Source: Lophium mytilinum (lineage: Eukaryota). Taken from it: a stretch of DNA of 64,000 bases. A program made the translations under genes and the position numbers. Position 1 is the stretch's first letter, and each line of letters starts with the position of its first letter. Under the pieces are notes generated by a model. It was not told where the DNA came from. It made no database searches and worked only from the letters and a program-made list of their open reading frames with translations. Where the stretch lies: assembly GCA_010093605.1 (NCBI GenBank), contig MU004189.1, positions 441,834-505,833 of the forward strand, in the 5' to 3' direction. Positions 1 to 64,000 of this stretch are shown here, one piece after another.

Positions 1-3000
1 CGGGCCAAGTCGCACAGGAGGCTGTCGGTGCGAGCTGTGGCGTCTGGCCCTTCGGCGGTTGCACTGAGGATTTCCCAGGCTGCAAGGGGAGTTGCACAAC
101 GCCCTCGTGGACTGGAGGAATGCAAAAATAAAGGTGCATTGCACATCCGGCGCGAGAGGGACGGCGGGCTGGTTTGGCGAACCGGCGCCGTCGCCAGCGC
201 TGCTGACCACCCTCGCCGTCGAGATAGGCAGGTTGTTAGGAAGGCCTCGCGCACTGTCACCTATTCCAGGCTCAGACATTCTCCCGTCAGCCAGCAGCGC
301 CTCAATTGCCAGGCAGAGATTGTCGCAATCCGGCGATATGATGCCGTCGTATTAGCTCGCATCCAGGCGCGGGTGAGGATTCGAGCAATCTGGGGAACGA
401 CTCCCGGATGACCTGACATCGGAGCCACTTCAGATTCAGGCGGTGGCGTCCAATGGCCGAGCGGCGGATTCTGCCTCTGCAACGAGACGTCAGGCTGGCA
501 ACGGCAGACTCGGAGCAGTTGTCAGCGTTCGGCGCTCATTGGACGGCATGCTCGAAGCGTCCCGAATGAGCACTCGGGACAGCCCTCGGGATAGGTCGTT
601 GGGCACGCCTTGCGGGCAATTCGCGGGCAAGTCGTAGCGGATGACGGTCGACGAGTGGCTGTCGGTACTCTGCGGAGATGGCGTGGAGATGGGACAATCT
701 GCGACTTGGCCTCTTGCACGACGAGTGGCGGCTGGAAAACGAAGGGCTGTGGTGGTGGTGATGCTGATCGCGGTTCTCGAAGTGCGGCCTGGGGCTTCTG
801 GCTCTCAGCGATCAGCTGCACCCCAAGGTCCGCTGGGGCTGGGGGGTCCCACGTCGCAGAGGCTTTCAGCGGCGGACATGGTTCCTGCAGCTGGAGAGCG
901 ACGGCGGCGGGATCGAGGTTGCGGCTTGGACGAAGAGGGCGGAGTGGTTGGCTGTGTTTTGCCTGCACCTACCCGCGCTGCATATGCGTGTGATTTCAGG
1001 CCAATGATCCCTGCGCGCGCGGCCATTCCCGGGATGCGTCAAATTCGCTTGGTGGAGCTGCACCAGCGTTGCGAGATCAGTGCCACGGTGGGATTGTTGG
1101 TGTTGAGTTTTGCTGTTGGCTGTGCTGCGCTCAACCTCATCTCGCCCTTCTCCTGCTCTTACCACCTCGCTCTCCACCACGCTCTGCTCCTCAGCCAGCC
1201 AGCAGCCGAAGGGATTTGGAGAGCAGAGGGCCGGTCCAATCAGGGCCGGCCACGTCTTGCCCAGCATCACCGTTATCGGGGGCGCGGGCAGGCAAGCCAC
1301 GGTGGGCTTCTGGCGTTTGTAGGGCGACACAAACCACTCCTTGCAGTCCGGGAAGAGTCCGTCCATAGGCTCCGCATGCCACCGGGTTCGAGCGCTGCTG
1401 CCGACCACCAGCCGCCCGTGTGTCTCCCTCCATTTTCTAGCGCCGAAGATGCCAAAGACCTCACCTCTCCACACCTCTGTCCACACCACACCACCGAGAA
1501 CATGCGAGCCGCTGATCCTCCCGTTTTGCCGCCATCTTCTTGAACCGAACCTCCCCGTTCTCACCGCTGTTCTAGTCCTGCCCGAGAAACCCATCTTCCC
1601 AGTCTTCCCCTTCCCTTCCGTCCCCTCCCCGTCCTCGCAAGATGCCCGGCCTAGCAATCCATTCCCCCCAGCACGCTCTCTACCCCGCCCGGGTCCCGAC
1701 ACGGCGAATTTGGGGGCCACAGGGTGCGCCGCTCCGTCCCAGGGCCGTCGAGGGCCCACGGCCTGTACATGGCTCACTAAATGCTGAAACAAGCCGGTGA
1801 TTGCTCATGTGCAAGACTCGCTAACGGCGTGCCGTCGTCTGACGCCAGCTGGTCTCGAAGAATAAACGTTGAGAGCAAAAGAGCCGCGTCCTTCGCTTGC
1901 CATGACCCGCATGCGCGGCACGACATACATACCTGCATCCGTCGCCAGTCTGCATCATGTGCCGTCGCCCTCTCACAGGGTTCTACTGCAGCAGCGAGAC
2001 AGATCTCTGACTGCCGCATTACGTAGGGAGCCTGGGGTTCACTCGAGCAGACAGAACCAGCCTGGAATCGTAGACCCTGTTGCTGTTGAACGTGAGGGCC
2101 GTGGCGGAGCAGACGTGGACGGACAGTGCCGCGAGCCTGTGTGCTCTATACATCTTGCTCTATGCATCTTGATACATGTCCATAATTGCCCAGGTGGTGA
2201 GGGCGAAGTGTCGTTGTACGGCCATGCATAAGTTCGAGACACCCACACTCGACCCCGACGCAGCCAACCTTAGTACTCCCGCATCGCATCGCAGCGCAGC
2301 GCATCTGCATCTGCGATTGATCATGCATCGTAGCCGTTGTCGTTCCGTGTCAGCTCACTCGCGCAATGCTATGCCATGCCATGCCGTGCCGTCCAACCCC
2401 CTCGTCACGAAGATGTACCCTACATCGACTTTCCGCTTTCAGCCTAACGAAAAGCACCGACGAAGAAAAATCCTGGCATGGGAAGAGAGTAGTACCAGCC
2501 ACTACTCCAACTGCCAACCACCGCTAACCTCGAATACGCAACTCACGTTATACCTAGGTACGTAGGCAGAGCAGAATCTTCAATCCCGAGGCGAATCAAT
2601 TCCCGCAGTCCGATCCCAGGACTGTGGACGCCTAGCATCGACTAACTCGAGCTATCAAAGTCCAGCGCTTCACGTTTCCACGGTTCGCCCTCCTACCATT
2701 CTACCGTAAACTAATAACCACCATCCATGGCTCAACCAACCTCCCCCAATTCCATTCCCACCAGCCCCTCTTCCTTCTTCCATGTGGCAACTCAGATCCA
2801 ACCCACCGATCCCAACACGCTCGAGTAGTGGCGAAATACCGCCGGCCTGGGTCTAAGTACCAACGTGCAGCGCAGCGGGTATTGCAACCGCGGTTCCGTG
2901 ATGCCTAATTAGGCCAAACATCGCTCTTCCCCCCTCATTTCATCATCCAGGATTGAGCTGTTAATTATCTGTCCCTTCACGCACCAGGGTTCAGGTACGA

Positions 3001-3460
3001 AGATCAGATCAGCAGCGCAGATCGTGAGGGGGGAGGCGGGTCGGAGGGAGGCATGTGTTCTGTGACTTGCATGTGGGCAGGAAAGTGAGGCGGTGATGGC
3101 CGTTGAAAAGTTAATTGTAGTGGGAGAGAGGGTGGGTAGGTCCGATGTGGTTGAACGCGTTTTGATAGGTTTCGCGAACCACAACAGTTTATACTTCTTC
3201 ACTTGACTCCACCTGTACAGTAGACCCCTCTGTTGACTCCTAGCCAGACTTTTCCAATCGGGGAGTACAGTTTCGTCATATTGTGCCAATTGTAAACCCT
3301 TGCTTTCAGCAATCGATTCCCTCTTCTTATCGTCCATAAGTTCCCTTTCTCCAGGCTCCCAATTACTAAATCTGACCCATTTCAATCCCCACACCTTCTA
3401 CTAGAACCTCCCCGGCCCGTGCGCCCTCTCCACCCACCATAGATCCTTTTATGCAGTTCA

Positions 3461-4108
3461 ATCTGTGACTTCTTCCTACAAAAAGGACTGCGTTATGTAC
3501 ACCCAACGTACCCACCTCTGCACCCACTATAAAAAGAATCAACGCAGCTCAATCCATAACTTCTTCCAATAAACGGAAATACGTCAGGTACACCCAACGT
3601 ACCCCTTTGCGTACCCTCTAGGTCTTGCAAAAAGTCTCTTACTCGGTTAGATCCGTGATTTCTTCCAATAAAAGCTACTACGCCAGGTGCACGCAACGTA
3701 CCCCTTTGCGTACCCTCCGCGCCCTACTAAACATTCACTTACACAGTTAGATCCGTACCTTCTTCCTATAATAAGGACTACAACCGGTACCCCTTTACGT
3801 ACCCTCCGTGCCCATGAAAGCTGTTCTTACCACGTCGGATCTATGCCTTCTTCTAATAAAAGCTACTACAATAGGTGCAAGCAGCGTACGCCTTTGCGTT
3901 CCCTCCACGCGGTCCAACACGATCTCTACTTTACGTGCCCTCCACGGCTATCAGATCTCTCCCTACGCGGTCAGATTCGTGACTTCTTCTAACAAAAGCT
4001 ACTACACTAGGTGGACGTAGCGTAGCCCTTTGCGTACCCTCCACGCCATTTGAAAGCTTTCTAAGCGGTTGAATCGGGGCGTTCTTGCAATACAAGGCAC
4101 TACGAAGT
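3461..4108. repeat. Degenerate tandem repeat, ~6-7 units of ~90-100 bp
   Basis: Units start at ~3461, 3552, 3651, 3751, 3839, 3975 and ~4073. Approximate consensus is ATCCGTGACTTCTTCCAATAAAAGCTACTAC...GGT(A/G)CAC(C/G)CAACGTACCCCTTTGCGTACCCTC plus a more variable ~30-nt tail. Confidence 0.85.
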
Positions 4109-4540
4109 CCGTCAGCTATGCCATCGCGTTCCTCACCTCGCCTTACCATCCTTCTCTCCCTTGTCGCTGTCTTCGTACTGTCTTTATTCTCCGTAATGCT
4201 CCCCTTCCCAAGCTCTAGCGGTGAGAGATTGATCCCACGACTTTCAATTGTCTCATTTCTCTTCCTGCGCAGGTAGGGAAGAAGCCACTCAGCAAACAGT
4301 CACATAGCATTCTCACAGCACGAATCTGGCCCCCAACATAAAGAAGAACCATAACCATAACCATTGTCGCAAGCACCAGCAAGACTGCATACACAGAGGA
4401 AACCCCTTTAAACACCCCTCCCTTTCCCTGTGCCATCCCCTCGCCCTCCCCTCTCAACATTGAAAGAAAACCCCAAGCACCAAGACCGGCCCAAACACCC
4501 AGAAAAAACAACCAGAGAGTTCAATCTGACCCCAACGCAC

Positions 4541-7500
4541 TCAACCAACCGTACTCTCCTCCTCCGCCGCCCGCCTGAAATAATCCGCCTCGCTCATCTC
4601 CACACCCGTCGGCAAATCCGTCCCCAGCCCACTATCACTCGGCGCCGCAAACACAATCATCTTCCGTCCCTCATCCCCATGCCCACCCACCTCCTTCAGT
4701 TCCTCGAGGTGATCCTCCTTCTCCGCCTCCTCTTCCGATATCTCATGCTCCTGACCATGATGCCCCTGCTCGTCTCCACTCTCCTCCTCCTCCCCCTCCT
4801 CATCAATCGCACCCCCCATCAACGTCGACCGCACCGTACTCCCATAACTCGTGCGCCGATCAAGATCGCTGCCCGTCATATAGCTCCCCGTGCCCGAGCC
4901 ATATGTATACTCGCTATCCCCCGCGCCATAGCTGCTGCGGCCATCGAAGCCATCCGCATACGAGCCAGTCGCCGTAGCGTAGCTATGCCTCCTCTCAGTC
5001 CCCGCGTCGCTCGCGAGATCCTCATCGCCCTCATGCTCATCCTCACGCTCATGCTCATCCTCGTGTTCCACATCCCCCGCCGGCCCGGCCGTGATCTTCC
5101 GCGGCGTGTCGTCGTTGTCGATCTCGCCCTCACTCTCGTTCTCGTTCTCGTCCCGCTCCGCCAGCGCCTCGTTCTCCTTGTTGATCTCCGAGACGCGACG
5201 GCCTCCAGGTCGCCCGTTCCAGCTCGTCTTGCGCATGTAGTTCGTCTTAACTGAGTGGCTGCGCTTCAGGTTGCCGAGGCCGTTGGAGAGAGAGTTGGGA
5301 GCGCCGGCGTAGGCTTGCGCGCCCGTGGGGACGTTGTTGGTGATTTGGCTGAGGGAGAGGATGCGGCGGCTGGCTGGGTTTGGCGGTGGGCCGTTGCGGC
5401 GGATGGCTGGGCGTTGCTTCAGAGCGAGAGAGAGGCCGTTGGCGGCGGCGCTGGGAGGAGGCATGCTGCCCAAGGTGCTGTGGGAGGCGTTGCTGGGCAT
5501 GCGCTGCTTCTTGGGTTTGCCGGGGCTCTTGTTGGTTTTGTTGATGAGGAGAGCGCGGGAGTGGTCCATGATGCCGTTAAGGATGCGCCGTTCGAGAGCA
5601 TCGGCTTTGTGGTCCATGTCGCGTAGTTCCTCGCGGCGGATATCGAGAGCGGTTTGTAGGGAGGAGACTTCGCCGGTAAGACGGACCTTTTGGGTTGCGA
5701 GATTCTCGCGCTCGACTTGCAGAGCGGCGACGATAGCGAGTAAGGAGTCCTTCTCGTCCTTGAGGTTTTGGACGTCAGAGTCGAGTTGTTCCTTTTGTGC
5801 AAGGCGGCGCTCAACTAGAAGAGCCATCTCTTCTGCTTCACGCTCCTTGCTTTCATGGCCATCAGTGATGAGTTGTGTCTGCTTTGCCACGAAATCGGAA
5901 ACTTCGGCGGCAGTGTTCATGACCTGTTGGTGGATCTGATCAAGACGGCTGAGCTGAGCAATTGACTTCTCTGATTCATCCGCATGGTTCAGAAGCTTGT
6001 CGAGCTTCTCCTGCACCTGGCCATCATCATATCTCTCAACCGGCTCGACAGCCGGAGGTGGGGGTGGCAGTAGTGCGGGTAGGTTGGTGAAGTTGCTTCT
6101 GATCTCCTCAGCTCGTGCATTGTTTTCCTCAGCAATAGCTCGCACTTGCTCTTCAGTAGACTCCTTCGCTTTCTGAGAGTGTTCGTAGTGCTGATTGACA
6201 AGAGCGAGAATCTCTCGCAAGGTGACCATGAACTTCGGATGGAATTCAGTGACATCTCCTTGGAGGCCGTTGATTATGCGAATAGCATTGGCTACTTCGT
6301 CGCGGGTGTGCTGGTGCTCGGATTTGGTTTCGACATGGTGATCATCCAGTTTAGCCACCGTGTCATCCATGCGACCAAACACAGTCTGAGAGTCTTGCGC
6401 CATCTTGTTCGTTACCTCAGAGAAGGTGTCAGACAAGCCAGTAATGGTTGCCCCCAAGGTGTCAATAGTCAGCCGGAGCTCGTCAGCCATTGCCTTGGTG
6501 TTGGCTAGGATTTCTTGCTGCTCGGTAGCCTTCTCGTTCATGACCTTGGCCTGCTCATCAGCAAGGAGCTGGGCGTCGTCGTATTTGGTCATGATAGTGT
6601 CGAATTTCTCGTCGAGTTTCTGGCACAGCTCCGCAATGATGGCTTCCTTTGCCTCTTCCTGCTTCTCAAGAGTTGACGCGAGCTTTTCATCCTGATCGAC
6701 CTTCAGACCCTCCACCGAACCGTGCGATCGATCGAACTCCCGGTTCACCGTCTCCATCAGCTCCTTGATATCAGCGGTGATATTGAAGTTTGATCCAATA
6801 GTCTCCTCGAGGCTCTTGAATGACTCCAAAAGGCCGTCAACACCTTGACCACCTTCGCGCAGATTGCTCTTGATGTCTTCCTTGATCTCATCTAGAACAG
6901 TCTTGACTTCGGCGATATTGAGAACCATGTCTTCGGCTTCCTTCTTACGATCGTCGAAGGCCTTTGCTGTGATTGCAATATCAGCCTCGTAGCTGTCCTT
7001 CATCTTGTCGTGGCTATCCCGGAAGTCATGAACCAAGCCTGTCAACTGCTCCACGTCGGCCTTTGAAGGAAGCTGATCGGCATCAGGGGTGTTCATCTCC
7101 TCAACCTTAGCCTTGATGTCCATGCAGATCAAAGCGAGGGTGTCAACATCCGTCTTGGTAAGCTTCTCCTCGCCTTCTTCTTCTTCAGGCTTGGCAAGCT
7201 TCAGCTCTTCCAAAGCAATCTTCATATCCTGCACCAGAACCTCGACTACAGCAATGTCCTCTTTAGTGGCTCCATTCTCATCTATCTTGGTGGCGAGTGC
7301 GTCGATCGCTTCGTTCGTCGATAGAGTAATGCCCTCGATCGCATCCAGATGTTCCTTCTTCATAGCGTTCTCGGAGTCAGCAAGGGGCAGTTCCTCGATG
7401 ACGGCCTTGGTGTTCCTCAAAAGGGTTTCGATGGCATCGGTGTCGTCTTTTGTGGCTAGTCCGTCTGGATTTGGTCCATCTCTTGAAGCAATGACATTGA

Positions 7501-10500
7501 CTGTCGCCTGAAGATCTTGGAGGAGCGCCTCGATACCAATCATGTCATCCTTCATCGCAGATCCAGACGCCGGCTGAGCCTCAGGAACGACGGTTGGCGC
7601 TGGTGTATTCTGAATATTTGCGTCCATCGCCTCAACCTTGATATTCAACTGAGCCAACATGACTTCCATCTTCTCCAAATCGTTGCGCTGAAGTGACTCC
7701 TGCGGTACATGCACAGGCGGCATGTCACGACTCATGGAACCGGGATCTTCGGCAAGCACAACCTCATTACCCCTCGGGGCTTCTTCATCAAAAGACTCTG
7801 CAGAAGACTCGGACCTGGTGTGTCCTTTGAGGCGGTCGATATCTTCACGAAGGCCGGCAAGACCATCCTTCAACGTGTCCAGAATCTCGTACGAAACGGT
7901 CATATCAACTGGCTTGTCGACCAACTTGACGACATCTGAGCGCAGACTGTCGAGACCATCATTTAACGCATCGAGGATTTCTCCAGTTGCGGACATATGG
8001 CGTTCTGGATTGTCCATCCTCTTCTCCAAATGCGAGCGTAGATCGTCGAGACCCAATCTTACTGCATCGAGAACCTCCTCTGTATCAGCCCTGGAACCGT
8101 GACGAGCCATACCGGTCGCAATCGATTGTCGGAGTTGTTCCAATTCGCCACGGAAAGCTTCAAGTAGCTCTTCATTGAGACCACTTGACTCGGATCGAGA
8201 TGCGTTGGCCCTCATTTCCTCAAGACCTGTCCTCAGAGTCTCCAGGATTTCCTCCTTCTCCACGGAATCGCCACTTCGGACGAGCGTAGACCCTAAGGTT
8301 TCCCGCAGATGTTGGACCTCTTCTTGAATTGCGGTTAGAGTTTCCTTGGAGGCGGTGTCCTGCTCAGATGCAAGCTGAGAGCGCAAGCCATCCATAGACT
8401 CTCGCACGGCATCAACAATATCATCTCTATCAGCTGAGCCTCCAGATTTGATTAGAGTGGTCGCCAGAGTCTCTCGAAGATGTTCGAACTCTTCCTTCAT
8501 CGAAGCAAGAATATCGTCGTTGGTGTTTACCGAAGAGTCGGACTGGCCGAGATTGGCATGGAGACCTTCGAGGCTGGCATGGAGGGCTTCAAGAATCTCG
8601 TCCTTGTGAGAGGCACTACCACCGAGTAAGACGTCCTTGAGTTGTTCGAATTCGTCCTTCATCGCTTCGTTAATGTCGTCATTGGTCTCTGGATCAAAGT
8701 CGCGAGTAGTGGTGACTTGAGAGCGCATGCTTTCAAATCCGGCGGTCAGGGCAGTCAGAATCTCCTCCTTGTCTTTGGCAGCCGGGAGGAATTGTGAAGT
8801 GAGCTCTTCGTGAAGATGCTCGAATTCTGACTTGATGTATCCAATCATGTCTCCGCGACTCAGAGCGTGATCACCACGAGGGCCTTCCGCGACGAAGCCT
8901 TGTACATCAGTACGCAGTCGCTCCAATTCGTCTCTCATGGTGTCCACAATTTCGTCTTTTCCGGTGACATCTTGGGCCTTGTCGACATAAGTCTCGATCT
9001 CTGCTCGTAGAGTTTCGAGGCCATCTCTGACCGCATCCAGAACTTGCTCTGTATCTCTTCCGTTGGCAGATGAGTAAGATTTGAACTCCTCTCGCATGTT
9101 GTTCACAACCTCCTTCAGGCTCGTCATGACCTGTTCGCCGTATCCTCCCATCGGAGTGCTGGAGCCTTCAAGGCCCGCCTTTACGGCATCAAACAGATCC
9201 TCACGGCTGATCTCAAGCTCACGAGGAGCGTTGAAGTCGTGATTCGCAAGAGTGTCTTTCACGGCGCCCGCGACGAGTTCTCTGGTGACTGCATGGTCGA
9301 AGGATGGCGGTTGAGCGTTCATGGCTGGCTTGAACTCCTCCAAGCATTCGCGGACAGCGCATAGGACTTCTTCCCGTATTTCGTGGGCCTCATTTGGTGG
9401 AGCTGGGAGAGTGAAGTTCTGGAAAGCTTCGTGAATGGTATCCATGACCTCTTCTCTACTGATGGCGTCTTGGTCTCTTGTAGAATTGGAGTTTCGATAA
9501 TCTTCGAGGCCTTCTTTGAGGCATTGGAGAATTTCATCTCGCTCCAACCCAAATTGCTGAAGCTCGATCTCAGGTTTGTATGCTTCGTAGGCTTCCCTGA
9601 CCGCAGAAAGAATAGCTTCTTTATCGAGAGAAGAATCTGCGGTTACTGGGGCGCGGTCTAGGCCGCGCTCCGCAAGAGCTTGCTTGACAACTTGGTACAC
9701 TTCCTGGCTATCGACCGAGTTTCGGGACATCATGGAAGAGTTTGATTGTCGTCGTTTCTCCCGGATAAGTCGATCCATTTGACCTCGAAGTTCGCCCAGG
9801 CCCTCTTGGACAATTCGTTCGAGGTCTGGTTTGTTCTGGACGTCGTCAATCGCAAGGTGGGATTCCCGCTCTTTGGCGTATTCGTCGATCTGGCGGGCAA
9901 TGTCTCTACCCATACCAAGAACCTCTCCTCGCATAGTCTTGAGGAAAGCTTTGGTTTCGGCAGTCATGCCACCTGTCTCAGCAACACTGTCCTTTATCTT
10001 CTTCAAGTACTTGAGCATTTCCTCGCTGACAAAATCGGCTGCTTTCGGGCTAGCATATGCTTTCTGGCTATCCGTACCGTTTGGCATTGGAAAGCTGGCA
10101 TTCATATCCCGGGTAGTACGAGCAAGCGGCCCGGTGCCTGGTGTGGGCTGGAAAGTTGTGTTCTGTCCATTGACTCCACCTCCATTTCCTCCTCCACGTG
10201 CCACCAGCGCTTGGCTCTGAGGTCCTGTCTTGATGAACTCGACCAGGTCGGTGACCTTCTTAGCGGTGTCGCCAGTGGCCTTGTCGACCAGGGTTGAGAG
10301 CGTTGCCAGAAGGCGTTCTTGGCCATCTTTGGTGACCATCTCGCGAATGATCTTTTCTAACATCGCTACACTGGCGGCTCCTTCGACAGAGTAAGGATTT
10401 GGGCTCCCTATTCTATCATCTCCCCACATGTTAGGAGAGGGAAATCGGGGCAGGACGAAGTTCTTTCCCGGTGGGGTGCTGTGTGAATCCTTCTTCTCTC

Positions 10501-11437
10501 CGAAGAGACCGCTGCTCGATCGACTGAAATCCAATGGAGCTCCAAGGAGACTACTTTGTTGAGGGTGACCAACGTTCGCAACGAGTTCTCGCAGACACTT
10601 GCGAATGTCTTCATCTCGAGAGTTTGTAGCCTCTTTGAGGCTGATCAAATCGCTAGCGTTGTCTTTACTCCGGCGACTCAACTGTGACATCTCCTTCTGG
10701 AGGTTGGAAGCTATAGAGGTAATGCTCAGAAGCTGACTTGAAATGGCATCGAATGTCTGGGGAGTCCTAGCTGTCGACGTATTTGCAGAATTGGCGGAAT
10801 TGGCGGAGTTTGTAGAGTTTGTAGAATTGGCGATATTTGGTAAAGGTTCGAGATGCTCCCGTGGTATGGTCATGGTTTGTAGTGCCAACATGGTGGCCGA
10901 AGGCGGAGTATTTTCACCCAGTATTGCCTTTGTAAGCGGTCGGCTGGATGCTCGCAGGGCCGGGGTATCTTTCAGCACATCTCGCCCAAGGGGTGTGGGC
11001 GTTCCAGATCGAGTGGGACTCTTGTCTGGAGACGTGGGGAATGGGTAGTCCCTGTCATGATCTCGTCCCATATTTGGTGTCGCTGATCTTGATGGGCGCT
11101 CGGGTGAGCGGTCTGGCGACCTCACACCATCGAGGAAGCTCCTCAGGTCTCGGACACTGGTAGTCTGTAGCGACTGCATGCGCTTGTGTTGGGCGGATTT
11201 GACTAGAGACCTATCTGGCGACTTTTCTGGCATACGGTTTGTAGTATATGAGCTTGCAGGCGCGCTCTCCCGTGCCTTTTCTTCAAGTGCCCTGGCAGCA
11301 GCAGCGATTCCTGCAGATACGTTGGGTCGAGTAGAGGCGCTGACAGGCGAACCTGGATTAAGAGGAAGCGGAGGCGGTGCGCGTTCTGGATCAGAGCTAT
11401 CCCACCTGCGACGTCGAAGACGACTGGTCAGTGGCAT
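4541..11437 (-). CDS. Very large (2298 aa) intronless coiled-coil protein of a conserved filamentous-fungal type, with Ser/Pro-rich N-terminus and acidic low-complexity C-terminus; function unknown
   Basis: 6.9-kb uninterrupted ORF. Long E/D/L/K heptad-like helical region with recurring 'EIL..LK.GLE.LR' motifs. No catalytic motif recognised. Confidence 0.9.
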   Translation of the reverse strand: MPLTSRLRRRRWDSSDPERAPPPLPLNPGSPVSASTRPNVSAGIAAAARALEEKARESAPASSYTTNRMPEKSPDRSLVKSAQHKRMQSLQTTSVRDLRSFLDGVRSPDRSPERPSRSATPNMGRDHDRDYPFPTSPDKSPTRSGTPTPLGRDVLKDTPALRASSRPLTKAILGENTPPSATMLALQTMTIPREHLEPLPNIANSTNSTNSANSANSANTSTARTPQTFDAISSQLLSITSIASNLQKEMSQLSRRSKDNASDLISLKEATNSRDEDIRKCLRELVANVGHPQQSSLLGAPLDFSRSSSGLFGEKKDSHSTPPGKNFVLPRFPSPNMWGDDRIGSPNPYSVEGAASVAMLEKIIREMVTKDGQERLLATLSTLVDKATGDTAKKVTDLVEFIKTGPQSQALVARGGGNGGGVNGQNTTFQPTPGTGPLARTTRDMNASFPMPNGTDSQKAYASPKAADFVSEEMLKYLKKIKDSVAETGGMTAETKAFLKTMRGEVLGMGRDIARQIDEYAKERESHLAIDDVQNKPDLERIVQEGLGELRGQMDRLIREKRRQSNSSMMSRNSVDSQEVYQVVKQALAERGLDRAPVTADSSLDKEAILSAVREAYEAYKPEIELQQFGLERDEILQCLKEGLEDYRNSNSTRDQDAISREEVMDTIHEAFQNFTLPAPPNEAHEIREEVLCAVRECLEEFKPAMNAQPPSFDHAVTRELVAGAVKDTLANHDFNAPRELEISREDLFDAVKAGLEGSSTPMGGYGEQVMTSLKEVVNNMREEFKSYSSANGRDTEQVLDAVRDGLETLRAEIETYVDKAQDVTGKDEIVDTMRDELERLRTDVQGFVAEGPRGDHALSRGDMIGYIKSEFEHLHEELTSQFLPAAKDKEEILTALTAGFESMRSQVTTTRDFDPETNDDINEAMKDEFEQLKDVLLGGSASHKDEILEALHASLEGLHANLGQSDSSVNTNDDILASMKEEFEHLRETLATTLIKSGGSADRDDIVDAVRESMDGLRSQLASEQDTASKETLTAIQEEVQHLRETLGSTLVRSGDSVEKEEILETLRTGLEEMRANASRSESSGLNEELLEAFRGELEQLRQSIATGMARHGSRADTEEVLDAVRLGLDDLRSHLEKRMDNPERHMSATGEILDALNDGLDSLRSDVVKLVDKPVDMTVSYEILDTLKDGLAGLREDIDRLKGHTRSESSAESFDEEAPRGNEVVLAEDPGSMSRDMPPVHVPQESLQRNDLEKMEVMLAQLNIKVEAMDANIQNTPAPTVVPEAQPASGSAMKDDMIGIEALLQDLQATVNVIASRDGPNPDGLATKDDTDAIETLLRNTKAVIEELPLADSENAMKKEHLDAIEGITLSTNEAIDALATKIDENGATKEDIAVVEVLVQDMKIALEELKLAKPEEEEGEEKLTKTDVDTLALICMDIKAKVEEMNTPDADQLPSKADVEQLTGLVHDFRDSHDKMKDSYEADIAITAKAFDDRKKEAEDMVLNIAEVKTVLDEIKEDIKSNLREGGQGVDGLLESFKSLEETIGSNFNITADIKELMETVNREFDRSHGSVEGLKVDQDEKLASTLEKQEEAKEAIIAELCQKLDEKFDTIMTKYDDAQLLADEQAKVMNEKATEQQEILANTKAMADELRLTIDTLGATITGLSDTFSEVTNKMAQDSQTVFGRMDDTVAKLDDHHVETKSEHQHTRDEVANAIRIINGLQGDVTEFHPKFMVTLREILALVNQHYEHSQKAKESTEEQVRAIAEENNARAEEIRSNFTNLPALLPPPPPAVEPVERYDDGQVQEKLDKLLNHADESEKSIAQLSRLDQIHQQVMNTAAEVSDFVAKQTQLITDGHESKEREAEEMALLVERRLAQKEQLDSDVQNLKDEKDSLLAIVAALQVERENLATQKVRLTGEVSSLQTALDIRREELRDMDHKADALERRILNGIMDHSRALLINKTNKSPGKPKKQRMPSNASHSTLGSMPPPSAAANGLSLALKQRPAIRRNGPPPNPASRRILSLSQITNNVPTGAQAYAGAPNSLSNGLGNLKRSHSVKTNYMRKTSWNGRPGGRRVSEINKENEALAERDENENESEGEIDNDDTPRKITAGPAGDVEHEDEHEREDEHEGDEDLASDAGTERRHSYATATGSYADGFDGRSSYGAGDSEYTYGSGTGSYMTGSDLDRRTSYGSTVRSTLMGGAIDEEGEEEESGDEQGHHGQEHEISEEEAEKEDHLEELKEVGGHGDEGRKMIVFAAPSDSGLGTDLPTGVEMSEADYFRRAAEEESTVG

Positions 11438-13054
11438 TGTTCAAGATCGAAAGGGAGGTTGTGGAGTGTTGACATGGGACAACATTGGAGGTGCTTACAT
11501 GGGGATGTGTGATCTGCCAGATTCGGAGGAGAAAGAATGCTGGTGCTTGAGCACCATATCGCGGTCGCGAGAGCTTTCCCTGTCGATGGAACTCATCGTG
11601 TAGGGTTGCTGGTATTTGGGAGAGAGATGGGTATCGGAATGCGCGGTGGAATGGAACGGCTAAAGCTGAGCGTGCTTAGATCAATTGCATTATACAATAG
11701 TACTCTGCAAGCTTCAGCGATCCAGCGCGTGCGAGAGCCAAAAGAAGTGTGTTCTGGTATGTATGAGAGTGTGGGAGTGAGGATGGTAGAGCGGTGTTGG
11801 TGACATGGGGGGAGCTCGGATGTTGTTGTGTTTTCGTAAACAAAGATCGCTGCGCACGGACCGATTGCAGCCTCACGCCAGCCCATCAGCGCTCTCCACG
11901 TTTGAGCAGACGTCCTAAAGCTCTTGGACTCGATAGACCATGCGTCTAATGCTCCTAGAATGGCAGAATAGGTGCCAGCAACCGTTTGCCTACTTAAAGT
12001 GTATACTATTTGGCCCTCATGGTGCTTCAGCGGCTCGAGGCAATGGCAAACGCATTTCACACGCGCACAGATTGCACCAAAAGTCTTGCTTTCGAGAGAG
12101 AACTCTCTTCATAATGTAGTACTTTGAATGGAGGGAAACCCTTCTCGGGTCAAAACTCTCCTAGATATCCAACTGTATTGACCAAAATCCCATCACCCTC
12201 TGACGATCCAATTCCGCCTAAGTATCTGTGAACACGCTGCCTCGAAAGAGTGACAAAGGGTGGGAATACATGGCCGGGGAAGGGTCTAGATGACATAGTC
12301 TACAAGGGTCGGCTATGCCCTACCCTACATATACAAATATGTGGTGATACAAAAATGCAGAGGATGAGATCTTGGGGGTGGTAGGAGTGGACGGCCCGAG
12401 GGCCAAAGAAGAGAAGAGAGACGGGGTGCAGAGGGATTTATGTACTTCTCGCTGAGTGCGATGTGTCAGCAAGAAGAATTTAGTACCATGGTAAGGTGTG
12501 TACGCATGGGCGAGATCGTGTGAAGATTGTAGAGCAGAACCGTGATATGGGCTTTGGAAATGCGAGCCAAAATGTTGCAACGAATCTGAGTCTGCGTATT
12601 CACACCGGCAATACGGCAGCATACGTGGCCTAACTCGCATTGATGTTATGCCTGCTGCAACTGTTACCATGACTTACATTGTTCACATTTTGGTCATTTA
12701 GTGCAGGCCAAACAGTGGCCTAATCTGTCCTAAATCTTGACATCTCAACATTACCACTATAGTGACCCAGGCAGGTGTAGCACCTTGCTAAAGGCCAAAT
12801 CCCAGCCTAATGGGCACTCAATCAAGTGCAGACTTTGTGAAGACTTCTCGTCACATCAAAGCATCGAAAATAGAAGTAATAATGTACACAGACTCATGTC
12901 TTATTATTCATTCGCGCGTAATATATATATATACAGATCATGTCCATGGGATCAAGAAAGCTCGCGCTGAGGCCTTTCTGTCCAAAATGAAACCCAAATA
13001 CTCCGATCGCTGATGCAAGAACCGTACCCAAAATGCTGAAGCTAACCCGAGTCC

Positions 13055-14555
13055 TTATAGTAGGAGGGCACAGCTGAGGACCGCTAAAATCGCAAAAAGG
13101 CTCCAGTTCAGAAGAACATGGGAGGTATCGCCGGTATGACTCGCAGAAGGGGTCGCAGAAACGGACGCAGACGGACCGCTCTCGATCGTCGCAGTGACAG
13201 AAGAAGCCACCGCATTGTTCTCCAAAACGTTAGTATAAGGAGTAGCACCAGGAGCCGACGGCGTGATCAAGAAACCGCGCCAATCGTATGACTTAGGTGC
13301 GATAGTGTACCCAGCAGGCACCGTCATAAGGGTGGTAAAGCCTTGCTGGTCATAGGCTGTAATTACCTTAGAGGCGCCCGCCGAGGGCAAAGCCTGCTGC
13401 GACACTACAGAAGACAGCGTAGAGGAAGCGTGTGGGGATGTCGACTGGGAGATTGTCAGTAATGTATAGATAACAAGAAATCAGAACGCTCTTACTCACA
13501 GGCGCCGAGCTAGGGGGGACGACTTTGCCTGAACTCGAGACAGTCCACCCGCTCGGGAGTCCGGGAAGAGTGGTGTATGACACTGTCGCCGTCGACATGG
13601 TGGTCGCTTCTGGGACCCAGGGGTAGACAGAGGGGGTGGTGAATTCGGAGGATGATTTGGGGATGAATGGGATTGGCTGGCCACTTGAGGAAGATGTGAC
13701 AGCTGGTGCAGCAGACTCAATAGGAGACCCGCCTCCGTTGTTGATCTTTCCGCCGACAGAAACGATGGATTGCCAAGTGCCGCTGGTGTCACCGTACTTG
13801 TACTGGGTGCCCGTGGAGTAGTCGCTGACTGAGAGAGACTTGACTTGCATCGTGAATGGTCCCTTGGAGTAGTCGGTAGGTCCGCGAGCCCACTCGATGG
13901 TTCCCGGAGCGTTCGAAGGGTCGCCACCGCTCCATGCGCCAATCTTGATTTGCATAGGCGTTTGGGGGTAGAGGTTACCTGAGCCGGTAGCGATATCTGG
14001 AGTCAAAGTTCGCACGGGGTTGTCGTCGATTGACCAGACAATCTGGGTTGAGGTCCATTCAATTGAGTATTTGATGAACTCGGCCTGGTTACCGGTGTTT
14101 GGATGGAATGCGCCGCGGTTGTAGGTTGTTGTCTGTCCCTTGCCGAAGTAGTTGGTCTGAACTTGTGTAGAGTCGGCTCCTAGCCACTCCCAATCGATTT
14201 CGTCGAGGTCGTCAGATTGCATGACGAAGCTGCTAACAATGCCAGCCCCCGGAGCGGCTTTCAGAGTGACCTCGACCTTTCCAAACATGATGTACCATTT
14301 CGAGGTCAATTGTGGGGAGTCGCCGGACTTTGCAACGGTGAAAGAGGCGCCATTCGAGTCGTATGTGACGGTGCCTGACGGTGCGAAGCTGTCGGAGGCG
14401 CTGGAGAAGTCGATGTTCACGCTGCGGCCGAGTGCGGAGTCGTCAGGACACTGACCGGCGGTGGGATTGCAGGTGGTGTAGGTTTGCGCGGAGGCAGGTA
14501 GGATGTGGAGGGCTGCTGCCGCAAAAGCAGCGAGCACTGATGTGGTTGTCCGCAT
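13055..14555 (-). CDS. CRH1: GH16 CRH-family cell-wall transglycosylase with signal peptide, Ser/Thr stalk and GPI-type tail; one intron 13499-13445
   Basis: Signal peptide MRTTTSVLAAFAAAALHILPASA followed by QTYTTCNP. GH16 catalytic motif DLDEIDWEW, plus QTNYFGKG and PQTPMQIKIGAW. The intron GTGAGT..CTGAC..CAG joins the 13055-13405 ORF, which ends in a hydrophobic tail. Confidence 0.92.
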
Positions 14556-15496
14556 AATGGATGCCGAGTGGATGTGAGGAGGATGGAGTTGATGTAGTCG
14601 GCCGCGGGGATGCAAGCGGAGGACTGGCTCGCAAGGAAGTGGAGGATGTAAGCGGAAGTATGTGAAGGGGAGACAAGTAGATGTCACGAGGGGGAGGCCG
14701 TGGTGAATCTATAAGAAGTCTGGTAGTTGAGTGGTAAGAATGCACAGAGAAGAGTGAGATGGTTTGATGTGATGGGTGGGAGGAGAGCCGGGAAGCTGCA
14801 GTAGTTAAGAAGGCACGACACCAGCCATCGTATTAAGAATTGAGGGGGCATGGGCTGATGGTTGTTAGTGCGCCAGTGTGGCAAGTCAGATGGAGGCATC
14901 GTGTTGGCTGCCAAAGCACGAGGTTGGGGTGGTTGCATCGTATCGTGAATGAATGTGATGCGCCGGAAAGTCGAGTGGCTAGTTAGCGCGAGGCTGGGAA
15001 CTCCACCCCCGGGCCCTGACGATCGCCGAGGCCGTTCCAGCCGGGGAGTGCTGGTAATAATAGCACGGCTCTCTTTATTGATTGCGCGTTTAGCTGCACA
15101 GGTGCGGGACGATGATGAGGCATCAAAGAAGGGTGATGGTGCCCACGTGAAGGTGGAAAGGGGGACCTCCCGGAGGTCGCAGTGCACCATGGGTGTGGCG
15201 TCGAGAGCGTCCCAGCCACTTGAGCGCCAGGCCGAGATCGCACATCGCGGACCCTGCCAAGGTGCATCAAAGAGCCTCCAAGGCAAAATTTATTTTCGGA
15301 AACAAGCCAGCCTGATCGTGGCCGTCGGTGACCTTGTGCAGGGTGTTGTTCGCATCTCTTTCTGTCGAATTTATTGCAGTATCGCGGGCCGGTGCAGCCA
15401 TCGCAAGCCTTTTTTCTGAGTCACGCTCCACGGCAAACATCACCACCACGAGAGACTCTCACCACCTCGTCTTGCCACTCCACTAATCCCACTACA

Positions 15497-17129
15497 ATGT
15501 CTCTCACAAACGCGACTCCGCAAGAGGTCGCCCGCGCGGCACGGTTGGGATCTCGAAAACTCGCGATCCTTTCCACTGACGCTCGCAATGCTGCCTTAAT
15601 TGCCATGCATGCGGGTTTGTCGTCCGCCAAAGATGATATTCTGGCCGCAAACAAGTTGGACCTGGAGGCCGCCAATAAAGCCGCCGAGAGTGGAAAGCTA
15701 AGTCAAAGCCTTGTCAAGCGGCTAGATCTGGGCAAGCCCGGAAAATATGAGGACATGCTGCAGGGTATCCTCGATGTGTGCGAGCTGGAGGATCCGAGTA
15801 TGTAAACCCCAATCAGGAAGAGTCATATGTCCAATATCACGTCTATCAATACCTTGTGTCTCTCGATTGTTCGTTGATGTCGTCTTGTCTTGTTCATCCC
15901 TGGGAGTGTGGTGTCTGATGTGTCATTAGTTGGCAAGATCAATCTACGGACAATCCTCGACGATGGTCTCATCCTGGAACGGAAGACGTCTCCAATTGGT
16001 GTTCTGTTGATAATCTTCGAAGCCCGTCCAGAGGTCATCGCAAACATTGCCTCCTTGGCCATCAAATCAGGAAATGCTGCAATTCTAAAAGGTAAGTCTA
16101 GATCATTTCAAAATATACTATACATTGAACTTCTTGAAATCAACTATTTACTGAACGTTTATAGGCGGCAAAGAGTCCACCGAGTCCTTCAAAGCCATCT
16201 CATCCGTCATCTCCAAAGCGCTCCAATCAACCGACGTCCCCTCCGACTGCCTCCAACTCGTGCAAACCCACGATGTCATCAGCGACCTCCTGAAACTAGA
16301 CCAGTACATCGACCTCGTCATCCCCCGCGGCGGCAACAAGCTTGTCCGCACCGTCAAAGACAGCACCGCCATCCCCGTCCTCGGCCACGCCGACGGCATC
16401 TGCAGCATCTACCTCCGCGCCGACTGCCCCATCCCCATCGCCGTCCGCGTCATCGTCGACGCAAAAGCCAGCTACCCCGCCGGCTGCAACGCCGTCGAGA
16501 CCCTCCTCGTCGACGAAAACGCGCTGCAAACCGTGCTTCCGCCAGTCGCAGAAGCGCTCCTAGCCCGCGGCGTCTCGCTGCGGTGTGACGCCGTATCCAA
16601 AGCCGCTCTCTCGTCTGCGTTGGAGAAGCACTCCGCCATCCTGCTCCAAGACGCCACAGACGCGGACTACAGCACCGAGTTCCTCGACCTCATCATAGCT
16701 ATCAAGACTGTTCCGACCCAACCAACCCCTGAAGCAGCCGCCGATATCGCTATATCCCACATCAACGACCACTCTTCCCACCACACCGACGCCATCTTGA
16801 CACTCGACCGCGCGCTTGCTACGCGATTTCAGGACGGGGTCGACAGCTCGTCGGTGTACTGGAACACGAGCACGCGTATGGCCGATGGGCAGCGCTACGG
16901 CTTCGGCACCGAGGTCGGCATTAGCACGAACAAGATCCATTCTAGGGGTCCGGTTGGGCTGGAGGGGCTGACGATCTACCGGTGGCTGATTCATGGGGAG
17001 GGGCAGGTGAGCACGGATTATGGCGCTGGCGGGGGGAAGAAGTTCAGGCATGAGAGTGTGCCGGTGGAGGAGGGGATGGCGCGGAATGAGGAGGAGTTGG
17101 AGTTGTTGAGGAAATTTAGGAATCGGTAG
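15497..17129 (+). CDS. PRO2: Gamma-glutamyl phosphate reductase (glutamate-5-semialdehyde dehydrogenase), 2 introns
   Basis: Motifs [62 protein letters not shown] and [24 protein letters not shown]. Confidence 0.96.
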
Positions 17130-17991
17130 GCTGGGTTGTAGGATAGAGACGGAGGATTAAACATTGGTGTGAAAATCGAGGCGTTGGGATTGTTTGTTTG
17201 CGTGTGTGGTGATGTGGGCGGGTGGCTTCGGGGTGTTGTTGACAGAGCTAAAAGCATGAGAATGAGGTGACGATTTGGAACTTCCAAATCTTTACGTTCG
17301 TTGCACAAAAAGATAAATCATTCAGTGGACCTTCAGCAGGTAAACACCACTGTCATATCTGCAATGACAGGATGGTGATTCTGACCCGAGATTCAAACTT
17401 GTGATGTGGTAAGAAGTATATCAGAGCTTGGAATTCGGTAAACTGTGAGACATCGAGAAGCGTGAAATGGGAGCCAGTCCGCCTGATTTGACCCCTCTGT
17501 TCGCATGCTATTAACAAGACGTGTCAATCGACCCGTACTTCTTATGCGTTAAAAGATGTGCCCAATACAGCGACAGGTTGGAAGGCTTTGCAGACTCGTT
17601 CACCACTGCTTGGGGTGTCCCCCCACGGGATTTAGATATCCTAGGCGCGATGCTACGTCTCAAGCAGTCCAGATTAGACTACATCTTGCCCAGTGAGCTA
17701 CTTGAAGCTCGGGGTACCCCTCACAGTAGTGTCGAGTGAGCAAGACTGGAGTCAAATAGTGATGATTCTGTGTGCCGGGACTTTTGACATGGTACCACAC
17801 ATACACGGAAGGGATTCCTAGGCAGTCAAATTCGTGTCTGAAAACACATTACATATTTATCGAGCCCCAATCACAACACTTTTCAATCTTCCTGCCTCTA
17901 TATACAATATCAGCTCCACCTCGACACCCCTTTGCACGCACCCCCCAGCCCTCTTCAGAGAGTCCCGAGCCTCTCAGCAGCCCACCAAAAC

Positions 17992-18875
17992 TCACAATCC
18001 CAGCTTCTGCTTCTTAACCCTCGGCAACAATCCCGCCAACGTAATCACACCCGCCACAATCACCGCCCAAAGCTGGATACCCAGTATCGTCTGGTTGTAC
18101 GTCGTCTGCGTCGCCGCAGCCACCGTCGCCAGCCCCGCCGTGAGTATCACATACCCGGACGCGCGGTGGTACTTGTACACCTTCTTCGCGTTCTCCACGC
18201 CGCCGTATAGCTTCGGGGTGAAGTACTGCGTGAAGCCCACCAGCGCTTGCAGCAGGAAGAGGATGTAGGTGACTAGCCCGAGGATCGCATGGGGCGACTG
18301 CAGGTTTCCGCCGTGGCCGAGCTTGTTGCGCTCGATTACGATGAGGCCGGCGAGCAGGGAGGCGACGGATAGGAGATGTAGGACGGCGTGAATGTAAGTG
18401 CCGTGGCGCTTTTGGTCGGGGGTGTGGGTCGGTTGGAGGATGAGGGCGGCTTGGGTTGCGAGGAGGAGACCGGCGGAATTAAGGAGCTGGGATGATTAGT
18501 CTAGAAGGAAGGAAGAGGGTGGGAGACGTACTGGGTGGGCGGAGAAGAAGATGAGGGGGTGAGAGAAGATGGCGCCCCATACTATAGCTGCGAGCTAGAG
18601 GACTGATGTTAGGATTGTTTGTATTCTTCAGTTATTTTGAGCTTACGATCCAGATGCCTGCTTGAGCGACGACGCCGGTGCCTTCGAATCATACTGTTAG
18701 TCTCAGCTCATGCAAGTTTTGAGAGAATGGGTATCTCACCAATCCATAGGTTGGCCCACAGCGGCTTCCCGTCCTCCTGCTTGACATCGCCGGGTCTCCC
18801 CAGCAGCGGCTCTTCCTCGCCGCGGCCAAGGAGCGTCTCCGGGTTCTGGTCTGGAATGCCGGTTGAAGATGCCAT
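17992..18875 (-). CDS. Cytochrome b561-family membrane protein, 3 introns
   Basis: The spliced product has hydrophobic helices with heme-ligand-type His motifs FFSAHP, YIHAVLH, SPHAILG and YKYHRASGY. Introns are canonical (GTGAGA, GTAAGC, GTACGT donors; CTAAC/CTAAT branch sites). Confidence 0.85.
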
Positions 18876-21800
18876 TATTATGTGAAGTCGTGCCGTCAAA
18901 ATGAGGGTTATTCAAGCTTTTCGGGAGGTTTGAGGCGAGGAACGCAGTCCGGAAGGCGGGGTTTTAGAGTGAGGTGGGTTTGTCAACAGAGCTTAGACTG
19001 ACGACATTCTGGGATCCTGGAACGCTGTGGCCAATCAGAGTGTAGGGATTTGAATGCTTGACGGTCGAGTTCCGTGAGGTGATGTTTCTCAGAACAGTGG
19101 TATTAGACAGACTGCTACGTTAGTTGTCTAGGACCTCCAGATGTCGTCAGAAGGTATAGAGCACATGGAAATCTACATCCATCACCTGGGCAGCGTAACA
19201 GAGGCTAAAGCGTTAATATCCTTACAGTGCCTCGAATCTATGCATCTCCTCTACTGCTGCTGGAGGTGCCTCCGTAGGCTCACATAATTCTATATGCAAT
19301 GTAGCATTCAAAGTCGTGGAATTGGGCTGTCTCTTGACCCACTATTGACTACTCAGCTGGGCTACTCTTGGCAGTGGTGTTGAGCGAGCAAGAGTGGGGC
19401 CTGCCCAAAGGAATATCGTGTGCTGAAACTCACGACATCTAGAAATGATGTAGGATCGATGCAGCATGAATCAAGCTGCCTCTTGACTGCAGGTACCGAT
19501 GTCGGGGCTACTCCTGACGGTGGTGTTGAACAAGCAAGACTCGAGCTCACCTGGGCAAGCTCCGCTATTCGTGTACCCAGCCTTGTGGCGTAATACTCTA
19601 TGCCAGTTTGCGCGTTCGATATTGGGATACTACCTTATCTGTACACACTGTACATTATATATACATCGTTCGAGGAGCAGCAATAGAATGAAACAACTTC
19701 AGCCTATATCACCGCTTCGAGTGTTGATCGGAATCCTTCACGAAACAACTACCGGCGGCTTCGTAGGAAGAAGCTTTGACTGTCCCCTTCACCTGGGACG
19801 CTTAGTCCTCAAGTAGTGGCCCCATTGATACGAAAGACCATTTGATCTTATCGCTGGCGCCATACGAAGTGGGTATCCTATGTACCCCGTGATGCTAGGT
19901 CGCCAAATACGAAAATAATGCTCTTCAAGCCCCCTCTCACGATAGACCAGCATCGTGAGTGGGCTGAAAGACGTGTCTGAGTGGTCCAAGACGCGTTCTG
20001 CGGCGGCTGTCACGGCGAAACTAGAGAACATTCCGCCTGTCGTCCCAACGCGGACAGTATCACGCGGGGCCTCGGTGGTTAGGCCGTGGGACCGCGGGGG
20101 TCGATGCGTGCAAGATCACGATGGGCGGGGCATGGTGGTGACCGGGATAGGAGATTATGCTCTGATAGATCGCCGGAGCAGCCCTCTAGGCCGACAACAG
20201 AGGAAGACGACGCGGCAGCAACTGCAACAGAGGGCAATAATCCGTGGCAAGCGCGCGAGACAGGCTCACGGGATGGTACGTAGAGTATTGCCAGGCCTCG
20301 CGGGGAGCGAATCGCGGCGCCATCAGTGTCTCACGCACCTCTAGCGCGTATACGGCGAGCCCAAGCAGGCCTCGCAGGCCTCTCATGCCTCCTGCTGTCG
20401 TCGAGCTGGCATCACAGAGTCGAGACTGGACGTGCGGCTGGAGCTGGCCTGCACCGCTGGCCGGACGGGCCTCTCGCAGCGAACCGCACAGACGTGGAGC
20501 TCGTTCCATGTGGGGTTTTGGCTGTGGACGTCGACGATTCGGGCCCTGGATGTGCAAGTTGCAGCAGGCGTCACGGCGTCGTCCCGCGGCCGTTGAATCC
20601 GAGGGGCTCTCCGCTGCTGCATGCACGGCCAGCATGGATGGCCAGCCCGCGACGTGCAAGAAGGGCACTCGTTCGCACGGGCGGCGCGCGCAGGGGCCGG
20701 CGTGGGCGAGCCAGCGGAGGGCTCTGGGGCGTGATGTGACTTGGAGGCTGCAGGTGAAGGCCTGTGAGGCCGTCCTGAGGCCGCTGGGACGAGCACATCG
20801 CGAAACCGACGCGTCCAAGCCGACGAGGCGCCATGTCCAGCTCCTGGCCCTGCTCGCCGTCGTTCTCCACGCGAGGCCTGCGGGCAGCATGGCGATTGGG
20901 TTCCGGGCGGTGCAGCTGGGGAGAAAGCTGCAGCAAGCCTATCGTGCCCTCGACTCGCTGCTGTTTACTGGCGGTTTTCGAGGGCGTCTTGGTCAAGGCC
21001 CGGCCGTTCTTGCCTCGCTGGTGCTTCGAAGACATCGTGGCTTGGCGGCCCCAGTAGCGCCGCGACCCGCTCAAACTGCTGCCAGCGATCGCTGCTGCCG
21101 CCCACGCCCATCCCATCGTGCCATCTCCATCCTCAACGTCGTCCTCTTCTTCTCCCTCCACACTCGCCGCTGCATCCTCCCCCCTCCGCCATGCCGTGAA
21201 CGGGCGCCTGCTCTCACCCACCGTCTGCAGATTTTGATTGTCTTCTTGGAGCCCGCTTCGGAGAATTTTCCGGTCCATGGCCGCCTGACCGCGACTCGCT
21301 TCCTCTTCACCTGCTCGCCGCGACCACCCGCCTCCAACCACCGCGCAAACTCGTCAACACCGACAGCCAGCGCTGCACCGGCATGAACTGCTGCCAGACG
21401 TGCTCTAGCCCTGTCGAGAGCTGCTCCCTTTTTGGCTGACCCCGTTCTCTTCTGCGCACGAGCTGAGCCGCGCTGCACCAGCTCACGACTTTCGTTATCT
21501 CTTTGCGTCCTCGATCACGACCTCGAATCCACCATAATCTCCAATTGACGGCCTCGCGACACCGGCCCTAGACAGTCCCCTTACACGTAATCTCCTTTGT
21601 TTCCGTGCGACTCCTTGCACGCCGCCCTCGCCCTCGCCGTGAACCTGCGACCGCGCACACAACGACTTGCGCCCTCACGCACGTCGCAACAACTGCCCTG
21701 GCTTTGGACTCGTGCAAACCAGCGCAGCGTCTGTCGGGTCCTGTGCCGCGTCGAGTGCGCTAGGCCCACTGTGCGCGCGATTGGTGCGTGTCCCCCTTGC

Positions 21801-21917
21801 AGAGTCTGTAAATTTGGGATTAGCCCTACTTGGACCTCCAGCCATCAAGGGCTTTGAACGGCGTTGGATACAAATCTGGATCCTTGCTGCGGAAGCGTCT
21901 GCAGCCAGTGTGAAAAG

Positions 21918-23870
21918 ATGCCGCCAATACGCCCCCACCTCTCCATCACGCTGCCGCGCAGCTTCCAATTTCACTACACTGACGGCCAACCACCAAAGAC
22001 CCCAGAGCCCGAGGAGCGCGCAGAAAACACACAACCTCTAGAGCCTCCAGAGCCTCCTCGACAGACCTACCGTGTGCGCCGCCGACGTCGCACTGTTCTT
22101 CCGCCGTATGCCAGCCAACCCGACTATCAGCAAGAACTCTCTGAGAACCCCATACCCACGATTGAAGGCCCTGTTTGCACTAGCGATGACTTCTTAGGTC
22201 TCCCGGTACCATCGCCCGAGCCGGATGACGGATTCCTTGCTCCTGCGTCCTTTGCACGTTTAATGTCCCCACCAAAGACACCAGTGGGACAGCTACTGGG
22301 AGAATCGCGTAGTAGGCTGCATGATTGGGATCACATCGATAGTTTCAGCCGCGGTGACAGTATTAGCAGACCGTCATCTTCATGCTCTGGATTTTCGGAC
22401 TCTTCCGTCTCTTCACGCAATAGCCTTGAGTCTTTCCCGTCGTTTGGAGGCAGCTGTACCAGCCCTGAAAGCGATGCCCCGGATCCTTTCACTTATGAGC
22501 CTTCAAGCATGAAATACGACCGTCAATCATCGCCGCTGGACTCATACCAGCAACACACTGGCCAGCATATCCCGCACCGGAAGCCTGTCTGGACAGAAGA
22601 GTTAGACAACCACCTCTGGATGTCGTACATGCGCTATCTGCAAGACCCAACGGTAACGCCATTCAAAATGCTTCCAGGAACAGCACCGCCGCAGGGAGTC
22701 TGCCATCGAGTTGTACGAAACGCTAAGCAGACTTGGAAGGGTTCTCGAGTCCATCCAGCATCTAGCAGTCGATTCGTACCGCCTATAGGGGGCTCAGATT
22801 CTCCTGATACCATCAAGGCTCCCAAGAGCGGAAGTAACACACCGACCGGAATGAATGTTCCCAAAACCTATCCGAAATGGCCTAAATCAGATGCTCAGAG
22901 TCGAAAACGACTTCGCGCACTGTGCAAGCGGAAGCCGTCGCTATCGGCTCATTATCAACGGCTGCTGCATTGCAGATCTCCGTCGCCCTTCCCGTCTTCA
23001 CCACGTTCTAGCGTGGAGCCGGCTGGTGGCTTATCATCTCCTTTCAGCGAGCACATGGCTAGTTTCTCGACTCGTGACATGAACATCTCCCTTTCGACTA
23101 GTACGGCATCAACGATGCAGTACGGTGGTCCTCTTTCGCAGCTCACCAACGACACCACCCCACGACAGGAAGATTGGTTCAACCAACCCCCCGGACGTTC
23201 TTCCGCTCATCAGAAGAGCCAGTCCCTGCATCTCGGCCTCGGACTGAGTAACAATATGATGGGCTCGTCTTTCTCGTCAATGTCTCAGATCACCCGTGCG
23301 CCTGTCGCATCGTCCACGTTCGAGCCAGTGTCAGCGATGCCGCCGCCGTCGCTTCTACAGGCACCTCGATTGGCACCTCCAGTCGAGCTTCACGCACCTA
23401 ACCCGCTTCCACGATCATTCAAGCGCCGAGCCTTTCATCAACCCTCGGAGGAAGGAAGATATAGAAGGGATTCCAGAGTCCACGAAGCTCTTATTCAGGA
23501 TCTCTTCGGTGCTCCCGCCGACAGCAGCCATCGCCGCGTCCGTAGCCGTGGCTTCAGTCTAGGTGACATGGGTCAAGGTGCTCGACGCCTGTCCTCGATA
23601 TTCACGCCTCCTTCAGAGTTGCATCAAATGACTACCCAAGCGATGGTCGAGCCAGTTCTCACTCCCGAGTCGGTGATTCCACATCCGACAATTCGACTGG
23701 GCTCTCCTTTTGGGGGACGTTCGAGCAATGTACATTTCAACAACACATTTCCTCGTAACTTCACGCCACACGGATTCGAACCTGTCACCTCCTTTGAAGA
23801 CCGTCTCGGTGAAACATCGGGTGGCTCTTTGTACTCGAACTCGAAAGACGAGATGCAGACTCAGAATTAG
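21918..23870 (+). CDS. Ser/Pro-rich, largely disordered fungal protein (~650 aa) with one ordered-looking block (WTEELDNHLWMSYMRYLQDPTVTPFK...WPKSDAQSRKRLRALCK); function unknown
   Basis: Intronless 1.95-kb ORF starting MPPIRPHL, preceded by a long pyrimidine/GC-rich upstream region. Confidence 0.85.
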   Translation: MPPIRPHLSITLPRSFQFHYTDGQPPKTPEPEERAENTQPLEPPEPPRQTYRVRRRRRTVLPPYASQPDYQQELSENPIPTIEGPVCTSDDFLGLPVPSPEPDDGFLAPASFARLMSPPKTPVGQLLGESRSRLHDWDHIDSFSRGDSISRPSSSCSGFSDSSVSSRNSLESFPSFGGSCTSPESDAPDPFTYEPSSMKYDRQSSPLDSYQQHTGQHIPHRKPVWTEELDNHLWMSYMRYLQDPTVTPFKMLPGTAPPQGVCHRVVRNAKQTWKGSRVHPASSSRFVPPIGGSDSPDTIKAPKSGSNTPTGMNVPKTYPKWPKSDAQSRKRLRALCKRKPSLSAHYQRLLHCRSPSPFPSSPRSSVEPAGGLSSPFSEHMASFSTRDMNISLSTSTASTMQYGGPLSQLTNDTTPRQEDWFNQPPGRSSAHQKSQSLHLGLGLSNNMMGSSFSSMSQITRAPVASSTFEPVSAMPPPSLLQAPRLAPPVELHAPNPLPRSFKRRAFHQPSEEGRYRRDSRVHEALIQDLFGAPADSSHRRVRSRGFSLGDMGQGARRLSSIFTPPSELHQMTTQAMVEPVLTPESVIPHPTIRLGSPFGGRSSNVHFNNTFPRNFTPHGFEPVTSFEDRLGETSGGSLYSNSKDEMQTQN

Positions 23871-24696
23871 TCCACCCCCGCTATACAGTCAGATCTCAGG
23901 ATCTACCATACAGAACTACCATTGCATTTCGGGCGTTGAATTGCATTAGCCATGAGCGAGCGAGCATTATTGCATAACTTGTGTTCTCGACACTCAAAAT
24001 TCTCCGACCTGGGGATCCGCTGACCCGGTCCTGCATTTACGACACTACAAAAAGCTTTTTCCATCTTGTGGATGTTTACCTTGCTGAGAATCTGCATACC
24101 TTTTCCAGATCGTCTCGGCCTTTGTTTCTTTTGTATGATTCACTTCTCCCAATCCCTTTTGCGCGAGTGGTCCTTTGGCCTCTTTTTATACTTGCCAACT
24201 CCAATGACCCAGCCAACCCTTCCCTCTTGTTTCTTTTCCTTAGATCTTGTGCACTTGACGCCGAATCACGACGAACTACACATCATGTCCTCTGTCTAAC
24301 GATCTTACAACCTCTTTTCTTTAATGCATGAAGGAGAGGGGATGCTGGGATAGGCAGCTTAAATGGTTCACATGAGGTTGGGGGAGCTTTCAGGTTTTCA
24401 TTTTGTCTTTTCTTCCTTCACGACGACCCACGTTCGACACGACGATTTGTTATGCTCTGGGGGACTTTTTTTAATTTTCTTTGCGCAGCATTGGGCATGG
24501 GCAACAATGTATGTAAGCGAAAGCCTAGTTTGCCATGGTTTCTAATGCGTGGGCATATTTTTTGCACTTCTTCCTTCATGACATAGCTGGCCCCATGATG
24601 GGTTTTTGGAATATGAGAATGAGAAATTCTTGATAACCCTTTGAACTGGGTGGTGAGTTTTGAATGCTTGTGAAGTGTTAATCGTGGGTTCTAATA

Positions 24697-25439
24697 GGGC
24701 ACGAGTATTTCCACACCCTCCTATTGTATATTAACACCCCCCAACTTTGGTAGATGCACACCCCTATCATCTAATCTTTCAATTGGCTAGAACGGCTCGG
24801 ACTTTCATTCGGAGCTCCAGTGGCCGGCCGCCTGGCTTAAAGGAGGGCATCATAGAACAGCAGCAGCACCACGGAAGGCAGTATAGCGGCCTGAGAGCGC
24901 CCATCCTAAGCCTCAGCCTTAGCCTTAGCTTGCTCCTTAGCCTTAGCCTTAGCTTGCTCCTCAGCCTTAGGCGGCGCCAGCGCGGCTTCCTTATAAGGAG
25001 CTCCAACGTCAGATAGCATTGTGCGAGGAGGATAGCCAGTGGGGTGCGGCGGCGATGTAGGGGGGGCCAGGTTTAATGCAGAGAGGCCGTAATAAGGTAA
25101 GGATCTAACTGTTTTAGCATGCTTATAGGTACGTAGGCACGTAGGTAGTAATACAACAGCCTATATACACTGTAGGAAACGGGAAGTATGCATAGTAAAA
25201 CGGGTATACTGCACAGCCTTACCATAACTACAGCCTTACGTACAGCCTTATGTACGGATTATATATATAGCCTCATCTACAGCCTTAATAGGCTGCTGGA
25301 AACGGTAAGAATGCGCGATGAAATGGCAGTGATCCGAGCCCTCCGGACCAATCAGAAGATCAGACGGGAGGAGGGTGTACATCTACCAATATTGGGGGGT
25401 GTTAATATACGATAGGAGGGTGTAGAAATACTCGTGCCC
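24697..25439. mobile_element. Non-autonomous TIR DNA transposon (MITE-like, 743 bp); superfamily Mutator or hAT unresolved
   Basis: 67-bp terminal inverted repeats at 24697-24763 and 25373-25439 (62/67 identical, starting GGGCACGAGTATTT). Perfect 8-bp direct repeat TTCTAATA at 24689-24696 and 25440-25447. No intact transposase ORF. Confidence 0.93.
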
Positions 25440-25892
25440 TTCTAATAACTGATTGATATGCAGGCGATCGACCTCTCAATTTTTGCAGACTAATGACAAG
25501 ACGCTGGAGGACCTCTAACGGAGGTGAGCATACACGTGTTAATCATACAGACATAAGGTAAATTATTGTTATTTATGGTATGCTTGTTGTCTTGGCAGTC
25601 TCTCACCTCTGGGCCTCAACTGTTTTGCGTTGGTGCTACGTTCCTAGAACAGATCAAGGCAAGTGACTGCTTCTTATCGAAATTTCGCTGCTTAGCTCAT
25701 CTGTGGTGTCCATGAAGGTGAATTCATCGCAGTTCTCTTGGCATCAATATATAAGTACCTAGTGAAGCTGGCTGCTCTGCTTTCTCAAATCACAATCTTT
25801 CCTTACACCACCGCACTCACCACACTAAAACACCCCATCGGTAGCACTCAATCTACTCCTCCGTGGTTTCTGCTACGACACCGAGCGTCGGC

Positions 25893-26745
25893 ATGTCTGA
25901 GTAAGTCACTATCCTCACTTCATTGCACTAAGTCTAATTGCACTCCCAGCCTTACAGATCCCGCCGTCCCGCCTACGGACGGTACCTGCCACTTCCTTCG
26001 TCTCCCCCAGGAACTTCGCGATGAAGTGTACGGCTATGCTATCACGAGTTCGGAGGACTATGTCGTCTGCGATAAAATCGCAAAGAAGCAGATCCTACGA
26101 TTTCCCGGGGCCAAACCCACTACCAATGCCACAGAGTCGACAATCGTAGTCAACCAGCTTCAATATGTCTCAAAGCAACTTCGCTCCGAAACCCTTGGCT
26201 TTTCGTTCAAGTTGAACAAGAAAGTTGTGATTGTGTCTGAGGATCATAAACGCAAGGGCCCTACTCAAGAAGACCTCGTAGACCTCGAAGACCTCGAAGA
26301 CCATCAGACTGGCGTGCTGCAGCACTCTCTCGACTTTCTCCTCGCGTGCACCCCGACTTCGCTCTCCAAACTCACTACTGTCGTCATCCAGATGGAAGGC
26401 GTAAGTCGTGCTCCTCATGGCGGAATCCTGACTTGGCCTCTGATCAACGGGCCACTCAACGCCTTCTGCATCGCCAATCGACACATTTCCGTCAAGATTG
26501 AATTGTTGGACTGGAAATCGAACTGGGATGCTCAATTCTATGTGCAGGGACGAACCTTGACATTCTTCGCCGATACAGCTCGCGCTAGCATTCCAGATGT
26601 CGCGTCCAATCTGCGATTTGTGCCTGCTGGAAGCTTAGATATCGAAAAGTTGGAAGAAGTCCGTGCTAGGGCGGCCCCGATACAACCTCCGCACTGGCAG
26701 GTGTCACTATCAAATAAGATGGAGAAATGGTTCGAGGGGATCTAG
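25893..26745 (+). CDS. F-box-like array paralogue 1
   Basis: ATG TCT GA|intron 25901-25949|C gives MSDLTDPAVPPTDGTCHFLRLPQELRDEVY...NQLQYVSKQLRSET...SNLRFVPAG...KWFEGI*. TATA-like TATATAA at ~25748. Confidence 0.88.
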
Positions 26746-27257
26746 TGGATGGAAGTGGCTGCATTCGGAGCTAGCCCATGGTTAGTTGTTCAGGGGATGA
26801 CTAAATAAGCTTAGCGGGTCGAGCAAGGGCAAGTCTAGTCGAGTTCTCTTAGAAGAGTTCGTGCACTGATCGAACTTCACTTCGAAGTGTGTGTGCTTTC
26901 TTTCAATCATCGTGTATACCTCCATACATTTTCAAGGCCCTGAACAAGGTGAAAAGTCATGGTTTTGACCCATTGGTACACCTACTGGCGAGATCAAGTC
27001 AGTGGGCCCTTAATTAGATTTATGAGCTTAAGAGGGTGATTCCTATAGTGCTATACTGCCAATGTCTTCGCGAGTCGAGCGGGAGAGGGTTTGACAGATC
27101 TGAGGGTAAGTGAATGTTTCTACTAACCACGTGTTTGCTCTTGATAGACTCCGCTGCCACATATAAAAAACGCTTCCTCGATGTGAGGAACTTCACAACA
27201 TCACCCGCTTCCAGTCTTCCACACCCACCAATTGACGGTCTAGTGCCAACCAATGTT

Positions 27258-28326
27258 ATGGCGCCGACACCTGACTTGCCTGAGTATGTCCCTTTCCCCT
27301 TCGTGGCTTAATTATGCCAACTCTGACTCCTTCATAGCTGTGCAGTCACTAAGAAGGCAGAAATTGCCAAGGGCCGAAATTCGATGTGCCTCCATCAGTA
27401 TGTGCCCTTTCCGAAAGCTGCATCAAGTCTCGCCTAAACATTTTCTTCGTGTCTAACTAGATAAAAGCGACTCCAGTAATCCAATCATCCCACCGGCAGG
27501 GACATGCCCCTTCCTGCGCATTCCCCAAGAACTGCGAGATCTGGTTTATGACCACGCCCTCACGAACCCCAGCGACCATTTGATCTGCACTACATACGTT
27601 ATCCCCACACACGAGGCGTCCCGAATAATCACGCGTCTCCATCACTCCATCTTCGATATCGAGGACATCAATCAGCTCCAATACGTTTCAAGACAGCTGC
27701 ACGCTGAAACCTCGGGTCTGGTTTCCAGGCTTATCAGATGCATTGAGTTCAGGCCAGAGATGTACGGGGTCGACCCCACCTTGGGACTGAAATCACTGGT
27801 CAGATTCGTTGATTCGGCAGAGGTCGCATACGCGCGAGCCCTCATCTTCCTTCGAGCCTGCAAGCACTCTACTATCGCCAACCTCAATACCGTTTTGTTT
27901 CCGCTCGGGGGTAGGTGGTATGTCAATGTCACGCAAACTCGTCAGGACTCCCCGCTTCACGGTTTATGCTCTGCCTATCCGCACATATCCTTCAAGCTTC
28001 AGTTCGAGCATTGGTGGTTTCAACATGCGGAGGGAACATTGTCCTTCCTGAGATCAGGAGTCCGGCTCGAGGGCGGCCACTACGGATATGCACTCACCTT
28101 CTCGTCCAACTTGTCGTTGATGCCTAACCTATCCTATTGCGATGAGAGCGTTCTCTGGGAGGGCATCGTGGAGCTAGGGCTTGAGGAAGACTTGAGCCAG
28201 GCGACGTTCCGTCATGCAAAGAGATGGCTTACGGAGGGTATCAAAGGAGGAAGGCAACGGCTGACGGAGATTTTACGGATTTCCTCTTCCGCTGCAAGTG
28301 GTGGTCTCTTGCTAGAACTTGCGTAG
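27258..28326 (+). CDS. F-box-like array paralogue 2 (two 5' introns)
   Basis: Introns 27284-27337 and 27398-27467 give ...NPIIPPAGTCPFLRIPQELRDLVY...NQLQYVSRQLHAET...SNLSLMP...KRWLTEGI. TATAAA at ~27162. Confidence 0.82.
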
Positions 28327-29309
28327 GGCTGCAAATACTGGGGCAGCGTACAAATCTCGAGGCGGCTGAACCTCAGCCGGCTATTGGAGACTCTTGGTGG
28401 ATCGGCTGCATTGCAGAACACCCGCTCTCCTCACTGGTTTCGAGCCGCCAAGAAAGTATCCATCTAGTGCTACATTCAGGCATCCGAACTTGTGGCTAGT
28501 ACAATGACGAGCGGAGAAATATCTGATAAGAGCCCTAGGATAGCTAGGTGTGGTTTAGGTAATGAGCTTCCATATTCTCTTACGATTTCCATCTTCCCTA
28601 AACACTTGCCCGGAGACTTCTCAAGTAGGCTTCCCATCTCGGGACAAGCCGATCAGTACTAACGACCTGGCTACAACTTGCAAGTTGCGGTGTGCGTTGT
28701 CTTATCACACGATAACTACTTACACCTTTGTAATGCTGTTCGTCGTGCTACAATGTGCTTTTGTCATTTCATAGCGACTGTGTACACCTCCTTGCGATTG
28801 TCTAAGGTGCCCTAGCGAGCTTCCTGATTGTTCAAGACAAACAATTTCATATCGTCCGCATCTTCGGAAATAGCTTGAAGGACCACAAGCAGCGGCAACA
28901 CACAGCAGCTAAGGGCAATCCAGCACGTGAGTGTCCTCTGAGCGGTCACATAAAACTAATTGCGTCCATGCAATAACTGCAGCTCAGCTCGACCTCAAAG
29001 TTCGGCAGTCAGTGTTAAGATATCAGTCATAATCGATGTCACGGACATGCTTTCGGGTTTATGTAAGATCATTGCCCCGAGCCATTTGTACGATTGCGGG
29101 TCACGCAACTTGCGTAGCTTTTTTCGCACTCCACGCGATTTCCTTTGCCTTCAGTTGTGAGGGATTTGGACAGTTGCCCAGCTTCACTTCACCTTCGCCT
29201 CACCTTCACTTTATGGATTCTATCTCTCTTATAATGTCCTTTTCCTTACTTCCAACGCTCTTCTTTACAACAACCCAGACCTGGGTCTCGGAACCAGGTT
29301 GTGCCCATC

Positions 29310-30143
29310 ATGGCATCGTACGTCTCCATCCAGATCCATATATTGCTCCTTAGTTTGGCTAATTCATAAAGCAGCGTCACCGACCCCTCGATTCCTTCAA
29401 GTGACGGCACCTGTCACTACCTCGGCCTGTCTCAAGAACTCCGATATGAGATATATCGATATGTCCTCACCGGTGATGAGGAGTTCATCACCTATGAAAT
29501 GCTCAAGGAAATCAACCAACTCCAATACGTTTCCAAGCAACTTCGGGCAGAGACCGTTGGCCTGACTCTCAAGTTCAACAAGTGTGTCAAGTTTTGGTCA
29601 GCCCACGACATCATCAAATGGAATCGCACCAGCAATCATAGCTGTTTGGTGGGCGTTACACAGGCGGTCAACTTCCTATGGGCGTGCTCTCCAGCCTCCG
29701 CGAGAAAGTTGGCTACCGTGCTGATCGAGGTGCCTTCTCCAAGAACCCACTCAGTCTACAAACTTCCCCTCGCCGACATTTCTGGGCCACTATCGAGCAT
29801 CTGCCGTTCCCGCACCCACAATCATACCTTGGTAAAGATTCGTATCGCCAGCTGGGATTTCAAGGATGTCGCCAAGATTCGAACGTTCATTCGCACTGGG
29901 AAGTTTTTGGAGGGCAAATGGGTTGCCAAATCGCCAGGAGTGTCATCCAACGTGCGGTTTGTACCATTGGGAAGCTCTTTCGATGAGACACTGTTCTCTG
30001 AAGGTATCTCAGCACAGCTAGGGCTCGCATCTAATACCGCCATCGCAACAACGTTGGGCAGGGCAAAAAAGTGGTATGCCGAGGGAATTTCGGGAGGTGA
30101 CAGGTTTCCAAAGTGCCCCTTCGTATTGTCTATGGTGGTCTAG
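29310..30143 (+). CDS. F-box-like array paralogue 3
   Basis: ATG GCA TC|intron 29318-29374|C gives MASVTDPSIPSSDGTCHYLGLSQELRYEIY...NQLQYVSKQLRAETVGLTLKFNK...SNVRFVPLG...KKWYAEGI. Confidence 0.88.
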
Positions 30144-30586
30144 CAAGCTTTCTGGTTGTTCAAAAAGATGAATTCTTATCTCGTTTATCTCCTCAAAAGC
30201 AGCTTGAGGCACCACTCGAAGCGGTAAAGGGAGATACGCAAACCTACGATCTCCTCCTTGCGAGGCAGAGAAGCTGTTACTCGTCAGGTTACTTCACCTC
30301 GCTGTAGGAGCTTGGCATTGGTTAGTCCGCAAGTGGCTTGCATAAGGCCAACCGGGCCTATTGGACGGCTCTGCTGGGACCACTTCCGCAATATGTGATA
30401 TATGATATATCAACTCCGCCTCATTTTCACTATCCAATGATACATAGCAAATTTTTAGTGACACACGGCAAGTATCGTCTTGCGTTTAGGCAGCGCGCTC
30501 CCTTCACTATAAAGCGACCTTCCCTCGTTCAGATCCTTACTCCGTATGTCATCAGCTTCAAAGTCTTTTCCAGCCACAATCACAGC

Positions 30587-31417
30587 ATGGATCCATCCAG
30601 CCCTCCGAAAGACGGCACTTGCCACTTCTTCCGCCCTGCCCAAGAGATCCGGGACATGATATACGAATACGCCCTCACAAGTCCCGACGGCCGTATCATC
30701 TGCAACGAGTACATTGCCTTTGACGACGATGCCCATCAACCTTTCACGCGCCTCGAGTTCCCTCGGAGCAATTGTACAGAGGTTAATCAACTTCGACACG
30801 TCTGCAAGCGATTGTGCGAGGAGACTACTGGTCTTACCCTGAAATTCAACAAACACGTCGAATTCTTTGACAAAACCTTCTTGGTTTCCGAGTATCAGGA
30901 ACCCGAATCCTACTTCAGCGACTGCTCGAATTCAGCCGTTGATAAATGCATCACCTTCTTGAGCGCCTGTACGCCCAAGTCTCGGGCGAAGCTCCATTCT
31001 ATTGTCATCGAGATCCCACACGCTGATGACGCTCCGTATGCCGAAATTGCCACCACACTCAACGACCTCTGCTTCATGGTTCTGCATCTCTCGATCAAGG
31101 TGATCATCGGCGACTGGTATTTCGACCAGGCTAGCGAGGTTCACGACTTTCTGAGGATTGGCTACCTCCTAGAGTCGAAACGACAGGCATACGAGCTTGG
31201 TTCAGCTCCCAATCTAAAGCTTGTCCCGTGCGAGGAGGTTTTCGATGAGGCTATGTTCACGCAAGGCCTCGCAAGGCGCTGGCGTCCCTTCAATGTCAAG
31301 CAATCATTCCCACGAGACACAATTAGGTGGTTGGCGGAGGGTATCGTGGTGCGCGAGGAGAGCTTGGTGGATCCTTTCTTCATCAGGATCGAGCTGCCAA
31401 TTCTACAGCGTCGTTGA
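30587..31417 (+). CDS. F-box-like array paralogue 4 (no coding micro-exon)
   Basis: MDPSSPPKDGTCHFFRPAQEIRDMIYEYALT...NQLRHVCKRLCEETTGLTLKFNK...PNLKLVP...RWLAEGI. TATAAA at ~30508. Confidence 0.86.
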   Translation: MDPSSPPKDGTCHFFRPAQEIRDMIYEYALTSPDGRIICNEYIAFDDDAHQPFTRLEFPRSNCTEVNQLRHVCKRLCEETTGLTLKFNKHVEFFDKTFLVSEYQEPESYFSDCSNSAVDKCITFLSACTPKSRAKLHSIVIEIPHADDAPYAEIATTLNDLCFMVLHLSIKVIIGDWYFDQASEVHDFLRIGYLLESKRQAYELGSAPNLKLVPCEEVFDEAMFTQGLARRWRPFNVKQSFPRDTIRWLAEGIVVREESLVDPFFIRIELPILQRR

Positions 31418-31576
31418 ACGATGAACGAGGCTATGGCTTGCCACTGTCAAGGGTGCCTCGGCATACTCCGAGAAGTCAGAACCTCATTACTTTGTATAAT
31501 CGGCGAAGTCATTAGGCCACCTCAGACAGCGGTAGGCGGGGGATCAAAAACTATATCTGACGATACGCTGCTACAG

Positions 31577-31650
31577 ATTCAAATGAGTGACTTGAGGAAA
31601 CTTGATGTACATTCAAATGAGTGACTTGAGGAAACTTGATGTACATTCAA
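31577..31650. repeat. Perfect 34-bp tandem duplication
   Basis: ATTCAAATGAGTGACTTGAGGAAACTTGATGTAC occurs at 31577-31610 and 31611-31644, followed by ATTCAA. Confidence 0.95.
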
Positions 31651-31955
31651 GTGCGACTGTCTGGGGTCCCCCTGGGTTTTAGGAAACTATGACGTGATGT
31701 TATATTGGAGGCAGTGGGTTCCCAGCTAATGTATGAAAGCCATTCTATATCAACTTTGAAACCAACCGGGAGAAAGAGCATGGAACCGGATTGGAATCTA
31801 TTGATGGGGCTAACTTGGTAAGTCTTATATATCTCGACCTTGAAATCATCCCAGAGGCACCATACCCCGAGTATGAGCCCCTATTGCTGCCTAAGACCTG
31901 TAGAGAAGCCTTCTGGTACCTCCCGCAACCCAAGTGCTGGCCGATGGTAGACATT

Positions 31956-32774
31956 TCACAAAATCGAGGGCAGCTGCTCCAAACCCGGACACCAAGCCAT
32001 TTCCACTTCGGACATTCCCTCGGAGAACCACGTTCTCACCCGAGGCAGCCACCTCTCAATTCCAGCAGTATCAAAGATACCTAGATAGTCCCGCTCGGCC
32101 AATAATCGTTGAGCAAGTACACCTTCATCGAACTTTCCGGTGGGTAGCACCCGCAAGTTGGGAAAGCGTAACCGAAAACAATGGTGCTTAGCGTATTTGC
32201 CCTCTAATATGAACCGAGTGACACTCTTGCCATACGTCAATTTCCAGGCTTCCGACCGGAGCTTGACCATAACGTGTATGTGGGTGGAGCACCACCTACG
32301 AAGTGGACCGGTGATAGAGTCCCACTGCGTGCACTTATTTGATATTTGGCTGTATCCTGATTGAAGGTCAATCTGGATGGTGGCGAGTTTCGAGGTAGAG
32401 ACTGTCGTGCAAGTAGTCAGGAAGCTGAGACGCTGATCCAGATACACGTCGATGTCGCATGGTTTCATCCTCAGGATGTCCTTGTCGCATGTAATGTGAA
32501 CCTGTTTGTTCAGTTTGAGGGTCAACCCGAGGGTTTCGGCGCGTAATTGCTTGGAGACGTATTGCAGCTGGTTGAACCCATCGAGTTGGTCGTCGTAGAG
32601 GAAGTCTTCGTCGCTGGTGAGAGCATATTCATAGACTTCGTCGCGGAGTTCCCGCGGAAGACCCAGCAAATAACAGCTCCCATCAACTGGGGGTATGGAA
32701 GGGTCGGTGCTGTTAGAGGAGTTAGTCAGATGAGGTAGTATTACGTTTCTCTAAAGGACGACTTACGAAGACAT
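31956..32774 (-). CDS. F-box-like array paralogue 5 (inverted)
   Basis: ATG TCT TC|intron 32766-32710|C gives MSSTDPSIPPVDGSCYLLGLPRELRDEVYEYALT...NQLQYVSKQLRAETLGLTLKLNK...PNLRVLPTG...TWFSEGM. Confidence 0.88.
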
Positions 32775-33061
32775 GGAGATTTTGGGGCAGTGAGTGTGTG
32801 TGTGTATGTCGGTGTGGTTTGATGCAACCACAGGCTGGCAAGTAGATACGAGGGCCTTTATAGTATGGAAACAAGGTAAAGATTTCTTAGGGAACTATTT
32901 TGGCTCAATTCACCGGCATTGCCGCTCATTTCCACTACTCCAAGTTGGTCCGTAGGAACCACCTCACTTCCACAACAGAACCTGCTATCCACTGGGACTC
33001 TCTCTACACAACACGCATTTCACCAGAACACACAACACTTTGGAATCTTCAATCACTTGCC

Positions 33062-33922
33062 ATGTCTTCGTAAGGCCCCTTATATCCGCAAAATCCCAGC
33101 TCATCCATCTAACCGTGAGGATACAGCATCATCAATCCCTACAACCCGGCGGACGGCGTATGCCATTTCCTTCGCCTTCCCCGAGAGCTCCGAGACATGG
33201 TCTACGAATTTGCGATCACCAGCGAATCGGAGTCTGTCACATTCGTGGACGGTAAGATCGGATACATCGACCTATACAGTCAAACCCGAAGCGTCAACGA
33301 GCTACAATACGTCTCTAAGCAACTGCGTGCTGAGACTATTGGTCTCACTCTGAAGTTCAACAAGTGCGTCCGCTTCAACGAGAACGATTCCTTCAAAGAG
33401 CTCGATATCGAGCAAGCGGTCGAAACATCAAAGAGTGTGACCGAATGCCTCAAGTTCCTCAAGGCGTGCACACCGACCTCGATCTCGAAGCTCGCAACAA
33501 TCTTGATCGAGATGCCTGAACCCCACATTAGTGCAGTTCTAACCTACTTGCGCTCGTGGAGAAATATAGTTAGCGAGCTTTCCAAGTTCTGTATCGCGAA
33601 CCCGCACGCCTTGGTCAAGATCTCTGTCACCAAGTGGTACCTCGACGAAAGCGCAACACACGGTCCCTTAGATACATCTTGGTTCTACGAGACTAATTAT
33701 AAGGTCAAACGCACTGCTGCTTGGGGAAGGCTCGGATCTGCGTCCAACTTGCGAGTGTTCCCTTTTGGTAGCCTGCCCGATCAAGGCTTGCTGTCTCATA
33801 GTGTGCCTCTGACTAGTGTGCCTCTAAGGTGGCTTGCCGAGATAAAGAAGGTGTATGCAGACGGGATCTCAAGTGGAGATTTTGATCCAGCAGGCTGGAT
33901 AGCTCTGGCGGACGATCAGTAG
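33062..33922 (+). CDS. F-box-like array paralogue 6
   Basis: ATG TCT TC|intron 33070-33126|C gives MSSIINPYNPADGVCHFLRLPRELRDMVY...NELQYVSKQLRAETIGLTLKFNK...SNLRVFPFG...KVYADGI. Confidence 0.88.
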
Positions 33923-34282
33923 TCCAAAGAGGTGCCTGGGGGGTGATGGTACAGCAGACGGAGCGGTATTGGATCTTTCTTTTTATATCGGATGGTTCTG
34001 GGAGAGCTTCAGCGAGTAGTTGCATATAAGCTGAAGTCTAAATATTAGACCCCCTACCTGAATTCGCCTTCTCTTACCAGTGTAATCAGCCTACTGTCGT
34101 GTCCCTCTGAGCCTCGTCATGTGACCCATACCATAACAGTTTCCCAAAGATTCACCACGACGGACCTTGCGACACTATTTCGGATTATCAAAACCCCCCT
34201 CCTAACTCCTAACTTCCAGCTCTAACAACTCTCTACGTACACGCATACACTCAACCACCCCACCCAAACCCAACAGCAACCA

Positions 34283-34918
34283 ATGCCTCCATTAGGTACT
34301 CCAATAACCACCATGGACCAGGATGATTCGTAAGAACCCATTTCAACCTGCTTTGCTCTTCGTCTAACAACTTTTGATAGTGTTGCCAATCCCTCAATCC
34401 CGCCGGCGGATGGGACATGCGTCTTCCTACGTCTGCCCCAGGAGCTCCGCGACATGGTGTATAAATACGCCATCACCTCTCCGACCGGCCGTGTGCTTTG
34501 CTGCCAGTACGCCAACAAGCAAGTCCTCAAGATATCACAACCAGACGACCTGGCCCGGCCTATAGTCAAAGCGAACCAGCTGCAATATGTTTCCAAGCAA
34601 TTGCGCGCAGAAACGGTCGGTCTGACGTTGAAGTTCAACACGGAGGTTCTGTTCAAGGGAAATAGGACGACGAACAGTGATAGATACGAGCACTTCGACG
34701 AGCAGCTTCGTACCTTCCACTGTGGGTTCGGTCAAAGGTTCGACCGCGCAAACAGGCAGTGTCTTCGCTTCCTCGGAGACTGCAGCGAAGCTAGCCTGCA
34801 AAAGCTGAGGACTATCGTCCTCGACTTCGCCGGAGATGCCCTCCCATACGAAGATCCTGTTTCCCGCTTCTGTTCCGATTATCCACACATCTCTGTTAAG
34901 ATCCGTGTGATTGAATAG
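34283..34918 (+). pseudogene. F-box-like array paralogue 7, truncated by a nonsense codon
   Basis: Intron 34330-34380 gives NPSIPPADGTCVFLRLPQELRDMVY...NQLQYVSKQLRAETVGLTLKFN...HISVKIRVIE then TAG exactly where all siblings have Trp. A second TAG follows two codons later, and the C-terminal motifs are not recoverable in frame. Confidence 0.8.
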
Positions 34919-35668
34919 GATTAGACAGGTGGCCAGATCGCTGGGATCACGTTCCCTAATTCACAGAGAGAAGCGAATGAGGCGAGGCAAGTCTATCCAG
35001 GAGGGTGTTCGGGCGGCAGAGTGGGTGGACGGCCGATGGAATTGGCCGGGAAAGTATCCTTAGAACGAGGGCTGAGGAGCTGGCAGGTGTTGATATTAGC
35101 ATTCTGGGAATATTCCAAGGCTAAGATTTCGAGGGATGAGTATCAAGTAATGTAAACAAAAAGTCCTACTCGAATCTGGGGAACTAATATGTGCTTGGCT
35201 AAAGCCTGCGTAAAATCGCCTACGTAATATCGCCTGCCACAGCTTGAACTGGCTCAAAGCATTCTTAGGGCATCATGAAGGAGACTCTTGACAATCCTGA
35301 TATCTGGCCGGGCGGCCCTTGTGGTGGGGAGGATAATCGTAAATATATTGAGCGTGTATCCTGGCTGTCTAGAGCTTAAGCTCATAGCAAGGCGCGGTAG
35401 AATGTATAGGATTTGATCGATTACCTTCTCCTTTGAGAGTATGCGAGCCTGAGGTCTTGATTGCATCAGCACGATCCCTTCACCAAATCATTCACCGCAA
35501 GGTGAACTTACCTGCTCCTAGACACTCACAGCTTCACCTAGCCCGTCATCATAAACAACTCCTTCCTCTTCCAACACTTTCTCCTACACTCCAGCCTCCC
35601 CATTACTCCACTCTCAGACCACAAAACCACCCGCGCACCTCGATCCTAGTAGTACCACTCTACACACC

Positions 35669-36726
35669 ATGCCTTCGTAAGTTTTCCCTTGATTCGCATC
35701 CGCTCAAAGCGCACCATCTGACCAACCCCTCACAGCACTTCTAACCTCGCCCACGATCCCTCTATTCCACAGGTAGGCGTATGCCATTTCCTGCGCCTAC
35801 CACAAGAACTCCGCGACATCATCTACGAATACGCCATCACCGAGCCCAACAACCGCGTCATATGCTGCCAACAAGGGAACCGCCAAGTGCTCGCAATCTC
35901 TTCACCAAGCCCCATCGCCGCCAACCCGAGCCTAAGCGAAGCAAATCAGCTTCAATTCGTCTCCAAGCAACTCCGCGCCGAGACTCTCGACCTAACGCTC
36001 AAGTTCAACCCGACGGTGGCCTTCCTAGGCATTGTGGAAGAGCGTGGCGACTCTTCCGCATACGGCCAATGCAACCACTTCCTGATGAACTGCAACAACT
36101 TCCTGATGAACTGCGCTCGTGCCATTCTAGCCAAACTGTCTTGTATCGAACTCGAGCTCAGCGGAAATATCTCATACCTCCCAATTGGGTCCATCCAGTC
36201 TTTGGCTAGCAAACTCTATCACATGAATCCTCAAGCTTCCATGGTCGTCCGCCTGGTCCATTGGAATATCATGAGCGACGAGTTCATCTGGTATTTTAGC
36301 GAGTACGGCGAGTATCTCATATACGCGTGTCAGTTTGTTCGATTTGAGAATGTGCCGAATCTGAGGTTCAGGCCGGCCGGGGATCTGGATAGGAAGCGGC
36401 TGAGGCGGAAATTGCTCAGGGAGATGCGGGACTATTTCCCAAGTGGGGAGAGAGAGAAGATGCTGGAGGAGGCAAAGCGGTGGTATAAAGACGGGCTTCC
36501 GAGAACTTCCAAAGCTGGAGAAGGTGTCGGTGGTCAGGATGACGTCGAGGACGATGAGGACGAACACCCTGAGGATGACGAGGACGAGTTTGTCTTTGAT
36601 GAGGGAGATCTCCAATGTCTCTTCGATTACGAGGAGGAATCAGAGTATCCTTCTGATACCGAGGTTCTTGAAGACGGCGAAGGTGGCGAGGATGAAGAGG
36701 AGCTTGATGGAGAAACAGACGACTAA
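35669..36726 (+). CDS. F-box-like array paralogue 8 with acidic C-terminal extension
   Basis: ATG CCT TC|intron 35677-35735|C gives MPSTSNLAHDPSIPQVGVCHFLRLPQELRDIIY...NQLQFVSKQLRAETLDLTLKFN...PNLRFRPAG...KRWYKDGL plus a ~60-aa D/E-rich tail. Confidence 0.88.
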
Positions 36727-37136
36727 GTGGCGGTTCCTCACGTCCTAGGGCAATCTGTAGCGGCAACACCAGAGCCTCTTGAGGAAATTGCGTTGTTTCT
36801 GCGGAAAGCTCTACGTGCACTAATTCCCGATCTACTTAAGAGAATAGGAATAAATCTGAGAAATCGACAGTTTCTGGCCCAAAGCTTGGGCATCCGACGC
36901 TGATAAAACATGTGGTTTGAAGTGGGTGAGATCATCGTGAAAAAATGTTGATGGTGCGATGAGTTAAGGCTCGGAATACGGTCAGTTGTTAGTGCTCCGA
37001 ACGGATCAAATCCTCTAGACCGATACTTGGAACGGTCATCATTCAGAGAAATTCAATGCATTTTGAATTACCTACCAATTTGCACCGACTGTGCGGCGTG
37101 AAAGTACTATACATATGCTTGGCCTACCTAGCTCTT

Positions 37137-38394
37137 CTACCAGGTCGTAGGAACTTTCGGATATTCCGATTTGCTCATCTTCAGATCGTCGAACACCGAG
37201 TCATCGCCTGCAGTAAGTCAGTACCATGTTGAGACGACGCCAGCGATATCACACGTACCATGCAAATGCTGAACCCTCAGCTCGTCCTCATGCTCCAGCT
37301 TCTCCATCTCCTCAAGTGGGGTCTCCTTATCGTCGTTTTTCTGATCTTTGGACGTCGGCTCAACCGCTGTTCCGAGGTCATTGTTGTTCCCTTCGCCTAT
37401 GAGAAGGATTTGAGCATTGGGATAGTCGAGGTAGTTCGGCTTCACCTCTGCCCATGCTAGGCCTCGGAATTCTTCTATTATCCTAGTGCGACGTTAGTGA
37501 TGCGCTTCAGTGGAAGCGCGAAAATACGTACTCTTTCGGGAACTCCGGACCTTGTGGAAGACTTGCATTGGCAGGACCCTTTCGAGTGGGATTCTTGATA
37601 CTTATAGCAAAGCTGCCTTGCGACCGTAGTCCGAGTTCCTCCTGTACCTCTCCCGGCTCGGATGGAATTGTGAGCATGTATACCAAGTGAGTGGAGTTCT
37701 CCACCCGGGTGATAGCATAGACGCCCTCACCGACGGTGTTAATCGGATGGTTGTGACGCGTTCCGGCGGTTTGCGTCTCATACGTCGATCCCTGGAAAAA
37801 TTTCTCTTTCAGGTCTTTCATCGTGGTATTGGCCTTCTCGACAAACGCCATGAACTTGTCGTTGGGTGTTTTGGGGAAGACCTTCTTCGGAAGTGCAAAA
37901 AGGCGGTTGGTATTAGACTCGTCGATAGATCCTTCGCCCAGCTTGGCACCGACGGGAATAGGGCGCATGACGAAGTAGGTGCGCTGCAGGTCTGCAGCAC
38001 TCTCTGCGTCATCAATGCCTACGCGCTTCCGAGTAAAGAAGTAGATGATACCCTTTTCGAGGATGTTTGAAGGCATGGCTTTCGCACGCTCTGGGGACGT
38101 TTCGATAGCTTTGCCATTTGTCTCTGTCTCCATGGTGTCGTCCCCGCCCTCGGTAGAAGATTCCTCTTTCTCGTCTTCTGACTTTTGGTCCGATTCGTTT
38201 TCATTTTTCGGCACATCCTTGTCCTGTTCATCACCACTTTGCTCTTGTCCTAGCATAGTCTGCTCGATCGTCTTTTGCTTCTTTTGCGTATCTTCCTTTC
38301 CCTGCTTAGCCTGAGGTGAGCTATTGGTATCTGCTTTGCGCTTCATTCCCGCAGCCGTCTCCTTGGTCTGGGATCTGAGGTTTGTTCCGGCCAT
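37137..38394 (-). CDS. Conserved fungal protein of unknown function (LEKGIIYFF...GEGVYAI...HLVYMLTIP...SIKNP family), 2 introns
   Basis: Charged low-complexity N-terminus followed by a globular block. Last exon reads GDDSVFDDLKMSKSEYPKVPTTW*. Splice sites are canonical. Confidence 0.82.
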
Positions 38395-39019
38395 GGTGTC
38401 TAGGATTGGGTTGTCAGCTACGCGAACGCAAGCGAAATATGAGAAATAGGCTAGAAGCCAGTGGAAGTCGCTATATGAAAGATGAATAGGCATATGGGCA
38501 GCATATGAACAACTATACCCTTTTGACTTAGGGTATACTGTAATGGAACGATAGGGTACAAGCAATAGTAGCAAATGAGTTGCTCACCTGATTTTGGATG
38601 GACTGCAATTGATTGATTCACTTGGTTTTTACTTGGTAACGGGAATGAGAGATACTGTAGACGCGTTGTTGAGGTCGCGGTCGACTGAGGACGTATGTAG
38701 TCCTTTACCCCATTCGCGTGGTGATGACGTATTCGTGACATTTTGTCAAATGTGCACTAGGAACGTGTCTTTCACGCGACATAACTAAGAATGTAATACT
38801 TCCTCCGCATGATGCAGACTAAAGGTAATGCAGACCCTTGTCTTGTACGCCGACGAAATCTAAGGATGGTCAAAGTGGTACTTCTTGTATGTACAAGGTT
38901 TCCGGAAATACCCAACAACCTTTATAAATACAGATTTCAAGGAAGTAATTTTGATAGTGCCATGTCTGCTATCCTGCTCTTTATGCACATTTGTTGGCCT
39001 TACTACGCGTTAGATCCCA

Positions 39020-39949
39020 TTATTGAGACTTTGCCATCGATTCGATAGCAGCTCCAATACCCTCCGGACTCGGCTGGCTTGCACAAACATCCGGGGTAAA
39101 TCCAAATTCAGTCTCCAGATAATCTCGAGTCGTAGGCCCGATAGTAGCAATCAAAATGCCCTGTCGCTTAGGATCAGATCTGACTTTGCCATAGTCGTCC
39201 AGCATGTCCAGACTCTCGAGCATTGCCTTGCATCCGGTAGGAGAGAACACCACGACCCATTGCTTCTCCAGCCCGCGCTCAGTATTTTGCTTCCATATCG
39301 ATGAGAAATGTGACTTGAACAATTGCATTTCTCCCGTCTCGTAAATGACGAGCTCATCTACTTTCGATCTACGCTCGAGCGGTAGACTCTCTGACTCTAG
39401 CGTCTTGGGAATTATATCTCTTCTCTTTTCACCAACAAGAAATAGAATCGGCGGCTTTGGCGATCCCTTGTGGATTGAATCATAATGATCGAGGATGAAA
39501 GCGGCAAGAGCTTCGCCATTTCCACTCTCTTCGCCTAAGATGGGGCACTGAAGATTCAAAGATCGCAAACCCCGAGCTGTAGCTGGCCCAACGACATAAA
39601 GTGGCGTGCTAGCCGGGAGTAAGTCGTCTAAAGATCCGGTTGCCGTGCTCCGGATGTCATTGATAACCTTTGTAAAAGCTTCGACGGCTCGTTGAGAGGT
39701 GAAGATCATGGCGCCATACTTGGACTTATATTTTCCAGCTTTTGCGGCGAGGGCGCCACTGGATACGTACTCCCTCACGTTCTGAAGTGAATCACTCTTG
39801 AATCTGTGCTCGAGAACCGGGACAAACACTGGATCAAAGCTGCCATTGTCAAAGGATGAGAAATACTCTTCGTATCCATCATGCGGAGATGACTTGGTTT
39901 TGAGCAACAAAATAGGAGTTTTCCCCTTTTTGTAAGAGGAATTAGCCAT
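39020..39949 (-). CDS. HEM4: Uroporphyrinogen-III synthase
   Basis: Motifs ILLLKTKS, FVPVLEH, IFTSQRAVEA, YVVGPATA, LFLVGEKRRDIIP, VVFSPTG and TIGPTT. Confidence 0.93.
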   Translation of the reverse strand: MANSSYKKGKTPILLLKTKSSPHDGYEEYFSSFDNGSFDPVFVPVLEHRFKSDSLQNVREYVSSGALAAKAGKYKSKYGAMIFTSQRAVEAFTKVINDIRSTATGSLDDLLPASTPLYVVGPATARGLRSLNLQCPILGEESGNGEALAAFILDHYDSIHKGSPKPPILFLVGEKRRDIIPKTLESESLPLERRSKVDELVIYETGEMQLFKSHFSSIWKQNTERGLEKQWVVVFSPTGCKAMLESLDMLDDYGKVRSDPKRQGILIATIGPTTRDYLETEFGFTPDVCASQPSPEGIGAAIESMAKSQ

Positions 39950-40422
39950 GGTGGAAGAGAGAGGGGTCGAGACAGAAAGGTCGATGGGGATATCAAGGCA
40001 ACTCGGTAGCGAGGTAGAGGGCAAGTTAGAAAGGGCCGATTATTTGGGGATACACTATCAAAACCCACGAGTTGTATATGGCATCTCAACAGCCACATAC
40101 TGGTTAGACAAGGGCCAAATAAAGGCGGTTATATGCGTCTATACCTGGTCCCTACTATTAAGTACCAATACGCTTCATTTTCAGATATCTAGCTACAGCA
40201 TGCGTTGCCCTTGTATCGGAAGAGCGGTAAACTGCGGCTTAGCTTCTTTACTGTGTAAGCGACACCAGCTGGCGGTCGGGAAAAGCTTCCTCACATAAAT
40301 TCCCACGACGTTGCACCATCTCGAATCCTGTCCGCAACTACCTCCGCACCCCCACAACCACAGCTCCCTGCACCAACACCTCCTGTATACCATCAGTGGT
40401 GTCAGATTGTCTCCGCGCCACC

Positions 40423-42160
40423 ATGGCCGATGTAGCAACCCCCTCGGCCGCAACCCTGGCCACCTCCGATGCCACCGCCTCGACTGCTTCCGCCGAGAAG
40501 TCGAAGCCGCAATTCGTCAAGCCTGAGAAACCAGACGAGGAGAAATTTCATAAGGAGGAACCCAAGGCTAAGAAGGAGCATGCCGCGGCGCAGGAGAAAT
40601 TTGTACGATGCCCTCAATTGAACTACATACCCTTCACACCCAACATCTGCATGCTCCACCGCAGACGTGGTGGGGCTCTTCATGGTACAGCCTACAGTGT
40701 CTAACTCTATTCCACTCTTAGAACGCCGCTCGCGCGAAACAAGACCTTGCCCGACCGAACAATCGGGATTCTCCTAATGCGAAGAGGCAGCAGGAGCTCA
40801 AGAGCGAATTGAAGAAGATCGGGGAATTGCAGAGAGGGAGCAAGTCTGGGAGGAATGCCATCTTTGAAAAGATGAAGAAGCTCGACGAGCAAATCAAATC
40901 CCGGCAGAACGAACTCAAGACTGCGAAGGGCCGCATCAACTTTCGCACCGTTGACGATGTGGACCGGGAGATCGATCGCCTCCAGAAACAAGTCGATACT
41001 GGCACAATGAAACTAGTTGATGAGAAGAAGGCACTCTCGGAGATCAGCAGTCTGCATAAGGCGCGGAAGAATTTCGCTACTTTCGATCAAATGCAAAAGG
41101 CGATCGACGAGTTGAGGGGTCAACATTCGGAACAGAAGAAGCTACTGGATGACCCTGAGCAGAAAGCGCTCAGCGACAAATACACAGTTCTCCAGAAGGA
41201 GTTGGATGGTCTCAAAGCTGAGGAGGATGACGCTCACAAGAATTCGAGGTCTCTTAAAGATGAGATGCATAAGGCTCACGCAGAGATGCAAGAGAAGTGG
41301 GTTGCGCTGAAAGAAATCAGAGACAACTATCACTCCCAAAAGAAGGCTTTTTCGGATTACGATTACCAGGCGAGAATGGCTAGGCGAGAAAAGCACAAGC
41401 AAGAACAGAAGGAATGGGAAGCCAACAAGCGGAAAGAGGTCGCGGCACAGAAGCTTGAGGAGGCCAGCGCACCTGCGTACCAGGACGATATCATTACTGC
41501 TGAAGGCCTCATTCGATACTTTGACCCTTCAGCTGTTGCCGCCAAGGAAGAAAGCGCTCCCAGTCAATTTACCGCTGCCGCTCAGCGAACGGTCGACGCT
41601 GCTGGTCTGAAAGGTACAAAATTGGTAAAGAAAGATGAAGAGGAGTACTTCATGGGAACTGGAGGCAAGAAGGGAAAGAAGGGAAAGAAGACTAGCGCTC
41701 CTAAACCCGCTGCTGAAGGCAAGTTCAACCTTAGCATCGGAGTGATTGAGCAGCTGTCCAAAATCGGTGTCGATGCTCCATCGAGTCAAGCCGGTGTGCC
41801 TGCTGTCGTAGAGAAGTTGAAGGAGAAGCTTGACTTCTGGAAGAAGGACCAGGACCGCAAGACTAAAGAAGTGAGTTGAAGGCGCCCAGTGCAATTACTC
41901 TAATAATAAATACTAATTATCACCAGAACGTGGCCAAGGCCCAGAAGGAAATCGATCGCCTTGAGGCTGCAGAGGATCAGGCAGAGCATGGCAGCAAAGA
42001 TACTGCCCGCAAGCCTGCTCAGAAGAACCAGGCCGTGAATGGAGGCCATGTCTCCGCTACTGCGGAGCTAGAACAAGAGAAGGACGCCGTGGCCGACGCT
42101 GCCGAGGATCTGAAGGTGGCGAGCCTTGAGGACGGCGATGAAGTGTTGGCAGATGCTTAG
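40423..42160 (+). CDS. BFR1: Bfr1-like coiled-coil mRNP/nuclear segregation protein, 2 introns
   Basis: Motifs KPEKPDEE, VDREIDRLQKQVDTGTMKLVDEKKALSEISSL, EEASAPAY, YFMGTGGKKGKK and KLKEKLDFWK. Confidence 0.88.
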
Positions 42161-42590
42161 AGGGCTAAAACATCTCCACGACGGCGGTCATAGTAAGGGC
42201 AAGGCCTAGCATGTGTTGCTTAATTCCAGAGCATAAAATGTCCTGTTTGGATGCAGGAAGGGACTGTATCAAGGCTGGTCTATCTACTTGCGCTCAGAAT
42301 GAGCAAGAGGGCTATACGAATCTATTCGAACTTCATTCACTGCCTCAATCCAAGTCTTAGGTGCGGTGTATTGTAATCCGATGTGTGGCGCACGATGGCC
42401 CAAGCTTCATCTGTGGCGCATCGATGTCATCGCCGCTAATGGAACCTCCAACTACTACATCATCGCCTTCTTCTAGCAGCATGCTGTATCAATAGCAACG
42501 AGACGTTGAATACACATGTTGCAGGTTGGCTAAATAATCTCATTCATTTGTTTCCAATTCATTCATCCTTAACCCAGCCCCATCTCCAAG

Positions 42591-44978
42591 ATGGCCACAC
42601 CTGGAGGTCGGAAAGCAGACCAGAATGAAGATAATCGGCATGATTGCACTTCAATGCGTGCTACTACCGGTTATATGCCCGTGAGACCTTCAATTGAAAA
42701 CTTTCCAGGGCATCCGATGCTAATCCAACTCAGATTGAAGATTATGGGCTCATTGGCAATATGAGAACATGTGCCTTGGTGGCTACTGACGGAGGATTAG
42801 ACTACATGTGCTGGTATAATAGATTCTTCCGCTTGGGTTTCAGATCTTAACGCTTTTCAGGCCTGAATTTGACTCCCCGTCCGTCTTCTGCCGCCTTCTC
42901 GACAAGGACAAGGGCGGATACTTCGCCATCAGCCCTAAGAAAGGCCTCAGCCTCACTACTAAGCAGCAATATCTCCCAAGCAGTAACGTCCTGCAGACCA
43001 GATATCTCCACGAAGATGGTGTACTCAACCTGATCGACTTCTTCCCCCGGCCGAACTCCAGGATCCTAGACGCGCAGGCCCTGAACGAGATTGTGTCTGG
43101 CGCCAAGCGAGGCGTCGTGCCACAGCGACTGATGCTCAAAAAGTGGCTCTGTCGCAGAGTTGAATGTATACGCGGTGAAGTCGAGGTTGACGTGGAGGTG
43201 TTCCCTGCCTTCAATTATGCGCAAGATAAGCATACTACGGAAGTCACTAATCAGAGAGGCGAAACTTCTGAAGGGGAGCTTCGGCAGAAGGTAATCTTTC
43301 GGTCGAAGGATCTCACCTTGGAGCTGAATGCTACTGTTGATTGTGGAGAGGATCCCGCCGAAGGATGCCCGTTGCTTGTGTTTTCAAAAAAGGATGAAAA
43401 TTCTCCATTAGGGCAAGGAGTCAGTGCGACTTTCAAGCTCAAGGAGGGCCAGGCAGTATCATTCGTCCTGCGAGATCATGAAAACGATGATGATATTGAG
43501 CATATCACGACGACCCTTATCGATCAGACTCAGTCGGATACTCAGACTTATTGGTTCAATTGGATATCCCAAAAGTACAGTACCTCATGAGAAACGGAAG
43601 TCAATTGTGTAAGATTGCTAACTCAATCTAGCAACTACAAAGGCCGATGGCGAGAGAAAATCTCCCGAAGCCTCATGATCCTTAAGATGCTCACCTACGA
43701 GCCCACCGGCGCCATCATCGCCGCACCCACCTTCTCCCTTCCCGAAGACATCGGCGGCTCACGAAACTGGGACTACCGCTTCTCCTGGGTGCGGGACAGC
43801 TCCTTCACCATCTACATCTTCCTCCGCATGGGCTTCACCTTAGAAGCAGAAGCGTACATGAACTTCATCAGCGACCGCCTACGCTACTCTCGCACTCCAG
43901 AAGGCGCTCTGCCCATCATGTTTAGTACGCCACCCCTTCCCCACCCCATCCCCCCTACCAACACAACTAGGCATCCGCGGCGACACCGACCTCCCCGAAA
44001 TCGAGCTCTCCCATCTCGACGGCTACCGCGGCAGCAAACCCGTGCGCATCGGCAACGGCGCCGCCTTCCACAAGCAACTCGACATCTACGGCGAGCTCCT
44101 CGACGCCATCTACCTCTACAACAAGTACGGCAAGCCCGTCTCCTACGACCAGTGGCTCGCCGTGCGCTCCCTCACCGACTACGTCTGCGGCATCTGGAAC
44201 ACTCCAGACATGTCCATCTGGGAAGTCCGCGGCACGCCGCAGAACTTCGTCTACTCGAAAATCATGCTCTGGGTAGCTCTCGACCGCGCGCTGCGGCTCG
44301 CGGAGAAGCGCAATTTCCCGTGTCCGCGCCGCGCGGAGTGGTTGGCGACCCGGGACCAGATCTGCGAGGATGTGATGGAGAAGGGGTTCAATCCGGCGCT
44401 GGGGTCGTTTATTCAGAGCTATGAGGCGAGGAATGTGTTGGATAGCGCGGTGTTGATTGCGCCGTTGGTGTTTTTTGTGGCGCCGAACGATCCGAGATTC
44501 ACGGGGACGTTGGAGGCGATTCTGAGGCCGGTCGAGAAAGGGGGCCTGACGAGTACGGGGTTGGTATATCGGTATAATCATGAGAGGAGTGATGATGGTA
44601 TGTTGCGTGCGCTCTGGAGAGTTAGATGGGTTGAGGAGGCTAATGTGTGTTTAGGGGTTGGCGGACGGGAAGGTGCATTTAGTATGTGTACGTTCTGGCT
44701 TGTGGAGGCGTTGACTAGAGTGAGTGTCTCTCATCGCACTTGATACATTTTTGCTGACACTATGGCAGGCTGGTGCTTATGACAAGAAGTATCTTGTACA
44801 GGCTATCAATATCTTCGAGAATATGCTTTCATATGGTAATCATCTTAACATGTTCAGCGAGGAGATATCAAGATCTGGGGAACAGCTCGGCAACACTCCG
44901 CAAGCATTCTCTCATCTCGCGCTCATCAGTGCGGCATTCAACTTGAATAGAATCACGGCAGGGCAAGGCGGTGTTTGA
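42591..44978 (+). CDS. Glycoside hydrolase family 15 (glucoamylase/trehalase-like), multi-intron
   Basis: Motifs [78 protein letters not shown] and [14 protein letters not shown]. Confidence 0.93.
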
Positions 44979-45153
44979 TGGGTTATTGCAATACTACGGC
45001 CTTGCACCGAATATGCTTTTTCATCATCCTCAGGAGCCGCTCTCCATGGAGTTCGTGACTGTCTCTGTCAGTGGCCGACGTGACACCTTAAACCATGTAC
45101 CGTTTCAGCTTTGAGACCTTCGTTCCCATCAGCCAAGAAGGTCCTGAACAGAC

Positions 45154-45946
45154 CTACTGTGCAGTAGAGCGCCCTAAGAACTGTCAGTCAACCCTCTTCA
45201 ACACATCTTAAGTTGCAACTCACACTGCGCAATCTCCGCCTCGTCCAAGTACCTCAGCCTGTTCACGCTCGGCGCCTCTCCCGTCGCGACACCCTTTGCA
45301 AGCTCCACAAGCCCGCCAATCACCGTACGCTTGCTGATCGCGTACTGAGCAGTCACCGTCTTGACGCGGATGAGGCAGATACGCGGGTCCGATGGACCTC
45401 CATCATGGACGCCGTCACCCAGGTCTCCGATCCAGGCTTTCAGCGCTGGAGAGTAGTACTTCTCAACGTCGGCGCGGTCGGTGCTAATGGTTGCTTTGCC
45501 GCTGAGGGAGGCCCATTCGCCTGATGAGTTGAGGAAACCGAGGTTGATGTCGGAATCGGAGGCGAGGTCGTCGGTTTTGCCTGACTCGGTGTTGGAATGG
45601 AAGATCAGGTCGACGCCTCCACCTTCCTGAAGAGATATTAGTGAGGTAAAAGGGAGCGATGTGGGGTGAGAATGGTTTGAATTAGGAGCTGAAGGGAACG
45701 AGCTTGGTATATGAAAGAGTCCTGGGATACAGGCATAGGACGAGCACTCACCTTCGCAGCGAGCGCCATGCATCGTGAGGCAAGAAGCCCACTGCTCTCT
45801 ATCCTCGTGGTCATCATGCAGAACTTGCTCTTGTCGATGAAGGCGACCAAGTCCTCGACCTTATCCTTGAGGGATGCGACCTCAATGTTCTTCTCCTTGT
45901 ATGGGTCGGCGGCCTTGTTGCCGGTGTCTGCGTTGGAGAAAGACAT
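45154..45946 (-). CDS. bli-3: Blue-light-inducible protein Bli-3 (FMN-binding split barrel, pyridoxamine-oxidase-like), 2 introns
   Basis: MSFSNADTGNKAADPYKEKN, KFCMMTT, SRCMALAAKE, DLIFHSNTESGKTDDL and KAWIGDLGDGVHDGGPSDPRI. Confidence 0.88.
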
Positions 45947-47401
45947 GTCGAACAGGAGAATGGGTGGTTTGGTGATTGGGGTTGGGTCAGTATTCGAGTA
46001 TGTTGTGTAGAGGATTTCTGAGCTGGTGACTGGCTAAAAGATTAGTATGATCTGAGCCTTGGTTGACCGAGAGTCTAAATATAAGCCCATTCGGCGCAGG
46101 AATGGAGAATTGAAGCTCGTTATGGAAGAAGACCCCTCATTGTGTTTGGTATCGTGTGCTTGCTCATGATGTTGCTGTTCTTTAATGGAATCGAAATGAC
46201 AGCATTTGCAGAGACAGTTGAGATTCCACGTACCTCGATAAAATCTGTACAAAGTATTCTGAGAAAGTAGAGACAATCGAGGAAGAAGTCGAGCAATACG
46301 AAAGAATTAAGAGGTGATGAGTCTTTGACGTCATTGTACCTAGTCTAAAGCGGTCACGTGTGCAATTAAGTCGATGACCTGTACCACGCCAAAGTTCCCT
46401 AGCTTCTTTCTCAATATCATCCATCATATGTTGCAAGTCTCGCTTTCTCTAGAACTGAAAGGTAATGCCAAGAACCCCGGACTGAAACAGCTAGTACATA
46501 CATACGATATCCCAATGTGCACCCAAGCGATTTCCTTTCCCCTTCAAGGAACCGCGCTCCAGCCTGAGACGTGAGAGTAGGACCATTTCCTGGGTTCAAG
46601 GGCCCAGTTCTCGAGTAACTTACTTTCCGATGGGGAACATCCCAAGGCTGATTTGCGTTACTTTTATTATCCATGCATGGTTAGAGCTACGAGTGGCTCA
46701 TACGGCCCAACTTTGTCTAGGGGTCTAGAGGCTTTATCGTTGCCGAATCATCCAAGGGCAACATTGGCATGTGTTGGTTCCCAATCCATAGTGTTCAAGT
46801 GCTGATAAGGAGTAGGAGTAGGTGCAGGAGGCCTGCTGGGAATAAAAGATTATTCTAATTGTGAAGAGGCTGGTGTGACGGCGAGCATCCTGAATGCGGA
46901 TAATGTCATTGCAATGCTTCTGGAAAGGAGTAGCGTTGCTGGCCATCGCGGTATCCTCCAGAACTTGAATCCTCAAATCGCATGTGGAGGTGAATATCGG
47001 AAAAGAATCATTCATGATGACAGACTCCAGCAGTTCTCCTTCCACATGAGCAAGATAGTCGCGTACGTCTATGTTGGCTCCCTGCCTCATGTATTGAAGC
47101 TTGTCTGAGCCGTTGGGGCCTGTGGATGAGAGAACCGGGAGTCTAGGAAGGTTCGAAAGTCCTCTATCGTATATAATGCATGGTTGCTCAGTTATGGTAG
47201 GACAATCCTGGCAGCGGTGTTGATGAGTCAGTCAAACATCACAGCCACCAAAATCGCGTTTCGCAATCCACAGATTCATTGCCATTCCTCCATCTAGACC
47301 TCAAAGACCTTACGACCATCAAGCCCTCCATTCACAAGGTCCTCTCCGCAAAACCAAAAACATCAGTATTACATTTGCTCTTCAAAAGCGCATCCATCGT
47401 A

Positions 47402-50400
47402 CTACAGCTCGGTTTTAGGGCCCAGGAGCCGCTGCCGCTTTGCATCCCGAGTATTTTCAATATGCGCCTCGATGGTGCCTTGCTTCCGGTAGATAATTGA
47501 AGGCAGATTCGGTGTCTGGTGGTCGTAAACACTGTATGTGCTCTGCGCAGATTTGTTCCATATTACGCGAACCCACTTGTCGTTCTCCGTGCTTGGCAGC
47601 AAGGAGACGTGAGTTTCCTCGCCCTGGCGTAGTCGAGGCAAATGAGCCAGCAGGTGCGAGCTGGTCATGACGGCACTGCTACCTATAATCTGTTGAGTCG
47701 TTGTTTGAGTGTTAACTAGTGTCGATTTGGAACCAGTGGTTTGGATTTGTCTTTCTTCGGAATCTGCATCGGAACCCCATCGAGTGCCAGGACTCCAGTC
47801 CGCTATTTTAGAGAGGTAGTTCAATGGTAGACGCGCGGTTTGGTGTGGGCTTATTATATCAATCAAAGAGTCGGAGTCCCATTGATTGGCAGCCCAGTAT
47901 AAGGACAGGCAAGCTGACACATGCGAGATTTTCCAACGTAGGAAAATCAACGCGTGCTCAAGGTACGGATCTTTGGTTTTGGTGCTTGAATTTGAAGATG
48001 GATCCGGACTCTGGTCGTCCATGTTTGGTTCGACCCAATTGCAATACAGTTTAGTTCCACCCTGGGTGAAACACAAGGAGGTAGCAGACCGCTTGAGTAT
48101 AGCGACCCTGCTTTTAGGTCCTGCAAGGAAAGTTAGTCGATTTCAACGTTCTAGCAAAAGTCCCAATACCAAGCTTACCGGCGTCTGTGTACAACCAAGC
48201 TACTACCGTATTCCACATGCTGTAGACTAATAAAGGCAGTTGAGGATGGAAAACAAATTGATTTCCTGAAGCCTCTTCCCGCCATGAAAGTCTACTGGTT
48301 TTAATCTCTCCCCTGCAGTGGTAAGAGGGCCATTGACCTTCAACATGGACCTCGCTCCACACTTGAACCGTTCTGCAATCAATGGCACCTGATTGCATGC
48401 TCCCGGAAACCAGGCCCAGAGCTCTCCCATCTGGAGAGAAGACGGAGTAAGTTGACATATCTTGCTTCTTTTTAGTGCCCTGGTCGGAAGTTTCTTCTAT
48501 GTCAAGAGATTGGAGGCTGTATTGAATCCTCATTGTTCCAGGCACGCGGCGAATGATGATAACGGAGTGTAGAACGAGAAGTCGATCCAGATCGTGACTG
48601 ATGGCAACTGGAAACGCGAAACGGTGGGGAGTCTTCGAAGATATGCACTGCTGCAGCATCCCAAATACTTGGCGGTCTGGAAGATCTACGTCGATGTCCA
48701 TGAGCAGCGTTTCGTCCTTGGTATTCCTCCGTTGATACCGAACTTTCCATCCGGAGCTGCAGGTCTTGGCCAGACCGATTCTTTCATCATCAGAAACGAG
48801 TGAAGGATTTCGATTAGAGCTCCGGACAGCTGGTTGAACGAAGAAAAGGTCTACTGCGTCAATGTACTTTCTGAACGACCTTAGCACTATCCAGACTACA
48901 TACTAGCATCGAAACTTACTGTGAGGGCAAGACAAGAACTATTCCCAGTTCCTGACCGCAACTCGAAACTTGAGATTGAACTAAGATCGGTCGCTGAGGA
49001 CTGCATCTATGGTATGAGCCAATCGCTTCCGTTGGTAGCATCGACGACACCGTAGTATTCTTTGTCTCGTACCAGAACGAAGACTTAGAGAATGCGGTAA
49101 TGCTGGACCCCCAGATTGCTGATGGGTCTTGTGTCAACACGTGGCCCCATTCATCGTCAAGGCGCTCCAGGTCCATAGCAAGCTCCTCAAGCAAGGATAA
49201 AATCTGATTTCCAATCCCACTCGGCAAGATAGGTGCGAGATCTGAAGGTTTCTTCAGGCCAAGGTTGACCAATAGCTTCAAAGATGGGATCATTTGAAAT
49301 ATCCTTGATGCCTCAATCCAGACGGTCACGGTGAGGGGTCGCCTGACAAGTGTTGATATCAAACTAGAGAAGTCGTTCTCGGCGTTATCCTGAAGTGGCA
49401 TATCGTGAGACTGAAATCCAAGAGCTGCATGTTTTACCCATTGGAGTGCATACTCAATAAAAGGAAAGAGGGCTTTCAGAGCCGCAATAGTTGGAAGGGA
49501 ACTAGTCTGGCGAAGCGGACTCGACGGCAGGTCATAGAGAAGGTACGAAAGACAAATCGAGGAGCATCGGACATGGGCAGCGCGCTCATGGAGACTAAAC
49601 CCGCTACTGTGGGCGAGCCCAGAGGTGGCGGTCAAAAAGTCGCGGAAGGATGAGTGTATGAACCGCACAGTCTTGTCGGTCTGCACTTCTACTAAAGCTC
49701 TACAGATAATGGGGAGGGACTCTTCAAACTCAGCTATCAGATTTGAAGTCTCCGTGACTTTTCCGGGAGCGACCGCAATTGCAACCTGTAGTTCGGTGAG
49801 GAGAAGGGGGCGGGAAGCGATGGCGACGAGCTCGAAGATTTTCCGAACGCTTGCTCTTTCTTCCGCATAGCCTTTGTCGAGGACTCGAAGGATCTTGCCG
49901 TAGACATCATGCAGGCCTTCAACATCAGCGGCTTCGAATATGGCGGCGATACGTTCTTTTGGCGAAAGGGCTCTGCAATTGAGGTATTGGGCCATAAGCC
50001 ATGCCCATAGAAACATGCCTTCAGCTCGAAGAGCTAGCGCATCCACCGCTTTCCCGACTGAAGTTCCAATCGGGATCAGTCTGCGATCTTGTAAGCGGAG
50101 CATTTGTGGCTCGAGGTAAGTTTTGATGTCCTGGAGGTTCGAATATCGCTCAAGATACAGTGAAACGTGGAGGAATCGTATAGGTAAGTCCACGTTTGGC
50201 CGACCTAAGAGCAGAACACGCGTGGAAGTCGTCGCGCAAAGTCTTTGAATGAGATCGAGAAAGGTGCTATCTTGGTCGCATTCATCAAGTCCGTCGAAAA
50301 CAAGGGTGGTGTGCTTTAGAACTTCTAGCAGAAGGGATAGGGCGGCGAATATCTCTTCGTTGGACGCTTTCGGTTCACTACTATCGTTATCTTCCATGAG

Positions 50401-52773
50401 GACCGCACATCGATCAACTACATCCTTTTCTCCACGAAATCGGTGAAGGAGCTGATGGACAATAGCTCGAAAAGCGTTGTATGGTCCGCAGTAGTCCCGT
50501 CGCTCTGAAGCAAAGTGGTAATAGCAAATTGAGCCATAGCGCGGAGATACATGAGTAAAGGAGTTTGAGACCTCTTCGAGATCCTCGATGAGCAAAGACG
50601 ATAATACCGTCTTGCCGTACCCCGGCTTTCCTGGAGTCATTGTTAGGATTACGCGATGCGAGGCAAGGTCATCTTACCCTTGATGAAAAGGACAGGCGGA
50701 ACTTCCGAAGTGACTATATCTAAGCCTAGCCCATACTTTGTTGATGTTTCGGATTTCCAACTTTTATAAACAGGATCATTTAAGATGTAGTCTCCGGTAT
50801 CCGGCATCCGAATCATCTGGGCCTTTTCAAATTCTCGTTTGTACTCTGGGGGGTCGATCCAGCTCTTAATGTCACTCATCTTCGAACCTGCAGGAGTTAG
50901 AGACAACGAAGGGACGTTTATGACCACGCGTACTTATCGCTTCTACTTCAGTCTGCTCCATTTCTTCGCTGGTGGGATGCTTGGATATCTGTTGCCACCA
51001 GTTTTCTTCACTTGTGTCAAATTGAGCCGAAAGTCGGGACTCTAGCTGATCATTTGAAAGACGCAGATCCTCAACTTCCTGTCGGATTTGCTGAAAAGCC
51101 TGCCCCTCCAACAGCGGCTGTTGTAACCGCTTCTCATTTTTACTCTGGAATAGCGTCAACCCCTCCAGTAGAACCTCGGCCCTGAACGAGGCTTGATGAT
51201 ACTGCACCCGCTTCAGGAGAGCGGAGAACCTTGCGTCGAACGGCTGCCAGGATGAATTGGGAATGAAGCGAGACCTTGCATGAGTATCTGTTCAGAGTAA
51301 GCCACTTTTTCTTAAATGAACGAAGTGAAGCAATGACACAGTACCGCTATTTGTATCCAATATTCTGCAAGATTCAGAGAAGAATTGCATAATATCTGCG
51401 TACACGTATGAGAGCCCTTTGTAGACTCGGCGGTAGCGAACCTCGGTATGGAGGGCCAACTCAGTGTCCAATGTAGTCGCTCTTTTATTTGTAAAAGCGT
51501 TCAGGTACTCCTTATACGACGGCAAAGACTCTCGAATTCTCGAAATCATGCACACAATTTTGTCCAGATAGACTCTATGTTTCATTCCCAGCTTTAGAAC
51601 GTGAGATTTAGTATCGTTTGGTGATCTTGGGCTGGCAAGGATGCTTACTAGAAATACCAGACGAATAGCGCCCCAAGCCAGAGCCGTCCATTCAGGGCGA
51701 GTGGGTTCGAAAATCGTCACTATCTCAAAAAAAGGCTCCCAAGCAGCAGTAAATAGCTCAACCTTTCGCTGTAGACTGGAGAGCTTGCGGTGATTGGGGA
51801 CGACCGTGCATTTTGCTTGTAAGTCTCTTAACATCTCGAAAGAGGTATTGAACTCTTGAAACTGCTCCATTCCGTTTCTGTCCAGCGTATCACGAAATGT
51901 CGCAATGACTTGGTAGAAAATCTCGTCGGCTTCGTGCAGCCTAAAAACCGATGATTCGTTTCCAAAAGCTCCAGTATTCGCGAATGTCGTTTCAGTGTGG
52001 GCCTTGCTCTCTTCTCCGGAGCTGGGTTGTAGTGTAGGCCAACGTTCGGTCAGAGACGTTTGTATTTCTCTTCGAAGTCGATTGAACGCCTTTGTGCGTC
52101 CTTCACCGTAGATGAGGGGCATGTGAATGTCGAAAATGCCGAGTAAGGAGTATGCGGAGTCTTCTTCGCGTTTTGTCTCGCGTCTCGCTGCCCATGACAA
52201 ACGTTCGTCAATGCTAAATTGAGACAAAGGTCGTCCTTGGAGCGCTTCCGTACTGATCCCTGTGATCTCGTGGATTTCCTGCACCATCGAATCTTTAATG
52301 CCAATACTCGCCCCTTCAGCGGAAAAGAACTCCAGTTTTGCTGGAGCAACAAGTTCCTGCAATGTCCAGCCACGAGTAAACCACCTACTGTGCCGCCATG
52401 CTGATTTCCAATCGGCAGAGCCACTGTTCGAAACGTCGGATAAGAAGACGAAGCACTTTGCCGCATCGCGGTACCAACGAAACATAGAGTTAATAGACTC
52501 TGTGAGGTCGGAACTGCTTAATTTGTCGATACAGCAGGTGTCCACCCAGGAAAATGGGAGGCCGTTCTTCGCCGCCTCCGATGTACAGAATCTGATCTTT
52601 TCATACCCAGCTTTGGTTTTGCCTCGATCCGGACTCTCCGTCAAATCTTTCAGAGTGACTTCTTGGTCATCAGACCCCCAGGTGTGCGACAGGATCGCAT
52701 ACCGTGGAATATTGCTGCCGACGAACTCGACAAGGCTGAGTTCGCCGTCATCTCCGACCTTCAACAAACGCAT
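47402..52773 (-). CDS. Fungal NLR-like protein: HET domain + Goodbye-like helical domain + NACHT + non-repetitive C-terminus (~1680 aa, 6 introns)
   Basis: HET motifs YAILSHTWG, WVDTCCIDK, ESINSMFRWY, SRWFTRGWTLQELVAP and EDSAYSLLGIF. AWEPFFEIV..PEWTALAWGAIRLVF and WQPFDARF blocks. Walker A GKPGYGKT (spliced), Walker B LVFDGLDEC, and AEGMFLWAWL. Six GT-AG introns join all ORF pieces in frame. Confidence 0.9.
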
Positions 52774-53320
52774 GCGGATAGAAGAGAGCTGCGGGCCAGA
52801 GTGCAAGTATAGTGTGCCTAAGTAGGCTCCGAAGGAGGTCTATGTAGTATTAGTGGTTGGCAGACCCATTAAAGAGTTGTGAGGAGAATCTAGCTGGGGA
52901 GGTGACGCCGGGCACATCGAGTGAGGCTGAACATTTGCCTGCAGCCTGCCCTGCCACTCCATACCTAGACACCGCCACCACCTCGTGCATGCGATAGGCT
53001 CATGCAACACTTACACTCTTTTGATAAAAATGTAAATTAATTGAATAGAATTTCGAAAGCGAGCTAGCTGTTTTAGTAGCATAGTGTATTTAGTATCGAT
53101 GGGAACAAAGTTACATATTTGTCCTCAATGTAGCTCAAGCTGGCAAGGCTTATAATACTATGTAAGACCCTTATACGGGCGCAAATTGCGATGTTGAAAC
53201 AGTAAAATCACGCCAGAGTCATTGAAAATCACTCAATTGGAAGCTCAAATGCAGATACAAATCTGCTGCCGGTTCCAAGAAATCAGTAGACTTTGCGTTA
53301 GCCGTGGACTAGCCAGACAG

Positions 53321-54892
53321 CTAGTCGAAGTCGCCTATGGCGTTCCAACCCATCAGACAATTACCACCTTTCCCGGTTGGAATGATCCAGTCTTTGCCAG
53401 TCTTGCCTGGTGGTGGGTTGTCGATTGGTTCCATATAATTGTAATGCGTAGCCGTGACCCCATGCTCCCCCGGGCCATAGTCGTCCTTGTCTTGCGGCTT
53501 AGCAGCGATCCGTCTTAACGTCTCGATCCTGTATGGGTTTGCGGCTTGCACGTTGCCAGGAGGAAGGCTGGTTCCGGGAGTCTGCGAAACCGTTTTTTGC
53601 GGGGCAGAGGCCTTTTTCACGCTCTTTAATTTCTTCGCAACAGGGGCAGATCCTCCTTGCTGACCTTCAGCTTCGTGATCCGCTTTCCGCTTGACCGATG
53701 GGGTTGCGGCGTGTACGTCGCTAGGAGGAACGCTGATTCCCGGGGTGTGCGAAACAGTCTTCTGGGCGGCGGAGGCTTTTTCTACGCTAGTTAACTCCTT
53801 GGCGACAGTGCCTGATCCTTCTTGTTCACCTTCAGCTTCGTGATCCCCTTTCTGCTTGACCGATGGGTTTGCGGCGTGCACGTTCCCAGGAGGAGGGCTA
53901 GCTCCCGGAGTCTGTGAAACAGTCTTTTGGGGGACAGGGGCTTTTTCTATGCTCTTTGACTTCTTCGCGACAGCGCCAGATCCTTCTTGCTGGCCTTCAT
54001 CTTCGTGATCCGCTTTCCGTTTGACCGATGGGTTCATTGGGCCGGAGTTTCCAGGAGGAAGGCTGGCTCCGGGAGTCTGCGAAACCGTCATTTGGGGGGT
54101 GGAAGCCTTCTCCACACTCTTTGACTTCTTCGCGATAGCGCCAGATCCTTCTGGCTGACCCTCATCATTGGGATCCGCTTTCCGCTTGGCCGATGGGTTC
54201 ATTGGGCCAGGCTTGGCTTTCTTTATCGCTGGCTTTTTTCCCTTGGCGGCGGAAAGCTTGCTATCGCTACTGCTCGCGTCCTTCGGGGCGTATGAAGGGT
54301 AATTGCTGTCATGGGCGCGCTTGCGATCGTAGGACTTTGACCAGAAGATGCTGCTGACAGCCAGCCGCTCACGAGTAGGCGCGACAGGAACAGGTTGACC
54401 GACTTCCGTCGTCAAATTCCTAATGATCTCCTCTCGTAAAGCTTGCTCCATCTTGCCCGTAATTTGCACCTCCACCACACCACGAAGTCCGAGGAGTGCG
54501 CTCACGAAAGCTTTCTCCTGCGACAGGACGCTAAAGGGCATTTCTTCCTTCTCTTCGACAGTCGTCTTGCCGGAGAGTAAGCCTTCGAGTTTCTTGTCGA
54601 CGTACCAAGAAGCAACTGGTGAGATGACGGTGTAGTTTTGCCGAGTGAAGAGTATAGTGCCATCCACTTTGATCACGATCTTGGAGATTTTGTGCGGATT
54701 GAGATTGCCGTCGGGTTGAAAGCGCTGGAAAGCCATCGCGAGGAGGTCATCTTCGTAGTCGCAGAAGTCGTGGGCGTTTAGAGTGAGCTCAATAGACCGT
54801 ATTTCCGTCATGCGAGGCTGCGTGGCGAGATGGAAGAACGCCTTTACGTCTTCGAGAGACTTTATTCTGACTGCGATGCGCTGGCGTGTCAT
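53321..54892 (-). CDS. Hypothetical 523-aa protein: globular N-terminal ~165 aa plus four 55-aa basic repeats
   Basis: Intact ORF whose repeats preserve frame; TATA-like CATAAAA at ~55010 upstream. Confidence 0.8.
   Translation of the reverse strand: MTRQRIAVRIKSLEDVKAFFHLATQPRMTEIRSIELTLNAHDFCDYEDDLLAMAFQRFQPDGNLNPHKISKIVIKVDGTILFTRQNYTVISPVASWYVDKKLEGLLSGKTTVEEKEEMPFSVLSQEKAFVSALLGLRGVVEVQITGKMEQALREEIIRNLTTEVGQPVPVAPTRERLAVSSIFWSKSYDRKRAHDSNYPSYAPKDASSSDSKLSAAKGKKPAIKKAKPGPMNPSAKRKADPNDEGQPEGSGAIAKKSKSVEKASTPQMTVSQTPGASLPPGNSGPMNPSVKRKADHEDEGQQEGSGAVAKKSKSIEKAPVPQKTVSQTPGASPPPGNVHAANPSVKQKGDHEAEGEQEGSGTVAKELTSVEKASAAQKTVSHTPGISVPPSDVHAATPSVKRKADHEAEGQQGGSAPVAKKLKSVKKASAPQKTVSQTPGTSLPPGNVQAANPYRIETLRRIAAKPQDKDDYGPGEHGVTATHYNYMEPIDNPPPGKTGKDWIIPTGKGGNCLMGWNAIGDFD
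53535..54208 (-). repeat. Coding tandem repeat, 4 x 165 bp (55 aa)
   Basis: GATGGGTTCATTGGGCC at 54192 and 54027 (165 apart). Peptide unit is NPSVKRKADHExEGQQEGSGAVAKKSKSVEKAxxPQKTVSQTPGxSxPPGNV. Confidence 0.95.
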
Positions 54893-55344
54893 ATTTTTGA
54901 AGAGTTGTGTTGGGAACTTGTGGGATGGTGGTTTTGAAGAGTTGTATTGGGACGTCGTGCGATGGTGGTTTGTCGAGAGTTTGGTCGTCGTAAACTAGGT
55001 TGATGGTTTTATGTAGCTGGCCGCGCGCAACAAGCTGGCTCAAGATGGTCAATATGGAAGTGAAGCTATTGTTGTGAACAATCGGTGGACAATACGACTG
55101 CTTACTTTCAAATCGCGTACACGCGCGACAACCGCTGCCCGGGCGCAACTTCCTCGTCAAGCAAATGCGACAAATTCGCTTGAAATTCAGAGGCTAGCGC
55201 TAGCGCTTGACAGCAGGCAAATAGGGCACACCAGAATTAGAGGAATTATTCAGAAAACTCCTCATCAAGTATCTCACCTTCTTCTTTGAAGTTATGATTA
55301 CCGAAAAGAGTCTAGTGCTCTAAACCCCCCAGGCCCCCCCCCAT

Positions 55345-57288
55345 TTAGTATCCTTCAAAACTGGTATCCGTTCTCCGCGACTTCCCATCGACCTTTTCAT
55401 AGACCCGCCAATAAAGCGCCATGTTAGCTGCCACCAGAAGATCCATCATTTTTAAGCCCTCGTCCTCAATAATGAGTTTCCCTAGTTTTGCTTGTTTGCC
55501 TCCGAACCCTCCGCCAGCTTGTTCCTGACCTAACGAGAGGTCTAGTTTGGAAACGTCATCTTGAAGCGATTTATGTCGACCATGGCGAGGCCTAAAGAAG
55601 GATGATCGCTTAGAGGAGGCGTCGTCGCCTCTTGGTGTTGATGGCAACATAGAGGTACCGGGCAGATTGAAGCGTAGTTCACTGACATTGGCAGCAACGG
55701 GAAAGGACGATGCGGCGCCTTGATGTCCGCCAGACATGATGTGCTTGCACTATATTTCCCGTTAGTCATGCGCAATGCACATTCCGTGGTATAGCTGCTA
55801 TACCTTCAAAGACCGCCCTGCACCACCGGTCGAGAATTCACATCGTCCATTCCACGGACTGGTAAAGGCATACCCGCGAAAGCTGGAAGAGCGCTTCTCA
55901 GGTATCTGAACAGTGGCATAGGCCTGGTCGCCTCGATCTTGAACTGGGGCGGTGGGGCTATTGTAATCTGCTGATAGCCGTTCGTTATTTCTGCCTTCTG
56001 AGCTCTTTCGTGGAACATCCGATCCAGTGCTAGAGTCGTAGGAGTTGAGTCTTCGATGTCCGAAAGATTTGTCGTTGTATCTTGCACCCTCCATCCACAG
56101 CCGCCTTTTGAAGACTGTTTCGCTGGGGACATTATCGCCTTTTGCAGACATGTTGGTAGCCAGGTCCTTTAAAGTCTTAGCGGATACGCCATTTTCTCCA
56201 ACAGCCGCAGACGGGAGGCCTTCCGAGGTGTTTAGGAACTTTGAGTATCCAATGTTATTGATTTCGATGTACATCGGGGCTCCAGCGCGTTTGCTCTTTT
56301 GAGCTGCAGCGGGATTGTGTAAGTTGGAGGAAGATACTTCCACAATTGGAGGATCTTCGATCCGCGCAACATTCCACTGAGAGGAGGAGGATGGGTCCCG
56401 TCGGATGAGGGTAAGCGAAGCCCCAAAGAAGTTAGGGGTGCGAGGTCTTTCTGGACTCGCGGAAAGTCGCCCCTGCATATTTTGAGCTGGGGGCACTTGC
56501 GCGCCATATGTGTTCTGTGATAATGGTCTCGAAGGAAAAGGCTCTCGGAATGCGGGAGGATAACTTCCCTGCGATGATCGGTATGGATCATTCCTTACTG
56601 TGGGGTCCACTGGATACGGTGGCCGTGGGGGTAATGGATGCTGTTCAGATGGCCTACGAGGAGGCAAAATCGGAAGCTGTTCGCCATTGCGCAAGCCACT
56701 CAGATCGGCAGATCGGCCACGGTAATGATCTCGGGCATCTGGCCGCGGGTAGTTCGACTGGATGGTTTCATGGCGATTGTCAATGACTGTCCGTGGAGCT
56801 AACGGCGACGTTGACAGCGGCTTTCTCTGCGTCACATGGGGTGGATTCGTTGAAGGTTGATAAGGTGATTGCTCTGGAGTCAGAAGATTGTTGTTGTACG
56901 TCGAATTACTAGGATCAACAGCTTTCCTATGCACCGGAGGCGGTGGAGGAGCTTCCGTTCCTGTTCCTGGGTTCTCGATAGGGTCGTCAAGAAGTTCGGC
57001 GTCTTCCGGCTGATCTATATGTAGGTAATATAAACAGCTTTGTACATCTTCTGCCGTCACCACTTTCTCCAGAGGTTTCATGGGAGTAAGGAAGACATCT
57101 GAAACGGTTAGCGGGCTAAACATGCGTCTCTAAGCAGCGTTCACACCTCTGCTTCCTGGTACCCGAGCTATGTACAGCACCAACGGCTCGTGCCTCTCGT
57201 GAGTAGGATTCCGTGGATAGCGTGGCGGCTGGGAGGCAAGTGCAGTCAAATTCGATAGTGACCTCGCTTCAATGGCAGCAGAAGCCAT
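55345..57288 (-). CDS. Conserved Pro/Ser-rich fungal protein of unknown function, 2 introns
   Basis: Blocks LASQPPRYPRNP..PLVLYIARVPGSR|DVFLTPMKP..DVQSCLYYLH, LTLIRRDPSS..QWNVA, GYAFTSPWNGRCEFSTG and AKLGKLIIEDEGLKMMDLLVAANMALYW. Confidence 0.85.
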
Positions 57289-57888
57289 CGTTCTCGCTGT
57301 TAGACTAGACCTCGAACGCAAGCAAGCGGAATTAGGGCCACGCTTCGGATGTAGGTGGGTTGGACAAGGTAGAAGGAGAGGGTTTATGATTTATGAGACA
57401 TGCCGGAATATAGGCCTAGTTGTTTAGGGCTGTTACGTGTTATACACAAGACGCAGCGGGCTGACGTGAAAGCCCAGGCTCATTTTCTCGAAGCAGGCAT
57501 CCAGCTCAGATTTACGTGGCAGCAGTGGCTGTGCCGGCCCAAAGGTCCTCAGATTTAGATAGGCCGACGCGTCTGCTTCACTCGTAACTCGTACGAAGGC
57601 CGCAGCGGGAAAGAGCCGTGGCAAACAAAATGTAGAGCATAGACAGAAATAACCTCCTACGCCGCTGAGCGGAGTGAATAGGTCTGGGGATCTTCCGCCT
57701 GCGGAAGGGAGGCCGAGGCCTTGGCGCATGTTTTGGCAGGAATACGCGAAGTAACAGAAAAAGTTCGCGGGCACAGCTCTCACGTCCACCTCGCGCCAAT
57801 CACCACCAAAGCCTACTCATACACTGTATAGCAGAGAATCCCTATCCTCAAGCTCACATAAGTCGCCTGCGCCTCAGTTACGGCCAAA

Positions 57889-58961
57889 ATGGCGGACGAC
57901 TTAGAGGTATGTCTATTTCTCGCTGTTACATTGCAGAAGACTAAATGCGCCCTAGGAACGTCTTAAAAGCCATGCTCGAGCTTTCGAGGGTTTGATTTCG
58001 CTGATACCAGCTAAGCACTACTATGGTGAAGACACGAGTGTACGTGTCTATTCAAATCTATATAAAACTACCAGACTGACACCTACGTCAGGACCAATGG
58101 CAACGGAAAAAGCAGACGAAGAAGCAGAAACGGGAGGCCAAACGCGCGAAGCTAGACCCGAGCTCCTACAAGAGCGCGAAAGATGTCATGGACGACAACG
58201 AGCGGAAGCGGAAGCGGGAGTTGGAGGCGGAGGATGATTCGGACATCGGAGGAGAGGGCAGAGAACGACCACAGGAGGGCTTAAGAGCAAAGGGCAAAAA
58301 GGCGAAGATGCTGAAGCTAAACGGCGCTAAAGGAGACAAAGCCAAGACGCCCAAGGGAGAGCAAGATGACGCAGAGAGTGGCGTGGAGGGGGAGATAGTA
58401 CCAAAGAAGTCAAAAGCAGAGAAGAGGAGGGAGAAAGATCAGAGGAAGAAGGAGAAGCAAGCGAAGCTGAAGGAGAAAGTGGAGGCAAGGAAGGCGCGGA
58501 AAGAAGAAGCTGCTACTGAGAAACCTGTCGAAGCAGAGCAGGAAAAGGTGGCCAATTCGGACGAGGACGAAGCCAATGGCGATGACATTGAGGCAATCGA
58601 TGTCAGCGGGTTAGTCGAGGACGAGCCTGCGGGCTCTCAAGACAGCGCGGCATCCACGCCAGCGCCGGGAGTAGAAGAAGATCCAGACGATGAAGCAGAA
58701 GTTCTCACAGAAACGCAGGCGCAACGGGATGCCATGAAAGCCAAACTCCAGGCTCAAATCAAGGAGCTACGTGCCCAGCGGAAGGCGGATAGTACTCTAG
58801 GGAAGTCCGGGCAGGACAAACAGAAGATGATCGATGCCAGGCGGAGAAAGGAAGAGCTCAAAAAGGCGGCAAGAAAGGAGCTAAGGAAGGAAGACAAGGT
58901 GGGCAAAAAGGAGGGCAAAAAGGAGGCCAAGGAGAGTAAACAGAAGGCCAAGTTTGGTTGA
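57889..58961 (+). CDS. RRP14: Rrp14-like ribosome biogenesis protein (N-terminal Rrp14 domain present, C-terminal SURF6 domain apparently missing), 2 introns
   Basis: MADDLE|ERLKSHARAFEGLISLIPAKHYYGEDTS|DQWQRKKQTKKQKREAKRAKLDP, then a K/E-rich body, LRAQRKAD..IDARRRKEE, and a stop at 58961. Confidence 0.82.
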
Positions 58962-59197
58962 CAACTGCAATTACGGGACAGCAAAGGCATGTTGCATGAA
59001 GTACGATAGTCGGCTTAAGCGTCTGGGACCCAATTGATTGATACCATAATGAGGATATTATTTTCACGTCATCACTCATGCAAGCATATGAGCCTGTTAC
59101 AAAGGGATGCATTCTAGGGAGTGCTTATAGTTACAACTATGAGAATCTCGAGGCTCCAGTTCTGAAATATTTACATTTTGACGATCTCGAAATCCAT

Positions 59198-59999
59198 TTA
59201 CCTGTATGGGGCGTCCGCACGAGCAGCTGCCGCGATCTCTGGTTCCCACTTGTCTCCGTTCATCAACAGTTTCTCTTTGTTATATAGCAACTCTTCCCGA
59301 GTCTCAGTTGCATACTCCGCATTGGGACCTATGATACTTAGCAAAACCCTATACATATGTAAATTTAATGACGTACCCTCAACAATTGCATCAACGGGGC
59401 AGCTCTCCTGGCACAGACCGCAGTATATGCACTTGGTCATATCGATATCGTATCTCGTCGTCCTCCTGCTACCATCCTCACGCTCCTCAGCCTCAATCGT
59501 GATGGCCTGGGCCGGGCAGATAGCTTCGCACAGCTTGCATGCAATGCAGCGCTCCTCCCCTGTCGGATATCGTCGGAGTGCGTGTTCCCCGCGAAATCGT
59601 GGCGAGATTGGGCCTTTCTCGAACGGATAGTATATTGTGTACCTTCAGAGTTGATCAACACACTATTCGGAGGCTGGTGGAGAGGTCTCAGGCCCCAATA
59701 GCGTAGACTCACGGTGGACGGAAGAACTGCTCCAAGGACACCCACATCCCTCGCATCATCTCCATCAACAAGAAGTACTTTCCAGCCTTGTCAAGCGCGC
59801 TCTCGCCAGAGTCCATTTCTCTCTTCGGCGGTGCCAGCCTGAAGCCTGGTGGCGGGGGCCCTGCTGGAGTGGCGGCCCGGAACGCTGTGGTGGAGAAGAA
59901 TGCGGCGGTCGTGGCTGAAGGGATTCGGGAGGCCCTGAGCAATGCCACGCCGTGTTGGCCGCGGGCCAGCATCATCAATGGCCTCGTCGCGCTGGCCAT
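59198..59999 (-). CDS. NDUFS8: Complex I 23-kDa Fe-S subunit (TYKY/NuoI), 2 introns
   Basis: Mitochondrial presequence; [33 protein letters not shown] and [12 protein letters not shown] (two 4Fe-4S motifs). Confidence 0.97.
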
Positions 60000-60387
60000 T
60001 GTGTGCGCAAGGTCGAAAGGAGTGGAGTGTCGGCTTCGGGGTGGGTTGGTGGCAATAGGTGGTCGTCGGGTGTTGAAGCTCTTGAAGTTCAGGAAGTTGC
60101 CGCAGTAATCAAGGCGTCTCTATTCGTCCACAACGTCGCGGCGCGGCCCCCGCGCAACGCAAATAATGGAAGAACCAAATTTATAGAGAGATGAAAGACG
60201 CGGCTTTTGAAGCAGATCCTGTGATATCAGCCCCGAATTAATCTATGTTGGGGTGTTCACGACGAGGCACATTCACAGTCACGTGATCTCAAGATTTGCT
60301 GTGCATCATGGACCTCGATCAGCAACTCCACCTCTAACAACGCTCCATCACCCCATCACCGCCAACGCTCCGCCTACATCACACACC

Positions 60388-61075
60388 ATGTTCCGAAATG
60401 CCATCCTCAGGTCAGCGCGAGCTGCTTCCAGGGCTGCCCCTCGGTTTCAGACGCCAATTGCCCGACCGGCTGCGCGAAGCTCCCTCTTCCAGTCAAAGCA
60501 AATAATTCCGGCTGCCAGCTTCCAATCGGTACGATGCTACTCGGCGCCCGCGGGACTGTCCAAAGATGAGGTTGAGGGCAGGATATTGGATCTGTTGAAG
60601 AACTTCGACAAGGTGCGTCCGGAGATAATGTAATGGGCTCTTGCGGATGTAGTGGCTAACTTTGGGGAATGCAGGTCAGCGATGCCTCGAAGGTACATCA
60701 AACCCGCAGGATATCTACAATATGAAGAAGACTTATAAGTTATAGCTGTCCGCGTCTTCCCACTTCTCAAACGACCTCGGCCTCGACAGTCTTGATACCG
60801 TGGAGGTGGTTATGGCGATTGAGGAGGTCAGTCTGCGGCGATATACATGCAGTTGGCCAGGCAGCTAATACCTAAGCAGGAATTCAGCATCGAGATCCCG
60901 GATAAGGAGGCGGATGCGATTCACAGCAGTATGTTGAACCTTAAATCTAACCATGAAAATGATGCTAACCAATTGCTAGTTGACAAGGCCGTGTCATACA
61001 TTCTGAGCCAGCCTGATGGTAAGCTGAGATCTGCGAGCTGCGTGGAAACATACTAATCAATCAATAGCGCACTAA
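60388..61075 (+). CDS. ACP1: Mitochondrial acyl carrier protein (complex I NDUFAB1), multi-intron with an 18-nt micro-exon at 60675-60692
   Basis: Arg/Ala-rich presequence; HFSNDLGLDSLDTVEVVMAIEE|EFSIEIPDKEAD includes the phosphopantetheine Ser of DSL. Confidence 0.96.
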
Positions 61076-61713
61076 ACTGGTCGCTGGAATTGAGATCGTT
61101 GATCGGAGAGGTCGGATGGGGTGGGATACTGGCTTTTCGGGCGCATCCATGGATCTGCGTAGATAGCCTCGAACTCTGTTATATATTCTCTGCGTGCGAG
61201 TCTTGGCCATAGGACTCGGTGCGCGTGTACTATCGCATAAAACACATGCTCACTTCTTCCACTGCTCTGCCGCCGCTTTGTGCCCATTGATACCTTTTGA
61301 GAAATTACAGAGCAGCAGCGCGAAGTATCAGTAAACTCGCCTGGCTTTCCCAGCCGGCGTCATATCTCACTTGTCTACTGTTCAAACCGGTATCAAAAAC
61401 AATCAGTTGACGTACCTCTGCCATTCCAAAAAAAGGCTTGGCGAGGGCTTTCGTTAATCTACCTACCTGTCTTCACCACCGCAACGTCGGAGGCAGAACA
61501 CCACGAGCCAATATTCCTCAACACCGCACCCAATCACTACTGGAGTCCACCTTACGTATACACGCCCGATTCCCAGCGACGATTCGATACCTCACACTTC
61601 CACTGCTGCGTCCCGCATGCCAACTTAGACTGCGCCGCCCACCCCTGCGCTCACACCGAGCCTTGAGCCCTCCAACCCCCAACCCTTGACCAGCCTTCAC
61701 AACACCCCCGCAG

Positions 61714-62999
61714 ATGGCTTCCACAACTTCCGGTCTCACACGTAGGCGAGGAGGGGCCGCTGCTGGCGGTGCAGGCGCCGACAGTGAAGATGCCAGCCGA
61801 GTGAGCTCGCCCGTGCCTAGGCGCAACGAAGATCGAGCGCCAGAGACGTCGTATGAGAACTCTGAGAATGGACACAAGATTGCATTCGACCCGCGGGATA
61901 TCAGCGAAAGCGCCGAGAGGAACAAGCAGCCCAAGTTGACCCTGATGGAAGAGGTGCTTCTGATGGGCCTGAAAGACAAGCAGGTCAGTGCTTATGCTGC
62001 TCATGGGGAACTGGACTAGTCTGATATCTTGTGAACAGGGCTATCTCTCCTTCTGGAACGACAACATATCGTATGCGCTGCGAGGATGTATCGTCATCGA
62101 ACTGGCGTTCAGGGGGCGTGTGAGCATGCAAAAGGATTCCTCGCGGCGGCGCTTTCCCCTGGCAGACCGTGTCATTGAGGTCGTCGATGATACTCTGACC
62201 GGCGAGGTTTTGCTTGACGAAGCACTCAAGATGATGAAGTCGAGCGAGAAGATGAGCGTCAACTCGTGGATTGATCTTATGAGCGGTAAGAATTGGAGGG
62301 ACATCCTGCCCATGTTATACTCTGAACTAATTGTACTTCTTTATAGGCGAGACCTGGAATTTGATGAAGATTGGCTATCAGCTAAAGCAAGTCCGCGAAC
62401 GACTCGCTAAGGGTCTCGTGGACAAGGGCATCCTCCGCACCGAGAAGAAGAACTTTCTCTTATTCGACATGGCAACACATCCTGTAGCAGACGGTGGAGC
62501 GAAGGACGAGATAAGGCGTAGGGTGCGGAACGTCCTCACAAGTCGGACCGTCGTGCTCCCGGCAAGCCAGTTCCTCCCTGAAGAAATGGAGTTTCGATAC
62601 CTGCGAACGATTGCTATGGTCTGCGCGGCGTATGCGGCGAATGTCCTCGAAAACGCTCTCTCAACACTCGGACATGAGGCACGAGAACGAGCCTTTGCCC
62701 AGGTTGACGAACTTCTCGCTGAATACTCCCAATGGCCTTTTGGCAAGCGAGCTGGAGGGTCTGCGGGAGTGGGCGCAAACTTGGGCCAGGTCATCACTGA
62801 CGAGATCAACGCCGGCAAGGATAAGGAGCTGCAGCTTGAGGTAAGTGGACTTTGCCTACAATGCCGAAATCATATATCTGTGCATGCGGAGCGATGACGA
62901 GGCATTGTAGCCCTGATACTTTGAGCTTAGTACTAACATAGTTTACAGGTCGTGGCTGCGTGCTTGAGCGTGTTTACAAGGCTTGACTCTTTGCTCTGA
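61714..62999 (+). CDS. VPS74: Vps74/GOLPH3 Golgi PI4P-binding protein, 3 introns
   Basis: GLTRRR N-terminus; [60 protein letters not shown] and [11 protein letters not shown]. Confidence 0.97.
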
Positions 63000-63372
63000 G
63001 AGTTTGTTAAGACGTTTCAACTAATTCGTCGAGAGTAGTCGCCTTACACGTGTGCCCGATGACCCTTTGTTGTAGCAAAGATCTCTTGGAAGGACGCACG
63101 ATTCCTAGGGATTTCTACAAAGCTATTTGGGAGATCAGGGGCATACACGGGTTACTGGGGTATTGGGCTCGGTATTCGCGGTTCGAAGTTTCGGTTTTGG
63201 CAGAGTGCAGCAGTGCCTTGGGGGTGTTTGTGTACGGCGTCCGCACGGCTTCAAGCACTGTATTAGCACCACTTCTCGTTTTCTCCGTCTTTGTGAGCGG
63301 CTTTCCTCATTTTCCTCGGGCTAGGGATAAAATGGAGAACTGAGCTGCAATTGCTACACCACTCATGTTGTC

Positions 63373-63565
63373 TTGCTGCTGGATGCGTGTGCTTGTTATT
63401 TTATGTCGCATTGCGGCTGGGTGCATCTGCTTGCTCTCCTTGTCTTCGCTTTGCTACTACTACTTATGCTATGCTCCATATCTTCGCCTTGCTGCTAAGA
63501 CCTACGCTATGCTTCATGTCCTTGCCTTGCTGCTCAGACCTATGCTATACTGTCCATGTTTCTCA
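63373..63565. repeat. Degenerate ~38-bp minisatellite, ~5 units
   Basis: Units start TTGC(T/G)(G/A)CT, e.g. TTGCTACTACTACTTATGCTATGCTCCATATCTTCGCC and TTGCTGCTAAGACCTACGCTATGCTTCATGTCCTTGCC. Confidence 0.75.
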
Positions 63566-64000
63566 GGGTTCGTTGAACAATGTGGCAGTCAACAGCTCTT
63601 TATTATATCCTAAAACCTCCGATACTTCGATACACGCCTACTCCAAGATCATGTACCCTTGCCTAGCACTGCTTGAGGCTTCTGATACGATATCAAAAAA
63701 CTTGGAAACGACGGTTGTGCAGATCTGGTAGCTCTCTGGGCCACTTCAGACGGATTCAAATTGGAACGCTGTTTTTTATCCAGCAAAGCCTGGCTCTTCA
63801 CTCCATATCTGCTGCCGTCATGTCCACCTCATCAGTCGATGCTGACTAATTCGTCACGTGCCGTGAGAGACTCATCCATCTGCAGTGCTCCTCTTCGGCC
63901 TCACTTCAACCCAATAACACGCGGCGCACTGAGCCCTCGTCCCCCCCAGCTGAAACACAGCGCCGCGACTCGCTGGCCCGCCTTGGTCGTTGCCGTCGTC

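Follow-up and report, generated by a model that had tools for sequence, protein, structure and literature searches.

Between positions 25893 and 36726 of the 64-kb window (the whole stretch of DNA analysed here) from the wood-dwelling fungus Lophium mytilinum lies an old tandem array of eight paralogous genes, whose two-part products are most likely substrate adaptors, a reading to which we give a probability of roughly 0.5. The descriptive part of this explanation is held with high confidence, and the mechanism, in which the proteins would serve as SCF adaptors on the strength of a modelled fold, is put forward tentatively, at slightly less than even odds. The locus is an ordinary old expansion of a gene family, and its interpretation as a hyper-diversifying defence system is unsupported. 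A tblastn search of the whole window with the eight proteins recovered exactly eight loci, all within the interval, in agreement with the number of homologues originally counted (Table 1).

Table 1. Gene models of the eight paralogues, in window coordinates.
Copy	Coordinates	Strand	Product	Remarks
c1	25893-25900, 25950-26745	+	267 aa	intact; gene model
c2	27258-27283, 27338-27397, 27468-28326	+	314 aa	most diverged copy; RNA contig
c3	29310-29317, 29375-30143	+	258 aa	gene model
c4	30587-31417 (single exon)	+	276 aa	identical to database protein P0007
c5	32774-32767, 32709-31956	-	253 aa	inverted; identical to P0001 (Lophium mytilinum BU16DRAFT_561481)
c6	33062-33069, 33127-33922	+	267 aa	copy used for AF2 model
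c7	34313-34329, 34381-34918 (open); remnants to 35060	+	184 aa	broken copy
c8	35669-35676, 35736-36726	+	332 aa	acidic tail; identical to P0008

In seven of the eight copies the first exon measures 8, 17 or 26 bases and is followed by a phase-2 intron, c4 being the only one devoid of a 5' intron, and the splice sites are intact in all seven. This shared intron is backed by RNA in c1 and c2, by identical public models in c5 and c8, and by a matching N-terminus in c3, whose public model (P0002, 206 aa) differs from ours at the 3' end. The c1 RNA contig spans 25957-26759 with 0 differing letters, and its intron is spliced, since the loose contig end at 25900 runs on directly into the opening letters of exon 2; in c2, the contig joints 27283>27338 and 27397>27468, each bordered by GT..AG, led us to correct the earlier model to one with two introns. 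Both genes are thus transcribed and correctly spliced, as seen in the RNA contigs. Further, an RNA contig at 34819-35804, carrying a minus-strand-type intron (35456-35511, CT..AC), crosses the spacer between c7 and c8, which is therefore not transcriptionally empty, which corrects the earlier picture of an interval with no other gene recognised between the copies. The copy c7 is decaying: compared with its orthologue P0004, two in-frame stops follow VKIRVIE, some 50 codons, the NLR..P block among them, are lost, and a frameshift precedes the last 25 residues. The D/E-rich, acidic tail of c8 comprises about 80 residues, and the c8 orthologue P0009 carries a different one. Gene models and orthologue comparison bear out the single inversion, pseudogene and added tail described before. 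No protein records for c1, c2 and c7 were present in the collections searched, and no signal-peptide-like start was visible by eye in the array proteins.

The eight copies are homologous, with pairwise identities of 26-46% at the amino acid level and 18 invariant columns in the eight-way alignment, located in the blocks P..P..G.C, E.R...Y....T, N.L..V...L..ET, FL..C and L. These columns fall inside the blocks originally listed as common to all copies, and the SNLR..P block was indeed found in the seven untruncated ones; however, the W..EG(I) block attributed to the same seven occurs as W..(E/D)G(I/L/M) in six, with VYADGI in its place in c6, and LP is present in only 5/8 copies (IP in c2, LS in c3, PA in c4), while all eight keep the E and the R of ELR. 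Over the 28 paralogue pairs, mean identity reaches 51% in the N-terminal core and 25% in the rest of the protein, which agrees with the low similarity noted earlier between blocks and with a better conserved N-terminal end; likewise, orthologues share 71-81% in the core and 45-62% in the C-terminal two thirds. The longest end branch of the tree (1.83) corresponds to c2.

The proteins of this family, small at about 250-330 aa, have two parts. The first, an N-terminal module, spans some 80 residues, starting with a Pro-rich lead (DPxIPPxDGxC) and the helix (F/L)LxLPxELRxxIYxYA, continuing with a beta-hairpin insert of variable length and then with the helices NQLQYVSKQLRAET; the predicted fold of the module is F-box-like, with an insertion between helix 1 and helix 2. 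The second part is an alpha/beta domain specific to fungi and about 180 residues long. In the full-length AF2 model of c6 (pLDDT 86.0, pTM 0.84), strands and helices alternate after residue 80; the conserved blocks FL..C...KL..I.I, FC...P...VK, NLR..P and W..EGI correspond to confidently modelled helices and strands of the alpha/beta domain, and the indel-rich stretches between blocks to low-confidence segments.

By sequence comparison, the array genes belong to a known, widespread and functionally unstudied fungal family distributed across the Dothideomycetes. A HMMER profile of the eight copies, searched against 1.84 billion representatives, retrieved 1015 matches at E<=1e-3, 342 at <=1e-10 and 7 at <=1e-30, with named relatives in Mytilinidion, Trematosphaeria, Clohesyomyces, Lindgomyces, Pyrenophora, Melanomma and Bimuria. 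In an alignment of 145 family members (the eight copies and 137 relatives), Pfam matches at E<=1 included 2EXR in 107 members, DUF7730 in 102 and F-box-like_2 in 19. Hence the family, previously regarded as uncharted, borders three Pfam entries and has about a thousand relatives, although we found no functional study of 2EXR/DUF7730 proteins in the literature. Four of the eight copies match 2EXR (PF20150) at E<=0.01, namely c7 (25.2 bits), c8 (24.6), c6 (20.4) and c1 (18.4), with only c7 passing the gathering score of 24.8 bits and c2-c5 giving no match; the matched region comprises the N-terminal 65-80 residues, equivalent to profile positions 3-77 of 94. Read by letters, 8/8 copies carry the first ExR motif in the form E(L/I)R, and the second helix reads (K/R)(Q/R)L(R/H/C)xE, not a literal ExR. 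For DUF7730 (PF24864), no copy attained the cut-off of 27 bits, scores ranging from 12 to 16.5 with c7 as the best (16.5). Among ESM Atlas look-alikes of the C-terminal part there are Ascomycota DUF7730/2EXR clusters (scores 0.82-0.89), to be taken as leads only.

The relation of the N-terminal module to the F-box, which had been proposed from its motifs, found tentative support at the level of the predicted fold and none at that of canonical profiles and Foldseek. The LPxE(I/L) motif marks the start of the F-box helix 1 consensus. When residues 1-79, modelled with AlphaFold (pLDDT 84.4), were compared with 48,161 chains, 26 matched at Z>=2, and 14 of these were entries of Skp1/F-box complexes: 5ibk, FBXO42, AnkB, FBXL2, Cdc4, FBXL17, FBXO3, FBXL5, beta-TrCP1 (twice), FBH1, FBXO31, cyclin F and Skp2. 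The query being a predicted model, these 14 align over 40-52 residues with rmsd 2.3-4.4 and Z of only 2.0-3.2, a range in which, according to the tool, a common arrangement alone may be shared. No other fold class recurs among the 26 matches. These comparisons suggest that the module is F-box-like in its predicted fold, within the limits of such Z scores. Conversely, PF00646 and PF12937 matched 0/8 copies at E<=10 (most matches above about 0.1 are removed by the HMMER filters) and were absent from the 25 most frequently matched families of the 145 members; a search of PDB sequences with a profile of these 145 gave no F-box protein at E<=10; and Foldseek, one of the checks originally suggested, found no F-box for the full or the N-terminal model (best E-values 2.9e-3 and 0.98, respectively). 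Membership in the canonical F-box family is accordingly not supported.

These results bear on a second interpretation, in which the N-terminal part is a 2EXR/DUF7730 module that merely resembles an F-box, does not dock on Skp1 and has another role, e.g., with a different partner or in regulation through the alpha/beta domain. The best Pfam matches are to 2EXR and DUF7730 and not to F-box families, neither sequence profiles nor Foldseek lead to F-box proteins, the helices are interrupted by the variable-length hairpin, and the single paper located that mentions 2EXR goes no further, in the passage cited here, than noting that the two ExR motifs 'might be functionally important' (PMC9621593). 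Nevertheless, more than half of the structural matches of the isolated module are F-box domains, with no competing fold class. Furthermore, F-box-like_2 (PF13013), which matches 0/8 window copies, is touched by 19/145 relatives (best E-value 9.7e-5), and UniRef names c5 an 'F-box domain-containing protein', while the c8 orthologue P0009 bears the name '2EXR domain-containing protein'. We consider this interpretation unlikely, albeit the most serious competitor of the adaptor reading.

Regarding its age, the array is older than the split between Lophium and Mytilinidion. One-to-one orthologues were identified in Mytilinidion resinicola for c6 (P0005, 54% identity, branch support 99/98), c7 (P0004, 56%) and c8 (P0009, 62%, 100/99), with support of 99-100 for these pairings; the three Mytilinidion proteins share one contig and form a single clade (99/97) with the eight Lophium proteins. 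For c1-c5, no annotated Mytilinidion orthologue was found, the best match being 29-43%. Synonymous sites are saturated, with pS of 0.64-0.81 in 28/28 paralogue pairs, so that young duplicates are lacking and dN/dS is not usable, the values lying at 0.17-0.53 in those pairs where dS was computable. The DNA of different copies is similar only in 12 short blocks (31-227 bp) that encode motifs, and nucleotide comparison among the eight copies revealed neither a recent duplicate nor a gene-conversion tract.

The original prediction had envisaged a repertoire of F-box adaptors that diversifies rapidly through birth and death, is positively selected in the C-terminal domain and defends against foreign or selfish proteins, as in nematode and plant arrays. 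The tandem layout with one inverted, one broken and one extended copy would fit such a repertoire, as would the faster C-terminal two thirds, the predicted F-box-like fold, the lack of annotated orthologues for c1-c5, and a HET/NACHT NLR-like gene situated 12 kb downstream. Against it stand the three orthologue pairs retained between genera, the saturation of synonymous sites throughout, the restriction of DNA similarity to motif-coding blocks, and the fact that faster change beyond a docking motif is typical of any adaptor or loosely constrained protein; moreover, no link of the locus to viruses, transposons or toxins was found in this analysis. Recent lineage-specific duplication and turnover of the nematode or plant type was not found in the array, and we regard a defence repertoire as improbable. 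Even less probable is that the array consists mostly of evolutionary debris, i.e., lineage-specific, weakly constrained genes, several of them being lost, with little or no present function. The broken c7, the three copies lacking protein records, the low identities and the long end branches point in that direction, but seven of the eight reading frames (253-332 codons) are still open although synonymous change is saturated, every intron-bearing copy retains its splice sites, transcripts of c1 and c2 exist and are correctly spliced, 18 columns are invariant, and orthologues persist in a second genus.

Under the preferred adaptor reading, Skp1 of an SCF-type cullin ligase would be the docking partner of the N-terminal module, and each paralogue would select a client of its own through the variable face of its alpha/beta domain. 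No convincing solved relative of the alpha/beta domain was found (best Z 5.4, to a generic beta/alpha arrangement), so that a binding role for it is a guess. A far bolder extension, which we consider a long shot, is that 2EXR/DUF7730-type proteins of filamentous ascomycetes would constitute a large fungal-specific class of SCF adaptors (the subfamily comprises about a thousand 50%-identity clusters), with a hairpin-split F-box and an undescribed alpha/beta client-binding fold, whose arrays might survey endogenous or foreign proteins in parallel to the HET/NLR repertoires. The family is large, fungus-specific and represented in Pfam, and the fold-level link to the F-box came from modelling the domain in isolation, once sequence profiles and Foldseek had yielded none; this link converts an "unknown function" into the concrete question of whether the N-terminal module binds Skp1. 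For this adaptor idea, the locus offers a test set of eight well-defined, diverged paralogues, three of them with orthologues.

Several known systems can be compared with the array. The expanded F-box arrays of Caenorhabditis, reported to be positively selected (e.g., PMC8120010), are likewise tandem F-box-type clusters in which the docking end is conserved and the opposite end varies more; in contrast, the Lophium copies are ancient, synonymously saturated and retained as orthologues between genera, and number only eight. The 2EXR family is, as the array family, fungal and uncharacterised, but 2EXR covers the N-terminal module alone, and the C-terminal blocks FL..C, FC...P, NLR..P and W..EGI fall outside. 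DUF7730 is matched weakly, only in the LPxELRxxIY region (profile positions 5-36 of 235), the remainder of the profile being unrecognised in the array copies. As to the adaptors of SCF ligases, the array module departs from the canonical F-box in the beta-hairpin inserted between helix 1 and helix 2 and in a Leu at the helix 3 position usually occupied by Trp, and its C-terminal domain is not of the LRR, WD40 or kelch type; both nonetheless have a first helix of the LPxE(L/I) type and a last helix of the V(S/C)KxL(R) type, and the predicted three-helix arrangement of the array module superposes on SCF-adaptor F-box domains over the residue span and rmsd given above.

Six-frame translation combined with motif scans recognized eight related reading frames (c1 to c8) between 25.9 and 36.7 kb, and a tblastn comparison of all eight proteins with the 64-kb window matched exactly eight loci, with no extra fragment. 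Gene models were built from reading frames, donor and acceptor sites and the conserved N-termini, revealing a common structure in which the first exon is very short (8, 17 or 26 bases), ends in phase 2 and is followed by an intron of approximately 50-60 bases in seven of the eight copies; c4 is intronless, with the direct start MDPSS. Public protein records back four of these models: c5, c4 and c8 are identical to records P0001, P0007 and P0008, respectively, and c3 agrees with P0002 in its start and differs at the 3' end. The c6 gene appears only as P0003, the N-terminally short product of a 241-aa ORF, and no record of c1, c2 or c7 was found in two large protein searches.

Pairwise amino-acid identity among the copies is 26-46%, with 18 invariant columns in the eight-way alignment; averaged across all 28 pairs, identity is 51% in the N-terminal core, which extends from the conserved Cys as far as LKFN, and 25% in the remainder. 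The c5 copy is inverted and c8 ends in an acidic tail some 80 residues long. The c7 copy is broken: compared to its ortholog in Mytilinidion resinicola, it has two in-frame stops after VKIRVIE, lacks some 50 codons, the NLR..P block among them, and shows a frameshift further on. This survey of loci, blocks and aberrant copies bears out the original prediction as a description of the array, namely eight hyper-diverged homologs in tandem. Given the seven open frames, the kept splice sites and the invariant columns, it is unlikely that the array is mere debris. As for the ends of these genes, the D/E-rich tail of c8 is missing from its Mytilinidion ortholog (P0009), which ends instead in about 45 residues of unrelated sequence; the c7 ortholog (P0004) has yet another tail, out-of-frame remnants of which survive after c7.

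The contigs of a single small public sequencing run (X1), the kind of which was guessed, were compared with positions 25000-38999. The run contains 36% of the sampled words from this region, and its contigs present canonical GT..AG or CT..AC joints, hence they derive from spliced RNA. Both c1 and c2 are transcribed: the c1 intron was confirmed by a contig end at 25900 that runs straight into the beginning of exon 2, and contigs define two introns in c2, whose protein has 314 aa. Despite their spliced RNA, these two genes seem to lack annotation in public gene sets. The c4 gene is barely covered, with contigs on parts of it, and contigs were also present over the c7 region. The zero cover of c3, c5 and c6 in this small run, and the lack of c7 or c8 introns among the joints listed, are uninformative on expression. 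Two further contigs lie at the end of the array. A 930-letter contig, which leaves the c8 intron unspliced and has a single joint of minus-strand type, may be non-coding or antisense RNA from between c7 and c8. The 3,893-letter contig of the neighboring minus-strand gene crosses the entire c8 coding exon unbroken, and could consist of overlapping convergent transcripts merged in an unstranded assembly, or of antisense read-through; cover at this site is therefore ambiguous evidence for sense expression of c8.

Positions of the array and of associated features in the window
Feature	Position	Strand	Remark
Array c1-c8	25893-36726	+ (c5 -)	
c2, first intron	27284-27337	+	X1 contigs
c2, second intron	27398-27467	+	X1 contigs
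c4, covered stretch	30137-31070	+	mean word depth 0.44-0.71
930-letter contig	34819-35804		covers c7 remnant, spacer and c8 5' end
Out-of-frame remnants after c7	34986-35060		
Joint of 930-letter contig	35455>35512		ends CT..AC
Intron of 930-letter contig	35456-35511	-	
3,893-letter contig	35783-38999		
Introns of 3,893-letter contig	37207-37257, 37482-37530, 38400-38587	-	minus-type
c8 D/E-rich tail	36480-36726	+	
NLR-like gene or gene pair	48916-52836	-	12 kb downstream of array
ORF with NPHP3_N/NACHT-type NTPase and winged-helix domain	48916-50670	-	NTPase, E 7e-21
ORF with HET domain	51292-52836	-	E 1e-11
Single open frame	4541-11437	-	2,298 codons

The genes flanking the array are ordinary (GH16, uroporphyrinogen-III synthase and GH15); its immediate bounds are the 21858-23870 ORF and a minus-strand gene starting near 37140. 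Elsewhere in the window, an NLR-like gene or gene pair was observed, as well as a long open frame that had no Pfam match at E<=0.001; its product is rich in the residues E, L, A, S and D, contains long stretches that look like coiled coil, and is acidic at the C-terminus.

Regarding family membership, Pfam matches of the copies themselves were borderline only: four of the eight matched 2EXR (PF20150) at E<=0.01, with c7 alone above the family cut-off (25.2 vs 24.8 bits), and matches to DUF7730 (PF24864) reached 12-16.5 bits, confined to the first ~30 positions of the profile. Searching 1.84 billion cluster representatives with a HMMER profile built from the array recovered 1015 proteins at E<=1e-3, of which 342 reached E<=1e-10 and only 7 reached E<=1e-30, the latter corresponding to four window genes and three Mytilinidion resinicola proteins. 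The remoter matches were often aligned near full length with every block kept, including the C-terminal NLR..P and W..G(F/I), and those with names belong to Pleosporales (Trematosphaeria, Clohesyomyces, Lindgomyces, Pyrenophora, Melanomma and Bimuria); word-indexed searches yielded only 6 and 13 proteins, numbers that say little on the range of the family. An alignment of 145 members was assembled from the eight window copies and 137 of the 146 listed non-window matches, nine being dropped by length (<190 or >400 aa) and the window's own records entering as window references; at E<=1, 107 of these members matched 2EXR, 102 DUF7730 and 19 F-box-like_2. Judging from these profile and Pfam matches, the genes form a subfamily of a large fungal superfamily, already catalogued and uncharacterized. 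We found no literature on DUF7730 and one relevant paper on 2EXR, an excerpt of which describes a family built from an automatic cluster, with two ExR motifs of possible importance for function (PMC9621593); in an excerpt of a second paper, an "F-box domain" orthogroup is merely listed among the contracted families (PMC11412873). One distant relative from outside the window, P0031, starts with the 2EXR/DUF7730 part and then, at residues 114-203, displays weak matches to APOBEC_N (E 9e-4) and APOBEC1 (E 1e-3), which may be due to chance.

The age of the array was explored with a maximum-likelihood tree in which 13 outgroups, picked from the best matches, were added to the eight copies and three Mytilinidion proteins (24 proteins in all). 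All 11 proteins from Mytilinidiales fall into a single clade (support 99/97), within which c8 pairs with P0009 (100/99; 62% identity), c6 with P0005 (99/98; 54%) and c7 with P0004 (99/97; 56%), the three partners residing on one and the same Mytilinidion contig of 1,549,144 bases. On the basis of these ortholog pairs, at least the c6, c7 and c8 lineages predate the split of Lophium and Mytilinidion. For c1-c5 there is no annotated Mytilinidion ortholog (best match 29-43%); these genes may have been lost there, gained in the array, or left out of the annotation. Every one of the 28 paralog pairs is saturated at synonymous sites (pS 0.64-0.81), and consequently dN/dS, with values of 0.17-0.53 where dS was computable, is unusable between paralogs. 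Nucleotide similarity between copies comprises only 12 short motif-coding blocks of 31-227 bases, with none in introns or spacers; from this saturation and motif-restricted similarity, nothing in the sequences points to recent duplication, to gene conversion or to a rapid turnover. The birth-and-death dynamics proposed originally are not supported as a rapid process: what the array shows is an inverted copy, a copy in decay and a changed tail, against which stand the saturated synonymous sites, the c6-c8 orthologs and the lack of recent duplication. The accompanying view of a defense repertoire of ubiquitin adaptors has a low probability, the room left for it being c1-c5 and strains yet to be sampled. 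The neighboring HemD gene, with best non-self matches of 80%, 71% in Lepidopterella and 60-65% in Pleosporales, was dropped as a rate calibrator, as no Mytilinidion HemD was recognizable by name for a like-for-like comparison.

The defining property of an F-box is Skp1 binding. By sequence, the front end of these proteins is not an F-box, since none of the eight copies matched an F-box family in Pfam at E<=10, the canonical F-box HMMs were likewise absent from the relatives' 25 most frequently matched families, and a PDB search with the 145-sequence profile returned no F-box protein, its sole match being at chance level (E 0.4). An AlphaFold model of full-length c6, based on the 145-row alignment (pLDDT 86.0, pTM 0.84), begins with two helices, one short and one of 12 residues, over LPRELRDMVYEF, followed by three short strands in a variable insert and three short helices over NELQYVSKQLRAETIGL; the N-terminal module is predicted to comprise helix 1 and then the NQLQYVSKQLRAET helices; past these, strands and helices alternate. 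Foldseek comparison of this model with the PDB gave nothing at E<=1e-3 (best 2.9e-3, with TIM-barrel-like matches at TM ~0.3). As full-model searches were swamped by the large domain and matched generic beta/alpha folds only, residues 1-79 were modeled alone (pLDDT 84.4, pTM 0.66). Foldseek found no PDB match to this model (best E 0.98). When the module was compared exhaustively by VIA with 48,161 representative chains, only 26 of these reached Z>=2, and 14 of the 26 belong to Skp1/F-box complex entries: 5ibk (a Skp1-F-box entry), FBXO42, AnkB, FBXL2, Cdc4, FBXL17, FBXO3, FBXL5, beta-TrCP1 (twice), FBH1, FBXO31, cyclin F and Skp2. Their alignments cover 40-52 residues (rmsd 2.3-4.4, Z 2.0-3.2) spread over model residues 9-79, and hence skip the hairpin. 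In absolute terms such Z values are low, in keeping with only ~45 aligned residues, and they can reflect no more than a common arrangement; the weight of the result lies in the F-box enrichment, given that no other fold class recurs among the 26 chains. Taken together, the models suggest that the module is probably an F-box-like three-helix fold in which helix 1 and helix 2 are separated by an inserted beta-hairpin. The UniRef name of c5, "F-box domain-containing protein", agrees with this fold, but is an automatic label. The F-box assignment made originally is favored by the predicted fold, and unsupported by the HMM, PDB-profile or Foldseek searches.

Residues 80-264 of the c6 model are predicted to form strand-helix units of ~40 residues each. 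The FL..C...KL..I.I, FC...P...VK and NLR..P blocks fall on modeled helices and strands, and the indel-rich stretches between them coincide with low-confidence parts. The wide VIA search with the full model provided no convincing solved relative (best Z 5.4, 1kko_A; two chains at Z>=5, all generic beta/alpha) and listed no LRR, WD40 or kelch protein, the domain being not recognizably any of them. Look-alikes of residues 80-264 in the ESM Atlas were uncharacterized Ascomycota clusters only, with scores of 0.82-0.89 (below the 0.9 level), some bearing 2EXR, DUF7730 or F-box-like_2. Between orthologs, too, the C-terminal part changes faster than the N-terminal core (45-62% vs 71-81% identity), a pattern compatible with an adaptor whose docking end is fixed, and just as compatible with weaker constraint.

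We propose that these small proteins would dock through the F-box-like N-terminal module, with Skp1 of an SCF ligase as the most plausible partner, and that each paralog would offer its own alpha/beta surface to different clients. The main rival takes the module for a look-alike with another partner, a somewhat unlikely alternative, which accords with the failed sequence searches and is opposed by the F-box enrichment. The locus is a further case of a known, uncharacterized family, and its main value would be the link predicted between 2EXR-type modules and the F-box at the level of the fold, from which a cheap Skp1 test follows.
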